A stretch of 62,070 nucleotides of DNA from Deltaproteobacteria bacterium (GCA_019312665.1 JAFDCZ010000002.1:1-62070), one strand, 5' to 3'; shown: positions 1 through 62,070, counted from the first letter of the stretch. A program made the numbers and translations. The notes: generated by a model from the sequence alone, not told the origin.

Positions 1-1351
1 CGTAGCCCCTCACAGCCGTGAAAGACCTCCAGGCCGGGCGGAGCGCTCGTCTCGAAATCGTTGGCCTCGAAACAATTCCCGGTGCTCGAGGGGCCCGCGA
101 GGGCGAGATCCGCCCGACCGGAACGCCTGATGATGTTCTTCCGGATTACATTGTCCGTGGCAGGCCAGAAATTTTCGTGTTGATTGGGCGTGACGAGAAT
201 TCCGTGATCCCGATGACCCACGACCAGGTTCCGCTCGACCACATTCTCCACGCCACCCGCGAGGACAATGCCCGTCCCGATCACGGGCCAGGTCAACGGA
301 AGCGTCGGAGCCTCCGGATTGCCGTTGGCCACGACGAGGTTGGCAACGATCGTCGATCTCCGTTCCGGCGGAAGAAGCTCTGAATCCAGGGTATTCGGTC
401 CGATTCCCGCGATGTTGTGTCTCCAGATCGAGCTCACGATGTAGCGTGGCGGATCACCATCCTGCAGGGCTGACACTGCCCGACATAGAAGCCGGAATCC
501 GGGGAGCCCGAGGCCCATGAGTGTTCGAACAGGCCGTCGGTCGAATCGAACGCATAGACGCCATACAGCCCGTTGTTGTAGGCCGTCAGGTAGGACGCCC
601 GATAGCCGGTGATCCCGGTCCAGAAAAATCCGTTCTGGACGGCATTTCGGGCAGTCATGTTCTCGACGGCCACACCGTCTGCAAGGACGAGCACGCCATT
701 GCCGCGCAAGAATTCGCCGTCGATGATGACTTCGTTGCGATCGACTCCGCGAATGACCAGAGAGGGAGTCGTCACCAACACCTCTTCGCGGTAGATGCCC
801 TTGCCAACCAGCACCAGATCGCCAGGGCTGGCCGCATCCACACCCGCTTGAATGGTCGGGTAGTCGCCAGGTACGTGCCGGGTGATGCCCGAGGCCTCGG
901 CCACGGCGGTCGGGCCTGCCGCATCTGCCTCCGCGTACTCGGCATCGCCGACGACGACGACGCCTGCCATCGCAATTCCGCCGGGCGCGCCATGGAACGT
1001 GCAGAAGTATGGGAAGACTCCCTCGCCAGCGAAGGCGACGGATGCTTCCGATTCGGCGGGCATCGTGAGACTCCCGTAGTCCGCTTCCGTGGACCACGAC
1101 CAATCGTCGGCCACCGCGTTATGTGGATTGCGCCCGATGTTCACCCAACGGACACTCCCTCCGACGGGAATCCGCACGACCCGCGGATAGAACGTGTTGT
1201 CGTACATATCGACACGGGCTGAAACCGAATCCTGCGCTGCAACCTGCCGTTCCTCGGAGGCACCACATCCCGGCAAGGTGAACAAGGCGCCGCCGAGAAT
1301 CGCCGCCAGTATGAACTTCCGCGAGTCCTGACGGACGAGAGGCTTCGTCAT
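1..1351 (-). pseudogene. Cupredoxin (type-1 Cu) + right-handed beta-helix lipoprotein, frameshifted at ~444; runs off the window edge
   Basis: Lipobox LPGC; type-1 Cu ligands PHN...YFCTFHGAPGGIAM; beta-helix start VPGDYPTIQAGVDAA. The ORF stops at 434, but another frame from 443 down to the edge is open and reads YIVSSIWRHNIAGIGPNTLDSELLPPE...NVVERNLVVG...GNCFEAN, which continues the beta-helix. Confidence 0.8.
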
Positions 1352-1369
1352 TGGATCTCCTTGGAGCGA

Positions 1370-1420
1370 TCCCGCCTGCGGCCGACGCGGGCGGGAAATC
1401 TCTGCAGTAGTACATTACCA
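1370..1420. promoter_or_regulatory. Candidate bidirectional -10 promoter plus 5'-UTR hairpin
   Basis: Top strand TACATT at 1411-1416 overlaps bottom strand TGgTAATGT at 1420-1412. There is an 11-bp imperfect stem at 1370-1380/1386-1396. Confidence 0.45.
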
Positions 1421-1524
1421 ACTCGTGACCCGAGAACGGGGAAGCAGTAGCGTCCTGCGGAGAGACAGGGGCCTTCGCGGGCATGACCCTTCCCTCGAAG
1501 CCTGGGCTGAAACGATTGGATGCC

Positions 1525-2004
1525 ATGACGACACTCCTCGAATTCATGACGGCCGCGCACCGGAGATGCGACGAAGCTCTCGCCGCTGCAGAAGGAGAGG
1601 TTTGTGGGAAGAACTGGGGCGCGGCCGCGCAGAAGTACCAGGAATTCAATGCCGCAATGGCATGCCATTTCGCCCAGGAAGAGGACGTGCTCTTCCCGGC
1701 CTTCGAGGAGGCAACCGGCATGACGGAAGGGCCGACGGCCGTGATGCGGATGGAGCACGAACAGATGCGAAGCCTGTTGGCCCAGCTCGCGAGTGCCGCT
1801 GGTGAGCAGGATTCCTCACGTTTCCTGGGGTTGTCGGAGACCCTGATGATCCTGATTCAGCAGCACAACATGAAGGAAGAGCAGATGCTCTACCCCATGT
1901 GCGACCAGAGGCTGGAAGAGATCGATGCCCTCATCGGGCGCATCGAGGCCGTGGGCAGCGACTCAGGCTTGCGCTCCCCCAAGCCCGAGGAAGGCGCTCC
2001 TTGA
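1525..2004 (+). CDS. Hemerythrin HHE cation-binding domain protein
   Basis: HRRCD, HFAQEEDVLFP, EHEQMR and HNMKEEQMLYP motifs. Start placed at ATG 1525. Confidence 0.9.
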   Translation: MTTLLEFMTAAHRRCDEALAAAEGEVCGKNWGAAAQKYQEFNAAMACHFAQEEDVLFPAFEEATGMTEGPTAVMRMEHEQMRSLLAQLASAAGEQDSSRFLGLSETLMILIQQHNMKEEQMLYPMCDQRLEEIDALIGRIEAVGSDSGLRSPKPEEGAP

Positions 2005-3326
2005 AGACCTCCGGCCTCTCGTTCGACGATATCCCGCCGCTCGACATCCCGCTTCGCTTCCACATCACGGCACCCGTCTTTGGCCTCCTCGCGGCCTTGT
2101 TCCTGTTCTGGGAAGGCCCTGAAGCCTGGATGTCCCGCTGGACCATCGGGAGCCTCGGCGCGACGCATCTGTTGACGCTTGGCTTCATGGCGATGGTGAT
2201 GATCGGATCGCTCTTTCAGCTCGTACCCGTGCTCTCGGGCCAGGCCATTCCTGCGATGAGATGGGTCGCGCCCTGGGTGCACGTGATGTTGACCGCGGGA
2301 GTCATCGTATTGACCGTCGCACTGGTTCGGCCCGACACGGTGACATTCACCGTTGCCCTTGCGCTGCTCGGGTTCGCCTTCGCCGCCTTCATTCCGCCAC
2401 TGGTCTGGCGACTGGTCCGCATCCGCGGCGCCAGCGATGCCATCTTCACGATCCGGCTGGCTGCCATCTCGCTACTGATGACGGTCGGAATGGGGATCTT
2501 CCTCTCTGTGGGCCGGGGTTGGCCAGACCTCGGAATAGCCTTTCGCAGCTGGACCGATGTCCATGTCCTGTGGGCGCTCTTTGGCTGGGTGCCACTCCTG
2601 GTGATGGGTGTGAGCTACCAGGTCATGCCGATGTTTCATGTAGCGCCAGCCTTCGATTCACGGCTTGCCCGCGGTATTCCGCTTTCGGTCTTCGTTTCAC
2701 TCCTGCTCCTGAGCCACGCCCGGAGCGATTACCTCGTTGCACCGATCGTGACCGTGCTCTGCGGCGCTCTGATGGCCTACTCCGCAACCGCCTTGCGGGT
2801 GCTGGCAAAGCGGCACCGCAAGCGAGCCGACCCCATGATCGGATTCTGGCGGACGGCGCTGATCAGCCTCGCGCTGGCGGCTGTGAGCCTCTGGTTCGCG
2901 ATGGCGACGCCCGTTCGTCTTCCCTTCCTGCGTGAGAGCGGCGCGCCCCTGCTGATCGGCATCCTGATGGTATTCGGCTTTGCGTGCTCGATGATCATCG
3001 GCATGCTGCAGAAGATCGTTCCGTTCTTGATCTTCTTGCATCTGCAGCGTCGAGCGCTTGGAAATCCTGACGCGATGTCGCAGATCCCGACGACGAACGA
3101 AGTGATCACGGACCGGGATGCCCATTGGCAGCTTCGGATCCATCTGATTGCCTGCGCCGGGATCCTTGCCGCGTTGGTGTGGCCGGCGTTCGCACGCCCG
3201 GCTGCTCTCCTGCTCGCTGCCGATTTCGGCTGGTTGTTTCGCAACCTGATTTCCGCGGCCGGCGAGTACCGCAGGCGTAGCCAGGCAATCGGACCAGCGC
3301 CCAACCTGATGGAATCCGGGGCGTAG
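2001..3326 (+). CDS. Polytopic membrane protein (~12 TM) of the hemerythrin-associated, NnrS/heme-copper-oxidase-like type
   Basis: TTG start overlaps the hemerythrin stop (TTGA). Three internal repeats: THLLTLGFMAMVMIGSLFQLVPV, HVLWALFGWVPLLVMGVSYQVMPMF, GFACSMIIGMLQKIVPF. Confidence 0.7.
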   Translation: MKTSGLSFDDIPPLDIPLRFHITAPVFGLLAALFLFWEGPEAWMSRWTIGSLGATHLLTLGFMAMVMIGSLFQLVPVLSGQAIPAMRWVAPWVHVMLTAGVIVLTVALVRPDTVTFTVALALLGFAFAAFIPPLVWRLVRIRGASDAIFTIRLAAISLLMTVGMGIFLSVGRGWPDLGIAFRSWTDVHVLWALFGWVPLLVMGVSYQVMPMFHVAPAFDSRLARGIPLSVFVSLLLLSHARSDYLVAPIVTVLCGALMAYSATALRVLAKRHRKRADPMIGFWRTALISLALAAVSLWFAMATPVRLPFLRESGAPLLIGILMVFGFACSMIIGMLQKIVPFLIFLHLQRRALGNPDAMSQIPTTNEVITDRDAHWQLRIHLIACAGILAALVWPAFARPAALLLAADFGWLFRNLISAAGEYRRRSQAIGPAPNLMESGA

Positions 3327-3349
3327 CGGGGATTCCAGGCGACGGGCGA

Positions 3350-3859
3350 CTACTCGCTCATCGCCTCCACCCGAAACTCGATCGGTGATGGGCGAACCCC
3401 GGGGACGCGTACCTCGAAGAACGCCAGCTTCTCCATGGCGTGACAAGCATTGCAGGCCTTCGTGAGATCATCGAAACCTGCCGCGAAAGCGCTCGAATCC
3501 CGGCCTGCGACGACTTCTTCCATTGCGGGTAGCGCTTCGGCCAGGAACGGCTGCGCCGATGCGGCCCGCTTCGGCCGCCGCTCGAGACCATTGTCGATGG
3601 CGAGCCGAAGCTTTCGCACCTGATAGGCGGCGCCTTCCCAATTCTGATCCTGGCCGGCCCAATAGAGTTCGGAGTACCGATAGCCGGTCTCTACCATGGC
3701 CATGTCGAACCCACGCAGCTGTTTTTCGACCTGAGCAAAACGCTCCGACGAATTCCCATGGAGCCACCCGGAAGGCGATGCCCCTCCGGCCGACCCCTGG
3801 CAGCCCGGAACCGCCGAGATCACCAGCCCAAGAATCACACCTCGAGCATTCCAATGCAT
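3350..3859 (-). CDS. Monoheme c-type cytochrome lipoprotein (C-terminal CxxCH, cytochrome c'-like helical bundle)
   Basis: Lipobox VPGC; CNACH near the C-terminus; helical sequence. Confidence 0.75.
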   Translation of the reverse strand: MHWNARGVILGLVISAVPGCQGSAGGASPSGWLHGNSSERFAQVEKQLRGFDMAMVETGYRYSELYWAGQDQNWEGAAYQVRKLRLAIDNGLERRPKRAASAQPFLAEALPAMEEVVAGRDSSAFAAGFDDLTKACNACHAMEKLAFFEVRVPGVRPSPIEFRVEAMSE

Positions 3860-3907
3860 GCTCCCGTCCCCCCCCCCTGTTGAAACTGCCTCTCTGCCCT
3901 CGCGGCG

Positions 3908-5059
3908 TCAGGCGCCCCGATCCTGGAGCCATCCGGCCACCAGGTCGCCCACGATGTCTCGTGCATTCGCAGGTTTCTGCAAGTAGTGATCCCCGGGGAT
4001 GAACTCGAGTGTCTTGTCGTCGGTGGCCAGATTGTCGTGAAGCGTATGTGCATCGACCGGGAAGACGCCGGTATCCGCCATGCTCTGAACCACCAACGAC
4101 GGAACGCGGATCCGCTCGAGGTGGGGAATCGCCCGACATTGGGAGGTTTTCAGGCTCCACATCGAGAGCCAGGTACGAATGGTGTTCGAATTGCCGATTC
4201 CGAAGGGGCTGTAGTTGAAGATCTTGGGCGGGCCCAGGTAGCAGACCCCGACTTCCCGGTCGTTCGGATCGAGGGAGCCATCGAGCAGACGCGGATCCGC
4301 CCAGGCCCGGTGCAGGTTGAAGACGCGATCCAGACATCCGGCCGCCCGAACCCGGTCCAACTCTTCGAGCGCCCGGTCCGTGATCCGGTGGTTCCTCGCC
4401 ACCTGTGCGGCCCGATAGCGCTTCATGAACTCCGCGGAATAAGGCGGACCATTTTCCGGGTTGTACATGTCGAGCGCAGGATCTACCGAGGTAGGATCCG
4501 TTTCGTCGGTGATCGACGGATCGAACCAATCCGTCAGCACCTCGGGCCGCCCGGGGTGGGCATTCGTCGACACGTAGAAGTCAGCCGGCAAGAGTTCCAA
4601 CGCCGCGTCGGATACGGGTGCGCCCAGCAGGGGCACGAGATTCGGATCGACCGCTTGGGATTGATAGGCGGCCATGAGTGAGCCGCCGCCCGAGTTCCCG
4701 AGCAGCACGACGCGCTCGACGCCCGCTTCTTCCCGGAGCCAGCGTACTCCCACACCGATGTCCACCAATGCGTTGTCCAGGGTAAACGCGTATTCCAGCC
4801 CGCGGAAGCGGGTATTCCAGCCAAGGAAACCGTAGCCCCGGGCAGCCATCAACTCGCCCATGTAGTGCTCGGAGAAATCGACGTTGTAGTGCGTGGCGAT
4901 GATGGCGGTCTTGGGCTGGCTCCCCTTCCCATGGTGGTAGATGCCCTGGGTGGGCATGTAGCCGGCCCCGTTCCGACCTGCCGTCGGCGAAAGAAGAGAG
5001 ACGAAGCGCCGTTCGATCGATTCCAAAGAGGACTCCTGGGTCGTCGGCTTCAGGTTCAT
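3908..5059 (-). CDS. Alpha/beta hydrolase
   Basis: GNSGG nucleophile elbow; Asp in ADTGV; His in GDHY. Confidence 0.85.
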   Translation of the reverse strand: MNLKPTTQESSLESIERRFVSLLSPTAGRNGAGYMPTQGIYHHGKGSQPKTAIIATHYNVDFSEHYMGELMAARGYGFLGWNTRFRGLEYAFTLDNALVDIGVGVRWLREEAGVERVVLLGNSGGGSLMAAYQSQAVDPNLVPLLGAPVSDAALELLPADFYVSTNAHPGRPEVLTDWFDPSITDETDPTSVDPALDMYNPENGPPYSAEFMKRYRAAQVARNHRITDRALEELDRVRAAGCLDRVFNLHRAWADPRLLDGSLDPNDREVGVCYLGPPKIFNYSPFGIGNSNTIRTWLSMWSLKTSQCRAIPHLERIRVPSLVVQSMADTGVFPVDAHTLHDNLATDDKTLEFIPGDHYLQKPANARDIVGDLVAGWLQDRGA

Positions 5060-5757
5060 TCGGCCCCGCCCTCGCGTTCCAGGCCAGGCTCGGCCATCGC
5101 GAACATGCTCCGATACAGAACACGCGCCATCGTTTCGATCGCAATCTCGTCGGGCAGGGAGACGCGATCCGCCTCGCCTCCTTCGATCAGCCAGACATAA
5201 CAGAAGTAGTCCATCATCGAACCCAATGCCGATGCCATGGCATCGGGCTCCGGGTTTTGCGCCAGGCCCGCCCGATCGAGAGCACGGATTCCGGCTGCGA
5301 TCTTCTTACGCGCATCGAAGCGGATCTCCCGCCAGCGCTGTGCGAAACGCTCATCCAGCATCGAGGCCTGGAAAATGGCCGCCAGCTCTGCCGAGTGTGC
5401 CCTGCAACTACTCCAATGGACGGCACACATGTCTCGAATCACGTCGTAGGGCTCGGCCCGAGTCAAATCGAGCTCGGTCAGGCGAGCATCGATCTCCGCC
5501 TTGAAATCCTCCGCCATCTGCTCCAGCACCTCTTCCTTGTTGGCGAAGTAGGTATAGAAGGAGCCCAACGCGCGGCCTGCTTCCCGGGTGATGTCTGCGA
5601 TCTTGGTGTTCGCGTAGCCTTGGCGCTGGAAAAGCAGACGGGCGGCTGCCAGAAGCGCCGCTCTGCTTCGAACGCCACGAGCCGTCAACAACGTGCCGTC
5701 CGCCGGAAGATCAGACGTGTCCGCTTGCCCCGATGTCATCGGTTCCCCGCTGCCCAC
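5056..5757 (-). CDS. TetR/AcrR family regulator
   Basis: HTH GYANTKIADITREAGRALGSFYTYFANKE. 4-bp overlap with the hydrolase. Start may be ATG 5739. Confidence 0.92.
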   Translation of the reverse strand: MGSGEPMTSGQADTSDLPADGTLLTARGVRSRAALLAAARLLFQRQGYANTKIADITREAGRALGSFYTYFANKEEVLEQMAEDFKAEIDARLTELDLTRAEPYDVIRDMCAVHWSSCRAHSAELAAIFQASMLDERFAQRWREIRFDARKKIAAGIRALDRAGLAQNPEPDAMASALGSMMDYFCYVWLIEGGEADRVSLPDEIAIETMARVLYRSMFAMAEPGLEREGGAE

Positions 5758-5766
5758 GACGAGGAC

Positions 5767-6318
5767 CTAGACGAGCTTCCCGATGGATTCCTCTTTTCGC
5801 GTCTCTTCCGCGATCTCACTGGCCGGCAGGCGGAGCAAGCGCAGGGCTTCCTCCTCGGTCTGTTCGAAGCCCTCCGCGTCCGTCGTGACGCAGAACTCCA
5901 CCATGATGCCGTTGGGATCCATCGTATAGATGGACGTGCACCAGCCGTGATCGATCTGCATGATTTGCTCGATGCCCCGCTCATGCATCCGCTTGGTCAT
6001 GGCTTCGAGTTCTTCCAGCGTATCGAGGCGGAAGGCGATGTGATTCGCCCAGGGCGGAAGCCCGAGACCCGTCGAGATCTCGGTCTTGAAATCCGGCTCT
6101 TCGCCTACTCCTTCGACCAGGAAGAAGGCAATGGCCTCACCGCCTCCCATGCCGAAGAAGAAGTGTCGAAAGTAGCCATCGCCCTGCCGGTGGTTTTCGG
6201 TGCGGAGCAGCGGCATGCCGAGCTTCTGCGTATAGAACTCGTAGGTCGCTTCGGCGTCGCGGGTCGTATAGGCGACGTGGTGGACACTCTTCGACCGGAG
6301 AACGTGGCGACTCGGCAT
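5767..6318 (-). CDS. VOC/glyoxalase family protein
   Basis: HHVAY...FY...LG, NHIAF and SIYTMDPNGIMVEF motifs. Confidence 0.9.
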   Translation of the reverse strand: MPSRHVLRSKSVHHVAYTTRDAEATYEFYTQKLGMPLLRTENHRQGDGYFRHFFFGMGGGEAIAFFLVEGVGEEPDFKTEISTGLGLPPWANHIAFRLDTLEELEAMTKRMHERGIEQIMQIDHGWCTSIYTMDPNGIMVEFCVTTDAEGFEQTEEEALRLLRLPASEIAEETRKEESIGKLV

Positions 6319-6362
6319 GATCTTGCCTCCATGGGCCCGCCGCGGATTCGAGCGGTCCTGGA

Positions 6363-6413
6363 AGCCTAGTTCGACCTGAATCCAGATTCAATTCAATCTG
6401 ACAGAAGATTCAA
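6363..6413 (-). promoter_or_regulatory. Sigma70 promoter of the VOC-TetR-hydrolase operon with overlapping palindromic operators
   Basis: -35 TTGAAT (6391-6386), 17-bp spacer, -10 TAGGCT (6368-6363). Palindromes TGAATC-CA-GATTCA (6377-6390) and CAGATT-N6-AATCTG (6383-6400). Confidence 0.65.
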
Positions 6414-6414
6414 C

Positions 6415-7107
6415 TCACTCCACCAATTCGATCGGCCGCCAGACCTCGAAATCGTGATAGCGATGGGTATCGAAGCTCTGAACTTTCTCGAACCCCGCTT
6501 CCCGAAGCTCGCCGAAGCGTTGCTCGTGGGAGAACTTGTGGTCGGCCGGAGGCCCGACCGGCAGGTCTCCGGGCTTGAACTCCAGGATCGCGAGCTGGCC
6601 CCCCTCGCTCAGGTCGGCTCGAAGCCCGCGCAGGTAGGCGACGCGGTCATCGAGGTGGTGATAGGTATCGACGATGAAGATCCAGTCGATCCCGCGCGGA
6701 GGAAGGTGAGGATCCGAGTAGGACGCCAGCACAGGAATGACGTTGTCGATACCTTCGGCGAGCAGGCGCTCGCGCAGCGCATCGAGTTGGCGCGGCTCCA
6801 CATCGACCGCGTACACGAGCCCCTGCGTGAGGTGCCGAGCAAGAGGAATCGCAACGATGCCCGGCCCCACTCCGATGTCCGCAACCACCGCTGTCGGTTC
6901 CAGCTCGAGTCTCTGAATGACGCCCTCGGGATCCAGCTCGCGAACCCGGCTCTCGGTCTGGAGCCGCTGAATGTACGTCTCGACGCTTCGAGGGCCGTGC
7001 CGGTCCCTGTTTTCCGGAGCACCCCCACCAGGGAGCGACCCACAGCCCATGGAAGCCAGGATGAGAACAGACAGAAACACCACGTTGCGAGCGGTCAGGG
7101 AATTCAT
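6415..7107 (-). CDS. Class I SAM-dependent methyltransferase with a lipoprotein signal
   Basis: VADIGVGPG motif I; VYAVDVE; DTYHH. N-terminal hydrophobic stretch ending SMGC. Confidence 0.85.
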   Translation of the reverse strand: MNSLTARNVVFLSVLILASMGCGSLPGGGAPENRDRHGPRSVETYIQRLQTESRVRELDPEGVIQRLELEPTAVVADIGVGPGIVAIPLARHLTQGLVYAVDVEPRQLDALRERLLAEGIDNVIPVLASYSDPHLPPRGIDWIFIVDTYHHLDDRVAYLRGLRADLSEGGQLAILEFKPGDLPVGPPADHKFSHEQRFGELREAGFEKVQSFDTHRYHDFEVWRPIELVE

Positions 7108-7156
7108 CGAAGCCTCCGAGATCTCGAGCGGACTGGATCGAGCAACGACGCTCTCG

Positions 7157-7714
7157 TCAATCGCTCAAGAACGCTCGAACGGCGTCGGCGATCGGCTGCT
7201 TGGTGATCCCGGCTCGCCGCCCGACTTCGATCGCATCATCAGCGCTCATTCCGTGGGCGCCCGCCAGGTGGGTCGCAAGCCAGCCGCCGACACGATTGGA
7301 ACTTGCGCAATGCACGAGAATCTCTTCGCCATGGTGTTGCTTCACGAGGGTTTCGATCTCGGCGAACGCCGCCTTGTCGAAGGGCACACCACGCACCGGC
7401 ACGTTGTAGTAGGTCATCCCCAACGCCTCGACCGCCGACTTCTCGTCCCAGGCGTGCTCCGAGGGGTCGCGAAGATTGATCACCACGCTGACGCCTTCGG
7501 CCTTCGCCTTCTCCATCCCCGCCTGATCGGGTTGGCCGGCAAAATAGAGATGGCTCAGATGAGTGACGTTGGAGACGCTGCCCCATGTGACCGGGCCCTC
7601 CACCTGATCCGGCGAGAAGGTTCCTTCGCCAAATGCGCCCACGCACAACCCGAGGCTCGTGATCGCGATCAGTGCAGCCCGGGTGTATCGGGTGATTTGG
7701 GGATTCGGGTTCAT
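7157..7714 (-). CDS. Exported DUF442/Blh-like sulfurtransferase/phosphatase-fold protein
   Basis: AGQP, VINLR and HCASSNR active-loop motifs; signal peptide. Start placed at ATG 7714. Confidence 0.8.
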   Translation of the reverse strand: MNPNPQITRYTRAALIAITSLGLCVGAFGEGTFSPDQVEGPVTWGSVSNVTHLSHLYFAGQPDQAGMEKAKAEGVSVVINLRDPSEHAWDEKSAVEALGMTYYNVPVRGVPFDKAAFAEIETLVKQHHGEEILVHCASSNRVGGWLATHLAGAHGMSADDAIEVGRRAGITKQPIADAVRAFLSD

Positions 7715-7805
7715 GACAACCTCGTCGTTGGTGATGATCGGCTCTTCGCTCGAACTGGCGAGTCTAGAAAAACTCTCGAGACAGGGGAGCCGGAGGCCCC
7801 TTCCT

Positions 7806-8333
7806 TCAATTGCGCGCCTCGCAATGCGCGCGAATCGCCTCGAGGGAGTGCCGGACCACGGACGCGGCGGTCGGACGTCCAATCCATCGGGTGAGCAAGC
7901 CACCGAGCAGCGAAACTTCACTCCACAGCACGAGCTTCGCGGTCAGCCGCGTCCCCGCAACTCCCCCTTCCCGCGCGACCTCGTGGAGGCTGTAGGTCTC
8001 GTCGAAACAGAAGGGCCCCAGGCGGATGAGCGAGCGGAAGGTCCGCTGCTCGACCACCTCAACCGGAAAATCGCGGAGGGTCAGGCGAAGCGGCCCCAGC
8101 TCGTAGCGCCAGCGGGTCGCCTGCCCCGGCTGCGGGTAGTCGCGCGCGATCTCGAGGGGGCGCACCACTCCGGTATCCCAGAGCACGACTTCCGACGGAT
8201 CCGTCAGGGCGCGCCAGACCCGAGCGGCGTCCGCCGCGATCTCGACGGTCTCCGAGAACTCGACCGCACCTTCGGCGGGGGCTTCCGGCGGGGCGAATGC
8301 CCTGGCGTTCATTGGATCCTTCTTTGCCTCCAT
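7806..8333 (-). CDS. SRPBCC (START-like) family protein
   Basis: ETVEIAADAARVWRALTDPSEVVLW signature. Start uncertain (8312, 8333 or 8351). Confidence 0.75.
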   Translation of the reverse strand: MEAKKDPMNARAFAPPEAPAEGAVEFSETVEIAADAARVWRALTDPSEVVLWDTGVVRPLEIARDYPQPGQATRWRYELGPLRLTLRDFPVEVVEQRTFRSLIRLGPFCFDETYSLHEVAREGGVAGTRLTAKLVLWSEVSLLGGLLTRWIGRPTAASVVRHSLEAIRAHCEARN

Positions 8334-8458
8334 CCGGTCCGGACCGAGCAACGTACACGATAGAACTCCCTCTCGACTCCGAACGGATCCCTGCGGCCGC
8401 CGTGCGCTTGCCCGGGATCGGTGCCAGAGTTCGTTTCGAGAGTGAAATGGAGGCAGCC

Positions 8459-8764
8459 TTGATCATCATCACTTCGACGATTCAGACCCCCCCGGAGTAC
8501 TTCGCTCCGGCCATCGAACAAGCAAGAAAACACGTAGCCGCCTCCCGCCTGGAAGAGGGCTGCCTGAGTCATCAATACTTCGTCGATCCCGAGCACGAAC
8601 ACACGATCGTCTTCCTGGAGCGCTGGCGGGATCAGGCTGCGATCGACCACCACTTCGGCGAGCCCACTTCGAGAGAACTCGTGGAGAACTTCCAGGCGTG
8701 GTGCCCGGGCAGCCTCGAGCTCGAGTTCCATCACGTCGAATCGAGTCACCAGCTCTCAGTGTAG
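8459..8764 (+). CDS. ABM/putative quinol monooxygenase
   Basis: SRLEEGCLSH...VFLERWRDQAAIDHH. GGAGG 5 nt before TTG 8459. Confidence 0.85.
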   Translation: MIIITSTIQTPPEYFAPAIEQARKHVAASRLEEGCLSHQYFVDPEHEHTIVFLERWRDQAAIDHHFGEPTSRELVENFQAWCPGSLELEFHHVESSHQLSV

Positions 8765-8829
8765 GCGCTTCCGCATTTCAGGAGGGTTCCCGACGAAGCC
8801 TGTCGCGAAGACGAGCCTGGAGAACGAGC

Positions 8830-9546
8830 ATGTCCGAGGAAATCGAGTTCGAGGCGGGAACAAACGAAAAGATGCGCGGCTTCCTGGCGCTTCCGGAGGC
8901 CGCCGAACAGCCGGCCCCTGCGCTGCTCGTGATTCACGAGATCATCGGGCTCGGCGATGACATGCGAAGCATCACGGAGCGGTTTGCAGAGGCAGGCTAT
9001 GTCGCGCTCGCACCCAACCTCTACAGCGGGTCGGGGCCCCGCCCGCTCTGCGTGATGCGAACCCTTCGAACACTCGCCAAACGCGAAGGCCCGGCACTCG
9101 CATCCCTCGAATCGGCACGCGCCTGGCTCGCGGAGCGGCCCGAAGTCGACGCGAGCCGGATCGGCGTGGCGGGCTTCTGCATGGGCGGAGGGTTCGCGCT
9201 GATGCTTGCGGTTCGTGCCCCTCTCGGGGCCGCGGCAGTCTTCTACGGAGACGTCCCCAAGCGCGCGGAAGACCTCGACGGCACATGCCCGGTGGTGGGC
9301 GGCTTCGGCGCACGGGACCGCGTGTTCGGACCGGCCGGCGAACGACTCAAGGGGATGCTCGACGAGCTGGGCGTCGACCACGACGTGGTCCTGTATCCAG
9401 AAGCGGGGCATAGCTACATGAGCCACCACGGGCCCATTCTGAGCCGGCTAGGCGCTCTGTCGCCGATGCGCACCGGCTACGACGACGAGGCGGCCCGCGA
9501 TAGTTGGCGGCGGATGCTGGCGTTCTTCAACCGCCATCTCGGTTGA
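8830..9546 (+). CDS. Dienelactone hydrolase family protein
   Basis: HEIIG, GFCMGG and YPEAGHSY motifs. Confidence 0.92.
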   Translation: MSEEIEFEAGTNEKMRGFLALPEAAEQPAPALLVIHEIIGLGDDMRSITERFAEAGYVALAPNLYSGSGPRPLCVMRTLRTLAKREGPALASLESARAWLAERPEVDASRIGVAGFCMGGGFALMLAVRAPLGAAAVFYGDVPKRAEDLDGTCPVVGGFGARDRVFGPAGERLKGMLDELGVDHDVVLYPEAGHSYMSHHGPILSRLGALSPMRTGYDDEAARDSWRRMLAFFNRHLG

Positions 9547-10169
9547 CGCCAGGCAGAGCCCACGGCAGGACCCGATCGACCATCGCGCGCACGAAGGCTT
9601 CGGGCTGCTCGAAGGGAACGAGATGTGCGGCATTCTCGAACACCACCATCTCCTTGTGCGGTGCCTTCAATGCCTCGAAGTAGGCGCGGGTCACATCGAA
9701 CTCGGTTTGATGATCGTGGCGACCCTGGAAGACGAAGATCGGCACGTCGAATTCGAGCATTCGCCTGGCCGGCGGGTCATCGAGCATCGGCTCTTCCAGA
9801 TGAGCCATCGAGAAGGCTTCGGCTTCCAGGTACCGAAGCTTGTCCCCCACGCGATACTCGTGGAACACGACCGTCGACCACCCGAACATCCAGAGCGCCT
9901 CCAGGTTCCCACGGCCCACCATGCAGGATGAGCAAGACCGGATTCGTGCGGCCCCGGCCGCGAATGAGGACGAATTGTTCGACACCACCGATCGGGATCT
10001 GCTCGAGGCTCGCGATACTCCCCGGCAAGAGAACGCCCCGATCGTCCAGGATGGCATCGGTGGTGCCCGGGCTCACGAGCCTCAACGCGATGCCCAGACC
10101 CGAAGCTGCGATGAGCGACGCGGCGGCCGCGAAGCTGACGATCTTCCCCAGCAGGCCGAACCCACTCAT
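9527..10169 (-). pseudogene. Proline-iminopeptidase-like alpha/beta hydrolase with an internal deletion and frameshift
   Basis: The N-terminal frame ends at LILHGGP (~9915). The C-terminal frame carries QGRHD and FENAAH. The WDQRG and GxSxG core is absent. Confidence 0.75.
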
Positions 10170-10315
10170 GATCCGTCGCAGGCCGTCGCCGACATACTGC
10201 TCCCGAAGCCAGCGCTCAGTGGACACCCCGCTGGAAGCGAGGTGGTCATTCGCCCAGCAGGGAACCTACAATAGGTCGCAGGCCATGGGCCCGACTGAGT
10301 CGAAAGGAGTCTGGC

Positions 10316-11086
10316 ATGTCCGCAAACCCTGCCTACGAAATCCCGGTGACCGAGAGTGGCGCGCTCCCGCGCAGCCTGGTCCTGGCCTTTGGCGTCTTCT
10401 CGTACGTCCTCTTCCTGGGGGTCTTCCTCTACCTGATCGGCTTCATCGGAGGCTTCATCGTTCCGAAGACGCTCGACTCCGGTGTCCAGGGGCCCGTCTT
10501 CCAGGCTGTGCTGATCAACCTCGGGCTGCTCGGCCTGTTCGCGGTCCAGCACACGATCATGGCCCGCTCCGGATTCAAGAAATGGCTGATCCGATTCATC
10601 CCGGCAGCGACCGAGCGCAGCCTCTTCGTCCTTGTCACCAACCTGATCCTCATCGCGACGGTCTGGCAGTGGCGCCCGCTCCCGGGCGTCCTCTGGGAGG
10701 TGGAGGGAGTGGCAGCGACCGCACTCTGGACCCTCTTCTTCGTGGGCTGGGGCATCGTGCTGCTCTCGACCTTCCTGATCGATCACTTCGATCTCTTCGG
10801 CCTCAAGCAGACGTTTTTCTACGCCACCGGGCGCCCCTACGCCGGCCCTGAGTTCAAGGAGCACCTGCTCTACAAGGTCGTCCGCCATCCGCTGATGCTG
10901 GGCTTCCTGGTGACGTTCTGGGCCGCTCCGGTCATGACGATGTCGCGCTTCTTCTTCGCGGCCGTCTGCACGGGCTACATCCTGCTCGCCCTGTACATCG
11001 AGGAGCGAACCCTGGTCGAGCTGCATGGCGACGACTACCGCGACTACCAGCAGCGCGTGAGGATGCTGATTCCCGTCCCGAAGTAG
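10316..11086 (+). CDS. mddA: Methanethiol S-methyltransferase-like membrane methyltransferase
   Basis: FAVQHTIMAR..FK, ERSLFVL, WQWRP, STFLIDHFDLFGLKQ, LYKVVRHPLMLGF, EERTL, YQQRV motifs; 256 aa. Confidence 0.75.
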   Translation: MSANPAYEIPVTESGALPRSLVLAFGVFSYVLFLGVFLYLIGFIGGFIVPKTLDSGVQGPVFQAVLINLGLLGLFAVQHTIMARSGFKKWLIRFIPAATERSLFVLVTNLILIATVWQWRPLPGVLWEVEGVAATALWTLFFVGWGIVLLSTFLIDHFDLFGLKQTFFYATGRPYAGPEFKEHLLYKVVRHPLMLGFLVTFWAAPVMTMSRFFFAAVCTGYILLALYIEERTLVELHGDDYRDYQQRVRMLIPVPK

Positions 11087-11164
11087 CCGCCTGCGATCGC
11101 TCCGGGTTCAGGCGCCGGAAAGACAGGGGGCGGAACCGCGGCCCAGCCACGGTAACGTCCCCCT

Positions 11165-14038
11165 GTGACCCGAATGCCCCGCACCGCCCGCTGGCTCCTC
11201 GCGACATTGCTGCCGACCTGGATCGTCTGTTTCAGCCTGCACGTCTACTCGACTGCGGAGAACGGTGCCGCCCTGTCACCTTTCTTTGCAACACCGGTCG
11301 CTGGCGATGCCTACCCCCACGTCGGCGGCATCCGCCCGGAACGGGTCTCCCGCGGCCTCGACATCCAGGCCGGCGACCGGCTGTTGATGGCACGGGACGT
11401 CGACCTCGCGGGCGTCGGCTACATCGGCTTCTACGCCTGGACGGTCGAACTCGCGGACGAGAACCTCGAGCTGCCGCTCACCATCGAGCGTGACGGGCGA
11501 CGCTTCACCACCCTGTTGCGGCTCTCGACGACCGGCATCCCGTGGTCGCGTGTCGCGCTCTGGGCGTTCGGAGTCGGGCTCGCAGTGCTCGTGCTGGTCC
11601 GAGTGCCCGAGAACCGTATGGCCCAGCTCCTGTTCGCGGGATTGACGTCGTTCGCGATCTTCGAGAGCCCGTTCACGATCAACTACACGCTCACCGTCAT
11701 CTACAACTCGATCTTCGTCTTCGGTGGCGGGCTCTCTCTCGCGGTGCTGATGCGCTTCTTCCTGCTCTTCCCGGACGACATGCCTCCTGAGCGGCGCCTT
11801 CCGATGAGCCTGTCGTGGATCAACGCGTTGCTGTTCTACGCCCCTCGGTTCTCCTATCTGGCCGGCGGGCCGATCCCGCCCCCGAGCGTGCCGCTGGTCA
11901 TCCTGGGCTCCGACATCGCACTGGGTGTCTTGAGCGGCGGGGCGGTCTTCTGGAACTACGTGTATTCGGGACCGGACGGCCGACGCCGGCTGCGGGGCCT
12001 TCTCTGGGGAGTCTTCATCGCGTTTTCACCGCTGCCCGTCGCCCTGGGGCTCAGCCTGCTGTTTCCGGAGATGGATCTGATCCGCTTCGGAATCGACGTG
12101 ATGGCCTTCACGGCCATCAGCCTGCCCATCGCCATCGCCTTCTCGATCGTCCGGCATGACGCCTTCGATATCGATCGGCTGATCAGCGCGACAGCCACCT
12201 TCAGCGTGGCTCTCGCAATCCTGTTAGGCGGCCTGCTTGCGGTGGCTCCGATCGCAGCTTCCGTGCTTGCGGAGTGGACGGGCCTGAGCCGCGACACCGC
12301 CCAGCTCGCCTTTGCGCTCGTTGCGAGCCTGGCCCTGCTGCCCATGACACGCTCGCTCCGACCACGCGTCGATCGGCTTTTGTACCCGGATCGCCATGCG
12401 ATGGATCAGGGATTCCAGGAGCTGCTCACGGAGCTTGCGCAACACGGCGAGACCGAGACCCTCATCAGCTTGGCAGCCGCACGCATCCAGCAGTTGCTGC
12501 AACCCGAGACGACCGTTCTCTACGCCCGAGGCCCCGATGGTTTCGAGCCTGTCTACACCAGCCGCGGCGAGCCTCCGACGGCCGTGCCTTCGAGCAGCCC
12601 GGCCCTGATCGCCGTCGACGCCCGGCAGGGACCGATGATGCGATCCGATGCCAGCCTGCGCCCGTTGGAGGGAGCGGCGCTCGATGAGCTGGGCGCTGCG
12701 ACCGTGCTGCCCTTCTACCATCGCGACGACCTCGATGCCTTCGCAGCGCTCGGCCCCCTCGCATCCGGGGATCCCTATTCCTCGAGCCAGCTGGCGCTGC
12801 TCTCTGCGACGGCAGACAAGGTGGAAGGCGAACGGGTGCGTCGCGAAGACGCGGTCCAGATCCGCGAGAGCGGCGAACGCATGCGCAGCCTGGAACGCGA
12901 GCGCGAAGAAGTGCAAGCCGCCTACGCGGCTCGCTCGCGATCCCTGGCCGCGGCGAGCCACGATCTTCGCCAACCGCTTCATGCCATGGGTCTGCTGGCC
13001 GAGGCGGCTGCGGGACGCGAGCTGGACGAAGGAACCCGGGCGCTGGTCGAGCGCTTGCAGATGGCAACCGGCTCACTTGGCGGCATGTTCGATTCCCTGC
13101 TCGATCTTTCCCAGCTCGAGGCAGGCCAGGTCGAGCCTGCGATTCAGCCAGTCGCCCTGGCGCCGCTCTTCGAAAGGCTCGGCGCCGCAGTGGGCCCGTC
13201 GGCACAAGAGAAGGGCCTCTCGTTGAACTTCAGCCAGGCCGGCTGGGCCGTTCAGAGCGACCCCCTCTGGCTAGCGCGCATCTTGCAGAACCTGCTCGCA
13301 AACGCCATCCGTTACACCGAAAGCGGTCACGTCTCTGTGAGTGCCGAAGCGACTGGCGAATCGGTCGAGATCTCCGTGACGGATACGGGACCGGGAATTC
13401 CAGCGGAGCAGCAACGTGTGATCTTCGAAGAGTTCCGGCGCCTCGAGGGCGGTGAGCAAGCGGACGAACGCGGGCTGGGGCTGGGGCTGGCCATCGTGGA
13501 TCGCCTGACCCGACTCCTGGATCACGAGCTCAGCTTGGAATCGGAGCTCGGCGAAGGAACGACCTTCCGCCTGCGCATCCTACGTGCCGCCGATCCGGTA
13601 CGAGCCGAGCACGGGCAGATTGAGGCCGTCAGCGGGCTGGCCGGCCTGCGCGTCCTTCTCATCGACGACCAATCCGCCATCCGGGAGGGAATGACGAGCC
13701 TTCTCGAAGGCTGGGGCTGCCGCGTCCAGGCCACGGCCTGCGAAGAGGAAGCGCAGCAGGCCATCGCGCAGACGGCCGAGCACGGGCCTCCCGATCTCGT
13801 GATCGCGGATGTGCGCCTCGCCGCCGGCAGGAGCGGCCTCGACGCCCTGGCTGCCATTCGCGAGCGCTGGGGCAGCGGAATCCCCGGGCTCGTGATCACC
13901 GGCGAAAGCGATGCGAACACCCTGCGACGCTTGCGAGAGGAGGGGCACCCGATCCTCACCAAGCCCGTACCGCCGGCACGTTTGCGGGCCTTCCTTCAGC
14001 GGATCGCTCGCCAGGAGAGCAGCCCCGAGTCGGACTAG
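11165..14038 (+). CDS. Membrane-bound hybrid sensor histidine kinase (PDZ-like, multi-TM, GAF-like, HisKA, HATPase, REC)
   Basis: H-box SHDLRQPL; N-box NLLANAIRYT; DTGPGI; GLGLGL; receiver LIDD...IADVRL...TKP. Confidence 0.93.
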   Translation: MTRMPRTARWLLATLLPTWIVCFSLHVYSTAENGAALSPFFATPVAGDAYPHVGGIRPERVSRGLDIQAGDRLLMARDVDLAGVGYIGFYAWTVELADENLELPLTIERDGRRFTTLLRLSTTGIPWSRVALWAFGVGLAVLVLVRVPENRMAQLLFAGLTSFAIFESPFTINYTLTVIYNSIFVFGGGLSLAVLMRFFLLFPDDMPPERRLPMSLSWINALLFYAPRFSYLAGGPIPPPSVPLVILGSDIALGVLSGGAVFWNYVYSGPDGRRRLRGLLWGVFIAFSPLPVALGLSLLFPEMDLIRFGIDVMAFTAISLPIAIAFSIVRHDAFDIDRLISATATFSVALAILLGGLLAVAPIAASVLAEWTGLSRDTAQLAFALVASLALLPMTRSLRPRVDRLLYPDRHAMDQGFQELLTELAQHGETETLISLAAARIQQLLQPETTVLYARGPDGFEPVYTSRGEPPTAVPSSSPALIAVDARQGPMMRSDASLRPLEGAALDELGAATVLPFYHRDDLDAFAALGPLASGDPYSSSQLALLSATADKVEGERVRREDAVQIRESGERMRSLEREREEVQAAYAARSRSLAAASHDLRQPLHAMGLLAEAAAGRELDEGTRALVERLQMATGSLGGMFDSLLDLSQLEAGQVEPAIQPVALAPLFERLGAAVGPSAQEKGLSLNFSQAGWAVQSDPLWLARILQNLLANAIRYTESGHVSVSAEATGESVEISVTDTGPGIPAEQQRVIFEEFRRLEGGEQADERGLGLGLAIVDRLTRLLDHELSLESELGEGTTFRLRILRAADPVRAEHGQIEAVSGLAGLRVLLIDDQSAIREGMTSLLEGWGCRVQATACEEEAQQAIAQTAEHGPPDLVIADVRLAAGRSGLDALAAIRERWGSGIPGLVITGESDANTLRRLREEGHPILTKPVPPARLRAFLQRIARQESSPESD

Positions 14039-14086
14039 TCCGGCTGGCCCATTTCCGGGTAGTACCAGGAGTGGGATGCTGCTGGA

Positions 14087-14536
14087 ATGCCGAGCTTCGT
14101 CGCATGGTTGAAAACGTTGGCGGACGAATTCGCAAGCCTTGGAACACTGGAAGCCTTCTACGTTCGGTTGGGGGACGACCTGGTGGCCGTTCGCCCGAGT
14201 TCCAGCCATCCGCGACGCCTGAAGAGCGCGTCCGCACTGATGCGGACCCTCACCCTGCACTCAGGCATCCTCCTCACGAAGGGTCCGGAGGGCGGCCCAT
14301 TTCCCGACGCTCTCCTACGGGAGCTGGGAGCCGAGGCGGCCGTATTGATCCGCGATCGAGGCGGGCTCGTCGCTCTGGCCTGCCTGGCGAACACGCCCAC
14401 CTCGTTCGACGATGAGAGCGCTGCGAGAATCGCCGCGCATTGCGCCGAAGGCCTGCGAAGATTTCCGGGCGCCGCCCTTCGCAAGGCCCTACGTCCGCAC
14501 CCGTTTCGAACGCTGGCGGGAGTGTTCTTTCGTTAG
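14087..14536 (+). CDS. Hypothetical protein resembling the GAF-like segment of the upstream kinase
   Basis: ALLRELGAEAAVLIRDRGGLVALACL aligns by eye with kinase AALDELGAATVLPFYHRDDLDAFAAL. Confidence 0.5.
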   Translation: MPSFVAWLKTLADEFASLGTLEAFYVRLGDDLVAVRPSSSHPRRLKSASALMRTLTLHSGILLTKGPEGGPFPDALLRELGAEAAVLIRDRGGLVALACLANTPTSFDDESAARIAAHCAEGLRRFPGAALRKALRPHPFRTLAGVFFR

Positions 14537-15183
14537 TCTTCGGTCGAAATATCCAGCTCTCGCATCGCCGCGACGGCTTCGGTGCGATTGGAGACATCGA
14601 GCGCATCCAGCAGGCCGGCGATATGCGCCTTCACCGTTCCCTCGGCGATGCCAAGCACACTGCAGATTTCCCGGTTGGTGAGGCCTTTGGCGAGCAGCCG
14701 CAGAACCTCCAGCTGGCGGGGCGTGAGTTTCCCGTAGCGAGTCACGAGCCCCCGCGAGCCAGCCGGTTTTTCCTCTGCGGGCTGAGAAGGTTCGAGCGCC
14801 ACCAGCGGAACATAGACGCCGCCGGAGAGCACGAGCTGAACGGCACTGCGGAGCAGCGCACCGCTCGACGACTTCGGTATGAATCCGGATGCCCCTGCAT
14901 CCAGAGTCTCGCGAATCTCCTCAGAAGCTTCGGAGGCGGACACCATCACCACGGGCAAGGTCGGAAAACGTTCGCCCAGGAGCGTCAGGGTCTCGAGCCC
15001 ACCGGTCCCCGGCATGTGCAGGTCGAGCAGCACCATGGCCAGATCCGGATTCGCCTCGGCCAGAGCCAGGGCCTCTTCGGAACCGGACGCTTCCAGGATC
15101 TCGGGCTTTTCGCCGAGCTCCACGAGCACATGGCGTAGGCCTTCGCGGAACAAGGCATGGTCGTCGCAGATGAGAATGCGCAT
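14533..15183 (-). CDS. NarL/LuxR family response regulator
   Basis: ICDDH, LLDLHMPG, FIPK; HTH LTPRQLEVL...GLTNREI...TVKAH. Confidence 0.95.
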   Translation of the reverse strand: MRILICDDHALFREGLRHVLVELGEKPEILEASGSEEALALAEANPDLAMVLLDLHMPGTGGLETLTLLGERFPTLPVVMVSASEASEEIRETLDAGASGFIPKSSSGALLRSAVQLVLSGGVYVPLVALEPSQPAEEKPAGSRGLVTRYGKLTPRQLEVLRLLAKGLTNREICSVLGIAEGTVKAHIAGLLDALDVSNRTEAVAAMRELDISTED

Positions 15184-15243
15184 GAGGGTCCGCGCCGAGT
15201 CTATCGCGGCCAGCCGGGTGCGACGATGTCCCGGTGGTCAGGC

Positions 15244-16467
15244 TCAGTCACGGGCTTCACCGGAGAGATCGGAAGGCAACGCGACCGAAACCGGGATCGG
15301 GCGATAGATGCCGAGATCATCGACGAGCCGGCCGAGCAATGCCTCTACATCCCCCTCGGGCCCGGCGAACAGGTTGCACACGTAGGTGAACGACACACTG
15401 CCCCGCGCCGAGAGCTGGGGATGGGCCTTCGCGGCGTAGCAGGCGGTGTGTGGGTCGAAACCAGCGACACGGCTCGGGTCGAGTTCAGGAATCCGGAACA
15501 AGGAGCGCCTCGGAGACCAGGGGCCCGAGAGCGACTCCGCGGTTCGAAACCAGACCCTGTCGGATGGGCGCTGCTCAGGGAAGTCAGCCCCCACGCTCGG
15601 ATAGGAATACAGTGCGAGCCAGACACCTGCAGAGGCCAGGAAGTGCACGCTCATCTCGGTGGCATCATCCTGCATGATGATTCGGGCGGCGAGCGGCCGA
15701 AAGCCCGGTTGCCAAAGGCCATCGGTCGTCAGGGTTTCGAGAGCGGGCTCGAGATCGACTGCGCCGGACTCGAGGCTGGTCAGGGGCAAGCGAACGAGGA
15801 TGCGCGGATAGGACCGCGCCTGCCGATCCAGGAAGGTGAAGAAGTAGACGTGGGCGCCGTGAACGACCATCGCGCCCGCAGGCAACGCCAATGGGCTGCG
15901 ACTCAACCGCAACCGCTCGAACTGCCAGGCCGAAGGATCTTCCTCCGGGTTGGAGATGCGCGCCAGCTCGACTCCGGTAAAGCCGAAAGGCATCGCCAAG
16001 GGGCCGCGAGGAGCCGAGGATTCGACTTCGAGCAGGCCGACATAGACAGCTCCGTCGTGCGAGAAGCCGTCGAAGAGCCACCACCATTTCCCGGCTTCCG
16101 CGCGATCGAAGAATGCCGTCGCCCCGTCGGACCCGGCGCCCCAACGATAGTCGATGGACCATTGGCCTTGGTCGTCGCATTTGGAGATTGCGATCGAGTT
16201 GTGGATGAACCGGGCACCGCGGCGACTCGGTTGGCCCGGCTCGCCGACGAACGTGTCACCAAACAACCAGAGGCTGCGACGCCCATCGAGAGGCACCGAG
16301 AACGCGGCATCGCCGCCGAGCCAACCTTGTTGGTAGGGAAAGGCCGGTTCGCAGCCGCTCTGGGTGGGCGGTTGCACTGGAGAGAGACAGCCGAAGAGGC
16401 CGACACCCAGCAGTACGAGGAAGACCGGTCCGGTCTCGAGGAAGCGATCGTAGACAACCCTCACCAC
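15244..16467 (-). CDS. Exported DUF4185/DUF5005-like beta-propeller lipoprotein
   Basis: LFGC lipobox; GWLGGDAAFSVPLDGRRSLWLFGDTF; YAAKAHP. Confidence 0.65.
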   Translation of the reverse strand: MVRVVYDRFLETGPVFLVLLGVGLFGCLSPVQPPTQSGCEPAFPYQQGWLGGDAAFSVPLDGRRSLWLFGDTFVGEPGQPSRRGARFIHNSIAISKCDDQGQWSIDYRWGAGSDGATAFFDRAEAGKWWWLFDGFSHDGAVYVGLLEVESSAPRGPLAMPFGFTGVELARISNPEEDPSAWQFERLRLSRSPLALPAGAMVVHGAHVYFFTFLDRQARSYPRILVRLPLTSLESGAVDLEPALETLTTDGLWQPGFRPLAARIIMQDDATEMSVHFLASAGVWLALYSYPSVGADFPEQRPSDRVWFRTAESLSGPWSPRRSLFRIPELDPSRVAGFDPHTACYAAKAHPQLSARGSVSFTYVCNLFAGPEGDVEALLGRLVDDLGIYRPIPVSVALPSDLSGEARD

Positions 16468-16517
16468 CTCCGAAGGTAGCGGGCCCGGTAGACGAGGAGG
16501 TCGGTAGACTGATCTTC

Positions 16518-17861
16518 ATGCGAGTGTCTCCGGACTTCCTGGCGCGGCCGTTCGTTGCCTTCGTGGAGCGCTTCTATCCGGATTCCTTCGTCTTCGCAAT
16601 CTTGCTGACCGGTGTGACCTTCGCACTCGCGATCGGTCTCACGGAGACGTCGAGCGGAGAGGCACTGGTGATCTGGGGCGACGGCCTGAAGGGTCTGCTG
16701 CCCTTCATCACCCAGATCGCCTTGACCCTGCTCTGCGCGCACTCCCTGGCTCACACGGATCTGGTACACGGCGCCCTCGATCGAATGGCCCGCTGGCCGC
16801 GAACCGAGCGGCAAGCCTACGCCTGGGTCGCAATCGTCGCCGGCGTGGGCAGCTTGATCGCGTGGTCGCTCGGCCTGGTCGTCGGCGCGCTGATCGCCCT
16901 CGGCGTGGCGCGCGCCGGGCGAGCGCGCGGCCTGCGGCTCCACTTCCCGCTGCTGGTCGCAAGCGCCTATGCCGGATTCGTGGTCTGGCATATGGGCTAT
17001 TCCAGTTCGGCGGCACTCTTCGTCGCCACCCCGGGCCACGCGCTGGAGAGCATGACCGGTGTCATCCCCGTCACGGAAACGATCTTCGCATCATGGAACC
17101 TGGCGCTCGCCGTGCTGACCGTCGCGGCGGTTGCGTGCGTCTGTGCCGGGCTCGCGCCGCGGAAGACGGCAGCCTCCGAGTGGGTGGAACCCGGCACCGC
17201 GCCCGAACCCGGCGAGCCCGATCGTTCGACCCTCGGTCGTCGACTCGAGCACGCTCGTTGGATTTCGTCAGGCATGGGAGCGCTGCTGCTTGCCTACTTG
17301 TTCACCTGGTTCCGCAGCCGAGGCCTCGAACTGACCCTCGACGTGGTGAACTGGTCCTTCCTGGGACTCGGGCTCGTCCTCGCGCGCTCACCGATCCACT
17401 ACGTGGCCCTCATTCGAGGCGCCAGCCGGACCCTCGGTCCGATCATCCTTCAATACCCCTTCTACGCGGGCATCATGGCGTTGATGACGGGCACCTCTCT
17501 CGTTCATCTCTTCTCGGACGGCTTCGTCGCACTGGCCTCACCGGAAACGCTCGGCTTCTGGGCCTTCGTCTCTGGCGGAGCGCTCAACTTCTTCGTGCCG
17601 TCCGGGGGCGGCCAGTGGGCCGTGCAGGGACCGATTTTCATCGAAGCCGCCCAGAAGCTCGGCGTGGCGGCACCCGTCGTCGTAATGGGTGTGGCCTACG
17701 GCGACCAATGGACCAACCTCATCCAACCGTTCTGGACCTTGCCCCTGCTCGCCATCGCAGGCCTGAACTCCCGGGCGATCATGGGCTACTGCTTCGTCGT
17801 CTTTCTCGTGACGTTCGTGCTGTTCGGAGGCGGGCTGCTTCTCGTCGGGTCCGGCGTCTGA
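16518..17861 (+). CDS. atoE: Short-chain fatty acid transporter (AtoE family)
   Basis: PDSFVFA, LQYPFYAGI, NFFVPSGGGQWAVQGP, AYGDQWTNLIQPFW. Confidence 0.85.
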   Translation: MRVSPDFLARPFVAFVERFYPDSFVFAILLTGVTFALAIGLTETSSGEALVIWGDGLKGLLPFITQIALTLLCAHSLAHTDLVHGALDRMARWPRTERQAYAWVAIVAGVGSLIAWSLGLVVGALIALGVARAGRARGLRLHFPLLVASAYAGFVVWHMGYSSSAALFVATPGHALESMTGVIPVTETIFASWNLALAVLTVAAVACVCAGLAPRKTAASEWVEPGTAPEPGEPDRSTLGRRLEHARWISSGMGALLLAYLFTWFRSRGLELTLDVVNWSFLGLGLVLARSPIHYVALIRGASRTLGPIILQYPFYAGIMALMTGTSLVHLFSDGFVALASPETLGFWAFVSGGALNFFVPSGGGQWAVQGPIFIEAAQKLGVAAPVVVMGVAYGDQWTNLIQPFWTLPLLAIAGLNSRAIMGYCFVVFLVTFVLFGGGLLLVGSGV

Positions 17862-17913
17862 AACGCTTCTGGCTTGCTGACAGTTCCCTTCGCGTGGATT
17901 CCCTGCAGTGGCC

Positions 17914-19671
17914 TCACACCTGCGCACGCACCAGCCGGCCCGGGCGTGCACCGGTATCGGCGTCGTTTTCTCGCGTCTTCACGCCGTTCACGAACGTCGC
18001 GAGGTAGCCCGTCGCGGGTTGCAGGATGCGTCGGCCGCCAGCCGGCAGATCGCTCCGCACCTCCAGCTCGCCGAGGGAGAGGTTCTCGAAATCGATCAGG
18101 TTGATGTCGGCTCGCTTGCCGATCTCGAGACTTCCTCGATCGCTCAGACCATAGAGCTCCGCGTTGTTGCGTGTCTGCTTCTCGACGACGAACTCGAGAG
18201 GCAGGCGCTCTCCCCGAGCACGATCCCTCGCCCAGTGGACGAGTTGGTAGGTGGGCGCGACCGCGTCGAAGATCAGGTTCACGTGGGCGCCCGCGTCGGA
18301 GAGGCCCACCACCGTGTTCGGATCCATCAGCATCTTGCGAATGACATCATGATTGAACGCCAGGTAGTTCGACCCGAGAAGGATGGCGAAGCGCTTTCCT
18401 CCGTCTTCGAGCAGAAAGTCGTAGAGGAACTCGTCGATGGTCTGGCCCGCGGCTGCAGCCGCGCCACCCAACATCTTGCTGGGGTCGGGCTCATAGTCCA
18501 TCGGCAGTGCGAGCGGAAAGAGGAACGAGGCCACCTGCTTGAGGAGTTGGTGGATATTGGCCATGGCGCCCGGATCGTCTACCGGAACATCCGCGTCGGC
18601 GAGGATTGCGGCCTTCACCTCGGGCTTCCGCATCTCGCGAACCCGCTCGGCGAGGGGAAGATCGGCGAGCTTCAGATAGGTCTCCCGGCGCTGGAACATG
18701 TGATAGGTCTGCAGGCTCGTGACGAAGCCGATCGGCCTGGAGGCCACCTGCGGCCTCAGATTCGAACCTCTCGCGTTCTCCTCGGCGCTTTCCTTCAAAT
18801 AGGCTTCCCAGGTGTTCGGAAAATCCATGATCTGCACGGTCGTGAACGTCACGGGACGCTCGGACGCGCGTCCGATTTTCTTGATCAGCTCGAACTCTTC
18901 CTCGAGAGAGAACTTCTCGCCGCCTAGCGTATCGAGCTTACCGATCGTGCTGGCGGGAATCAGCTCGAACACCCCGGAGCCAACACGCTTCATGGCCTCG
19001 GCAAACGCCAACAGCTCTTCCGTTTCGGCGAAGGTGCCGGGCACAGGAACACCTGCCATCGAGCGGTGGCCGATGGTGCGGGACGTCGTGAAGCCAAGGG
19101 CGCCGGCGCGCATGGCTTCCTCGACCATGTCGACCATGCGCTTCATGTCGTCGGCGGTGGGATCTTCATTGTTCCGGCCGCGTTGGCCCATCACATAGTT
19201 GCGAAGCGAACCATGAGCCAGCTGGGCACCGATATCGATGGCGTACTCACGGCTGGCCAGGAAATCGAGGTACTCCGGGAAGGTCTCCCACGCGCCCCAG
19301 GGCATGCCTTCATGAAGCGCCGTGCCGGGGATGTCTTCGACGCCCTCCATCAACTCGATCAGCTCGTCCTCGCCCCCGGGGGCGACCGGGGCGAAGCCCA
19401 CACCGCAGTTACCCATCACCACGGTCGTCACGCCGTGGGAGGCGGAAGGATCGATCTGGTCGTCCCAGGTGACCTGCCCGTCGTAGTGGGTATGGACATC
19501 CACCCAGCCCGGCGCGGCCAGGGCTCCGTCGGCCTGCACGGTCTCTTCGGCGGCCTCGGTGACGTGCCCCCGGGCGACGATCAGGCCGTCCTTGATTCCC
19601 AGGTCTCCGGTTTCTTTCGGCGCACCGGTGCCATCTACGATGGTGGCGCCCTTGATGACGACGTCGAGCAT
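17914..19671 (-). CDS. N-acyl-D-amino-acid deacylase family amidohydrolase
   Basis: [33 protein letters not shown]. Start ATG 19671 follows GGAG. Confidence 0.9.
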
Positions 19672-19749
19672 TCTGTCTCCTATTCCGCTTATTGCACGCA
19701 TCCTGCCATAACTCCAGCGGAACTGCCCGGACTGAAGTAACAACCTGGT

Positions 19750-21366
19750 ATGAGTCTACGAGGCACCGGACGAGGCGGACCCCTGCTCCGAACCCTGGAG
19801 ACCCTCCAGGTCCTGGGCGACAGCGGCTTCTTGAGCCCCCGATTCCTGGGAACCCTGCTTCCCGCGGCGCGAAAGTTCGGCAGCACGACCGCAGCTGGCT
19901 TTGCGGCCGCTGCAGCACGCAACCCGAACCTGCCGGCAGTGATCGACGACGCCGGAACGATGACGTTCAAGGAACTCGACGAAGCGACCAATGCCATCGC
20001 GCGAGGATTGCGTGCCGCGGGCGTGGGGCCGGGGGATGGCGTGGGGCTCTTCGCGCGCAATCACCGGGGGTTCGTCCAGGCCCAGATCGCACTCGACAAG
20101 CTCGGCGCCAATACCCTGCTGCTGAACACGGGCTTCGCGTCGCCCCAGCTGAAAGAAGTATGCGCCCGTGAAGGCACCCGGGTCATCCTCTACGACGAAG
20201 AGTTCCACGCCATCGTCGAGGGAGGTGCCAGCGACCACGTGGGCTTCCTAACGTGGACGGACTCGGACGACGTCTCTAAAAGGACGCTCGAACAGCTTGG
20301 CAGCTCCCACGACAGCGGGCCCATCGACGCACCGTCGCAGCCTGGCCGGACGACCATTCTCACCTCGGGGACGACCGGCACCCCGAAGGGCGCCCAACGC
20401 ACGATGAAGCGCCAGGGCGTCGACAGCCTGGTCGGGCTCTTCGGACGGATGCCCCTGCGGACCGGCACCCGCAACCTGATCGTGGCGCCTACCTTCCACT
20501 CCTGGGGCGGTATGCACCTGTTGCTCGCCTCTCAGCTTGGTTGTACAGCGATCCTCCAGCGACGATTCGACCCGGAAGACACCCTCGCGGCCATCGAAGA
20601 ACATCAGCCGCAGATCCTTGCGGTCGTACCGGTGATGATGCAACGCATTCTGGCGTTGGGGGATGACGTGATCAGCCGCTACGACACGTCATCGCTCGAA
20701 GCCGTGTGTGCCAGCGGCTCCGCCTTGCCGGGCGAATTGGCCCTGCGTTGGATGAACACCTTCGGCGACAACGTCTACAACCTCTACGGCTCGACCGAGG
20801 TGGCCCAGGCCTCGATCGCGATGCCCGATGAGCTTCGCTCGGCCCCAGGTACGGCAGGCCGCCCGCCCCGCGGCGTCACCGTCCGCATCATCGACAGCGA
20901 AGGCCGCGAAGTTCCCCAAGGCGTGACCGGACGCATCTTCGTCGGCAACGACAACCAGTTCGATGGGTACACAGGCGGTGGCAACAAAGAGATCGTCGAC
21001 GGCTTGATGTCGAGCGGTGATGTCGGCCATTTCGATGAGAACGGTCTGCTCTTCGTCGATGGCCGGGACGATGACATGATCATCTCCGGCGGCGAGAACG
21101 TCTTCCCCCGCGAGATCGAGGACCTGCTCGCGGACCACGAAGACGTGGTCGAAGCGGCGGTGCTAGGCGTCCCCGACGACGAATTCGGCCAGCGACTGAA
21201 AGGCTTCGTCGTTCTTCGCGAGGGCGCCCAGACGGATGAGGCCGGCCTGAAGACCTACGTGAAGAACCACCTGGCCCGTTACAAGGTGCCGCGCGAAATC
21301 ATCTTCCTGGACGCACTACCCCGGAACCCGACCGGAAAAGTCCTCAAACGAGACCTCGCCCAATAA
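19750..21366 (+). CDS. Acyl-CoA synthetase (AMP-forming; FadD2/FadD12-like)
   Basis: TSGTTGTPKG, YGSTE, SGDVG, GRDDDMIISGGENV, PRNPTGK. Confidence 0.93.
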   Translation: MSLRGTGRGGPLLRTLETLQVLGDSGFLSPRFLGTLLPAARKFGSTTAAGFAAAAARNPNLPAVIDDAGTMTFKELDEATNAIARGLRAAGVGPGDGVGLFARNHRGFVQAQIALDKLGANTLLLNTGFASPQLKEVCAREGTRVILYDEEFHAIVEGGASDHVGFLTWTDSDDVSKRTLEQLGSSHDSGPIDAPSQPGRTTILTSGTTGTPKGAQRTMKRQGVDSLVGLFGRMPLRTGTRNLIVAPTFHSWGGMHLLLASQLGCTAILQRRFDPEDTLAAIEEHQPQILAVVPVMMQRILALGDDVISRYDTSSLEAVCASGSALPGELALRWMNTFGDNVYNLYGSTEVAQASIAMPDELRSAPGTAGRPPRGVTVRIIDSEGREVPQGVTGRIFVGNDNQFDGYTGGGNKEIVDGLMSSGDVGHFDENGLLFVDGRDDDMIISGGENVFPREIEDLLADHEDVVEAAVLGVPDDEFGQRLKGFVVLREGAQTDEAGLKTYVKNHLARYKVPREIIFLDALPRNPTGKVLKRDLAQ

Positions 21367-21382
21367 GTCAACGAGCGGGGAC

Positions 21383-22297
21383 TTATTCGAGGCCGCCGTC
21401 GAAATCCTTGCCGTTCATGCCTGCGTTCATGCGGGCCTGCTTCACCATGTCGCGCACGATCGGGCCGAGGGTCGTCGGATCGGAAACCGGCGCGACGGTC
21501 GGGCCACGGTGCCAGCCCTCTGCGATGGCCAGTACGCTGCCCGAAGCTTCGAAGACGCGCCCGGTCACGTCACGGGATTCGGCGCTCGCGAGCCAGGTGA
21601 CAATCGGCGCGATCCAGCGAGGGCTCTGGGCTTCACGCATCTCGTCGGTGATCTCACCGGGCTGGAGATCCTCGGTAAGCCGCGTGAGAGCGCCGGGCGC
21701 GATGCAGTTCACGGTCACGCCGTAGCGCTTGAGCTCGCGGGAAGCGATGACGGTGAATGCTGCGATGCCCGCCTTGGCTGCGCCGTAGTTCGTCTGGCCC
21801 GGATTGCCATAGATCCCCGACACGGAACTCGTGTTGATCAGCCGGGCGTCGACCGGGTTGCCGGCCTTGCTCTGTTCTCGCCAGTAGCCCGCGGCGTGAT
21901 GGGCGGGAGCGAAGGTCCCCTTCAGGTGGACCTGGATCACCGCATCCCACTCACTTTCCTGCATGTTCACGAGCATCCGGTCGCGCAGGATGCCTGCGTT
22001 GTTCACCAACGCATCGAGCCGGCCGTAGCTTTCGATGGCCTGCTGGATCATCTCCTTCGCCTGACCGAAATCACTGACGTCGGAGCCATTGGCCACGGCT
22101 TCGCCGCCGGCGGCTTTGATCTCGTTCACGACCTCGTCCGCAGGGCCGAGATCCGCGCCTGTGCCGTCGCGGGCTCCGCCGAGATCGTTGACGATGACCT
22201 TCGCCCCGTGGTCTGCCAGCATCAGGGCATATTCGCGGCCGATGCCTCGCCCTGCACCGGTGACGATGACGACGCGATCTTCACAAAAAGAACTCAT
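21383..22297 (-). CDS. Short-chain dehydrogenase/reductase
   Basis: TGAGRGIG, NNAGILRD, YGAAK. Confidence 0.93.
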   Translation of the reverse strand: MSSFCEDRVVIVTGAGRGIGREYALMLADHGAKVIVNDLGGARDGTGADLGPADEVVNEIKAAGGEAVANGSDVSDFGQAKEMIQQAIESYGRLDALVNNAGILRDRMLVNMQESEWDAVIQVHLKGTFAPAHHAAGYWREQSKAGNPVDARLINTSSVSGIYGNPGQTNYGAAKAGIAAFTVIASRELKRYGVTVNCIAPGALTRLTEDLQPGEITDEMREAQSPRWIAPIVTWLASAESRDVTGRVFEASGSVLAIAEGWHRGPTVAPVSDPTTLGPIVRDMVKQARMNAGMNGKDFDGGLE

Positions 22298-22387
22298 GGC
22301 GTTTCCTCCATTCGAGGGTATGACGGTAGCGCGTCTGGCCCTGCCGGGCAGGGAACGGAGAGCGCGCCCTGCCTGCCTCGCCCGAAA

Positions 22388-24004
22388 TCAGGCGAGGGCG
22401 TCTTCCACCGTCTGGCGCGCCCATGGGTAGTCCGCTTTCCCGTTCGGCGCGCGACGCACTTCATCGACCACGAAGAGCTGCTTCGGCACTTTGAAGGATG
22501 CGAGATTCCCCTTTGTGAACTCGCGCAGGGCTTCACCATCGACGCTCGCACCCGGGCGAAGAGAGGCGACGCCGGTAACCCGTTGCCCGAACTTCTCGTC
22601 CTCGACTCCCACGACCAGGCAGTCCACCACGTCCGGATGCTGCTTGACCGCTTCCTCCACCTCTTCCGGGTAGACCTTCTCGCCGGCCGTATTGATGCAA
22701 TTCGAGCCTCGGCCGAGAAGCGTCAGGCTGCCGTCGGCCTCGACGATCGCCCAATCGCCGGGGAAGGAGTAGCGCACCCCGTCGATGGTCTTGAAGGTGG
22801 CGCGGCTCTTGGCTTCGTCTTTGTAGTAGCCGAGCGGAACGCTTCCACCAGCAGCCACCATGCCCGACTCACCGGAACCCGGCACGATCTCCCGGCCATC
22901 CTCGGCGAAGACCTTGGTCGTGGGGTTCATGGCGAACTTGGCTGTCTCACCGATGTTTCCGCGCGTGGTGATCTGGGTGCCCATGGCGCCCTCGCTGGAG
23001 CCCATGGCGTCGATCAGCACGAACCCGTGATGCTCGAGCAACTGCGCTTTCACTTCCGATGTCCACATCACCCCGGAGGAGACGACGCGTTTCACGCAGC
23101 TGGGGTCGTAGGGCTGGCCCTTCTGCTTGGCCTCGGCGAGCGCTCGCAGCATGGGTTTGGCGAACGCATCCCCAACGATGACGAGCTGTCCCGCCTGCTC
23201 ACGCTGTGCCGTGGCCCATAGCTCGTGCGCATCGAACGAACTCTCGGTCAGCATCACCACGCGGGCGCCAGCACAATGGGGGACCATCGCGCCGAGCCAC
23301 ATCCCGGTGCCATGCATCAGAGGGCAAGCCGGAATCGAAACCTCCCCGCTTCCCTCGTCCCACATCTTCTTCGTGAGCGCAGGGATCGCATCGGCCTCGG
23401 GAATTCCGTGCTCGCCAAACATGAACGCATACGGGATGAATCCCTGGAGCATCCCCCCGATGTCGTACATCACGCCCTTGGGCATACCGGTCGTGCCGCC
23501 GGTGTACAGCATGTAGACGTCGTCCGGGGATCGCGTGATGCGCGGGGCCGGATCATGGCCGGCGACCAACGCCTCGTAGGGAATCGCACCATCGACGGAT
23601 TCCCCGCCATCGTCGACTTCCACCCACAGCTTCACCTTGGGCGCTTTGTCTTTCACGCGGGCAACGCGCTCCCCGAGGCTCGAGTGGAAGACCAACACTT
23701 CGGCGTCCGAGTTCTCGAGCAGGTAGAGAAGCTCGTCGTCCAGGTAGCGGTAGTTGATGTTGATCGGAACGTGACGGCCCTTGAACGCGCCGAACTGGGT
23801 CTCCAGATACTCGTTTCCGTTGTACAGGTAGAGGCCGACCTTCGCGCCGGGCTCGAGCCCGGCCGCTGAGAAGGCGGAGGCGATGCGCGATGCGCGATCG
23901 TCGTACTCGCTCCAGGTGCGTCGATTCTCGCCGCACACCAGCGCATCCCGATCTCCGATCTGGTCAGCGATGGCCTCCCAGAGTGTCGCGTAATGCATTT
24001 CCAT
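22388..24004 (-). CDS. Acyl-CoA synthetase (FadD19-like)
   Basis: YTGGTTGMPKG, GSSE, PGD, GRGSNCINTAGEKVYPEEVE, PNGKADY. Confidence 0.9.
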   Translation of the reverse strand: MEMHYATLWEAIADQIGDRDALVCGENRRTWSEYDDRASRIASAFSAAGLEPGAKVGLYLYNGNEYLETQFGAFKGRHVPININYRYLDDELLYLLENSDAEVLVFHSSLGERVARVKDKAPKVKLWVEVDDGGESVDGAIPYEALVAGHDPAPRITRSPDDVYMLYTGGTTGMPKGVMYDIGGMLQGFIPYAFMFGEHGIPEADAIPALTKKMWDEGSGEVSIPACPLMHGTGMWLGAMVPHCAGARVVMLTESSFDAHELWATAQREQAGQLVIVGDAFAKPMLRALAEAKQKGQPYDPSCVKRVVSSGVMWTSEVKAQLLEHHGFVLIDAMGSSEGAMGTQITTRGNIGETAKFAMNPTTKVFAEDGREIVPGSGESGMVAAGGSVPLGYYKDEAKSRATFKTIDGVRYSFPGDWAIVEADGSLTLLGRGSNCINTAGEKVYPEEVEEAVKQHPDVVDCLVVGVEDEKFGQRVTGVASLRPGASVDGEALREFTKGNLASFKVPKQLFVVDEVRRAPNGKADYPWARQTVEDALA

Positions 24005-24006
24005 CT

Positions 24007-24912
24007 CTACTTCTCCTCAGTACGGTAGTCGCCGAATTTTTCGTCACGCTCCTGGAGCGCACCCGTCAGCTTCCCCTTGCCGGGGCCGATCTTGTTGATG
24101 AACTCGTGAAAGCTGGGCTGGTGGGTGGCAAGGGTGCAGAGTTCCGTGCCCTGGCGAATGCCAGCCCGGAAACCCATCGCATCCATCTGGCGATGCACCG
24201 CTCGTTTGTTCAGCTGGACGATATCCGGCGGCAACGCCGCCATCCGCTCGGCCATCTCGAGGGTCTTGGCTTCGAGCTCTTCGGCCGGAAAGACCCGGGT
24301 GGCCCACCCCCGTTTCTCCGCCTCGATGCCGTTGATCGAATCGCCGGTAAGCATCATCTCCATGCCCTTGCGCATGCCGACGAGCCAGGCGTGGAATTGC
24401 ATGTCCGGCACGCCGAAGCGCACGGCCGGGTAACCCATCTGAGCATCCTCGGCCATGTAAATGACATCGCAACCGGTGGCGAGTTCACTGCCTCCGGCCA
24501 GGCAATAGCCGTGTACCTGCGCGATCACCGGCTTCGAGAGATCCCAGATCGACATCCAACCTTCGGTGACATGGCGTGGCCATTGGCCTTCGCCGCCGGC
24601 CGTGAAGAAGGGGTACTCGAGGCCTTCGTTACCTCCGCCCAGATCGTACCCGGCGGAGAAACTCGGCCCGGCACCCCGAACGATCATCACATGGATGTCT
24701 GCATCCTGGTCTCCCTGCTGCAAGGCATGGAGCACCTGGCCGCGCAGGGCGTGGTTGAGGGCGTTGCGCTTTTCCGGGCGGTTCATCGTGATGCGCCGGA
24801 CGTGAGGTGCCGGATCGTCGACGAGGACGACGGTGTAGTCCGAGGCGGATTCGGGCTGGCTCACATTCGCGTTGCGGTCGGCGTAGGGATTGGCGTTGGT
24901 TTCGCTGTTCAT
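24007..24912 (-). CDS. Enoyl-CoA hydratase/isomerase family protein
   Basis: NRPEKRNAL, FSAGYDL, KPVIAQVHGYCLAGG. GGAGG before ATG 24912. Confidence 0.9.
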   Translation of the reverse strand: MNSETNANPYADRNANVSQPESASDYTVVLVDDPAPHVRRITMNRPEKRNALNHALRGQVLHALQQGDQDADIHVMIVRGAGPSFSAGYDLGGGNEGLEYPFFTAGGEGQWPRHVTEGWMSIWDLSKPVIAQVHGYCLAGGSELATGCDVIYMAEDAQMGYPAVRFGVPDMQFHAWLVGMRKGMEMMLTGDSINGIEAEKRGWATRVFPAEELEAKTLEMAERMAALPPDIVQLNKRAVHRQMDAMGFRAGIRQGTELCTLATHQPSFHEFINKIGPGKGKLTGALQERDEKFGDYRTEEK

Positions 24913-24988
24913 TTTTCCTCCGAGGCGATCGATTGCACTCGACCCCTTCGGTGCTGTCAAGATGCCACGTCCGGCGTACTCTTCCAGA

Positions 24989-25624
24989 ATGCGCTCGGAT
25001 GCCATCGACCAGCTCCTGAGCAGCTATCTCAAGCAGCCGGTCCGGTTGAGCTGGAAAGGCGCCGCCTCGGACGCCATCCGGGGGACTTTCGAACGGCCGC
25101 GGGTAGAGCTGGGCGGGCTGGCGACCGCGTGGGTGCCCTTCGAAGAGGTCGTGCTGGATGCCGACCGGGTGACCTTCCGTCCAGGTGTGCCTGCACGCCT
25201 GGGGATCGAGACGCCTCGCATCGAACTGGCGGTGGGGCAAGGCGAAATCGACAAATGGATGAGCCGCCTGCAGCTCCCGTTCCGTCTGGTGCTGGAAGAA
25301 ACCTCCCTGATCGTGAAGACGAGGATCGCTGGCTTCCCGGTCGGCGAACTCGAAGCCAGGCTCGACATCGTCGGCGGCTGGTTCGTGTTGAAGCCCCGCC
25401 GCGCCTCGATCCTTGGCATCCCGGGCGCCCTTGCGCCTCTCTTCCGAACCTACCTTCCGCTGCCTCCCCTCCCACGAGATGCGCGCTTGATCGCCATCGA
25501 CCACGAGCCGGGCCTGCTTCGCCTGACCCTCGAAGCGGACGATTTCGAAGAGCGGATCACTCCGGGCCTCGTGAGTCGCCTGCAAAAGCGGATGATGCCT
25601 GGCACAGGTTTCGGGCCGTCATGA
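24989..25624 (+). CDS. Hypothetical protein (possible LmeA/DUF2993-like lipid-binding fold)
   Basis: Coding-like ORF filling the gap; beta-rich pattern; TACTCT 6 nt before ATG 24989. Family call is weak. Confidence 0.55.
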   Translation: MRSDAIDQLLSSYLKQPVRLSWKGAASDAIRGTFERPRVELGGLATAWVPFEEVVLDADRVTFRPGVPARLGIETPRIELAVGQGEIDKWMSRLQLPFRLVLEETSLIVKTRIAGFPVGELEARLDIVGGWFVLKPRRASILGIPGALAPLFRTYLPLPPLPRDARLIAIDHEPGLLRLTLEADDFEERITPGLVSRLQKRMMPGTGFGPS

Positions 25625-25679
25625 GCGGCTCGTCGTGCCGAACGATCTCTGCCTGGGAGCAGGAGCTGAGGCCCCAGGG

Positions 25680-26285
25680 CTAGGCGAGTAGCCGGCGCAA
25701 CGTTCCTTCGATGACGGTGGAGGCGCGGTTTCGGCTGAGCCGCTGCTCGGATCGGAGGCGGTCCCAGGCCTCGGACGAAGTCGCCAGCTCGGCGGCGTCG
25801 GTCAGTTCGGAATCCCGTTGCTCGAGCTCCGGGAGCCACCGCAGGAGATTCGTGCGCAACTCGCGAACGTCGGTCGCGTGCCGACCCCGCAGATAGTGGG
25901 AGCGCCAGCGATGAAGCGCCGCGGACCGATGGTAGGGCGAAAACCGCTCGAAGAGATCTGCCCGCCGCGCAACCAACGCCACGATTCGCTCCTCGAGCCC
26001 GCCCTCAGGTTGGCCACCTCTCAGCAGTGGACGAAGCTCGACCCGTAGCCGCACGTCCATCTCCGCGTAGAGGGTCTCCATATCCGAGAAATGGCGGAAC
26101 ACGGTGCGGATCCCGACGCCCGCACGTTCTGCCACTTGTTGCGCCGTGGGCCGCGGGCTGCCCTCCCCGATCAACGCCATCAAGGCCTGGACGATCGCCT
26201 GCCGACTTCGCTCCGAGCGCCGGGCGCGGCCATCGGAGCTGGTGGCCTCAGACGAAGGAGCGGTACCGGGAGCGGAACGGGCCAT
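25680..26285 (-). CDS. TetR/AcrR family regulator
   Basis: DGRARRSERSR; PTAQQVAERAGVGIRTVFRHF HTH. Confidence 0.92.
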   Translation of the reverse strand: MARSAPGTAPSSEATSSDGRARRSERSRQAIVQALMALIGEGSPRPTAQQVAERAGVGIRTVFRHFSDMETLYAEMDVRLRVELRPLLRGGQPEGGLEERIVALVARRADLFERFSPYHRSAALHRWRSHYLRGRHATDVRELRTNLLRWLPELEQRDSELTDAAELATSSEAWDRLRSEQRLSRNRASTVIEGTLRRLLA

Positions 26286-26294
26286 GCCAAGAAG

Positions 26295-26313
26295 ATGGCA
26301 GAAACCGTGCCAT
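26295..26313. promoter_or_regulatory. Candidate TetR autoregulatory operator
   Basis: ATGGCA-N7-TGCCAT inverted repeat overlapping a TGcCATCTT extended -10 just upstream of the TetR ATG. Confidence 0.55.
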
Positions 26314-26364
26314 AACTCGACCCCGAAATAGGCTGCGCTTGGAGGCCCTGGCCCGGAGGCCCGC

Positions 26365-27039
26365 TCAACGAAGGAAGGCGTAGCCCTCCAGAAGCGCCTC
26401 CCTCCCGCCGACTTCGACGATATCGCCGTGGGCCACGATCACGCGCTCGAAAGGCCATTCGAGAATCCGATCGAAGGACGAGCGGAAGGCGGTTCGATCC
26501 CGGATGCCGAAGCGCTCCAGCAGGGTGGGAGAAAGCAAACCTTTCACACCTGCCAGGCGCAAGGCGAAACGGGTGCCGACGGAGAAGCTCGGCGATGGAT
26601 TGAATGCGAGATCCGTGGCCACGAGGGTTGCCGTCGGCGGGTGGTAGAAGACGACTTCGTTTGCGAGCGGGAACCCTTTGACAACCACTTGCTCAATGTG
26701 GCCCGCCCAGGCCGCGGGGGCTTCGTCTCCGAGCACCTCTGCGGGCATCAGATCCGGCCGCTTGCTCGCGAGGCCAGGCGCAAGATGGAGCGACGCATCG
26801 GGAAACGCATCTCGCCAACCCCCAATGAACATGTGATGGAAACGCGTTGGTGCGATCAACGCCGCGGGTTCGCCCAGGGCCCGAACGGCCTCGAGCCGTT
26901 CGTCCGTCGCTTCGATCGGCGAGTGGATCCACAGACCTCCGGTCGGCAGCCGGATCACGGTCATACGCGTGCCGATCTCCATCCCCACGAACCGGAGCGG
27001 CTGCTGGTCCGCCCAGAGGTCCGTTGCCAGCGTCTGCAT
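26365..27039 (-). CDS. DUF4336 domain protein
   Basis: TRMTVIRL..GGLWIHSP, APTRFHH, EVVFYH..TLVATDL, WPFERVIVAHG. Confidence 0.85.
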   Translation of the reverse strand: MQTLATDLWADQQPLRFVGMEIGTRMTVIRLPTGGLWIHSPIEATDERLEAVRALGEPAALIAPTRFHHMFIGGWRDAFPDASLHLAPGLASKRPDLMPAEVLGDEAPAAWAGHIEQVVVKGFPLANEVVFYHPPTATLVATDLAFNPSPSFSVGTRFALRLAGVKGLLSPTLLERFGIRDRTAFRSSFDRILEWPFERVIVAHGDIVEVGGREALLEGYAFLR

Positions 27040-27164
27040 CCAGCGAGTATCGATCACCCGCAAGGACAACGCCAAGGGCTCGAAAAACCATCACAACTCC
27101 AGTTGTGACGAAGGTCATGCATCCATGCGGCTGCTCTTCCGTTGGTTTCGAAAGGGGGGATGCA

Positions 27165-27905
27165 ATGCAGAAGCGCGCTCAACGGGCCGTACTCTTGTTG
27201 GATGTGGGACAGAGCTCACTCGCGATCCTTGCGGCTCGAATCAGCCGGATCGGTTTCCGCACCGTGCGCGTCAAGACGCCAGAGGAAGCCATCCCGGTGC
27301 TCGCGGATCCGCGCTTCTCAGTGCATGCGCTCGTGGTACCTCCAGACCTGCCCGTCGCAGACTTGAAGGCGACAGTTTCCGCGTTGCGCCTGGCATCGCC
27401 CCGGGAAGCGCTCGCCATCCTCGTCAGCCTTCCACGTCGGACGCCCAAGCATGAGCGCGAACGGTTGGTCCGTGCGGGAATCGCCCTGCCCTTGTACGAC
27501 CCGATCGACGCCCACACGCTTCGTTTTCAGCTGAACCGCGGTATCGCAGGTGAGATTCCAGCCCGCCGCGAGCGGGCTGGACGAAGGGCACCCTCCAGCC
27601 ATGAGGTCACGCTGCGAATTCGACGCAGGCGGCGTCCCGCTCGGCTGTACACGTTCTCGCCGCGCGGCGCCTTCCTCGTCTGTGAGGCGCCCGCCCTCCG
27701 CAAGACCCGTCTCGAACTCGAGTTCGGCATCCCAGGGCTTCCCCGTCGCATCGCCAGCGAAGTCGTGATGACCAATGTCGCGGGCAATCTGTCGCGAGCC
27801 GATCTGCCCCGGGGCATGGCGATCCGCTTCGGTCGCATCGAATCCGATCACGAGACGGCGTTGGAGTTGCTCGTGGACAAGGTGTTGAGGCGCCTCGAGT
27901 TGTAG
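27165..27905 (+). CDS. Pseudo-receiver + PilZ-like domain protein
   Basis: RRERAGRR followed by TFSPRGAF and GMAIRF. The N-terminal alpha/beta segment is receiver-like without clear phospho-site residues. Confidence 0.6.
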   Translation: MQKRAQRAVLLLDVGQSSLAILAARISRIGFRTVRVKTPEEAIPVLADPRFSVHALVVPPDLPVADLKATVSALRLASPREALAILVSLPRRTPKHERERLVRAGIALPLYDPIDAHTLRFQLNRGIAGEIPARRERAGRRAPSSHEVTLRIRRRRRPARLYTFSPRGAFLVCEAPALRKTRLELEFGIPGLPRRIASEVVMTNVAGNLSRADLPRGMAIRFGRIESDHETALELLVDKVLRRLEL

Positions 27906-28183
27906 GCCCACGACCTGCCCGGAGGGGACGCAGGTGTTTGCCGGTCGGAAGAGACGGACCGATGTGCGGTTTCGGCTGTCGTTCTGCGCACGGCCTGCAG
28001 ATCTGTTGCGTAGCCGTGCAGAAATTCTCAGCGAGTGTTCACTTTGGGGTTAATTCCACCCGAACTGCAGCCGAAGAGCCTTCCACAACCACACGCCTTT
28101 CGAGTTACTGCGCGAGCGGATCGGAATGGAGACGACGTACGCCTCCCCCATCCGGCCGGACGCGGACCGGAAAGGATGTTTCG

Positions 28184-28834
28184 ATGTTCCGTGTCTTTCT
28201 TGTTTCGGCGTTCCTCCTGGCCGCCTCTCACGCCACGGCCGCCACGATCATCACCAGCTCTCTCGATGCCGCCCTCTCGGGTGCCACGGTGATCGATTTC
28301 AACGGGGAAGCGGACGGCACCAATTTCATGAACGCGTCCGTCGGCGCGCTCACGGTGCTGAGCAACGCCAACACGCTGCGCTTCGATGACGACTGGGCCA
28401 CCCAGTTCGGCACCACCGGAATCGCCCTCGAGACCCGCTCCGGCGGTGCGGCCGACGACCTCGAACTGGTCTTCGCCGTGCCTGTGACCGCCTTCGGCTT
28501 CGACATCACGGCACTCGACATCGACCTCACGATGAACCTCTTCGATGCGATGAACAATCTGATCGACTCGTTCACGATCGCGAATCAGCCGGGCCAAGGC
28601 CTGACCGGGTTCAACCGTCGCAGCTATACGGGTGCCAGCTCCGCGACGCCGATCGCCCGCGTACAGCTCATGATCGCGGCGCAGCACGATTGGTTCCTGG
28701 TCGACAACGTTGCCATGGTCGCCGCGGTGCCCGAGGCGGCGACGGGCTTGTTGCTGGCGGCAGGGATCCTCGGCCTGGCCTTGGCCGGAAATGGCAGCTC
28801 GATCGGAATGAGGCGAGCGCGCGGCGACAACTGA
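28184..28834 (+). CDS. PEP-CTERM sorting-domain surface protein
   Basis: Signal peptide; C-terminal VPEAATGLLLAAGILGLALAG...MRRAR. Confidence 0.8.
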   Translation: MFRVFLVSAFLLAASHATAATIITSSLDAALSGATVIDFNGEADGTNFMNASVGALTVLSNANTLRFDDDWATQFGTTGIALETRSGGAADDLELVFAVPVTAFGFDITALDIDLTMNLFDAMNNLIDSFTIANQPGQGLTGFNRRSYTGASSATPIARVQLMIAAQHDWFLVDNVAMVAAVPEAATGLLLAAGILGLALAGNGSSIGMRRARGDN

Positions 28835-28867
28835 ACCGGGCCACTGCGTTGAGCTAGGCTCGCTGTC

Positions 28868-29725
28868 ATGGCACTCGGACGAATCACCTCCCTCCATCGT
28901 CACCCGGTCAAGAGCCTCGGCGGAGAAGACCGCTCGTCGGTCTTTCTCGGCGCAGGCGGAATTCCGGGCGACCGCTCCTGGGCCGTGCGCGACGAGCAAC
29001 GCGGCGGAATCCAGGGAGGAAAGAAGATCCCGGCCCTGATGGATTGTACGGCGCAGTTCCTGGAGGAACCGAAGGAGGGTCAGATCCCGGCGCCGGAGAT
29101 CCGCCTTTCCAGTGGCGAATCCTTTCTCGCGGACGCGGCAGATGCCGCGTCCCGCCTGGGAGCCTGCGTAGGCCGAGAGGTGACGATCTGGCCCCTTGTC
29201 CCCGCGGAAGCCCTTGATCACTACCGGCGTGCTGCGCCGGACGACCCGGATCTCGAGAAGGAGCTGCGCGCGATCTTCGGGCGACGACCCGACGAGCCGC
29301 TGCCGGATCTGGGCAAGTTCCCGCCGGAACTCATGCAATACGAATCGCCCCCCGGCACCTACTTCGACGCCTTCCCTCTGCTGCTGATGACGACGAACTC
29401 ACTCGCGTCGATGCAGAAGGCCCATCCCGAATCCAGATTCGACGTGCGCCGCTTCCGACCGAACCTGGTGATCGACACCGAAGACGATGAGCCCTTTCCC
29501 GAGCTCGCATGGGCCGGCCGGAGGCTGCGCATTGGCGGTGCCATCGTGCGCATCGAGATGGAGTGCCCTCGCTGCGTGATGACGACCCATGGCTTCTCGG
29601 ACTTGCCGAAGGATCCGGGCATCATGCGTGCACTCGTCGAGGAGACAGGCGGAAACCTGGGCGCCTACGCAAGCATCGAGGAACCCGGCGACGTGAGCGT
29701 CGGCGATGAGGTCGCGCTTCTCTAG
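28868..29725 (+). CDS. MOSC domain protein
   Basis: HPVKSLGGE, GDRSWA, FDAFPLLL, RRFRPNL, CPRCVMTT. Confidence 0.92.
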   Translation: MALGRITSLHRHPVKSLGGEDRSSVFLGAGGIPGDRSWAVRDEQRGGIQGGKKIPALMDCTAQFLEEPKEGQIPAPEIRLSSGESFLADAADAASRLGACVGREVTIWPLVPAEALDHYRRAAPDDPDLEKELRAIFGRRPDEPLPDLGKFPPELMQYESPPGTYFDAFPLLLMTTNSLASMQKAHPESRFDVRRFRPNLVIDTEDDEPFPELAWAGRRLRIGGAIVRIEMECPRCVMTTHGFSDLPKDPGIMRALVEETGGNLGAYASIEEPGDVSVGDEVALL

Positions 29726-30969
29726 CGCTTCGCCTCCCGGCCGAACATGATCCCGGCCACCCGTCGGATCTGGATCTCCTCCGAACCCTCGGTGATCCGG
29801 TAGCGCCGATGATGCCGGTAGATGTGTTCGAAGGGCATATGCCGCGTGTACCCGATGCCGCCGTGAACCTGGATCGCCTGGTCCGCAGCATTGCAGACCA
29901 ACCGATTCGCACGGTAGTTGCACATGGAGACCTTGTCGGTCACGTCCATATGATGCTCCCGGTCGAGCTGCCATGCCGTCTTGTAGACCAGGTTCCGAAC
30001 CATCTCACACTCGGTCTGCAGCTCGGCCAACGGGAATTGGATGGCCTGATTCAGCCAGAGCGGCTTGCCGAACACGATCCGCTCGCGCGCGTACTTGACA
30101 CTCTCGTCGATACAGAATTGCGCAGCACCGACCCCCGACGCGGCCTGACGGATGCGGTTCTCATGCACGAAGGTCTGGGCGAGGGCCAACCCGCGGCCCT
30201 CTTCGCCGAAGATTGTCGCATCGGGTACACGCACGTCGGTCAGGGAGACTTCCGGGTGGTCGCTCGGCATGTTGAACGTCCACCACATGAACTCCACCTT
30301 GAAACCAGGAGTCTCTACCGGGACAAGGAAACAAGTGATGCCATTCGCCTGCCCCGGATCCCCGGAAGTGCGGGCGAAGATCATGTCGTGGGTTGCCGAA
30401 TGGAGGCCGGAGTTGAAACGCTTGGCTCCGTTGATGACCCACTCGTCACCCTCGCGGATCGCCGTGGTCTCGAGCCATGTAGCATCGCTGCCGTGGTTCG
30501 GTTCGGTGAGTCCGAAGCCGACGCGCAGCTTGCCCGTCAGGGCCCCTTCCAGGAAAAAGGCCTTCTGCTCGTCCGTTCCGAAACGCTTCATCATGATCGC
30601 GAAAGGAAAATTTCCGACGATCGACGATTCGTTCTGGAGGTCGTTGTGGAGGCCCAGCCCCTTCGCCGCGAGATGCTCGCGGATCATGGCCATGGCGAGA
30701 TTCGTCCCACCTTGGCCACCCATGTCTTCGGGTAGCCCGTAACGAAGGTGCCCCGCCGCATCCGCGCGCTGACGCATCTCCGCGAGCAGCGCCTCCCACT
30801 CGGGGCGCGGCTGACCATCGTTCTCGAAATCCGTGCGCGCCCATTCGCGACGATGATCGAAGAACCGGGCGTTGTCGTCCTGCAGCTCGAGGGGTTTGAT
30901 CTCCGCCTCGATGAACGCGTCGAGTTCATCCAGCTTGCGCTGGATGTCGTCGGGGATCTCGAAATCCAT
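29722..30969 (-). CDS. Acyl-CoA dehydrogenase
   Basis: FGLTEPNHGSDA, INGAKRF, QVHGGIGY, RITEGSEEIQ. Confidence 0.93.
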   Translation of the reverse strand: MDFEIPDDIQRKLDELDAFIEAEIKPLELQDDNARFFDHRREWARTDFENDGQPRPEWEALLAEMRQRADAAGHLRYGLPEDMGGQGGTNLAMAMIREHLAAKGLGLHNDLQNESSIVGNFPFAIMMKRFGTDEQKAFFLEGALTGKLRVGFGLTEPNHGSDATWLETTAIREGDEWVINGAKRFNSGLHSATHDMIFARTSGDPGQANGITCFLVPVETPGFKVEFMWWTFNMPSDHPEVSLTDVRVPDATIFGEEGRGLALAQTFVHENRIRQAASGVGAAQFCIDESVKYARERIVFGKPLWLNQAIQFPLAELQTECEMVRNLVYKTAWQLDREHHMDVTDKVSMCNYRANRLVCNAADQAIQVHGGIGYTRHMPFEHIYRHHRRYRITEGSEEIQIRRVAGIMFGREAKR

Positions 30970-30987
30970 CAGGCCGATGACTCCAGC

Positions 30988-31377
30988 TCAGGTGTTCTTC
31001 AGCTCGATCAGGATCTCGCGGTAGGTCTGCTTGCCTACATTGAAGGCCCACTCCGTGCCGCCTTTCGGAACCGGCACCGTGTTCCCCTGGGGCGGGACGA
31101 TTCCGACGAAAGAATCCATCGGGCTGCCCTTCGGCGTGACGCCTGCCACCAGATCGCCGGAGGAGATGGCCAGGTAGTAGTCGTGCTCGTGATGGTGCAG
31201 ATCACTGGCCTCCCCGGGCTCGAGAATCATCTCCCAGATCTTCACCCGGTCGTCCTCGAACAGGACCTGGGTCCCCACGCCGCCCAACGGGTCGCCGTCA
31301 TGCTCCTCACGAAAGCGCTCGAGGCGCTCCTTCAGCTCGGGGGTGATCTCAGCGTATTGGGGCTCGGTGAATTTCAC
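30988..31377 (-). CDS. Cupin domain protein
   Basis: VLFEDDRVKIWEMILEPGE..LHHHEHDY...NVG...ILIELK. AGGAG before the GTG start. Confidence 0.8.
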   Translation of the reverse strand: MKFTEPQYAEITPELKERLERFREEHDGDPLGGVGTQVLFEDDRVKIWEMILEPGEASDLHHHEHDYYLAISSGDLVAGVTPKGSPMDSFVGIVPPQGNTVPVPKGGTEWAFNVGKQTYREILIELKNT

Positions 31378-31539
31378 GGCGCTCTCCTGGGTGGATGGGC
31401 ATGGGCGCGCGATGGTACACGGCCCGCGAGGCTCCGCCTGCCAGAGGAATCCGACGCGGCCCTGCAGCCGGATTCCTGCAGGTTTTCCCGGGGCTTACCG
31501 ATCGGTAGAATCCACGCGCCGCCCCCGAACGGAGTTCCG

Positions 31540-33030
31540 ATGTCCGCCACGACCGCACCGCCCGAAGCCCCCGCCCTCCGGCCTGGCGAAGTGCTGCGCA
31601 TCTGGTTCAAGCATCTGACGGCCCTGTATATCCCGGGGCTCAGTCTGGCCTTCGTACTCACTGGGCCTCACCCGTGGTGGGTCGCGATCCTCTTCATGCT
31701 GCCGATGGTCTGGGCACACCACGCGGATTGCACGGCTCGGGTCGAGTACCGGCAGCCCGCCCAGGGCCTTCCCGCCTGGCCCTTCGAAGCGCTCGTCTAC
31801 CTCCTGGTCGGCCTCCAACTCTGGATCATCGGCGGGCTCGTCGTTCTCTTCGCGGGGCAACAGGGCGTGTTCTCCGTGGACATGGTCATGGCCTTCCTCG
31901 TCGTGGGTGGCAGCTCCGGCTTCGCGATCATCACCGCCCACGAGCTGATCCATCGCCAGAGCAAGCTCGATCGGTTGCTAGGCCGACTGCTCCTTTCCGT
32001 CGTGCTCTACGAGCATTTCTTCACGGAACATCTACGCGGGCACCACGTTCGAGTTGGAACCGCAGACGATCCTGCCACGGCGCGCTTCGGCGAGCGCTAC
32101 GAGCCGTTCTTCCGCCGCACCGTTCCGGCCCAGTTCCGAAGCGCCTGGCGAATCGAAACCAAACGCCTCGGCGATGAACGGATGCAGCTGCTCGACCGGC
32201 GCCAGCTCGGCAACCGCGTCCTGCAAGGTGTGATCTTCGAATGGACACTCGCTTTCACGATCCTCGGCGTCTTTGGGGTCGCCGCCTTCCTGGCGTTCCT
32301 CGCTCAGGCATTCATGGCCGTGCGGCTCCTCGAGGCCGTGAACTACTTCGAGCATTGGGGCCTGGAGCGCCAAGGCAAGCGGGTCGAGCCGATCGACTCC
32401 TGGGATACCCACGGCTGGTTCACCTACTACGGCCTGATCGGGCTCTCCCGCCATGCGGACCACCACGCCCATCCGATCCGCCCGTACCAGAAGCTTCGGG
32501 TGTGGAAGGAAGCGCCCACGCTGCCCTATGGCTACGTGGGTGCCGTAGACCAGGTGCAAGGGAACAACGCGGAATTCATGAAGACGGCAACCCTGGAGCT
32601 CGGCCGGCGGCGCCTCGGGCCGTTCCTGCCGGAAGGCGAGGACAGGGCAGCGCTTCCCCCCGAAGCCTCCCTTGCGCGGCTCGAGGAAGCGAAGCGATTG
32701 GAGGATCCGCCGTTCGCGGAAAAGCCGACCCTGCCGGTCCTCTGGCTGCAGAATCTCTCGCGAAGGCTAGGCCAGACGGGCACCCGGGTTGCCGTGATGG
32801 CATTGCTCCTGCTCGTCACCACGAGTGCCGTGCATTGGGAGAGCGGGAGTGCGGAGACGGGTTTCATTGCGCGGCTGGCGCTTCACGCGTGGATCTTCGC
32901 CTCGGTCGCGGTGCTGATCTTCGTTGGCCACAGATTGAAGCTCCGCACCGAGCACGAAACGTTCGCGTGGAGCGCGGCCATGGGAGTCCTGGTGGTCCTG
33001 GGTGCCGCGTCGGGATGGCTAGCCGGCTGA
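31540..33030 (+). CDS. AlkB-type membrane di-iron monooxygenase with a C-terminal membrane extension
   Basis: His boxes HELIH, EHLRGHH, NYFEHWG, LSRHADHHA. GGAG before ATG 31540. Confidence 0.85.
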   Translation: MSATTAPPEAPALRPGEVLRIWFKHLTALYIPGLSLAFVLTGPHPWWVAILFMLPMVWAHHADCTARVEYRQPAQGLPAWPFEALVYLLVGLQLWIIGGLVVLFAGQQGVFSVDMVMAFLVVGGSSGFAIITAHELIHRQSKLDRLLGRLLLSVVLYEHFFTEHLRGHHVRVGTADDPATARFGERYEPFFRRTVPAQFRSAWRIETKRLGDERMQLLDRRQLGNRVLQGVIFEWTLAFTILGVFGVAAFLAFLAQAFMAVRLLEAVNYFEHWGLERQGKRVEPIDSWDTHGWFTYYGLIGLSRHADHHAHPIRPYQKLRVWKEAPTLPYGYVGAVDQVQGNNAEFMKTATLELGRRRLGPFLPEGEDRAALPPEASLARLEEAKRLEDPPFAEKPTLPVLWLQNLSRRLGQTGTRVAVMALLLLVTTSAVHWESGSAETGFIARLALHAWIFASVAVLIFVGHRLKLRTEHETFAWSAAMGVLVVLGAASGWLAG

Positions 33031-33062
33031 GTTGTGGAGCGAGGAATGGGGCCGGCATGAAA

Positions 33063-33080
33063 CCTGCCTTGGAGGGCAGG
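33063..33080. terminator. Hairpin between convergent genes
   Basis: CCTGCCT-TGGA-GGGCAGG stem-loop; no strong U-tract. Confidence 0.4.
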
Positions 33081-33136
33081 CATGTGGAATTTGCGAGTTG
33101 CTGGTTCTCCACCGCACTGCCCCAGACCACGAGTGT

Positions 33137-35953
33137 CTAGAAAACGTCCTGCTTCAGTAGTTTCACGAACTCGTCTTCCGCAACCGGCTTGCTGAAGAGG
33201 TAGCCCTGCACATAGTCGCAGCCGAACTCCCGCAGGAAACTGAACTGCGCCTCCGTCTCGACTCCCTCGGCAATCACCTCCATACCCAGTCCATGAGCCA
33301 TTGCGATACAGGCGCGGGTGATGGTGGCCGCCTGCTCACTATCGGGCAGTTCCCGAATGAAGGACATGTCGATCTTCAGCACGTCGAGATGGAACCGCTG
33401 GAGGTAGCCCAAGCTCGAGTAGCCTGTTCCGAAATCATCGACGGCGAGCCGGATGCCGAGGCGCCGGAGGCGTTCGAGGTTCTCCGTAACTTCTCCGTCC
33501 ATCAGGGAACGCTCCGTGAGTTCGAAGCTCAGACACTCGGGATGCAATGAGGCCGGTCCGAGCGCGTCCAACACCTGGGCCCGTAGCCCCGGATCGTGGA
33601 CCTGGCGCGCGCTCAGATTGACGGCGATTCGCGGCGCGTCCAGGCCCTGGGACCGCCAGGACGCAATGTCACGACAGGCCTGGGCCATCACCCAGGCTCC
33701 GATTCCCACCTCGAGTCCGTTCTCCTCTGCAACGTCGATGAAGAGCCCGGGCCCGACGAGGCCCTGCCCAGGCCGCTGCCAGCGCACGAGGGCCTCCGCA
33801 CTCGAGATGCTCCGGGTCTCCACATCGATGACGGGTTGGTAGAAGACGCGGAACTCCTGCCTGTCGATGGCCTCCCGAAGGGCCTCGATCAAATCCATGC
33901 GCTCTCGCGCGCGTTCGTTCATCTCCGGGGTGAAATGGTGAATGGCACCGGCGGCACCGGTTTGCCTCGCAGCATGCAAGGCTGCATCGCTTCCGCTGAT
34001 CAGGGCTTCCACGGTCGACGCATCCTCCGGAGCGACTGTGACCCCGGTGCTCGCCGAAAGCCGCAGCGTGTGGCCGTCGATCTCGACGGGGACGTCCAGG
34101 CGCCTGGACCACGCTTCGGCTCGGCTCGCTGCGGTCGGTTTGCCGCCCAAAGCCTCGAGGATGATCCCGAACTCGTTTCCAGCGATGCGTGCGACGCAGC
34201 TTTCCCCGAACTCCTCCGTCAGCCGGGTCGCCACCACCTGAAGCACCTGATCTCCCGTGGCGTGCCCCAAGGTTTCGTTGATGGCCTGAAAATCGTCGAG
34301 ACCCGTAATGAGGACGGCGAGCGGGATCGACCCTTCTTCTGCTCGAGTCAACGCCTGGCGCAGGCGCTCCTTGAAGAGCGAGCGATTCGGTAGACCCGTC
34401 AGCGCATCGTAGTGGGTAAGCAACCGGTTGGTCTCGATCGTACGCAGATTCCCGAGGGCCACCGATGCACGGGCCACGATCTGCTGCGCGAGTGCGAGGG
34501 CCGGTAGTCCGCCCGGATCCCGTTCGAAACGGAGCAGCGCGAACCCCACTTGCTGTTGGTTCGCCAACAGCGGGAGCCACCCAAGCGCCTGAGCCCCAGG
34601 GTCGTGGCCAAGCCCGGGGAAGCAGGTGGACGCCGGGAGCATCTCGGCTTCTGGATGCTCCGCCAGGAAGGCCCGCCATTCCCTGGGCTCGTACAACACA
34701 CTCGCCTCGGCATTCCCGTCGTGTCCCACGCTGGCAAGGGCCATGGATTCGGCATCCTCGCGCTCGATCCCGACGAATCCATCCAAGGCCGAGGAGAGCG
34801 CCATCAGGTGCTCGACCAGATGATTGGCGATGGAAGCATCGTCGGCTGCCGCGATCAAATGGCGGTCAAACTCCAGGGTTTCGTGCTGGGCCATGAAGTG
34901 CTGACCGAGAGCCCCTGCCATGAAATTGAAGGAATGCGCCAACTCCCCGAACTCGTTGTTGCCGGAAGTGGGCGCGCGAGCTGTGAAATTGCCAGCCGCG
35001 ACTTCACGCGTGCCGGCCACGAGCGCCTGAAGCGGAGCCAGGCGCCGGCGGATCTGCTGAAGGTTCACGAGCAGCACGAGCAGGAAGGCGAGCCCGACCG
35101 CGAGGGCAAAAAGGGCGCGGAACTCGGAGAGCGGAGCGTGGATGGCCGCCACGGGTTCCAGCAGGACGATCACCCAGGGTTCACTGCCGAACTGCGCATT
35201 GAGGAAGAGAGACCAGTATTGACCGTGCAGATCTTCGCCGTTGACGACGATTTCTACGGGCCCGGATGCCGAATCGAAGGAGGCGAGCCCAGGCAACGTC
35301 AGGCTGTCGGAACAACCGATCAATCGCGTGCCGGGCGCTGACAGGCAGAACTGCCCGTCGGAAGGCAGCGTGTCGCGTGCCGCACGGAGAAGGTGGTCTG
35401 GATGCACTGCGCCCACGAACGGGAGGGTTCCCTCCCCAGCCCGCACGGCCATGAAGATCCCGGCTTCGTCGGTGATGAGCCCCGCCCCGTCTGGAGCGAG
35501 CTTGGCGAGGCTCTCGAGGGCCGCACCCGTATCGGCGACATCTCCTCGAATCCAGCGAACCGCGCCGTCCCGTCGGAACTGGCCGATCGCGAGGAAGCGC
35601 TCGTCGATCGAGGTGATGTCGGGAATTGCTCCGTCGGCAACGCCCCGCAGCTCCGTTTCCAGCGCGGTCAGCCGGCCGAGCAAAGCCATGCCGGTCGCTC
35701 GACTCGCCTGGTGAAGCCGTTGTTCGCTTTGGTCCTCGAGCTGGGTCGTCACGGCTTGCAGAACGATGGCCGAAACGATCCCCAGCGGAATGAGCGTTCC
35801 AGCGACGAATAGCAACAAGAACTGGCGCGCCAGCTGGGGACGGCCTGTCTGGAGAGAACCGTTCTCGTCTCGAAGAGGAGAGCTCACGGAGCCCCCATCG
35901 GCTCGCGGCCCAAGCCTGCTGAGCCCCGAAATGCCCCGAGGGGACGCAAGCAT
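33137..35953 (-). CDS. Membrane sensor-HAMP-GGDEF(degenerate)-EAL c-di-GMP phosphodiesterase
   Basis: Two TM segments; HAMP (NEFGELAHSFNFM); YDALTGLPNR; GGDEF replaced by AGNEF; intact AEALVRW, DDFGTGYSS, AEGVE, QGY. Confidence 0.9.
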   Translation of the reverse strand: MLASPRGISGLSRLGPRADGGSVSSPLRDENGSLQTGRPQLARQFLLLFVAGTLIPLGIVSAIVLQAVTTQLEDQSEQRLHQASRATGMALLGRLTALETELRGVADGAIPDITSIDERFLAIGQFRRDGAVRWIRGDVADTGAALESLAKLAPDGAGLITDEAGIFMAVRAGEGTLPFVGAVHPDHLLRAARDTLPSDGQFCLSAPGTRLIGCSDSLTLPGLASFDSASGPVEIVVNGEDLHGQYWSLFLNAQFGSEPWVIVLLEPVAAIHAPLSEFRALFALAVGLAFLLVLLVNLQQIRRRLAPLQALVAGTREVAAGNFTARAPTSGNNEFGELAHSFNFMAGALGQHFMAQHETLEFDRHLIAAADDASIANHLVEHLMALSSALDGFVGIEREDAESMALASVGHDGNAEASVLYEPREWRAFLAEHPEAEMLPASTCFPGLGHDPGAQALGWLPLLANQQQVGFALLRFERDPGGLPALALAQQIVARASVALGNLRTIETNRLLTHYDALTGLPNRSLFKERLRQALTRAEEGSIPLAVLITGLDDFQAINETLGHATGDQVLQVVATRLTEEFGESCVARIAGNEFGIILEALGGKPTAASRAEAWSRRLDVPVEIDGHTLRLSASTGVTVAPEDASTVEALISGSDAALHAARQTGAAGAIHHFTPEMNERARERMDLIEALREAIDRQEFRVFYQPVIDVETRSISSAEALVRWQRPGQGLVGPGLFIDVAEENGLEVGIGAWVMAQACRDIASWRSQGLDAPRIAVNLSARQVHDPGLRAQVLDALGPASLHPECLSFELTERSLMDGEVTENLERLRRLGIRLAVDDFGTGYSSLGYLQRFHLDVLKIDMSFIRELPDSEQAATITRACIAMAHGLGMEVIAEGVETEAQFSFLREFGCDYVQGYLFSKPVAEDEFVKLLKQDVF

Positions 35954-35993
35954 GAAGGGTTGATCTGGTCAGCGGGTTTGCCGATGGGTAAGT

Positions 35994-36422
35994 GTGTCGA
36001 ATCGCCGAATTCGAAAGAGGACCGAGGAGCAGCCGAAGCTCTGGGCGGTCGTCCTCCTGGTGGCGCTGGCTCTGGGCGCGTCCGTGGGGGCGATCCAGAA
36101 GAGTCAGGTGCCCCCTCCGGTGGTGCCCGAGGCATTGCAAGGTCGCTGGACGACCCGTGAGCCCAGTCACTCGGATCGCTACATCGAGATCGGTCCTACG
36201 ACTATCGCTCACGGTACGGGCGGGTTGCTGGGCACGATCCGTGCCGTCCGGCAAGTCACTCAGCTGCCTCCCGGCCGCCGTGGTTACATCCGCTTCGAAG
36301 TCGAGATCATGGATGACGAAGGGATCATCGCCTCCACCGTGGAGCTCGACTACCGAGACGGTATCGTGCCGACGCTGGCCTTGCCTAACGTCGCCGGATA
36401 CTGGCGGCGCGAACGCTCGTGA
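35994..36422 (+). CDS. Hypothetical membrane-anchored/exported protein
   Basis: N-terminal TM then VPEALQGRWTT..., beta-rich. Stop overlaps the pilin start (GTGA). Confidence 0.6.
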   Translation: MSNRRIRKRTEEQPKLWAVVLLVALALGASVGAIQKSQVPPPVVPEALQGRWTTREPSHSDRYIEIGPTTIAHGTGGLLGTIRAVRQVTQLPPGRRGYIRFEVEIMDDEGIIASTVELDYRDGIVPTLALPNVAGYWRRERS

Positions 36423-36898
36423 TGAGCCACACCCACCTGGGCAGCCGCGGAGGTTTCACGCTCCTCGAGATCATGATCGTCGTGGCGATCATCGGCATTC
36501 TTGCTGCCATCAGTAGCCAACAATACACGGTGTATATCGATCGGGTGCGGGTCACCGAGGCGATCATCGACATTCGCGGTTTCCAGAGCGAGATCAGAAC
36601 CCAGGAGGTCACGGACGGCGTGACTCCCGGCTCGCTGGCGGCTGCGGGGATTGGCGCGCCACTGGATCCTTGGGGAAACCCTTATCAGTACCTGAAGATC
36701 AAACGACCTCCCGGGCCGGGCGTGAACATCGGCCAGGCGCGAAAAGACAGGTTCCTGGTCCCGATCAACACGTCCTTCGACCTCTACAGCATGGGCAAGG
36801 ACGGTCAGACCCGGGCGCCGCTCAACCCCCCGGTGAGCCGCGACGACGTGGTCCGCGCCAATGATGGATCGTTCATCGGGCTGGCGGAACGTTACTGA
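36419..36898 (+). CDS. Prepilin-type (GspG-like) pseudopilin
   Basis: G|FTLLEIMIVVAIIGILAAI cleavage/methylation motif; DPWGNPYQY; FDLYSMGKDG...DDV. Confidence 0.88.
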   Translation: MMSHTHLGSRGGFTLLEIMIVVAIIGILAAISSQQYTVYIDRVRVTEAIIDIRGFQSEIRTQEVTDGVTPGSLAAAGIGAPLDPWGNPYQYLKIKRPPGPGVNIGQARKDRFLVPINTSFDLYSMGKDGQTRAPLNPPVSRDDVVRANDGSFIGLAERY

Positions 36899-36910
36899 GC
36901 CAGAGGCTCG

Positions 36911-37756
36911 TCAAGCCGCCTTCTTCGTCTCGGCCTTGAGCTTGTCGACGCAGGGCTCGCAAAGCCCATGGGTGAACTGGGCGTCCGAGTTCTTTTCGAC
37001 GAAGAGCTCGAGCTGGTTCCAGTAGCCCTGGTCGTCGCGGATGCTCTTGCATTGGGCACAGATCGGCAGCAAGCCCGAGAGGGATTGAACACGCGAGACG
37101 AGATGCATGGCGCGGAAGAGCACGAGGAGAGTGGCCAGGATTCCGCCGGTGGCGAGCATTCCAACGAGAACGATGGCGCGGCTCTCCTCCTTGCCGAGGC
37201 GTGTCAGCTCGGCCCGCGCACGCGCCGAGCCCTGAGCCAACACCTCCTCGAGAGCCACCTGGAAACCCGCGCTTGCGGCTTCTGCCGCCGAAGCCCGGGC
37301 CCTGGCTTCGGCTCGATCCCCAGCGGCCAGGGCGGAGAACACTTCCCTCGCCCGATCCGCGTAGAGGTTGTGAGCGGCATCCAGCTTCGCGACCGGTGAG
37401 AGCAGCTCCGCCGCCTCTCCCTCCGCCGGTGCGGAAGAGAGGAGCGCGCTCACCTCCTGCAGGCCGTCCCAGATCGCCGCCGCTCGCGCCTCGAAGCGAC
37501 GTTCGCCCTGGGAGGGGCCCACCTCAGGGCGCTGCTCCCAGAGGGCCCTTTCGAGCGCTGCAGTCTGTTGCAGATGGCCGGCTGCCACCTGCCCGAGGGT
37601 CTCGCTGACCTCGAGCTCCAACATCGCCGCCGCCTGGCTACGCCGTGCGACCTGGTCCAGCGCCCAGATCGAAACCCCGGAAGAGGCTGAGCCGAGCAGC
37701 GTCGCGCCAATGAGCAGCGCGATGATCCGGTCTTTGAGCGATAACTGATGGAACAT
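36911..37756 (-). CDS. Two-TM four-helix-bundle sensor with a C-terminal Cys/His-rich domain
   Basis: TM-helical-TM topology; LLPICAQCKSIRDDQGYW...FTHGLCEPC. Confidence 0.75.
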   Translation of the reverse strand: MFHQLSLKDRIIALLIGATLLGSASSGVSIWALDQVARRSQAAAMLELEVSETLGQVAAGHLQQTAALERALWEQRPEVGPSQGERRFEARAAAIWDGLQEVSALLSSAPAEGEAAELLSPVAKLDAAHNLYADRAREVFSALAAGDRAEARARASAAEAASAGFQVALEEVLAQGSARARAELTRLGKEESRAIVLVGMLATGGILATLLVLFRAMHLVSRVQSLSGLLPICAQCKSIRDDQGYWNQLELFVEKNSDAQFTHGLCEPCVDKLKAETKKAA

Positions 37757-37769
37757 GACACAAGTGATA

Positions 37770-37782
37770 GACGCATTGCGTC
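37770..37782. promoter_or_regulatory. Palindromic operator in an AT-rich promoter region
   Basis: GACGCA-T-TGCGTC lies between TTGACT and the ATG at 37756 (minus strand). Confidence 0.45.
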
Positions 37783-37904
37783 AAAAGTCAACTCGTGATT
37801 TTTCGTAGTATTTCCAACAGATTACGCGGAACCAACCATCAGAGAATCCAGCATGCGTCAGAAGGCCCCGCGGGGATACTTCTCGAGCAGCTCAACGGTG
37901 GGGT

Positions 37905-40900
37905 CTACCAGGTATCGATGCAAGGGCGTTTCTTGCCGGTTCGAGGCACTGGCGGCGGGGCCGAGCGGAGGGCACGCATCACCCAGGTTCGGGATTCTGC
38001 CGGGTCGATGACATCGTCGATCTCGAAGGTCGACGCGGTGTTGAGAGCCTTCCCGTGCTCGTACATGCGGGCGACCATCTCGTCGTAGAGCGCACGGCGC
38101 TTGTCGGGATCTTCTTCGGCGGCCAGCTCCTTGCGGAAGCCGAGCTTCACCGCACCTTCGAGGCCCATTCCTCCGAACTCGCCCGTGGGCCAGGCCACCG
38201 TGAAGACACCGGCCTTGAAGCTGCCACCCGCCATCGCCTGGGCGCCCAGGCCATAGCCTTTGCGCAGGACGATCGTGAAGAAGGGCACGCTCACGCTGGC
38301 CGCGGTCACGAACATGCGGCTCGCGTGGCGAACCAGGGCCGTCTTCTCTGCTTCGGGCCCGACCATGATGCCGGGCGTGTCGCAAAGAAACAGGATCGGC
38401 AGATCGAATGCATCACAGAGCTGCATGAATCGCGCGGCCTTGTCGGCACCATCGCTATCGATGGCACCCGCCAGATGGGTCGGGTTGTTCGCGATGATGC
38501 CGAGCGGGCGACCCTCCACCCGCGCCAGAGCCGTGACCATGCCGGCGCCGAAGCCCCGGCGTATCTCGAGCACCGAGCCCGTGTCGGCCATGGTCTCGAT
38601 GACCTCGCGCACATCGTAGATGCGCAGCCGGTTCTCCGGAATCGCGCTGCGTAGCAGGCGCTGATCGGCACACTCCCACTCGGCCAGCGGACCCTGGAAA
38701 TAGGAGAGGTACTGCTTGGCCACCTGCACGGCCTCGGCTTCATCGACAACGGGGATGTCGACCACCCCGCTCGGCACCTGGTCGGACATCGGGCCGACTT
38801 CCTCGGGTCGGAACACACCGAGGCCGCCGCCTTCGATCATCGCCGGGCCCCCCATTCCGATGTTCGAACCCTCGGTCGCAATCACGACATCGCAGCAGCC
38901 CAGAAGCGCTGCGTTGCCCGCAAAACAACGCCCCGACGTGATGCCCACCAGCGGCACGAGCCCCGACAAACGCGCAAAGAAATGGAAGGCCATGCAATCG
39001 AGACCCGCCACGCCTATTCCGTCCGTATCGCCGGGCCGGCCGCCTCCGCCTTCCGTCAGGAAGACCAGCGGGATCCGCAGGCTCTCGGCCAGCTCGAACA
39101 TGCGGTCCTTCTTGCGGTGGTTCTGCAGGCCCTGGGTGCCGGCCAGCACGGTGTAGTCGTAGGAGAGGGCCACGCAGCGCGAGGCCTGCTCCCCGAAGTG
39201 ATCGCCGTTCACGCTGCCGATGCCCGCCACCATGCCGTCTGCCGGGGTGCGTCGAATCAGATCCTCGAGGCTTCGCCGACGGCGCTGGGCCGCGATGACG
39301 ACCGCGCCGTACTCGACGAAGGAACCCGGATCGCAGAGATCCTCCACGTTCTCGCGCGCGGTTCGCTGCCCGGTCTTGCGCCGGCGAGCCACCGCCTCGG
39401 GGCGCGCCGGATCGAGACCCAACGCGTGGCGCTCCTGGATCTCGGCCAGATCCGGACGCACGTGATCGAGATCGATGGCTTCCGGTTCCTCACCGGCCTC
39501 GCGATCGACCTCGGCTTCTTCGAGGAACAGAAGCGGGTGGCCCTCCAGGACCGTGTCCCCCGGAGCGACCGCCAGGGCCCGTACGATTCCGCTGCGGTCG
39601 GCTGCGATGACGTGCTCCATCTTCATCGCCTCCATCACCAGCAGCGGTTGGTCGCGGGCGATGGCGTCACCGACGGCGACATCCACGCTGACGATGGTGC
39701 CCTGGAGAGGCGCGGGCACAGGCTGGGTGCCCGGCGGTCCAGCGGCCAACGGCGCGGGCCCAACCGGGGCACCGCCAGCTTGACTCACGGCGACAGGCAC
39801 CCCCTTGCCATGCTCCAGCACGGCCAGGGGGTCGTTGCTTTCGAGACGAACGCCAGCGTGCCCGGTTTCGGCCACTTGGCGTGGAGACGTGGTCGTGGGT
39901 ATCGCGGCCAACAGTTCCGGAAGGTGGGCTTCGACGAAGCGCGTCGTCACCCGGTTCGCGCGGACATCGGGATGCGCCAACAGGCTTCGAAGCAGTGGCA
40001 GATTGGTGCGCACACCTTCGATCCGGAACTCGCCCAACCCGCGAAGAGCTCTCGCGACGACTGCGTCGAAATCTCCCGAAGGGGAATGAGCAACGAGCTT
40101 CGCCAGCAGCGAATCGAAACGTGGGTTCGTGGCGTAGCCAGCGTAGCCGTAGCCATCCACCCGGATGCCCGGGCCCGCAGGCGGTTCATAGACCGCCAGC
40201 ACACCTCCCGATGGCCGCACGCTGCCATCCTCGGCGAGCGTCTCCAGGTTGACCCGCGCCTGGAGCGCGAAGCCGCGGGGCGTGGGCACCTCTTCCTGAC
40301 GAAGCTTCAAGTCTGCCAGGCTTGCGCCACCGGCGATGCGAAGCTGGGCGGCCACGAGATCCACCCCGGTCACCTCTTCGGTCACGGTATGCTCCACCTG
40401 CAGCCTGGGGTTGGCTTCGATGAATGCCCATTCGTCCTCCGCGTCCAACAGGAACTCGAAGGTGCCAAGGCTGCGGTAGCCGACCTCCCGGGCCATGCGG
40501 ACCGCGGCCTCGGCCAGTTGGGCGCGCACCGATTCCGGGAGCGTCGGACTCGGGGCGATCTCGATCAGCTTCTGGTGCCGCCGCTGCAGGCTGCACTCGC
40601 GTTCGCCGAGTTGCGCGATACCACCCTGCCCGTCCCCGATGATCTGGATCTCGAGATGGCGCGCAACGGGCACCAGGCATTCGACGTAGAGAGCATCGTT
40701 GCCGAACGCCGCACCGGCCTCGGATGCGCAGCGCGCCCACGCTGCCTCCAGGGCTTCCGGGCTGTGCGCGGGACGCATCCCTCGACCCCCTCCCCCGGCA
40801 AGCGCCTTGATCATGACCTTTCCACCCTCACCGAACGAAGCCAGGAACGCCTGCGCCTCCTCCAAGCGGGTCGGGCCGCGGGTCCCGGCCAGGACGGGAA

Positions 40901-41273
40901 CGCCGCAGCGCTCGGCCAATGCACGCGCCGCCGTCTTGTCGCCAAGCGCGCGCAGGGTTTCCGGCCGCGGGCCGACCCAGGTGATGCCCGCGTCTTCGCA
41001 GGCTTGCGCAAGCTCGGGGCTCTCGCTCAGCAACCCATAACCAGGGTGGAGTGCGTCGCAGCCGGTCTCGTGTGCCGCGGCGACGAGGGCCTCGGCATCC
41101 AGGTATGCTGCTGGCCCGGCCCCCGACAGCGTGTGCGTTTCATCGGCCAGGCGCAGGTGAAAGCTCGCCGCGTCGTCCGGTGACGCGATCGCGACCGCCT
41201 CGATCCCGAGTTCCCCGGCGGCCCGGAGCACGCGCACGGCGACTTCGCCGCGATTCGCGACCAGGAGCTTCAC
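37905..41273 (-). CDS. Single-chain acyl-CoA carboxylase (biotin carboxylase-BCCP-carboxyltransferase fusion)
   Basis: ANRGE, HPGYG, RECSLQRRHQK, NPRLQVEH (BC); EAMKM biotin site; YDYTVLAGTQG and DTPGIMVG (CT). Confidence 0.93.
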   Translation of the reverse strand: MKLLVANRGEVAVRVLRAAGELGIEAVAIASPDDAASFHLRLADETHTLSGAGPAAYLDAEALVAAAHETGCDALHPGYGLLSESPELAQACEDAGITWVGPRPETLRALGDKTAARALAERCGVPVLAGTRGPTRLEEAQAFLASFGEGGKVMIKALAGGGGRGMRPAHSPEALEAAWARCASEAGAAFGNDALYVECLVPVARHLEIQIIGDGQGGIAQLGERECSLQRRHQKLIEIAPSPTLPESVRAQLAEAAVRMAREVGYRSLGTFEFLLDAEDEWAFIEANPRLQVEHTVTEEVTGVDLVAAQLRIAGGASLADLKLRQEEVPTPRGFALQARVNLETLAEDGSVRPSGGVLAVYEPPAGPGIRVDGYGYAGYATNPRFDSLLAKLVAHSPSGDFDAVVARALRGLGEFRIEGVRTNLPLLRSLLAHPDVRANRVTTRFVEAHLPELLAAIPTTTSPRQVAETGHAGVRLESNDPLAVLEHGKGVPVAVSQAGGAPVGPAPLAAGPPGTQPVPAPLQGTIVSVDVAVGDAIARDQPLLVMEAMKMEHVIAADRSGIVRALAVAPGDTVLEGHPLLFLEEAEVDREAGEEPEAIDLDHVRPDLAEIQERHALGLDPARPEAVARRRKTGQRTARENVEDLCDPGSFVEYGAVVIAAQRRRRSLEDLIRRTPADGMVAGIGSVNGDHFGEQASRCVALSYDYTVLAGTQGLQNHRKKDRMFELAESLRIPLVFLTEGGGGRPGDTDGIGVAGLDCMAFHFFARLSGLVPLVGITSGRCFAGNAALLGCCDVVIATEGSNIGMGGPAMIEGGGLGVFRPEEVGPMSDQVPSGVVDIPVVDEAEAVQVAKQYLSYFQGPLAEWECADQRLLRSAIPENRLRIYDVREVIETMADTGSVLEIRRGFGAGMVTALARVEGRPLGIIANNPTHLAGAIDSDGADKAARFMQLCDAFDLPILFLCDTPGIMVGPEAEKTALVRHASRMFVTAASVSVPFFTIVLRKGYGLGAQAMAGGSFKAGVFTVAWPTGEFGGMGLEGAVKLGFRKELAAEEDPDKRRALYDEMVARMYEHGKALNTASTFEIDDVIDPAESRTWVMRALRSAPPPVPRTGKKRPCIDTW

Positions 41274-41285
41274 GATGCTAGGCCG

Positions 41286-42155
41286 TCACGCCTTGGCGTC
41301 ACGCCGTTTGTTCATCAGCGCGATGATCGGCGAAGGCTCGGCAGGATGCCATTTCGTCTGCTTGGGATCCTCGTGCCAGACGAAGGGCAGATGTTCCACG
41401 GTGCCGGGTTCCTGGGCCGACTCGAAGAGGCTGAGGGCCGCGCGCAGAACGCTCCCCTGGGTCTCGCGGTCGCCCACATCACCGAAGGGCCGCCCAAACG
41501 GATGCTCGATCGCCGCGACCCGCGGCATGCCGATGGCCCGCTGAAGCGGCCACAACATGTTCAGTGTCACGGTCGGGATGCCCCGTGCCTCGATCTCTCG
41601 TGCGACCAGCCCCACGGACCGGCAACAATCGGGTCAGACCGGCGTGAGGAGCGCAAGGTCGACCTCCTCGCTGAGCATGGCCTCCGCGATCTCCGGGGCA
41701 CTCTTCTCGACCAGGGTGCTGGAATCGCTGCCCTGGAAGCCCATGATCGAGTAGTGGCTCTCGGCGCTCGCGCCGACCTTGCCCTCGTCCACGAGCTCGC
41801 GAAGCCGATCGACCGGAAGCGACACGTTCAGATCTCGCTCGACGTAGCCCGTATCGATGTGCAGATGGTTCGCCTCGATCCCTGCTCCCGTCGCGTCGGA
41901 ACGCAACCGCCGCCAGCTCGAATCGCCCCGGGTCGGATGCTGACGCTCGTACTCCATGTCGAAGGGGACGTCGCCCTTCATCGAGAGCCCCGATGTCGAC
42001 AGGAGCGAAACTTTCGATTCGGCAAGGGGCTTGGTCGCCGGCGTCCACGGGATCGGCGGGTGATTCGCCTGCTCCGGAATCCCTCGGGAGAGGATCTTCT
42101 CGAGGAACGAGCCGGTGAATCGCCAGGGGTCGACTTCGCGTTGGGAATCACTCAT
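41286..42155 (-). CDS. PrdB/GrdB-family (proline/glycine reductase selenoprotein B-like) selenoprotein, Sec at UGA 41634-41636, 289 aa
   Basis: Two track ORFs are in the same frame and separated only by a TGA and five codons: ...VDLALLTPV-U-PDCCRSVGLVAREIEARGIPTV.... The N-half has the PrdB-type motifs KPLAESKVSLLSTSG, GDSSWR and DLNVSLPVDRLREL. A SECIS-like hairpin follows the TGA. Confidence 0.9.
41591..41633 (-). other. Bacterial SECIS-like element
   Basis: After UGA: CCCGAU-UGU-U-GCCGGUCC-GUG-GGGCUGGU-C-GCA-CGAGAG-AUCG. The 8-bp upper stem has a G-initiated apical loop 18 nt after UGA. Confidence 0.7.
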
Positions 42156-42228
42156 CGCCAGAAGCTAACACGGCGCCGTCCGATCCGTCCCAGACCTCCG
42201 ACTTCCGCCAGCGGCTCGTCGGTGACGG

Positions 42229-42675
42229 CTACGTGAGGATGGAGATGGCCGAGGTCACGGCCATCCAGACCGTGATCCCGAAGCCAATCGACCAGACCGC
42301 CGTGCGATGGGGCATCAACCCCTTCATGTAGGCGACGAGATGCAAGATGCGTCCGATCGGAAAGCCCGCGAAGCAGATCCACAATCCGAGGGTGCTCGGC
42401 TGGGTCAGGGCGTAGATGAGGCCCACCAGCACGAAAGGCAGCCCCGCTTCCAGATCGTTCAGATGCACGCGCCGCGCGCGCTCGACTTGATCATCCGTAG
42501 CCGTCTGCGGCTCGAGCTTCTGCAACTCGTAGTCCTCGGGCGAGCTGAAGACGTTCTTTCGGATTCGGATCGAACTGACGAGCATGCCCGTGGCAAGCGT
42601 CTTGAGTGCGACCACGATGGACGAAAGGGCCCAGGCCTTGATGGCGGCGTTCGAGAGAAACTCTTCCAAGAGCAT
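42229..42675 (-). CDS. MAPEG family membrane protein (microsomal GST-like)
   Basis: FSSPED, VERARRVHLNDLE, GRILH. GGAGG SD and TGcTAGCGT extended -10. Confidence 0.9.
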   Translation of the reverse strand: MLLEEFLSNAAIKAWALSSIVVALKTLATGMLVSSIRIRKNVFSSPEDYELQKLEPQTATDDQVERARRVHLNDLEAGLPFVLVGLIYALTQPSTLGLWICFAGFPIGRILHLVAYMKGLMPHRTAVWSIGFGITVWMAVTSAISILT

Positions 42676-42776
42676 GGCTTCCTCCTGCTGGAGGCGACGC
42701 TAGCACGGGCTCCCGAGACAGGAGGGCCCTGGGGCATTGGGTAAACCTCGCCCCCGATCCTGCCGATCAGGAGGCC

Positions 42777-43558
42777 ATGGAGCATTCCCCCGAGCGGCGC
42801 CGAGAGCCTCGCTTGGCCGTAGACGCGGATGTGTGGATTCTGGGCTGGACCGGCCTGAGGAGAGGCCGCCTGGGCGACGCTTCCTCGGCCTCTCTCGGAA
42901 TCGCGCTTCGAGGACGCGCGCCTGCGCGGGGCACTCGCGTTCTGGTCTTCCTGCCCACCCCCCGGAAGCTCCGATGGCCCGCCGTTCTTCTGGCCCGGGT
43001 CGTGCATCGGGATGAGAACCTGGGCGTGGCGTTCACCTCGATTCCCCGAGGCGCCCGACCGTGGCTCCGGAGATTGATCGAGAGCGCCAGCCCTGGAGAC
43101 ACCCGTGGCGCGGCGGAACGGATCGTACCCGAGAACGCCGAGACGATCGGCGACAATACGAGGAACGCCTGACGGCCCTCTCCGATCGGACCCCGCATCT
43201 GCTGGTTGCCCGCGACCTCTCGGCCGAAGGCCTCCGGGTGGATCTCCTCCACTGGGCCGAAATCGGTAGCGAGCTGCGCATCTCGTTCCCGGTGCCCGGA
43301 GCCGGCCCGCCGATCGCGGTTGCCGCGCGCGTGGCGCGACACGATGGCGCCCACGGAACCCTTCTGCGCTTCGAAGCCATCGTACCGGAACAGCGCGACG
43401 CCATCGGGCGCCTTCTCACGCTGCTCCACCCCCTCCCCGATGGACGTCGGGAAGGGGTTGCCCTCGCTGAAGTGGCCTGGCGTCAGGCCGTCGGCGCGGC
43501 CTGCGGACCGCGTACGAGCCCGCCGGGCAATGCACCGGTCGGCTCGCCGTCCTCGTAG
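42777..43558 (+). pseudogene. Tandem PilZ protein split by a frameshift (~43085-43125)
   Basis: Frame 1: ERRREPR...DASSAS...ARVVH...LGVAF. Frame 2: ERRDDRR...DLSAEG...ARVAR...LLRF. The second frame has no SD. Confidence 0.6.
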
Positions 43559-45198
43559 ATGATCTCACCGTTCTTGATGGTGTAGCGGTAGCCGTCGACC
43601 TTCTGGATCAGGCGACGTCCGTTGGCGGGCAGGTCGTAGACCATCTCCGGTGCGTGCAGATGCAGAGCGTCGAAATCGATCAGGTTCACGTCGGCACGCA
43701 TCCCGGGTGCGAGCGTTCCGCGATCCTCCATCCCGTAGAACGCGGCGGTGCGGCGCGTCTGGCGTTCCACCACGACCTCGAGCGGAATCCGCTCGCCGCG
43801 CTTCCGGTCGCGCACCCAATGTGTGAGCAGGAAACTGGGCATGCTGGCATCGCAGATCAGACCGCAATGAGCACCACCATCCGAGAGTCCGAATACGGAA
43901 TTCTCGTGAAGCATCATCTGCCGGATCGGCTCCAGATCGCCGTTCGCGTAGCCAAGCAACGGCATGTAGATGAAGCCACCGGCGAGCATGAGGTCGTAGG
44001 CCACTTCATCGGGGCTGCAGCCTTTGCGTTTCGCGATGGCCGCCAGGCTCTGGTCCGGTGCCGGTTCGTATTCCGGCGGATCGCCCAGGGGAAACATCAT
44101 CTGCCAGGCACCTGCGATCACGGCCGTGATCGCAGGCAGGCCCACGAGATTCGGCTCATCCGCCAGAATGGCTTCGCGCACGGCCGGCTCCGCCAGCTTT
44201 CGAAGCCTCTCCTCACGCGGGAGCGCGGCATGGGCCGCGAAAGCCTTGCGCAGCATGAAGGGGTGGAAGCTGCTCTCGAAGCCGAGCAGCATGCCCGCCG
44301 GCCGTTGCGCCACCTGGGGTGTCAGGTGGCCGCCTTCGGCCCGATCCTCGTCGACCACCGCCAGGAGTCGTTTCCATTGATCGGGATCGGCCGGGCTTTG
44401 GAGACAAGCAAAGGTCACCGGACGACCGGTCTCTTTGCCGAGCTGGCGCATCCAGCGCAGCTCGTCGCCTTCGGGCGCGAGATCGCTCGCCACCTCGAAC
44501 ACGCCATGCCCCACTTCACCTAGCATGCGGCCGATGCCGAGCACTTCTTCGTCCTCGGCGGTGGTACCGGGAACCAGTTCGCCGTCCTTGGCCCGATGCA
44601 ATAGCGTCCGGGAAGTCGAGAAGCCGAGGGCGCCAGCCTCGAGACCTTCCTTCACGATCGCCGCCATTTCGGCGATCTCCCCGCTCGTCGCCTTCTCGTT
44701 CTTCGCACCGCGCTCGCCCATCACATAGGCGCGCACCGCACCGTGGGGAACCTGGGCCGCCACGTCGATTGCGCGGGGAATCTTCTCCACGGCGTCCAGG
44801 TACTCGGGAAAGCTCTCCCACGACCAGTCGATGCCTTCCGCCAAGGCCGTGCCCGGGATGTCCTCGACTCCCTCCATCAACTGAATCAGGAAATCCTGTT
44901 GGCCCGGTCGCACCGGCGCAAAGCCGACGCCACAATTTCCCATGACGAGGGTCGTCACACCGTTCCAGCCCGAGGGCGTGAGATAAGGATCCCAGGTCAC
45001 CTGGCCGTCGTAGTGGGTATGGATGTCGACCCAGCCGGGCGTGACGAGCAAGCCTGTGGCGTCGATCTCGCGCTTGGCGGGGCCGACGTCGTTGCCAACC
45101 GCGACGATGCGATCACCTTGGATGGCCACGTCGGCCTGGCGCGCCTCGGCGCCTGTGCCATCTACGACGGTGCCACCGCGAATCACGAGATCATGCAT
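43483..45198 (-). CDS. N-acyl-D-amino-acid deacylase family amidohydrolase (paralog of 17914-19671)
   Basis: [33 protein letters not shown]. Confidence 0.9.
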
Positions 45199-45262
45199 CA
45201 GAACCTCCTCTGCCTTCGGGATGGGCCGACCCTATCACAGCAGAGATCCGCCCACTCAGATG

Positions 45263-47425
45263 TCAATCGGCGGCTTCGATCCTGACCGGGACGCCGTTGA
45301 AGACGGCATTTCCCACCACGGGCTCCAGAACCGCATCATCGACGAGATCGTTGCAAGACACACCGGGATGGGCCTCGGCCACGGCCATGCGCAGGCCCGG
45401 GCCGTGATGCCCCCAGCCATGAGGCAAGCTCACGACACCGGGCATGAGGTCGGAGGAGAGCTCGAGAGGTGCCTCGATCTTCCCGACGCGACTCGAGATG
45501 CGCACGGTCTGTTCATCCGCGAGGCCGAGCTTGGAAGCGTCGTCCGGGTGCATCAGCAAGGTGCAGCGCTCCCGGCCCTTCGTTCCAACCCGCGTGTTGT
45601 GGATCCAGGTGTTGCAGGTACGAACGTCGCGGCGTCCGATCAAGCGGAAGCTCTCCTGTTCGGAAGGCGCTGCCAGCTCATTGGCCAACCTCGTGAGTTC
45701 ATCGCGCATCGCAGTCGGCGCCAGGTCGATGCGGCCATCCGGGGTACACAGGATCCTGTCAAGGCCGGGCCCGAGAGGCCCGAAATCGATGCCGCTCGGG
45801 CTGGCCTCGAGATCGCGCAGGCGAAGTCCGCTCCGCCAGGGGCGGAAACCATCTCCGTGGGGGCCCGCACGCAGGGCCAGATCGAGCAACGTACGGACGC
45901 TCGGAACACGACCTCGAAGGAGTCCGAGCGCGAACTTTCGCAACGCGCCACCCTTGCGCGCGCCGAGGCGCAAGCCGAGTTCCGCCAGCAGTTCGAAATC
46001 ATCGAGCTGGCCCGGCTCGGGTGAGAGCGCCGCCGGTGAGAACTTTGCGGTGTTGCGAATGGCGAAGCCATGGAACAGCGCTTCGTAGTTGTCGTGTTCC
46101 AGCGACCAGCTCGGCGGCAGGATGAGATCCGCGTGCCGGGTCGTCTCGTTCAGGTAGAAATCGACAGCGGCGTAGAACGAGAGGCCTTGCATGGCTCGGC
46201 CGAGGCGGGCGCCGTTCGGTGCGCTCAGCACAGGGTTCCCCGCGACCGTGATCAACCCGCGAACCTGGCCTTGACCTGGCGCCTCGATCTCCTCGGCAAG
46301 ACAGGCCGTGGGCATGTCCCCGTTGAAGATAGGCGCGCCGCGCACGCGGGTCCTGCCCGTGTTGAGCTCCCCCGTACCCCCCTGAGCAGAAATCATTCCT
46401 GCCAGGTCCAAAGCAGGATGCGGAAACATCGCACCGCCCACTCGATCGAGATTGCCCGTCAACAGGTTGAGGACATCGACCAGCCAACTGTTGAGTGTGC
46501 CGAAGGGATGGACACAGGTTCCAATGCGGCCGTAGCAAACGGCTGAAGGCGCGGCCGCGAAAGCCCGCGCCAGCGCGCGGACCCGGCCCGCATCGATCCC
46601 GAGGGTCGCTTCGACGGCCTCGGGGGCGAAGGGCGCGAGCGTTTCTGCAAGCGCCTCCCTTCCATCCGTGCGGGCGCCGGCGGGGCTCTCCCTGCCCAGT
46701 TTCTCGTCCAGCACCGTATGAACCAGCGCCGCGAGCAACCAACCGTCGGCACCCGGGCGAATGAACCAATGCTCGTCCGCGAGCTTGGCGGTCTCGCTGC
46801 GCCGCGGGTCGACCACGACCAGGCGACCGCCGCGCTCCTGGAGCCGGCGGATCGTTCCAGAGAAGCGCGGTGCAGACATCAGGCTTCCGCCGGAAACCAC
46901 CGGATTGGCGCCTAGCATCAACATGAACGAGGTGCGTTCCACGTCGGGAATCGGCAAGTGCAGCCAGTGCCCGAAGAGCAGCAAGGACGAGGCGTGCTTC
47001 GGGTTCTGATCGAGAGAGCTCGCCGAGTAGCGGCTGCGCGTGCCAAGCGCCCTGGTGAAGGGTGTAAGCCCGAACAGAATCCCGAAGCTATGGGCCGCGG
47101 GGTTTCCGACGTAGAGGGCGACCGCGTCGTCGCCATGCTTGCGCTGGATTCCCGCGATTCGCTCGGCGGTTTCCTCGAGCGCTGCTTCCCAGGAGATCTC
47201 CTCCCAATCCGCACCTCGCCGGCGGAGCGGCTTCTTCAACCGGTCCGGATCGTTCTGGATCTCGCCGAGAGCAATGGCCTTGGGGCAAAGCGCGCCGCGA
47301 CTGTAGGGATCGTCCGGATCCCCCTCGATGCGCTTGATTTCGCAGCCCTGCACCTCGATTCGCAGCCCGCACATGGCCTCGCAGAGGTTGCAGGTCTTGT
47401 GCACGATCCGAGCGGCTTCCCTCAC
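45263..47425 (-). CDS. Molybdopterin (bis-MGD) oxidoreductase catalytic subunit
   Basis: N-terminal CNLCEAMC...C [4Fe-4S] motif; NETTRHADLILP; C-terminal MHPDDA...SLPHGWG. No Tat signal. Confidence 0.9.
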   Translation of the reverse strand: MREAARIVHKTCNLCEAMCGLRIEVQGCEIKRIEGDPDDPYSRGALCPKAIALGEIQNDPDRLKKPLRRRGADWEEISWEAALEETAERIAGIQRKHGDDAVALYVGNPAAHSFGILFGLTPFTRALGTRSRYSASSLDQNPKHASSLLLFGHWLHLPIPDVERTSFMLMLGANPVVSGGSLMSAPRFSGTIRRLQERGGRLVVVDPRRSETAKLADEHWFIRPGADGWLLAALVHTVLDEKLGRESPAGARTDGREALAETLAPFAPEAVEATLGIDAGRVRALARAFAAAPSAVCYGRIGTCVHPFGTLNSWLVDVLNLLTGNLDRVGGAMFPHPALDLAGMISAQGGTGELNTGRTRVRGAPIFNGDMPTACLAEEIEAPGQGQVRGLITVAGNPVLSAPNGARLGRAMQGLSFYAAVDFYLNETTRHADLILPPSWSLEHDNYEALFHGFAIRNTAKFSPAALSPEPGQLDDFELLAELGLRLGARKGGALRKFALGLLRGRVPSVRTLLDLALRAGPHGDGFRPWRSGLRLRDLEASPSGIDFGPLGPGLDRILCTPDGRIDLAPTAMRDELTRLANELAAPSEQESFRLIGRRDVRTCNTWIHNTRVGTKGRERCTLLMHPDDASKLGLADEQTVRISSRVGKIEAPLELSSDLMPGVVSLPHGWGHHGPGLRMAVAEAHPGVSCNDLVDDAVLEPVVGNAVFNGVPVRIEAAD

Positions 47426-47485
47426 GATCCCAGGCTAGCAGGACCCCACCCAAGCGAGGCATGCTCCCCCGCGGAGGAAACCACC

Positions 47486-48622
47486 ATGCCCGAGTTCCAG
47501 CCCTTCCAGATCTCCGCCAGCGACGAGCAGCTCGACGATCTCCGTCGTCGCCTCCAGAACACCCGTTGGCCGGAGGCGGAGACTCCCGATGATTGGTCCC
47601 AGGGCATCCCCCTGGCCTACACCCAGGAAGTCTGCGCGTACTGGGCCGAAAAATATGACTGGCGTGCACGCGAAACTCGCCTCAACCGGTTCGAGCAATT
47701 CAAGACCGGAATCGACGGCCTGGACATCCATTTCGTTCACGTGCGGTCGCCTCATGAGAACGCGTTGCCGCTCGTCATCACCCACGGTTGGCCCGGCTCG
47801 ATCGTGGAGTTCCAGAAAGTCATCGAGCCGCTGACGAACCCGACCGCCCACGGCGGGGACGCCGCCGATGCCTTCCATGTCGTCTGCCCCTCGCTCCCGG
47901 GCTTCGGTTTCTCGGACAAGCCAACCGGGCCGGGCTGGGGCATTCCAAGAATCGCCGCAGCCTGGGCCGAGCTGATGCCGAAACTCGGCTACCCGAGCTA
48001 TGTCGCCCAGGGCGGCGACTGGGGCGCGATGGTCACGACCGCAATCGGCATGCAGGACCCGGAGAATTGCCGTGGCATCCACCTGAACATGCCGATCGTC
48101 GCTCCGGACCCGGAGACGATGTCGGAACTCACCGAGCAGGAACAAAGCGCGCTCGCAGGAATGCAGCACTACCAGGACAAGGATTCGGGCTACTCGAAGC
48201 AGCAGAGCACTCGGCCTCAGACCCTTGGCTACGGGCTCACGGATTCTCCCGCCGGCCAGGCCGCTTGGATCCTCGAGAAGTTCTGGTCATGGACGGATTG
48301 CGATGGCCATCCCGAGAACGCCCTCACCCGGGACGAGATGCTCGACAACGTGATGCTTTACTGGCTCCCCGCGACGGCTGCATCCTCCGCCCGTCTGTAC
48401 TGGGAAAGCTTCAACCAGGTCAGCATGGATCCCATAGGGATCCCGGTCGGCTGCACGATCTTCCCAAAGGAAATCTTCCGCTGCTCCCGCCGCTGGGCCG
48501 AGAAACGCTTCACGAATCTCATCCACTGGAACGAGCCCGAACGCGGAGGCCACTTCGCCGCCTTCGAACAACCCGCAACCTTCGTCGAGGAACTGCGAAC
48601 CTGCTTCCGCTCCCTCCGCTAA
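47486..48622 (+). CDS. Epoxide hydrolase (microsomal/EHN type)
   Basis: LDDLRRRL..TRWP, THGWPGS, QGGDWG, GGHFAAFEQP. GGAGG SD. Confidence 0.93.
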   Translation: MPEFQPFQISASDEQLDDLRRRLQNTRWPEAETPDDWSQGIPLAYTQEVCAYWAEKYDWRARETRLNRFEQFKTGIDGLDIHFVHVRSPHENALPLVITHGWPGSIVEFQKVIEPLTNPTAHGGDAADAFHVVCPSLPGFGFSDKPTGPGWGIPRIAAAWAELMPKLGYPSYVAQGGDWGAMVTTAIGMQDPENCRGIHLNMPIVAPDPETMSELTEQEQSALAGMQHYQDKDSGYSKQQSTRPQTLGYGLTDSPAGQAAWILEKFWSWTDCDGHPENALTRDEMLDNVMLYWLPATAASSARLYWESFNQVSMDPIGIPVGCTIFPKEIFRCSRRWAEKRFTNLIHWNEPERGGHFAAFEQPATFVEELRTCFRSLR

Positions 48623-48665
48623 ACAAGTAAATTCTAAACTCCGTCCCCGCTGGTTTACTTGTTTA
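48620..48665. repeat. Perfect 12-bp AT-rich inverted repeat spanning both convergent stop codons
   Basis: TAAACAAGTAAA (48620-48631) and TTTACTTGTTTA (48654-48665) with a 22-nt spacer. Confidence 0.85.
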
Positions 48666-50553
48666 TGATCTCGAGGAGGCCCTTGCCGAAGCGGTCGGCT
48701 TTGGCGGGGCCGATGCCGTGGGCGAGGAGAAGTTCTTCGCGATTGCGCGGGTGGAGAAGCGCCAGGTCTCGAAGCGTTCGGTCGCTGGCAACCACGTAGG
48801 GTGGGATACCGGCGGCGCGCGCGACTTCGAGGCGGTGGTGACGAAGTGCCTCGAAGAGCGCCTCCCCTGCTTCATCGAGGGCATCCGGAACGGCGGCGGC
48901 GCGGCCAGCTGCGGCTTTTCGCCCGGTGGCCGATCCAGCAGGCGTTCGACCCAGCGGCTTCGGCGCACCGGCCGCGGGGAGCACGAGCCGAGCCGGGAGC
49001 TCGGCTCGCATCACACGAACACCCTCCTCGGTGAGCACCACGACGGGACGATCGCCGCCGATGAAGTCGATCCAGCCGGCGGTTACGCAGCGGCGCAGTA
49101 GCTTCGTAATCCAGAGTTCTGCGCGCTCAGAGAGCGCCCCAAAGGTCGGCGTCTGGTCCAAACGGGTGTTGGCGAGCCGTTCGTCCGGGCTGCCGTGCAA
49201 GAGCTTGGCCGCTGTCTGCAATCCGAACCGGCCGTGCACTCGCGCCACACCCGAGAGCGCCTTGCGTACCACCAGCGTGACGGTCTCTTCATCGGCTTCA
49301 CCCCGGGCCACGAGATCCAGGCAGACATCGCAGCGCCCGCAGCCGGCCAGGGTTTCTTCTTCGTCACCGAAGTAGCGGAGGATGGCATCGTGACGGCAAC
49401 TGCCCCCTTCGGCCCATCGCATCAGCTCGAGGAAGAGGTTCCATTTGTGGCGCACGATCTCCGGATCTGCGGAAACGCCATTTGCATCGCTCTCGATCAA
49501 ACGCCGGCGCAGGGGAAGATCACCAGCGGAAACGAGCAGCTGCCCGATGGCGGGCTCGCCATCGCGCCCCGCCCGGCCCACCTCCTGGTAGTAGGCCTCG
49601 ATCGAGCTCGGCGGCGCGAGATGCACGACTGCACGTACGTCGGATCGATCGATCCCCATGCCGAATGCGTTCGTGGCCACGACCACTTCGGTTTTCCCAG
49701 CCGAGAACCGTCCGTGCACGGCCTCGCGAACCGCACCCCGCAAACCGGCGTGATAGGCCTCGGCGCGGTATCCGGCACGGGCCAGCCTTTCCGCCTCCTG
49801 TTCCGTCGACTTCCGGGTCGGTGCGTAGACGATGGCACAGCCCTCGACCTGGCCGGGAGAACCCACTGCATCGCGCAAGGCGGCATCCACGGACGCGTTC
49901 TTGTCGCGCTTCGAAGCCACCTCCCGGGCGCCCAACGCCAGGTTCGGCCGAGCGAACCCCCGCACCAACTGCGGTGTATCCGCAGGCAGGCCGAGCCGCG
50001 CGAGGATTTCGTCCCGCACGACCGGTGTCGCCGTGGCCGTGCATGCGAGCACCCGTGCATCCGGAATCGCAGTGATCACTTCGCCGATCTGCATGTACTC
50101 GGGCCGGAAATCATGACCCCACTCGCTGATGCAATGGGCTTCATCGACCGCAATCAAGGGACAGTCGAGATCGGCGAGCAGCGAGCGAAACCCGTCGAAG
50201 GCCAACCGTTCCGGCGCGACGTAGGCGAGCTTGTAGCTCCCCCGGCCGAGCTCGCGCATGCGGTGCCGCAGCTCGCCGCTATCCAGCGTGGCCGCCAGGA
50301 AGGTGGCCGGCACACCGACGGCTTCGAGGGCGGACACCTGATCTTGCATCAGCGAGACCAGTGGCGAGACGATCAGGCTGGTGCCCGGCAAACCTGCGGC
50401 CGGAAGCTGGTAGACGAGGCTCTTGCCACCGCCGGTGGGCGCGACGAGGAGCAGCTTCCCCACGCGCAGCAGCGTTTCCACCGCCTCCCGTTGCCCCGGG
50501 CGGAACTTCTCGAGCCCAAAACGCTCGAGCGATCCATTCAGATCCATCGACAC
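48655..50553 (-). CDS. recQ: ATP-dependent DNA helicase RecQ (with RQC and HRDC domains)
   Basis: PTGGGKS, DEAHCISEWGHDFRP, ATNAFGMGID, QEVGRAGRDG, CR...CGRCDVC, PPYVV. Start GTG 50553 or ATG 50547. Confidence 0.92.
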   Translation of the reverse strand: MSMDLNGSLERFGLEKFRPGQREAVETLLRVGKLLLVAPTGGGKSLVYQLPAAGLPGTSLIVSPLVSLMQDQVSALEAVGVPATFLAATLDSGELRHRMRELGRGSYKLAYVAPERLAFDGFRSLLADLDCPLIAVDEAHCISEWGHDFRPEYMQIGEVITAIPDARVLACTATATPVVRDEILARLGLPADTPQLVRGFARPNLALGAREVASKRDKNASVDAALRDAVGSPGQVEGCAIVYAPTRKSTEQEAERLARAGYRAEAYHAGLRGAVREAVHGRFSAGKTEVVVATNAFGMGIDRSDVRAVVHLAPPSSIEAYYQEVGRAGRDGEPAIGQLLVSAGDLPLRRRLIESDANGVSADPEIVRHKWNLFLELMRWAEGGSCRHDAILRYFGDEEETLAGCGRCDVCLDLVARGEADEETVTLVVRKALSGVARVHGRFGLQTAAKLLHGSPDERLANTRLDQTPTFGALSERAELWITKLLRRCVTAGWIDFIGGDRPVVVLTEEGVRVMRAELPARLVLPAAGAPKPLGRTPAGSATGRKAAAGRAAAVPDALDEAGEALFEALRHHRLEVARAAGIPPYVVASDRTLRDLALLHPRNREELLLAHGIGPAKADRFGKGLLEIINK

Positions 50554-50678
50554 GATGTTCCTCGGAGGAGACCGGGGCCAACGAGAGTAGCCATTCGTTT
50601 CGTCGGTGGCCCTACCCTCGACAGAGGCCCGGTTTCGCCCGGAAGGGCGGCGGCGTACCCTCGCTGAGCCCGCCCACC

Positions 50679-51836
50679 ATGACGCATCCCCTCGACCCCG
50701 ACGCCCTGCTCTCCGATGCACGGAAGGCATCCAGCCTCTCCGATTTCGGAGAGCCTTCCTTCCATTTGCCCATGGAGCGCCTTTGCAGCGCACTCCGGAA
50801 GGAAGCCCGGCTCAACGAGGTGGGGCTCGCCACCCAGAGGCAACGAATCCTCGACATCCTGGTCACGCGGCTGCGTGTCGAAGCCTTCTTCGCCGAACAG
50901 CCGGAAATCGCTGATGAGAAGATTGGTGCGCCGCTCGTCATCTGCGGGCTGCCCCGCACGGGCACCACCCTGCTGCATCGCGTACTGGCCGAAGATCCAG
51001 GGTTCGACGCCGCCCTCTGGTACGAGGTCCGGTATCCGGCGCCGTTCTCCGGCTGGGAGCCCGGACGGCCCGACGCGCGGATTTCGGCCGCTAAAGAAGA
51101 GGTGCGGATGACCCTCGAGCTGGCACCGGAGCTGATGGCGATCCATCCGTTCGATGCCACGAGTCCGGACGAGGAAATCATGCTCCTCGAGCATTCATTC
51201 TTCAGCCGTACGCCGGAATCCTTCTGCCACCTGCCTGAATTCTCGGCTTGGCTCGACGAGCAGGACCAGCTCCCGGGCTACCGCTATCTGCTTCGCCTGC
51301 TTCAATTCTTGCAGTGGCAGCATCGACAGGAAGGGCGGGCACGGGATCGCTGGGTCCTGAAGGCGCCCCATCACCTGGGCTTCCTTCCCGAGCTATTCAC
51401 GGTGTTTCCGGACGCCACGGTGATCCAGACTCACCGCGACCCGACGCACTCGATCGCCTCGATCTGCAGCCTCTGCTTCCACCTGGAGACGATGGGCAGC
51501 GACGACCCGGACCCGAAGGCCACGGGCGCCCACTGGAGCGCTGGCTGGGCGAGCTACCTGAACCGCGCCATGGCCTACCGGGATGCCGGCCACCAGGAAC
51601 ACTTCATCGACGTCGACTTCCTGGATACCGTGCGCGACCCGATCGCCTGCGTGGAGCGGATCTACGCCGCCCTCGGACGTGAACTCACGCCCATCGCGGA
51701 AGGGCAGATGCGCGCTTGGACCGAGCAGAATGCGCGCGAGAAACGCGCCGCGCATACCTACAGCCTGGAGCAGTTCGGCCTCAGCGAAGCCGGGGTTGCC
51801 CGCGACTTTGCAAGCTACCGCGCCCGATTCTGCTGA
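50679..51836 (+). CDS. Sulfotransferase family protein
   Basis: PAPS loop GLPRTGTT; WVLKAPHH; THRDP. Confidence 0.9.
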   Translation: MTHPLDPDALLSDARKASSLSDFGEPSFHLPMERLCSALRKEARLNEVGLATQRQRILDILVTRLRVEAFFAEQPEIADEKIGAPLVICGLPRTGTTLLHRVLAEDPGFDAALWYEVRYPAPFSGWEPGRPDARISAAKEEVRMTLELAPELMAIHPFDATSPDEEIMLLEHSFFSRTPESFCHLPEFSAWLDEQDQLPGYRYLLRLLQFLQWQHRQEGRARDRWVLKAPHHLGFLPELFTVFPDATVIQTHRDPTHSIASICSLCFHLETMGSDDPDPKATGAHWSAGWASYLNRAMAYRDAGHQEHFIDVDFLDTVRDPIACVERIYAALGRELTPIAEGQMRAWTEQNAREKRAAHTYSLEQFGLSEAGVARDFASYRARFC

Positions 51837-51877
51837 GCCTCACTGCCCGGCGCTGGCCTCGCACGAACCGGACGCGC

Positions 51878-52900
51878 CTAGCATCCGGCCAGCCGATAGA
51901 CTCGCGCCGCGGTGCCATGGAAGAGCATCCGTTTCTCGTCCTCGGTGAAGCCCCGAGCCACTCGCTTGAAGGCGTTCCAAAGCACCCGGTAGGAGCAGGA
52001 GATCTTGTCGACCGGGAAATTGCTTTCGAACATGCAGCGCTCCGGCCGGAAAGCCTCGATGGTTGCAAGGGTGTAGGGGCGAATCGCTTCCGAGAGTTCC
52101 TCGCTTCCAGGCGGCCGGGGGCGTTCGTGCCAGCCGAAGCCATTCAACGGCATCTGCAGACCGCCGATCTTCACGAACACATTCGAGCAGGCCGCCAAAG
52201 CCTCGATGCTGCGGCGCCAATCGGCAAAGACCTCCTCGCGCCGGCCCGCGTAGGGCCCGATGCCCAGCGGGCCACCGAAGTGATCGAGCACGATCGTCGT
52301 TTCGGGAAAGGCCTGGGCCAGATCGACCAGCTCGGGAATCTGCGGATGGTAGAGCCAGGCATCGAAAGAAAGGCCCAGCTCCCCGAGATGGGCAAAGCCC
52401 TTCCGGAAGGTTGCATCCGCCAGGAGCCCAGAGGGCGGCGCCGTATGCGAGTTGCCAATCTCGGGGCTCGCATCCCAGCCGCTGGCGTGGCGGATGCCCC
52501 GGAAATGATCCGGGCTGGCACGAAGATGCGCCTCCAGCACAGCACGCGCAGCATCGCCGAGCTCGAGATCGACGTGGCCGACGATGCCCGCGGCGGCTCG
52601 AAGCGGGCCGTAGAGCCCGCTCGCGGATTGCGCCGCGACCCCCGTTGCGAACTCGGTCTCTCCCACTGGCCGCATCGCCTCGGGCCCATCCGCCCGATAC
52701 ATCGCCACGCAATCGACGAAGACCGTGCTCACGATCCGGTGCCCGCTCTCCACGTCTTCGCGTAGCTCGTCGAAAAGGTAGCGCTCCATCCGACGCGTCC
52801 GATCCCAGAGGTGGTGGTGGGCGTCGCAGATCTCGATCTCCGGCTCGAGCACCTCTTCGTCTACCTCGTCGATCGGGTCCAGCCGGTCTCGATGCTCCAT
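51878..52900 (-). CDS. Amidohydrolase_2 family protein
   Basis: DAHHHLWD, LDHFGGP, RCMFESNFPVD, HGTAARVY. Confidence 0.9.
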   Translation of the reverse strand: MEHRDRLDPIDEVDEEVLEPEIEICDAHHHLWDRTRRMERYLFDELREDVESGHRIVSTVFVDCVAMYRADGPEAMRPVGETEFATGVAAQSASGLYGPLRAAAGIVGHVDLELGDAARAVLEAHLRASPDHFRGIRHASGWDASPEIGNSHTAPPSGLLADATFRKGFAHLGELGLSFDAWLYHPQIPELVDLAQAFPETTIVLDHFGGPLGIGPYAGRREEVFADWRRSIEALAACSNVFVKIGGLQMPLNGFGWHERPRPPGSEELSEAIRPYTLATIEAFRPERCMFESNFPVDKISCSYRVLWNAFKRVARGFTEDEKRMLFHGTAARVYRLAGC

Positions 52901-52906
52901 CTACCG

Positions 52907-52916
52907 ATGCTAGCCT
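52907..52916. promoter_or_regulatory. Bidirectional -10 promoter
   Basis: Bottom TAGCAT (52912-52907) lies 6 nt before ATG 52900. Top TGcTAGCCT (52908-52916) shares the TA. Confidence 0.6.
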
Positions 52917-52948
52917 GTCATGCTGCCGAAACGGCTGAGGAGGATGCG

Positions 52949-54184
52949 ATGATCGAGTGGAGCGAACAGCACGAAATGATCCGGGACGCGGTGCGCCGAT
53001 TCATCGAAGAGGAGATCGTTCCGAATCTCGAGGAACTCGAGCACGGCGATCTCCCGCCCTACGAGATCCTGCGCAAGATGTACGCCACCTTCGGCATGGA
53101 CGAGATGGCACGCGGCCGCTTCGAGCGGCAGATTGCGAAGGCCGAGGCGGGCGACGCCAAGGAGAAGAAAGCCCGCGAGGGGGATGGCACTGGCGACGGC
53201 GCTGCCATGCAGCTGATCCCGATCATCGAGCTCTGCCGCTACTGCCCTGGCATGGTGACGGCCCTCGGCGTTTCGGTCGGCCTCACGGGTGCTGCGATCA
53301 TGTCGAAGGGTTCCGTCGAGCAGAAGAAGCGCTGGGGCCTCGACGTGCTCACGCTCACGAAGATCGGCGCCTGGGCGATCACCGAACCGGGCTCCGGCTC
53401 GGATGCCTTCGGTGGCATGAAGGCCTCGGCCCGCCGCGAAGGCGACGAGTTCGTGCTGAACGGCAGCAAGACCTTCATCACGAACGGTCCCTTCGCCGAC
53501 ACGATCGTCTTCATCTGCAAACTCGAAGAAGAAGGCGTCGACTCGAGGGATCGGAAGATCCTGAATTTCGTACTCGATCGGGGCATGAAAGGCCTCGATC
53601 AAGGCAAGCCCCTCCGAAAGATGGGCTTGCACTCCTCACCAACCGGCGAGCTCTTCGTCAACGACCTTCGTTGCAGCATCGATCATCTCCTCGGCGGCGA
53701 GGACGCTCTGAACAAGAGCCACGGTGCCGGCCGCGAAGGCGCCAAGGACACCTTCCAGACCGAGCGCTCCGGCGTCGCGGCAATGGCCCTCGGGATCGTC
53801 TCCCGCTGCCTCGAACTCTCGGTCGCCTACTCCCGAGAGCGGGTGCAATGGGAAAAGCCGATCGGCGAGTATCAGTTGATCCAGGAAAAGCTCGCGCGCA
53901 TGGAGGTTGCGCGAATGAACCTCCAGAACCTCGTGTTCCGTACCATCGAGCTCTCCGCCCACGGCAAGAGCATGGGGCTGGCCGAAGCCTCGGCAATGAA
54001 GCTCTACGCGGCCCGCGCTGCGGTCGAGGTGGCGATGGAGGCCGTACAGGTCTTCGGCGGCAACGGTTACATGGCGGAGTACCACGTGGAGCAGCTCGCC
54101 CGGGATGCGAAGGTGCTGCAGATCTACGCGGGAACGGACGAAATCCAGATCCGTGCGATCGCTCGTGACTTGCTGACCGGCTGA
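52949..54184 (+). CDS. Acyl-CoA dehydrogenase
   Basis: AITEPGSGSDA, NGSKTFITNG, FGGNGY, IYAGTDEIQ. GAGGAGG SD. Confidence 0.93.
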   Translation: MIEWSEQHEMIRDAVRRFIEEEIVPNLEELEHGDLPPYEILRKMYATFGMDEMARGRFERQIAKAEAGDAKEKKAREGDGTGDGAAMQLIPIIELCRYCPGMVTALGVSVGLTGAAIMSKGSVEQKKRWGLDVLTLTKIGAWAITEPGSGSDAFGGMKASARREGDEFVLNGSKTFITNGPFADTIVFICKLEEEGVDSRDRKILNFVLDRGMKGLDQGKPLRKMGLHSSPTGELFVNDLRCSIDHLLGGEDALNKSHGAGREGAKDTFQTERSGVAAMALGIVSRCLELSVAYSRERVQWEKPIGEYQLIQEKLARMEVARMNLQNLVFRTIELSAHGKSMGLAEASAMKLYAARAAVEVAMEAVQVFGGNGYMAEYHVEQLARDAKVLQIYAGTDEIQIRAIARDLLTG

Positions 54185-54199
54185 GCTTCCAGCCCCACC

Positions 54200-55453
54200 G
54201 TGAGCAAGCCCGGAGAGACGCGTGCCATCGCTTTGCTCGCTGGCCTGATGGCCTATTGGGGCTTCACGGATGGCTTGAACGCCGCCGCCGCGCCCTTCCT
54301 CGCTCGTGAGTTCGGGCTCGATGATGTCGGCATCAGTCGCATGTTCGGCTGGATCTCGATCGGCGCGCTCGGCACCTACGTCCTGGCGCGTTGGGCGGAT
54401 CGCGCCGGGCGACGCCGCGTGCTTCTTTGGACGATCCTGCTGATGGGCCCCCTGTGCATCTTCACGGCGGTTGCACCCGGGCTGGGTGGGTTCATTGGCG
54501 TTCAGATCTTCACCCAGGCGTTCAAGGGGCTGCTGGTCATCCTGGTACCCGTCATGGTGACCGAGAGCCTCTCCCTGGAAACGCGGGCTCGCGGTCACGG
54601 TTGGGTGGGCCTCGCCGGCACGCTTGGCGGCGGCCTGGGACTGATCCTCGTCGCCGGTTCCGAGACCCTGCCGGGGACCTGGCGCTGGGTGTGGGGTGCG
54701 GCAGCGGCGGGCACCCTCGCCGTTCCGTTCCTGCGGCGAGTCTTGCCAGAAAGCCAACATTTCGAGCGGGCCTCAGAGGCGGGCCAGACCGCCACAGCCA
54801 TGGCACGGCACCTGTTAGGCCAGCGGTATCGCCGCCGGACGATCGCCGTTCTCATCGTTTCTGGTCTCTTCCCGATGGTGATTGCCGCCACACAGACATG
54901 GCTGATCTACTTCCCGGTGCAACACCTGGGCCTCGAACCCGCCATCGCTACCGCAGTGGTGATTCTCGGCGGGGGGTTGGCTCTGGCGGGTTTCCCCTTG
55001 GGTGGTCATCTCTCGGAACGCTGGGGGCGCCGGCCGACTTTCCTGATCACGAGCGTCCTCTTCTTCGGTGCTGCCTGGGCCTTCTACCACGTCCCAAGGG
55101 ATTTCCCCGTACACCCCGCCCTGGGGTTGATCCCCGGGATTGCGGCCATGAGTCTGTGCTCCTCGGCCGGCGTCGTTCCGTTGCGGGCCGCAGTGAGCGA
55201 ACTCTTTCCCACGGCGCTTCGCGCGACGATCAGCGGCGGTGCCGCGATCGCCACCGCACTCGGCGCCATCACGGCCTATTTCGCAAGCTCCGCACTCAGC
55301 GCATGGCTCGGTGGCCTGCCCGCCGCCGCGAGCTTGCTGGCCCTCGGAATGCCGACGGCCGGAATCATCTTCTTCCTGGCTCTCCCGGAAACCCGCGGCC
55401 AGGCCATCGAAGCCGAGGACGCCGCCCTCAGCCAAGAGACGTCCGAACGTTAG
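54200..55453 (+). CDS. MFS transporter
   Basis: About 12 TM; ADRAGRRR, SERWGRR, ELFPTALR, LPETRG. Confidence 0.9.
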   Translation: MSKPGETRAIALLAGLMAYWGFTDGLNAAAAPFLAREFGLDDVGISRMFGWISIGALGTYVLARWADRAGRRRVLLWTILLMGPLCIFTAVAPGLGGFIGVQIFTQAFKGLLVILVPVMVTESLSLETRARGHGWVGLAGTLGGGLGLILVAGSETLPGTWRWVWGAAAAGTLAVPFLRRVLPESQHFERASEAGQTATAMARHLLGQRYRRRTIAVLIVSGLFPMVIAATQTWLIYFPVQHLGLEPAIATAVVILGGGLALAGFPLGGHLSERWGRRPTFLITSVLFFGAAWAFYHVPRDFPVHPALGLIPGIAAMSLCSSAGVVPLRAAVSELFPTALRATISGGAAIATALGAITAYFASSALSAWLGGLPAAASLLALGMPTAGIIFFLALPETRGQAIEAEDAALSQETSER

Positions 55454-56241
55454 TCGGCTTCGAGCGGTCGAAGCCCTGAGAGGTTGATGCCTGCCGTTGC
55501 ACCCCCGTCGACGACCATGGCATGACCGGTGACTGCTGAGGCGTCCTCGCTACACAGGAACGCAGCCACGGATGCGATCTCTTCCGGCTGAATCAGTCGC
55601 CCGATGGCGTGGAGATCTTCGACCTCTTCTCGGGTTCGGCGGGAAGCCTTCTGGAACTGGTCGTAGAGGGGCGTCTCCACCACCCCGGGGCAGATTGCAT
55701 TGGCGCGGATTCCAAGCCGGCCGTATTCGATGGCAACATTCTTCGTGAAGTTCACCACACCGGCCTTCGCCGTCGTGTAGGGCGAAGCGAACATCTCCCC
55801 GCCAAAGGCCTCGATCGAAGCGGTGTTGACGATGGAGCCACCTCCTCGTTTCATCATCTCCGGAAGCGCGGCTCGGCAGCCATAAAAGACCGCCGTGAGC
55901 ATGATCTGCAGGCTCTTGTCCCAGCCGTCGGGATCGATCGCATGGACCGGCCCGCCACTCGTCCAGATGGCGTTGTTCATCATGATGTCGAGGCCACCGA
56001 ACTCACGAACGGTTGCAGCCACGCATGCTTCGATTTGCGCCAGCTCGCCGACATCACAGGACAAGAACTGCGCGCGACCTCCAGCCGCCTTGATTTCCCG
56101 CGCAACCTCCCCGCCTCGCGCCGAATCGATATCCGCGCAGACCACCGCAGCACCTTCGCTGGCCAGCCGCCGCAGGGTCGCAGCTCCGATTCCCGAAGCC
56201 CCGCCGGTCACGATCGCCACCTTGCCATCGAATCGTCCCAT
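55450..56241 (-). CDS. Short-chain dehydrogenase/reductase
   Basis: TGGASGIG, NNA, YTTAK, VDGG. Confidence 0.93.
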   Translation of the reverse strand: MGRFDGKVAIVTGGASGIGAATLRRLASEGAAVVCADIDSARGGEVAREIKAAGGRAQFLSCDVGELAQIEACVAATVREFGGLDIMMNNAIWTSGGPVHAIDPDGWDKSLQIMLTAVFYGCRAALPEMMKRGGGSIVNTASIEAFGGEMFASPYTTAKAGVVNFTKNVAIEYGRLGIRANAICPGVVETPLYDQFQKASRRTREEVEDLHAIGRLIQPEEIASVAAFLCSEDASAVTGHAMVVDGGATAGINLSGLRPLEAD

Positions 56242-56400
56242 CCCACCCTCCGCGGCCTACGTGTTGACGGGAAGCCTACCCCAGCGCGCGCTAGGATTCG
56301 CAGCCGTGATGCTGTGCGGCCTGCTTTTCATTCCGGGATGGGTGTCCCCCACCGGGGCCCATTTCCTGGCCGTGATCCCCCCGGACACTCCCGAGACCCC

Positions 56401-57504
56401 GTGGAACCGCTGACCCAGGCCTTGCTAGGCGCTTCGGTGGCTCGCGTGGCGGCACCGGAGCTGGGCCGGCGTGCCCTCATCTGGGGTGCCCTCGTCGGCA
56501 TGGCGCCGGATCTCGATGTCATGCTCGCACCACTCCACGGGGGCTACGGAGAGCTTCTCTACCACCGCGGCACGACCCACTCGTTGTGGTTCGGTCTGGT
56601 CGTCGGCCCCATGCTCGGCTGGCTTTCATGGCGGGTATGGGATCCGGCAGGGAAGACGGCCCTGCGCAGCTGGGTGCTGGTCTGTGTGCTGGCGCTATTC
56701 ACCCATCCGCTCCTCGATTGGTTCACGCCCTATGGCACGCAGCTCCTGGCCCCATTCAGTCGCATGCGGTTTGCGCTGAACGGCGTCGGCATCATCGACC
56801 CGTTCTACACCGGAATTCTCGCGATCGGGCTCTTCGCCCCAGCGGCGCTGGGCCTCGCTCGGGCCGCTCCCCGGCGGGTGGGCATCGCCCTCGTGCTCTC
56901 CAGCCTCTACCTGGTGGGAGGCGTCGGGCTCAACGAGCTGGCGCGGGTCGACACAGCCCGCGCGCTGGGTGCCGCTCCGGCAGAGGTTCGCGTCTACCCG
57001 ACGCTCCTCCAGCCGTTCATGCGGCGGGTGGTCGCCCGCCACGACGATCGGGTCTGGGTCGGGTGGCATACGACGCTGGCCCTCGGCTGTCCGTTCGGAG
57101 AGAGCTTCGCCCCACCGGCTGCCACTCGGGAATCCGCGCTGCTCGAGAGCACCTGGCAAGGCCAGATGATGCGCTGGTTCGCAATGGATGAGGTGGTCGT
57201 TCACACCTCCGACCTTCCGGACGGCGGAGCCGTCGTCGAGATGGAAGACCTCCGCTACAGCATGCCCGGCCAACCCGCGGCGCGAAGCATGTGGGGGGTG
57301 CGGGCCCGATAAGACTCGGCGGGCGAGCTGGTCGGAAAGGTCGAGAGATTCCGCCGCCCTCCCGCCGAGGAAACGAGCTTCGCCGTGCTGGGGGATCTCA
57401 CACTCGGACGATTCGCCCGCAGCGGCCTCGCAGGCAGCCCTGTAGGCACCTGCGCTGATTCGATCGGTGCGAAGGACGAAGCTGTGCCACCCTCCGGCCC
57501 ATGA
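56401..57504 (+). pseudogene. Membrane metal-dependent hydrolase (YdjM/YbcI-like) with an in-frame TAA at 57310-57312
   Basis: MEPLTQALLG, APDLD, HRGTTHS, THPLLDWFT.YGTQL, IIDP. The frame stays open past TAA (DSAGELVGKVERFRR...) to a TGA overlapping the next ATG. Confidence 0.7.
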
Positions 57505-58742
57505 GCTGGTCGAACGAGCGAAACCTGGAACTGCAAGCTCGCGCGCGCCAGGTCATCCCGGGCGGAATGTACGGTCATCAATCTGTCCGTCCTCTGCCCG
57601 ATGGGTTTCCGCAATTCTTCTCGCGTGCCGAGGGCTGCAGATTGTGGGACGTCGACGGCAACGAATACGTCGACATGATGTGCGCCTACGGCCCGATGCT
57701 GCTCGGCTATCAGCATCCGAAGGTCGAGGCAGCGGCTTCCGAGCAGGCCCGCCTGGGCGATACGATGACCGGCCCATCCGAGATCATGGTCGATCTTGCG
57801 GAGCGCTTCGTTGCACGCATCGAGCATGCCGACTGGGCCGTCTTCTCCAAGAACGGAACCGATGCGACCAGCGGAGCCCTCGCGATCGCCCGAGCCACCA
57901 CGGACCGCCGGACGATTCTTCTCGCCGAAGGCGCCTATCATGGCGCTGCCCCCTGGTGCACGCCCTTCCCCGCCGGAACTCTCGAGGAAGCCCGTGCTCA
58001 CCAGATCGAGTTCTCCTACGGCGACACAGAAAGCCTGGACGCCGCGATCCGGCAAGCCGGAGACGATCTCGCCGGAATCCTGGTGAGCCCTTTTCGTCAC
58101 GATGCGGCCCACGACCAGACGGAGCCGGATGCGGCGTTCGCCCATCACGTGCGCGAACGCTGCACGGAGCACGAAGCGCTCCTCATCCTCGACGATGTGC
58201 GCGCCGGATTGCGACTTTCCTTCGGAGGAAGCTGGGAATCGCTCGGTGTGGAGCCGGATCTCAGCGCCTGGGGCAAATCGATCGCGAATGGACACGCGCT
58301 CTCGGCACTGGTGGGCAACGAGCGCTGTCGCGAAGCCGCCAGCAAGGTGTTTATGACGGGCTCGTTCTGGTTCCAGGCGGTTCCCATGGCCGCGGCCCTG
58401 GCCACCTTCGACGAGCTCTCGCGCGAACCCTACGTCGAGCATCTCATCGCGATGGGAACCAGGCTACGCGATGGCTGGCGGGAGCAAGCCGAGCGGCATG
58501 GCGTCGGGATCCGCCAGACCGGCCCCGTCCAGATGCCCATGCTCCTCTTCGACAATGACGTGCGTTTTCGCAGGGCCTACCGATGGGTGAGCGAGGCCCT
58601 TCGCTGCGGCGCCTACCTTCATCCCTGGCACAACATGTTCCTCAGCACTGCTCACCAGGAAGCCGATATCGACCGCGTACTCGAAGCCACGGAAACTGCC
58701 TTCGCTGTAATCGCCAAGGATGGATCCGAGCCCGCAGCGTGA
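57501..58742 (+). CDS. Class III PLP aminotransferase (GSA-aminomutase-like)
   Basis: WDVDGNEYVD, KNGTDA, YHG, DDVRAG, WGKSIANG (PLP Lys). Confidence 0.88.
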   Translation: MSWSNERNLELQARARQVIPGGMYGHQSVRPLPDGFPQFFSRAEGCRLWDVDGNEYVDMMCAYGPMLLGYQHPKVEAAASEQARLGDTMTGPSEIMVDLAERFVARIEHADWAVFSKNGTDATSGALAIARATTDRRTILLAEGAYHGAAPWCTPFPAGTLEEARAHQIEFSYGDTESLDAAIRQAGDDLAGILVSPFRHDAAHDQTEPDAAFAHHVRERCTEHEALLILDDVRAGLRLSFGGSWESLGVEPDLSAWGKSIANGHALSALVGNERCREAASKVFMTGSFWFQAVPMAAALATFDELSREPYVEHLIAMGTRLRDGWREQAERHGVGIRQTGPVQMPMLLFDNDVRFRRAYRWVSEALRCGAYLHPWHNMFLSTAHQEADIDRVLEATETAFAVIAKDGSEPAA

Positions 58743-58756
58743 GGAGGACGAATCTC

Positions 58757-59548
58757 ATGGCTCGAGCTCTCATCCTCTTTCTCTTCCCCACATTCCTTGC
58801 CTGCTCCGACCGCGATCTCTACGCCGACATGCCCGCCCATGTAGAGAAGCGACATGTGGCCCTCGAAGGTGCCTACAACTTTCGCGATCTCGGAGGCTAT
58901 GCGACCGGAGACGGACGCACTGTGCGCTGGGGCAATTTCTACAGATCGGATGCCCTGGGGGACCTCACAGACGACGATGTCACGAAGATGGGAGAATTGG
59001 GCATCAAGCTGGTTTGCGATTTTCGCACGGCTGAGGAGAAAGCCGAAGCCCCGGACCGCCTGCCGAGCGATCCCACGCCCGAGGTTCTCGAGCTTGAGAT
59101 CGGCGTCGAAGGCGCCAAGATGAACGAGCTCCAGGGCCGGATCCTCTCCGGTGACCTCGAAGACATCGATCTGGCCCAGATGCTGGTCGATGGCAACCGC
59201 GCCTTCGTGACGGACTTCGCCGACCGCTACGCACGCCTGCTCGAACGGGTGCAGCACGAGGAGAGCCTCCCTGCCCTCGTGCATTGCACGGGCGGCAAGG
59301 ACCGGGCTGGCATGGCGTCCGCGCTCATTCTTCGCACGCTGGGCGTCCCAGAAGAGGTCGTCTTCGAAGATTTCCTTTTGACCAACCACTACGATGTGCG
59401 CCCGATCCTCGGCGTGCAGCGCGCCTACCTGGAGGCCGGCTTCGACGAGATCCTCCAACGGCACGGCAGCTTCGACGCGTTCCGCCGCGACGCACTCGGC
59501 GTGAGTGACGAAGAACTGGTTGCGTTCCGGACCATGGCTCTGGAGTAG
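58757..59548 (+). CDS. PtpB/IphP-like tyrosine/dual-specificity phosphatase lipoprotein
   Basis: LAC lipobox; NFRDLGGY; HCTGGKDRAG P-loop. Confidence 0.88.
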   Translation: MARALILFLFPTFLACSDRDLYADMPAHVEKRHVALEGAYNFRDLGGYATGDGRTVRWGNFYRSDALGDLTDDDVTKMGELGIKLVCDFRTAEEKAEAPDRLPSDPTPEVLELEIGVEGAKMNELQGRILSGDLEDIDLAQMLVDGNRAFVTDFADRYARLLERVQHEESLPALVHCTGGKDRAGMASALILRTLGVPEEVVFEDFLLTNHYDVRPILGVQRAYLEAGFDEILQRHGSFDAFRRDALGVSDEELVAFRTMALE

Positions 59549-59559
59549 CCCCCCGCGAA

Positions 59560-60429
59560 CTATCCCTCGCCAAGGCTGGAGTTCTTCAACTGCACCGGCG
59601 TCAGGTCGCCCATCCCCTTCTCGTCGAGCAACTCGGGCCGAACGGCGGCAATCGGGTCACGGGTGTCGTCGATGTAGCCGAGCGCGTAGGCACCCCGCGC
59701 GTAGCCCATCAACCGAAGCAGATCCTTGGGCAAGGTCGCTGCGATCTCCCGGGGAACTGTGAGGTATTGGTTCTCCTCTTGCCGGAGAAAGCCCACCACA
59801 TAGGTGATGTTCACACCCATGCGGACGGCGTCGCTTCGGTTCGGACCGCCACCGTGGTAGACGGAGCCCGTGTAGAAGAGCACGGACCCGGCTTCCATTT
59901 CCGCCGGCTCCGTATCCTCGAACGTGTAGCGGAGCTTGTCGTCGTGGCGATGGGAGCCCGGGATGACCCGTGTGGCGCCGTTCTCTTCCGTGAAATCCGT
60001 CAGCGCCCAGATCGTATTGCACTGCACTTCGTAGCCGTTGGGAAAAGGAAAGAAGTCGAACGCCCACTGGTCCCTGTGCACATCCTGGGCCTTCTCCCCC
60101 GGCCCAATCGCGATCACCTGGGTAAGGTGCAGCTGGTAGTTGGTCACGTGGCCTAGCACCTTGTCGACTGCGCCGAGAACCACGGGGTGCTGAACCCAGT
60201 CTCGCGCTTGCTCCGAGCGCGCGATCAACGCGCCGGTCCGGCGCGTGAATCGGCCAGTGAAGCCGTCCAACCCGACCGGTGTAGCCTCCAGGAAAGGTTT
60301 CATTTCCTCGCGGAAACGCGCCAACTCGCCGGGCGATGCGATGCCATCAACGACCACGCATCCGTCCCGTTCGAGAATCTCAGCGATTCGTCCCGGGCCA
60401 TCCTCGGATTTCAGATGCTCGACGGGCAT
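59560..60429 (-). CDS. Phytanoyl-CoA dioxygenase (PhyH) family 2OG-Fe(II) oxygenase
   Basis: HRD, DFTEENGAT...PGSH, HGGGPN, LRQEENQY. AAGGAG SD. Confidence 0.9.
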   Translation of the reverse strand: MPVEHLKSEDGPGRIAEILERDGCVVVDGIASPGELARFREEMKPFLEATPVGLDGFTGRFTRRTGALIARSEQARDWVQHPVVLGAVDKVLGHVTNYQLHLTQVIAIGPGEKAQDVHRDQWAFDFFPFPNGYEVQCNTIWALTDFTEENGATRVIPGSHRHDDKLRYTFEDTEPAEMEAGSVLFYTGSVYHGGGPNRSDAVRMGVNITYVVGFLRQEENQYLTVPREIAATLPKDLLRLMGYARGAYALGYIDDTRDPIAAVRPELLDEKGMGDLTPVQLKNSSLGEG

Positions 60430-60461
60430 TTCGTGCTCCTTCTCGAGAACGCTACCACCGC

Positions 60462-61136
60462 TCAGGCATTCTGGCCGGCAGCGAGCGCAGCCAGGACCTC
60501 CGGCGGAAAATTGACCTTGGCGGCGCGTTGGTATCCACTTCGGCTCGCGAGACGCAGGCGGTACGCCTCCAGGGTCTCCGAAAGCGACTCGCCATAGAAA
60601 CGGGCCCAATCGAGACACGAGCCCAGCAGCACGTCGACTCCGGTGAGATGGGCGCCGAGGAGGAACCCGTCGCCACGTGCCAACTCCGCATCTGCGACCT
60701 CGACCTGCCGCCGAAAATACTCGCGGGCAGCGCGGAGGGCTTCTGGCGCCTCGCCGTAGAGATTCGCCAGATCACCGTGTCGGCGAAGGACGTAGAGGGT
60801 GTGGGCGTCGAGTTCGGTGAGGATCCAGAACGCCCATTGGTCATACAACGCGCGTTCCCTGCTTGCCGGCGGCGGGATGAGCCGCTCGTCGCCCGAGAAG
60901 TGCTCCGCCAGATACCCGACGATCGCTGCGCTCTCAGCCAGCACCAGGTCGCCGTGTCGCAGCACGGGGATCTTGCCGCGGGGGTTCAGGGCCAGGAACT
61001 CCGCCTCCTGCGTCTCTCCTGAACGTGATTGCAACGGATGAACGGTATGAGCCACACCGAGCTCCTGGAGCATCCAGTGGACGCGAAACGTTCGAGCCGT
61101 GCCGACCCCGAAGACTTCGAGCGATGCGGACGTCAC
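60462..61136 (-). CDS. Glutathione S-transferase
   Basis: RVHWMLQELG, LNPRGKIPVL, ESAAI. Confidence 0.9.
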   Translation of the reverse strand: MTSASLEVFGVGTARTFRVHWMLQELGVAHTVHPLQSRSGETQEAEFLALNPRGKIPVLRHGDLVLAESAAIVGYLAEHFSGDERLIPPPASRERALYDQWAFWILTELDAHTLYVLRRHGDLANLYGEAPEALRAAREYFRRQVEVADAELARGDGFLLGAHLTGVDVLLGSCLDWARFYGESLSETLEAYRLRLASRSGYQRAAKVNFPPEVLAALAAGQNA

Positions 61137-61139
61137 CGT

Positions 61140-62069
61140 TCAGTCCTCGAGTGCGGCACGCAACGCCGGGATCGCATGCTTTCGCTCCCTCAATCGGGCG
61201 GTCCCTCGGGCCACAGTCGGATGGCGGTGGCCCTCGATTGCGTCGGCAAAGCTCGGGCGCTTCTGGAGGCGCTCCCAGTACGCGGAAACCGCAGGCCGTT
61301 TCCCATCACCCAGGAACACATGCAGCGCATCGGCCTCCACCAGCCGATCAAAGATCACCATCCAGCTGACGTCGGCAAGGCTGTAGAGGCCACCGAGAAT
61401 CCACGCCCCACCGCGTTCGACGAGCTGTGCCTCCAGGCGATCGAGGTGCTCGTGCATATGCCGGCGGGCCCTCGCGTTGATCTTCATCAGCGGCCCCAGG
61501 CTCGGCAGCCGGTCGAGGCCTCGCGCCTTGAAGACAAGGAACATCAGAGGCCGGCGTCGATCGATATGGAAAAGCAGCCCCTCGAGAATCTTCGCATAGG
61601 GGATCTCCGTGATCATCGACGAGAAGAGGGGCAAGGTCAGGCCGGGGACGGCGTTGCCGGCGCTCTTGTCCGACTCGGCGATCGGATCCCCGGTGAGCGA
61701 CGAACAATCGACCCATGTCTGCATTTCTGCTCGAAGCTCGGGATCGTCGGGCACGAGCGAAGGGCTGGTGGCCGGCGCGTGATCCGCGGCATAACGAATC
61801 TGCTCATGTGATTCGTAGATCGGATGGCCGTCGTGCACCAGCACGGGCACGGTCCCGGCCGGATTCACGGCGAGAAAATGGCGAGAAATGTTCTCGTAGG
61901 AGCCGGTCTCGATCAGATCGATGGGATGGCTCTTGTAGGGCAAGCCCAGCTCGGCGAGGCAGACACGCGCCTTCTTCGAGCAGAGCGAGAGTGCATTGTG
62001 ATAGAGCTCGAACTCCTCTTCATGAGGAAGCTGGATGTCGGGCTGATGACCCGGAGCGACTGGATGGGT
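61140..62069 (-). CDS. Glutathione S-transferase with a long C-domain insertion; 5'-truncated by the window edge
   Basis: The frame is open to the edge: ...FELYHNALSLCSKKARVCLAELGLPY...VNPAGTVPVL...YES; YSLADV. Confidence 0.85.
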   Translation of the reverse strand, partial: THPVAPGHQPDIQLPHEEEFELYHNALSLCSKKARVCLAELGLPYKSHPIDLIETGSYENISRHFLAVNPAGTVPVLVHDGHPIYESHEQIRYAADHAPATSPSLVPDDPELRAEMQTWVDCSSLTGDPIAESDKSAGNAVPGLTLPLFSSMITEIPYAKILEGLLFHIDRRRPLMFLVFKARGLDRLPSLGPLMKINARARRHMHEHLDRLEAQLVERGGAWILGGLYSLADVSWMVIFDRLVEADALHVFLGDGKRPAVSAYWERLQKRPSFADAIEGHRHPTVARGTARLRERKHAIPALRAALED

Positions 62070-62070
62070 C

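Follow-up and report, generated by a model that had tools for sequence, protein, structure and literature searches.

One described system related to the gene studied here is the classical D-proline reductase. There, according to the relevant part of PMC11229817, the substrate D-proline is held by the PrdA pyruvoyl group, and its alpha-carbon is attacked by selenocysteine (Sec). Apart from this enzyme, marine selenoproteome surveys have listed a family under the name 'proline reductase PrdB (UxxC)' since 2005 (Zhang, Fomenko and Gladyshev 2005, PMC1088965, Tables 1-3; Zhang and Gladyshev 2008, PMC2398784, Table 2). They count 42 Sec genes for the Sargasso Sea and, in the GOS data, 235 sequences with Sec and 110 with Cys. 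In these tables, the stand-alone occurrence of the PrdB UxxC family outside Stickland complexes is already reported. In ocean metagenomes, few selenoprotein families are as abundant as the PrdB-like one, and databases still split its genes at the UGA. As to a substrate, a partner or a structure for this family, we know of none.

The gene analysed here lies in a window, that is, the whole stretch of 62,070 nucleotides from a Deltaproteobacteria bacterium (GCA_019312665.1, JAFDCZ010000002.1). The original prediction had described a MAPEG gene, a selenoprotein gene and a BC-BCCP-CT carboxylase gene in the same orientation, the last two only 12 bp apart from stop to start codon. Our analysis finds all three at the positions given, co-oriented on the minus strand, with a gap of 73 bp between MAPEG and selenoprotein and a gap of exactly 12 bases (41285-41274) between selenoprotein and carboxylase. 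The features are as follows.

42229..42675, minus strand: MAPEG-family membrane protein, 148 aa (PF01124, 87.2 bits against a cut-off of 23.4, residues 17-143).
41286..42155, minus strand: PrdB-like, probably stand-alone selenoprotein gene, 289 aa with TGA read as Sec; ATG at 42155, stop TGA at 41288-41286.
41634..41636, minus strand: in-frame TGA, predicted Sec codon 174, in the motif TPV-U-PDCC.
41602..41626, minus strand: SECIS-like hairpin inside the codons for C-R-S-V-G-L-V, alignment columns 11-35 when numbered from the U of UGA.
41274..41285, minus strand: 12-nt spacer from selenoprotein stop to carboxylase start, read from the sequence.
37905..41273, minus strand: single-chain BC-BCCP-CT biotin carboxylase, probably of LCC type, 1122 aa, recognised by its Pfam domains; GTG start at 41273.

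The carboxylase shows the Pfam domains Biotin_carb_N, CPSase_L_D2, Biotin_carb_C, Biotin_lipoyl and Carboxyl_trans, and an EAMKM stretch is present in its translation. Its closest solved relative is a long-chain acyl-CoA carboxylase (4rcn_A, 1140 bits, in two stretches), and orthologs are found at 20 loci among related genomes. For the MAPEG protein, the NCBIfam search gives no match. A promoter and terminator scan of 36800-47700 returns no promoter-like site and six terminator-like sites, against 5.4 expected from shuffled sequences. The frame scan also places the selenoprotein and carboxylase ORFs in one common reading frame. A read-through fusion of the two, conceivable with a common frame and a TGA stop, was considered and rejected, since the relatives L016 and L041 end in TAA and TAG and the arrangement is thus unconserved.

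The TGA at codon 174 almost certainly encodes selenocysteine, as judged from comparison of sequences. Among the 79 resolved relatives, which are full-length and 87-44% identical, 78 have TGA in this column and one (L091) has Cys; the database homologs P0117 and P0119 are further natural Cys forms. The surrounding motif PV-U-PDCC-RSVGLVAR is conserved across relatives, and in 41 related genomes at least one internal TGA is present in 74 of 76 family matches. In bacterial selenoprotein genes, a SECIS-type stem-loop is expected directly 3' of the UGA. Here a hairpin with a nine-pair RNAalifold consensus is detected in an alignment of 35 UPDCC-type sequences, four of which replace one G-C pair by A-U; the nine rows of the UPQCQ clade (L083-L093) were omitted from this alignment, and their single-sequence folds do not give the same hairpin. 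The codons inside the hairpin are constrained over 70 loci: Gly is GGA in 66, Arg is CGG in 61 and CGA in 5, and Leu is CTG in 63 and TTG in 5, with Arg CGA matched by Leu TTG in five covarying cases, while the Val codon in the loop is free to vary. In addition, the genome carries tRNA-Sec (tRNA-SeC on contig C142), selB (276.8 bits), selA (510.2 bits) and selD (354.6 bits), all above cut-offs. The marks of a bacterial selenoprotein are thus found together: a UGA at a Sec/Cys column with conserved downstream sequence, a stem-loop, and the Sec machinery.

Were the TGA a true stop, the locus would be either a pair of distinct small genes or a pseudogene in decay and hold no selenoprotein, which would agree with the public gene calls terminating at the TGA and with the database homologs being mostly N-terminal fragments of 169-188 aa. 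We find this barely credible, as the part 3' of the TGA is kept in frame in 78 of 79 relatives, homologs have Cys at the same column, the RNA hairpin downstream is constrained at the codon level, and the genome has the machinery for Sec; moreover, GC3 is nearly the same before and after the TGA (0.82-0.83), and the full-length sequence is modelled as one domain with a mean pLDDT of 93.9.

With the gene taken as a selenoprotein, we then consider its family. It matches PF07355 (GRDB) with 33.5 bits (cut-off 22), only over model positions 214-345. The best NCBIfam match is TIGR04483 (PrdB), with 149.2 bits and E 1.2e-43 over residues 33-261, below the equivalog cut-off of 300; the scores for TIGR01917 (62.9 bits, cut-off 602.2) and TIGR01918 (61.7 bits, cut-off 65.45) are both below as well. 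A PrdB model as top match and PF07355 above cut-off would fit a classical D-proline or glycine/betaine/sarcosine reductase, with this gene as its B subunit and the partners located elsewhere, possibly in the unassembled tenth of a genome that is just 90% complete. Such an enzyme is nevertheless very improbable here. Besides the shortfall against the cut-offs of TIGR04483 and TIGR01917, the genome profile search gives no match to PF09338 (GrdE/PrdA) or PF04723 (GrdA), the result foreseen by the original prediction, which is not proof of absence because the 14 control genomes are also without a match and the genome is 90.1% complete. The genome also has two further Sec-containing paralogs, making three in all, and among the related genomes searched, 32 of 41 have the family, with 1-5 copies each; all of these copies are scattered. 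Among the neighbours scanned at the best 80 of 203 loci, including the 55 co-oriented immediate ones, there is no Grd or Prd gene, and no Grd/Prd component is found around the two paralogs. Within the window, the Prd, Grd and thioredoxin families are absent from the 47 ORFs scanned with Pfam, in accordance with what had been claimed.

The host also has genes for aerobic respiration, a further point against a classical reductase. Five haem-copper oxidase (COX1) matches in the genome are consistent with the aerobe originally proposed. That proposal had relied on two O2-dependent enzymes, of which PhyH is found, while the supposed AlkB is a 760-aa protein with an FA_desaturase domain. Taken together, the genome without GrdE/PrdA or GrdA matches, the 0 of 55 neighbours from Grd/Prd systems and the oxidase genes bear out the earlier view of a stand-alone Sec protein outside a Stickland complex. 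Overall, we consider the locus likely to be explained by a stand-alone UxxC selenoprotein that works without PrdA/GrdE and GrdA partners, in a flanking gene order that is specific to the genus.

It is then of interest whether the two flanking genes belong to the same system, as had been predicted. Neighbourhoods were compared for the best 80 of 203 relatives' loci, 79 of them resolved, with at least 1 kb of flank downstream in 74 and upstream in 71 of the 79. According to the prediction, MAPEG, selenoprotein and carboxylase would form one co-transcribed module, in which the Sec enzyme would, for example, cleave C-N or C-S bonds reductively or carry out thiol chemistry, and so supply or repair an acyl-CoA substrate of the carboxylase. 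The co-orientation and the short gaps of 73 bp and 12 bp speak for it, and so does the genus of the window (g1), where the carboxylase is preceded by the PrdB-like gene at all five loci. In addition, eight of the 62 close co-oriented neighbours of relatives, spread over several clades, are CoA-thioester enzymes: two carboxylases, two enoyl-CoA hydratases, two type III CoA-transferases (CoA_transf_3) and two acyl-CoA synthetases. Against these, the carboxylase is adjacent in only 3 and MAPEG nearby in only 2 of the best 80 of 203 loci, no PrdB-like gene lies upstream of full-length carboxylase orthologs at 15 loci of other genera, and in the eight genomes outside g1 with both orthologs the two are never adjacent, being on different contigs or 60 kb apart. 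The order varies even inside the genus: in L016 and L017, an enoyl-CoA hydratase lies between MAPEG and selenoprotein, the distance from selenoprotein to carboxylase is about 750 bp in L017, and no MAPEG is found in L041. These genomes are moreover rich in acyl-CoA genes: besides the carboxylase, the 62-kb window contains two acyl-CoA synthetases and one gene each for an enoyl-CoA hydratase and an acyl-CoA dehydrogenase, so that CoA-enzyme neighbours are expected by chance. A joint module of the three genes is therefore unlikely. The comparison of homologs' neighbourhoods, one of the checks named with the original prediction, gives no conserved synteny beyond the genus, and the three-gene system is not upheld; the placement of the selenoprotein gene between those for MAPEG and the LCC-type carboxylase is found in a single genus and is no conserved functional system. 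Inside g1, all five genomes pair the selenoprotein with the carboxylase, four of them across a spacer of about 12-25 bp, so that local co-transcription of the three genes and a functional link limited to this lineage are possible.

More generally, no partner is conserved across clades, and this holds also for the two other Sec-containing paralogs of the genome. The biggest neighbour cluster, a luciferase-like monooxygenase, is present at 13 of the best 80 of 203 loci with varying position and orientation, and a quick tree shows the neighbour sets to track small clades. GST, GFA and MAPEG genes turn up nearby in three lineages. Two other candidates were set aside. A Rieske-domain ORF upstream of the C168 paralog, considered as a redox partner, occurs at only 3 of 16 loci, all of one genus. 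An apparent enrichment of CoA enzymes near the selenoprotein (ECH 6/0/0 and LLM 9/2/1 over three distance bins) is rejected as evidence because the queries were drawn from the neighbours and the loci are mutually related.

The AlphaFold2 model of the selenoprotein (mean pLDDT 93.9, as above) places Sec174 between a beta-strand (167-171) and the N-terminus of a helix (175-190), with Cys177 and Cys178 on the first turn of that helix. Foldseek against PDB has no match at E <= 0.001, and the hits of the wide VIA-align search are all to common alpha/beta folds such as LacI-type and SDR (best Z 8.5), among which no row stands out. Neither the protein sequence nor the A3 profile finds a relative in PDB by sequence search, and for the natural Cys homolog P0117 the protein atlas returns only 'GRDB family' clusters, without a functional lead. 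About 40 residues are invariant, many of them polar (D62, D66, E70, D78, R82, H97, H99, T102, D108, Q141, R186, E189, R212 and R222), which argues for an enzyme with a defined pocket as opposed to a generic redox carrier. In the preferred reading, the product of 42155-41286 would be a cytoplasmic single-domain alpha/beta selenoprotein that works without either partner known from the clostridial reductases, the pyruvoyl protein (PrdA/GrdE) or GrdA. UGA-174 is almost certainly read as Sec with the aid of the downstream hairpin and of SelA, SelB, SelD and tRNA-Sec. Judging from the motif and the classical enzymes, Sec174 would be the catalytic nucleophile on a small-molecule substrate, Cys177 would then resolve it to a selenenylsulfide, and cellular thiol systems would re-reduce this bond.

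A more specific and decidedly unlikely extension is that the PrdB-like family are reductases acting on CoA-thioester-activated or glutathione-conjugated lipid or xenobiotic intermediates. The thioester carbonyl would replace the pyruvoyl-iminium in activating the alpha-carbon for Sec, and in g1 the selenoprotein would be co-expressed with the long-chain acyl-CoA carboxylase and a GST-like membrane protein, the three making up a single pathway of this lineage. The CoA enzymes among the 62 neighbours, the GST, GFA and MAPEG neighbours, and the pair kept in five of five g1 genomes are weak hints in this direction. A conserved partner, had one turned up, would have opened a route to the function of the family; the locus gives no such route because the link with carboxylase and MAPEG is confined to a single genus. 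What it does provide is a clean full-length gene model, a defined SECIS hairpin and a confident fold model predicting Sec174 at a helix N-terminus, together with evidence that family neighbourhoods differ from clade to clade.

Compared with known systems, the gene shares with PrdB of D-proline reductase (Clostridium sticklandii, Clostridioides difficile) the homology over residues 33-261 and a Sec followed by Cys three residues on. It differs in its score below the equivalog cut-off, in that no PrdA partner, prd operon or GrdE/PrdA family is found here, and in a host with aerobic respiration genes; its product is also longer, with 289 aa and a predicted Sec174, whereas C. difficile PrdB is given in the relevant part of PMC11229817 as 25.7 kDa with Sec151. 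With GrdB, GrdF and GrdH it has in common a PF07355 match above cut-off in the C-terminal third of the model, while these proteins have about 430 aa, the TIGR01917 score here is 63 against 602, and no GrdA is found. The neighbouring 1122-aa gene resembles the long-chain acyl-CoA carboxylase of PDB 4rcn in domain order and is probably of the same LCC type, though it is tied to a selenoprotein, in one genus only. The nearest counterpart is the environmental PrdB UxxC family (PMC1088965, PMC2398784): in the tables of these surveys, it too shows pfam07355 homology, Sec in UxxC, mostly Sec with fewer Cys forms, and an origin in oxic environmental samples, and here PF07355, the U-P-D-C motif and Cys homologs are all found. 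From the same tables there appears to be no essential difference, the surveys having used the name of the clostridial enzyme with no analysis of neighbourhoods or partners; particular to the present gene are the motif U-P-D-C-C and a host that is a Myxococcota-type MAG with three paralogs. The gene is a genuine selenoprotein gene and an added member of a large, long-catalogued and biochemically uncharacterised PrdB-related family.

The window corresponds to contig C297 of a 5.3-Mb genome (392 contigs, 90.1% complete; ~65% G+C), and the genes around the selenoprotein, here called PrdB-like, are as follows.

Genes around the PrdB-like gene (window coordinates)
47425-45263, minus strand: molybdopterin oxidoreductase (Pfam)
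45198-43483, minus strand: Amidohydro_3 protein (Pfam)
43429-42767, minus strand: 220-aa protein without a Pfam family
42675-42229, minus strand: MAPEG protein (PF01124, 87 bits)
42155-41286, minus strand: PrdB-like gene, 289 aa when TGA is translated as Sec
41273-37905, minus strand: BC-BCCP-CT carboxylase, 1122 aa, 12 bases after the PrdB-like gene
37756-36911, minus strand: 281-aa protein without a clear family

On the whole, the observation of a three-gene locus is confirmed, and the original prediction was exact both in the coordinates of the MAPEG, selenoprotein and carboxylase genes and in the 12-bp spacer between the last two. The best solved relative of the carboxylase is the long-chain acyl-CoA carboxylase 4rcn_A, with 1140 bits. 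The selenoprotein and carboxylase ORFs share one frame (37908-42164, minus strand) with only a TGA stop and four codons between them, so that read-through would yield a selenoprotein-carboxylase fusion. As a design this was rejected: the shared frame looks like chance, and the genes of two related loci, L016 and L041, end in TAA and TAG respectively. Elsewhere in the window, acyl-CoA genes are dense at 19750-25005 and 52811-54184, including two AMP-binding acyl-CoA synthetases, an SDR, an enoyl-CoA hydratase (ECH) and an acyl-CoA dehydrogenase (ACAD). Two stretches of 1.2-1.4 kb each, 47426-48654 and 50794-52170, are without a confident gene call under GC3-based ORF selection, and the ORF candidates at 47435-48169 (minus strand) and 47788-48630 (plus strand) have no Pfam match.

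With the TGA at 41636-41634 translated as selenocysteine, the product is 289 aa long and contains the motif TPV-U-PDCC-RSVGLVAR. Searching 185,579 species genomes yielded 203 relatives, from which the best 80 loci were kept; one of them (L061) was dropped for want of a start codon, leaving 79 resolved loci. In 78 of the 79, the column of the window's TGA is likewise an in-frame TGA, and both flanks are conserved; in the remaining one (L091) it is occupied by Cys. Natural Cys forms are also present among database proteins (P0117 and P0119), and the database homologs are mostly fragments of 169-188 aa ending at the TGA. Aligning 35 sequences gives a nine-pair consensus hairpin that spans +11 to +35 counted from the UGA; in four of the sequences both partners of one pair are exchanged, turning G-C into A-U. 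Codons were counted over the 70 loci that share the motif UPxCC. The hairpin Gly is encoded by GGA in 66 of them and by GGG in the other 4, never by GGC or GGT, despite a GC3 near 0.8; Arg CGG (61) or CGA (5) pairs with Leu CTG (63) or TTG (5); and for the loop Val all four codons occur. This codon usage after the TGA indicates a constraint at the RNA level. The hairpin alignment left out nine rows of a divergent clade (L083-L093, 9 loci), in which the main-clade hairpin is not seen in single-sequence folds; this subclade carries the motif U-P-Q-C-Q and an N-terminus about 20 aa longer. In addition, tRNA-Sec, selA, selB and selD are all found in the genome. Because of the column conservation, the Cys forms, the hairpin, the codon constraint and the Sec machinery, the TGA is, on sequence evidence, identified as a selenocysteine codon. 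The selD match itself (L012, contig C351, 22732-23658) holds one in-frame TGA, so that selenophosphate synthetase is probably a selenoprotein here too.

The original prediction joined the three genes into a new system, and the lack of conserved synteny speaks against it. In tblastn searches with the window genes over the best 80 of the 203 relatives, the carboxylase adjoins the selenoprotein in three loci (L016, L017 and L041) and MAPEG is present in two (L016 and L017); at least 1 kb of sequence is available downstream in 74 and upstream in 71 of the 79 resolved loci. Gene order varies even inside the window's genus: in L016 and L017, MAPEG and the selenoprotein are separated by an intervening ECH, in L017 there is a gap of ~750 bp from selenoprotein to carboxylase, and MAPEG was not found in L041. 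Seen from the other gene, 41 related genomes hold 20 loci with essentially full-length carboxylase orthologs (L096-L115, the match in L110 being cut at a contig end). A PrdB-like gene lies upstream in five of the 20, all from the window's own genus, and in none of the 15 loci of other genera. A profile search finds PrdB-like copies at ortholog level (at least 460 bits) in 16 of the 41 genomes. Eight of these 16 are from outside the genus and also have a full-length carboxylase ortholog, and in none of the eight are the two genes adjacent: they lie either on separate contigs or at a distance of 60 kb. Nor does the carboxylase keep a constant neighbour; from genus to genus its flanks carry MFS, SDR, ECH or ACAD genes. 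Since synteny fails in all four counts (3/80, 2/80, 0/15 and 0/8), the reading as a new selenoprotein-carboxylase-MAPEG system is not supported.

The PrdB-like gene has in fact no conserved partner at all. Clustering of 415 neighbour ORFs of the 80 loci (up to three per side) gave as its largest group a luciferase-like monooxygenase, whose 18 ORFs occur in 13 of the 80 loci with mixed positions and orientations; P450 (8), SDR (7) and ECH (5) come next. Co-oriented neighbours within 200 bp number 62, of which the 55 scanned against Pfam belong to many unrelated families; the other seven comprise two carboxylases, a DUF748 protein scanned before and four short ORFs (below 100 aa). Eight of the 62 are CoA-thioester enzymes. 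Such genes are common in the window (two acyl-CoA synthetases, ECH, ACAD and carboxylase within 62 kb), which raises the number of CoA-enzyme neighbours expected by chance. A count by distance bins gave an apparent enrichment of the queried families near the selenoprotein, which we discounted, since the loci are mutually related and the neighbours themselves had supplied the queries. In a rapid tree with SH-aLRT support only, neighbour sets track small clades, and the carboxylase-linked sequences from the window, L016 and L017 cluster together with L041 nearby. The most consistent clade-level neighbourhood among the loci examined is gammaproteobacterial (L076 and L078-L081, 5 loci); in it the upstream gene encodes a divergent luciferase-like monooxygenase and the downstream one resembles isopropylmalate synthase.

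An AlphaFold2 model from 58 sequences (mean pLDDT 93.9) predicts a single alpha/beta domain, with Sec174 between strand 167-171 and helix 175-190 and with Cys177 and Cys178 on the first turn of that helix. About 40 columns are invariant in the relatives' alignment, many of them polar. By sequence, no solved relative from the PrdB/GrdB superfamily is found in the PDB, and fold searches give generic alpha/beta matches only (Z at most 8.5). In PrdB, the Sec is described as attacking the alpha-carbon of the substrate (PMC11229817). By analogy with PrdB, Sec174 may attack its substrate at an electrophilic carbon or at some other centre; Cys177 would resolve the adduct to a selenenylsulfide, and cellular thiols would re-reduce it.

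The same genome carries two paralogs (tblastn), both with the in-frame TGA at the same column.

Paralogs of the PrdB-like gene
Contig C18, ~17934-18719, plus strand: L126, VPA-U-PLDH, 34% identical
Contig C168, ~13443-14240, plus strand: L127, VPL-U-PVCH, 31% identical

None of their neighbours is related to Grd or Prd. Related genomes have 1-5 PrdB-like copies each, with TGA in 74 of 76 matches. A 326-aa ORF in L127 (12376-13356, plus strand) has a C-terminal Rieske-type motif, CPH...CPWH, is co-oriented with the C168 paralog and ends ~85 bp before it. As a partner of the paralog it was rejected, since the two are neighbours in no more than 3 of 16 loci, each of them from the window's genus.

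The gene belongs to a known, uncharacterised family. Marine selenoproteome surveys enter it under the name 'Proline reductase PrdB' and give its motif as UxxC (PMC1088965, PMC2398784); it is given as the third most abundant family in the Sargasso Sea with 42 Sec genes (PMC1088965), and has 235 Sec and 110 Cys sequences in GOS (PMC2398784, Table 2). The relevant part of a 2026 review gives a function for the clostridial enzyme only (PMC13188914). A 'proline reductase' selenoprotein, possibly of this subfamily, is tabulated for Anaeromyxobacter dehalogenans in PMC1794560. The term 'PrdB-like' was not found in the literature searched, nor, from 2015 on, a paper on the function of stand-alone PrdB forms. 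Compared with the clostridial Stickland reductases, the protein reaches 149 bits against the PrdB cut-off of 300 (TIGR04483) and 63 bits against the GrdB cut-off of 602 (TIGR01917); it exceeds the cut-off of PF07355, but covers model positions 214-345 only. It is no subunit of the classical reductases. Neither PF09338 (GrdE/PrdA) nor PF04723 (GrdA) has a match in the 90.1%-complete genome, nor in 14 control genomes, so that absence of the two families is indicated rather than proven. Five COX1 matches in the genome, and a PhyH dioxygenase and an FA_desaturase-type protein in the window (Pfam), agree with the aerobe that had been proposed. With PF09338 and PF04723 unmatched and COX1 present, the proposed stand-alone Sec enzyme in a non-Stickland role is supported, as a form already known.

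Follow-up and report, generated by a model that had tools for sequence, protein, structure and literature searches.

The question raised by this locus was whether two neighbouring open reading frames on the minus strand encode two proteins or a single protein in which an in-frame UGA codon is decoded as selenocysteine, and what such a protein might do. The locus lies in a deltaproteobacterial sequence of 62,070 nucleotides (GCA_019312665.1, JAFDCZ010000002.1:1-62070), referred to below as the window. A sequence-only reading had proposed that both ORFs belong to one PrdB/GrdB-like frame joined by TGA. Upon translation, positions 42155-41289 of the minus strand gave one frame of 289 codons, and the sole internal stop was the TGA at codon 174 (41636-41634). 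The upstream ORF, which stopped at this TGA, and the downstream ORF shared the frame (Table 1). When the TGA was translated as U, the junction LLTPV-U-PDCCRSVGLVAREIEARGIPTV (context LLTPV-U-PDCC-RSVGLVAREIEARGIPTV) and the 289-residue product quoted in that reading were both reproduced. The complete gene was aligned over its full length with 14 orthologues and two Cys homologues.

Table 1. Features of the selenoprotein locus, numbered from the first nucleotide of the window.
Feature	Position	Strand	Details and basis
Complete gene	41286..42155	-	ATG at 42155; 289 codons including Sec174; terminal TGA 41288-41286; PrdB model match over residues 33-261
In-frame TGA, very probably selenocysteine U174	41634..41636	-	TGA conservation, Cys homologues, alignment with Sec151, contigs of other runs
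Putative redox motif U174-P-D-C177-C178	41622..41636	-	UPDCC in 17/17 orthologues
N-terminal fragment as reported by gene callers	41634..42155	-	173 aa and TGA; the protein called in the window (P0003) has 173 aa
Apparent second ORF, in fact the C-terminal 109 residues	41286..41615	-	109 aa, GTG start
SECIS-like hairpin	41601..41627	-	8-bp upper stem 41623-41616/41612-41605; lower 3-bp stem 41627-41625/41603-41601; GUG loop 41615-41613

Alternatively, the TGA could be a true stop that either separates two genes or, through a nonsense mutation or misassembly, interrupts a single one. Gene callers report two ORFs at this position, and TGA was the commonest stop in the window, terminating 50 of the 90 uncurated stop-to-stop frames of at least 250 codons; the latter also indicates that TGA is not generally decoded as sense in this genome. 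Against a true stop, the part of the gene beyond the TGA was found to be at least as conserved as the part before it and to show variation at third codon positions. Among 15 sequences, the codons varying at positions 1, 2 and 3 amounted to 52, 44 and 94% downstream (110 ungapped codons) and to 64, 54 and 98% upstream (168 codons), and the amino acid identity to the window protein was higher downstream of the UGA than upstream of it in 13 of 14 orthologues. Hence, the sequence 3' of the TGA evolves as a coding sequence. The GTG that would have to start the second ORF was replaced by GTC or GTT, neither of which is a start codon, in 7 of the 21 homologues of alignment A2, and the five codons leading from the TGA to this GTG were kept as protein (P-D-C-C-R).

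The TGA itself was retained over large distances, which also speaks against a true stop. Matches were recorded in 32 of 41 related genomes, where 75 of 78 matched stretches carried an in-frame TGA (counted manually from the table), and two of the three stretches lacking it were short N-terminal pieces that ended before the site. The motif U-P-D-C-C was present in all 17 orthologues from these genomes, which were 57-93% identical; these orthologues were collected by whole-protein similarity and are thus free of any ascertainment bias towards the CC pair. A broader scan with one genome per species yielded 72 loci, 71 of which could be classified by their pattern (L108 was unmatched). The codon at the Sec site was TGA in 69 of them, TGC in one (L107) and TGT in one (L109), and the motifs were distributed as UPDCC (65), UPYCC (3), UPQCC (1) and CPLCC (2), the conservation of CC in this set being partly a matter of ascertainment, since one of the two scan peptide patterns contained the CC motif. 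A pseudogene would not keep its TGA across orthologues, and this explanation was therefore rejected.

The homologues carrying cysteine were contiguous. Two proteins, P0116 (299 aa) and P0118 (293 aa), were 44-46% identical to the window protein and contained C-P-L-C-C in an uninterrupted frame, so that the UGA column holds U and, rarely, C. The sequence-only reading had also predicted that standard gene callers would leave the gene in fragments, and this is how it is found in the protein database. The search gave 829 matching proteins; 118 of the best 120 listed were pieces of 169-188 aa covering 56-60% of the query, a coverage which means that they stop at the UGA, and the only full-length entries among these 120 were the two Cys forms.

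An assembly error was addressed with contigs of other public sequencing runs. The share of sampled words was 0.35 and 0.30 at best and reached half in none of the runs, and contigs were used for the comparison. Contigs of three runs, among which the source sample itself may be included, extended at least 31 nt beyond positions 41634-41636 in both directions; the X4 contigs fell short of this margin on at least one side of the TGA. The same TGA was found, with neither TGC nor TGT, nor any other variant of this codon, among the differences listed; one contig showed no difference at all. The nearest listed variant was a synonymous change in a Pro codon (41640 C>G). No RNA run was listed in the search of sequencing runs.

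The source genome (5.3 Mb in 392 contigs, 90% complete) possesses the machinery that the sequence-only reading had named as a prerequisite. The selA (510 bits), selB (277 bits) and selD (355 bits) genes were all detected above the curated cut-offs, together with a tRNA-Sec (68 bits, anticodon TCA). The selD gene (G000:C351:22732-23658, L010) carries one in-frame TGA, which suggests that SelD, too, is a selenoprotein. Another SelD-like region (G000:C392:14478-15389, L011) was located inside an open frame of 841 aa and may be part of a fusion protein. Two further PrdB-like genes of the same genome were likewise interrupted by a single in-frame TGA, located at the equivalent position.

Based on these data, it was concluded with very high confidence that positions 42155-41286 of the minus strand make up a single selenoprotein gene, the UGA codon 174 of which would be decoded by the genome's own Sec system. 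A TGA acting as a true stop is regarded as extremely improbable. It was also observed that an antisense shadow ORF of 296 aa (window 41346-42236, plus strand) spans the selenoprotein gene in full and exceeds both fragments in length. A crude longest-ORF caller preferred such an antisense ORF to the split gene in 34 of 73 loci, hence automatic callers could annotate the locus on the wrong strand.

The RNA following the UGA was then considered. Single-sequence folds from the UGA onward repeatedly yielded one shared stem-loop (Table 1), which starts 6 nt past the UGA and the loop of which begins 18 nt past the A of the UGA. Its energy was -14.1 kcal/mol (z -2.37), and 5 of 200 shuffled sequences were equally stable; the 81-nt fold around the UGA was no stabler than its shuffles (z +0.64). 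Standard pairs occupied 91.8% of the 231 pair cells in 21 orthologues and paralogues, the structure having been derived from the same sequences on which its conservation was scored, and the values dropped to 26-45% in controls in which the 3' partners were slid by 1-3 columns. Compensatory double changes were observed in 2 of the 11 hairpin pairs (C-G to U-A and U-A to A-U), a result matched by 47 of 500 shuffles; the U-A to A-U change ties the first codon position of Ser/Thr to the third position of Gly. Among the 69 Sec loci, which comprised 42 distinct sequences, all 8 upper pairs were formed in 53, 7 in 14 and 6 in 2, and the mean hairpin energy was -14.0 kcal/mol. The hairpin was weaker in the two Cys loci (n=2), with 7 and 6 upper pairs and energies of -9.1 and -7.5 kcal/mol. 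Because the element overlaps strongly conserved codons (CCRSVGLV), its conservation may be largely driven by the protein.

A search of Rfam gave just two matches at chance level (E 1.7 and 6.7). The alternative structure suggested by RNAalifold for 21 sequences, a weak 5-bp helix of -2.94 kcal/mol, was dropped in favour of the hairpin obtained from single-sequence folds. A 43% identical relative (L041, G013:C30:8828-9604) reads U-P-D-C-C-K-N-V-P and has other nucleotides past the UGA; by eye, a 7-bp hairpin (ACGUGCC...GGCACGU) is possible a few bases further downstream. We proposed that the conserved hairpin is a putative SelB-binding element, which would direct the decoding of the UGA by SelA, SelB, SelD and tRNA-Sec.

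The affiliation of the read-through product was assessed with profile models. The Pfam GRDB family (PF07355) was matched by residues 35-171 with 33.5 bits, above the gathering score of 22. The match ended at position 345 of the 347 profile positions, corresponding to residue 171, three before the Sec; since the profile stops there and the NCBIfam GrdB model has 431 positions, the Pfam family may have been built from sequences truncated at UGA. The best NCBIfam match was PrdB (TIGR04483, E 1.2e-43), in which residues 33-261 covered positions 16-235 of 238 and which thus ran across the TGA. Its score of 149.2 bits fell far below the equivalog cut-off of 300. The model for the selenoprotein B subfamily of glycine/betaine/sarcosine/D-proline reductases (TIGR01918) was narrowly missed (61.7 vs 65.45 bits), and GrdB (TIGR01917) was matched with 62.9 vs 602 bits by residues 39-229 on positions 216-404 of its 431. 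As no NCBIfam model reaches its cut-off, automatic pipelines have nothing with which to rescue the gene.

For comparison, prdB genes of two annotated plasmids were used, those of Terrisporobacter petrolearius (NZ_CP154617.1) and Ligilactobacillus salivarius (NZ_LT604075.1). Both PrdB proteins contain Sec151 within LLTAG-U-GTCH-RS...RAIEEAGIPTV, and U174 of the window protein aligned with this residue. The Sec is therefore placed as in PrdB, at the UxxC position preceding the IE..GIPT segment, as the sequence-only reading had assumed. The second Cys, to which it had drawn attention, turned out to be a real signature of a clade (UxxCC) as opposed to the UxxCH of canonical PrdB.

Given the PrdB match, the protein could serve as PrdB in a genuine D-proline reductase. 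The alignment with Sec151 is in line with this, as is the name "D-proline reductase (dithiol) PrdB" given to the fragments by JGI; the score at about half of the equivalog cut-off is not. The genetic context also speaks against it. In both annotated plasmids prdA is located directly upstream of prdB, and one plasmid also carries prdC, while the other carries prdD, a prdE-like gene and a proline racemase gene. A profile search of the 90% complete source genome gave no match to PrdA (TIGR04480) or to the GrdE/PrdA Pfam family PF09338, whereas in a positive control the PrdA model detected its targets on both plasmids (976 and 928 bits). By tblastn at E <= 1e-3, neither the 5.3-Mb source genome nor the 1.08 Mb surrounding the 72 related loci gave a match to either of two PrdA proteins, to PrdD, to the PrdE-like protein, to the small protein with a CBO2463 domain or to proline racemase. 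PrdC gave just two weak matches (27-29% identity), located elsewhere in the source genome. With a completeness of 90%, prdA and the other genes of a prd cluster could in principle lie in the unassembled ~10% of the genome; nevertheless, a role as a subunit of D-proline reductase was judged very unlikely.

A maximum-likelihood tree placed the protein in a clade of its own kind. All x-P-x-C-C sequences, 22 of the 28 rows, formed one clade (support 100/99), which was separated from canonical PrdB (100/100) and from the UPVCH and UPLDH paralogues, the tree being rooted at its midpoint only and containing several long branches. The two Cys forms grouped with a Desulfobacterales MAG sequence that reads UPYCC (100/100). 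The rows comprised the window protein, 12 of the 16 related-genome orthologues (L026, L033, L039 and L040 were omitted), P0116, P0118, the two genome paralogues, the distant relatives L041-L043, the two annotated PrdB proteins and 6 of the 72 scan loci. The U/C-P-x-C-C clade is found mostly in uncultured Myxococcota; in the genomes G003, G007 and G025 its gene is located on a single large contig.

The protein is thus probably not a canonical D-proline reductase, and from its membership in a distinct PrdA-less clade it follows that D-proline reduction with a pyruvoyl partner is most likely excluded. By analogy with its relatives, it is more likely to be a self-contained reductase acting on some other substrate. 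Concerning the PrdB/GrdB-like selenoprotein originally suggested, the family and the Sec were upheld; the family was already known, and the tests described here speak against a D-proline reductase subunit.

The gene neighbourhood was inspected for a functional partner. Upstream and co-directional with the gene are a MAPEG membrane protein (42229-42675, minus strand) and a 220-aa ORF with no Pfam match (42767-43429, minus), followed by an Amidohydro_3 protein (43483-45198, minus) and a 720-aa molybdopterin oxidoreductase having no internal TGA (45263-47425, minus). A 1122-aa biotin carboxylase/BCCP/carboxyltransferase fusion with a GTG start (37905-41273, minus) begins 12 nt past the selenoprotein stop. 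This adjacency was observed in 5 loci including the window, and those that could be placed belong to the same genus; the neighbours of the window gene are common within this genus only. In another genus, an amidohydrolase with 56% identity is encoded just downstream of the orthologue (L037). When ORFs were called crudely at 73 loci, short-chain dehydrogenases and luciferase-like monooxygenases ranked first among the neighbours (9 loci each), followed by P450, Zn-ADH, an unassigned 627-aa ORF and the 1122-aa carboxylase (5 loci each). None of the frequent neighbours was accepted as a partner, because all of them belong to large families or are restricted to a genus, and no conserved partner gene was evident across the 73 loci.

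The structure of the protein was predicted with AlphaFold2 from a 17-sequence alignment. The model input (P0001) carried one artefactual last residue, the terminal TGA having been read as C. A confident alpha/beta model was obtained (pLDDT 85.9, pTM 0.88), in which Sec174 is predicted to lie between a strand (167-171) and a helix (175-190), at the N-terminus of the latter. The N-terminus of a helix that follows a strand is the usual place of a redox-active CxxC-type centre. A sequence search of solved structures gave no match at E <= 1, and a Foldseek search of the PDB gave none at E <= 0.001. In a wide VIA-align search the best Z was 9.0, the folds being LacI/periplasmic-binding-protein-like and Rossmann-type alpha/beta; as this score is at the noise level indicated by the tool, no function was drawn from the fold.

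The position of the motif in the model also suits another explanation, that the selenoprotein is a general thiol/selenol-disulfide oxidoreductase or a redox sensor with a protein substrate rather than a reductase of small molecules. A UxxC motif at a predicted helix N-terminus, the lack of a conserved metabolic neighbour and the presence of several paralogues per genome all agree with it, and proline reductase was marked as a homologue of thiol-based oxidoreductases in the accessible part of a survey (PMC1794560). Conversely, the protein is an alpha/beta domain of ~290 residues with many invariant polar residues distant from the motif, the invariant segments NHLHxDT, RVAAxEHPFxRP and TxWHP resemble a substrate pocket more than a simple redox carrier, and the sole relatives that have been characterised act on small molecules by cleaving C-N bonds. 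This explanation was considered unlikely, albeit clearly ahead of a genuine D-proline reductase.

A reductase of a small molecule is preferred, and for such an enzyme the following scheme was proposed. Sec174 at the N-terminal end of the helix would serve as the nucleophile, and Cys177 of the UxxC motif would resolve it as a selenenyl-sulfide, both roles being assigned by analogy with the family. The clade-specific Cys178 could relay oxidising equivalents to an external dithiol reductant. The respective roles of Cys177 and Cys178 are presumptive, and the relay through the selenenyl-sulfide and Cys178 is put forward tentatively, with somewhat less than even chances.

In a wider proposal, to which we give even chances, the U-P-x-C-C clade would represent a PrdA-independent selenoenzyme family that diverged from D-proline reductase and acquired a new Cys177-Cys178 catalytic arrangement. 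Its members would perform a different reductive cleavage or redox reaction, employing either a Se-S/S-S relay or a Sec/Cys/His metal site, which might be formed with the clade-invariant residues H97, H99, D101, E217 and H218. According to the same proposal, the family would be widespread among uncultured Myxococcota, most of them from marine and sediment habitats, and would occur in a few Gammaproteobacteria, Acidobacteriota and Desulfobacterota as well. As an overall explanation of the locus, a hairpin-directed selenoprotein of the GrdB/PrdB superfamily, belonging to a PrdA-less clade and acting as a non-canonical reductase, was found to be highly probable.

To our knowledge, the only characterised PrdB-type member needs PrdA, and PrdA appears to be absent from the organisms carrying the clade. 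The databases store the gene as a fragment of ~170 residues named "hypothetical protein" or "PrdB", and consequently protein catalogues lack the catalytic Sec together with 115 conserved residues at the C-terminus. Being delimited by its motif, its position in the tree and the absence of a prd cluster, the clade offers a concrete target for the functional study of PrdB-type proteins.

The accessible parts of two reviews treat PrdB as an established selenoprotein containing a UxxC motif (PMC9312934, PMC13188914), and proteins of the PrdB type are among the most abundant selenoproteins in marine samples (PMC1088965, PMC2398784). In the Sargasso Sea, "proline reductase PrdB" was the third most abundant selenoprotein family with 42 genes, as given in the part of the 2005 study at hand (PMC1088965), and the corresponding part of the GOS study of 2008 lists PrdB among the top selenoprotein families, with 235 Sec and 110 Cys forms assigned to pfam07355 (PMC2398784). 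In similarly accessible sections, the PrdB family was listed in Anaeromyxobacter and Geobacter (2006, PMC1794560), and five PrdB copies were reported for a deltaproteobacterial symbiont of an Olavius worm (2007, PMC1976440). PrdBA was used purely as an outgroup in PMC9751293. Our literature search, within the portions of the papers available, found no description of a PrdA-less UxxCC PrdB-like clade.

Several known systems are close to the window protein, among them the two paralogues of the same genome, C18:17943-18716 and C168:13446-14129. Both contain the same domain, with the TGA in the corresponding alignment column and a hairpin equally far from it, whereas they are only 28-37% identical to the window protein, belong to other clades and have other neighbours. 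The first (L023 1513-2283) reads VPA-U-PLDH, with Asp in place of the resolving Cys, i.e. it would be a Sec protein without a UxxC partner, and is preceded by a 291-aa ORF on the same strand. The second (L024) reads VPL-U-PVCH and begins at the end of the preceding ORF, in which a Rieske-like motif (CPHLGGPL...CPWHGYRF) was recognised by eye, suggesting an operon unlike that of the window.

GrdB, GrdF and GrdH belong to the same superfamily, and residues 39-229 of the window protein match the C-terminal half of GrdB. Unlike GrdB, the window protein lacks the ~210 N-terminal residues and has UxxCC instead of the UxxCxxC given for GrdB in the accessible part of PMC13188914. No match to GrdA (PF04723) or GrdE was obtained in the source genome; the GrdA model matched no control genome either.

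PrdB and the window protein consist of the same domain, are similar in size and are encoded by genes with an in-frame TGA, and the identity is 34-37% in the alignment and 33-36% by tblastn. U174 falls on U151 and C177 on the Cys of PrdB (+3), after which follows a helix ending in ..IE..GIPT. The window protein differs from PrdB in having C178 in place of His (UPDCC vs UGTCH), an N-terminus longer by ~25 residues, an insertion (DMEYERQHPTRGDSSW) and a C-terminal extension of ~40 residues, and no prdA, prdC, prdD, prdE or racemase context was found around its gene. The marine and deltaproteobacterial PrdB family of Zhang et al. shares with it pfam07355, the UxxC motif, the occurrence of Sec and Cys forms and a distribution in non-Stickland Deltaproteobacteria; in the accessible main text, subfamilies are not separated, and neither the UxxCC form nor the absence of PrdA is mentioned. 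The gene most probably falls inside this operational PrdB family, and it is an unannotated gene of an already known selenoprotein family rather than a new kind.
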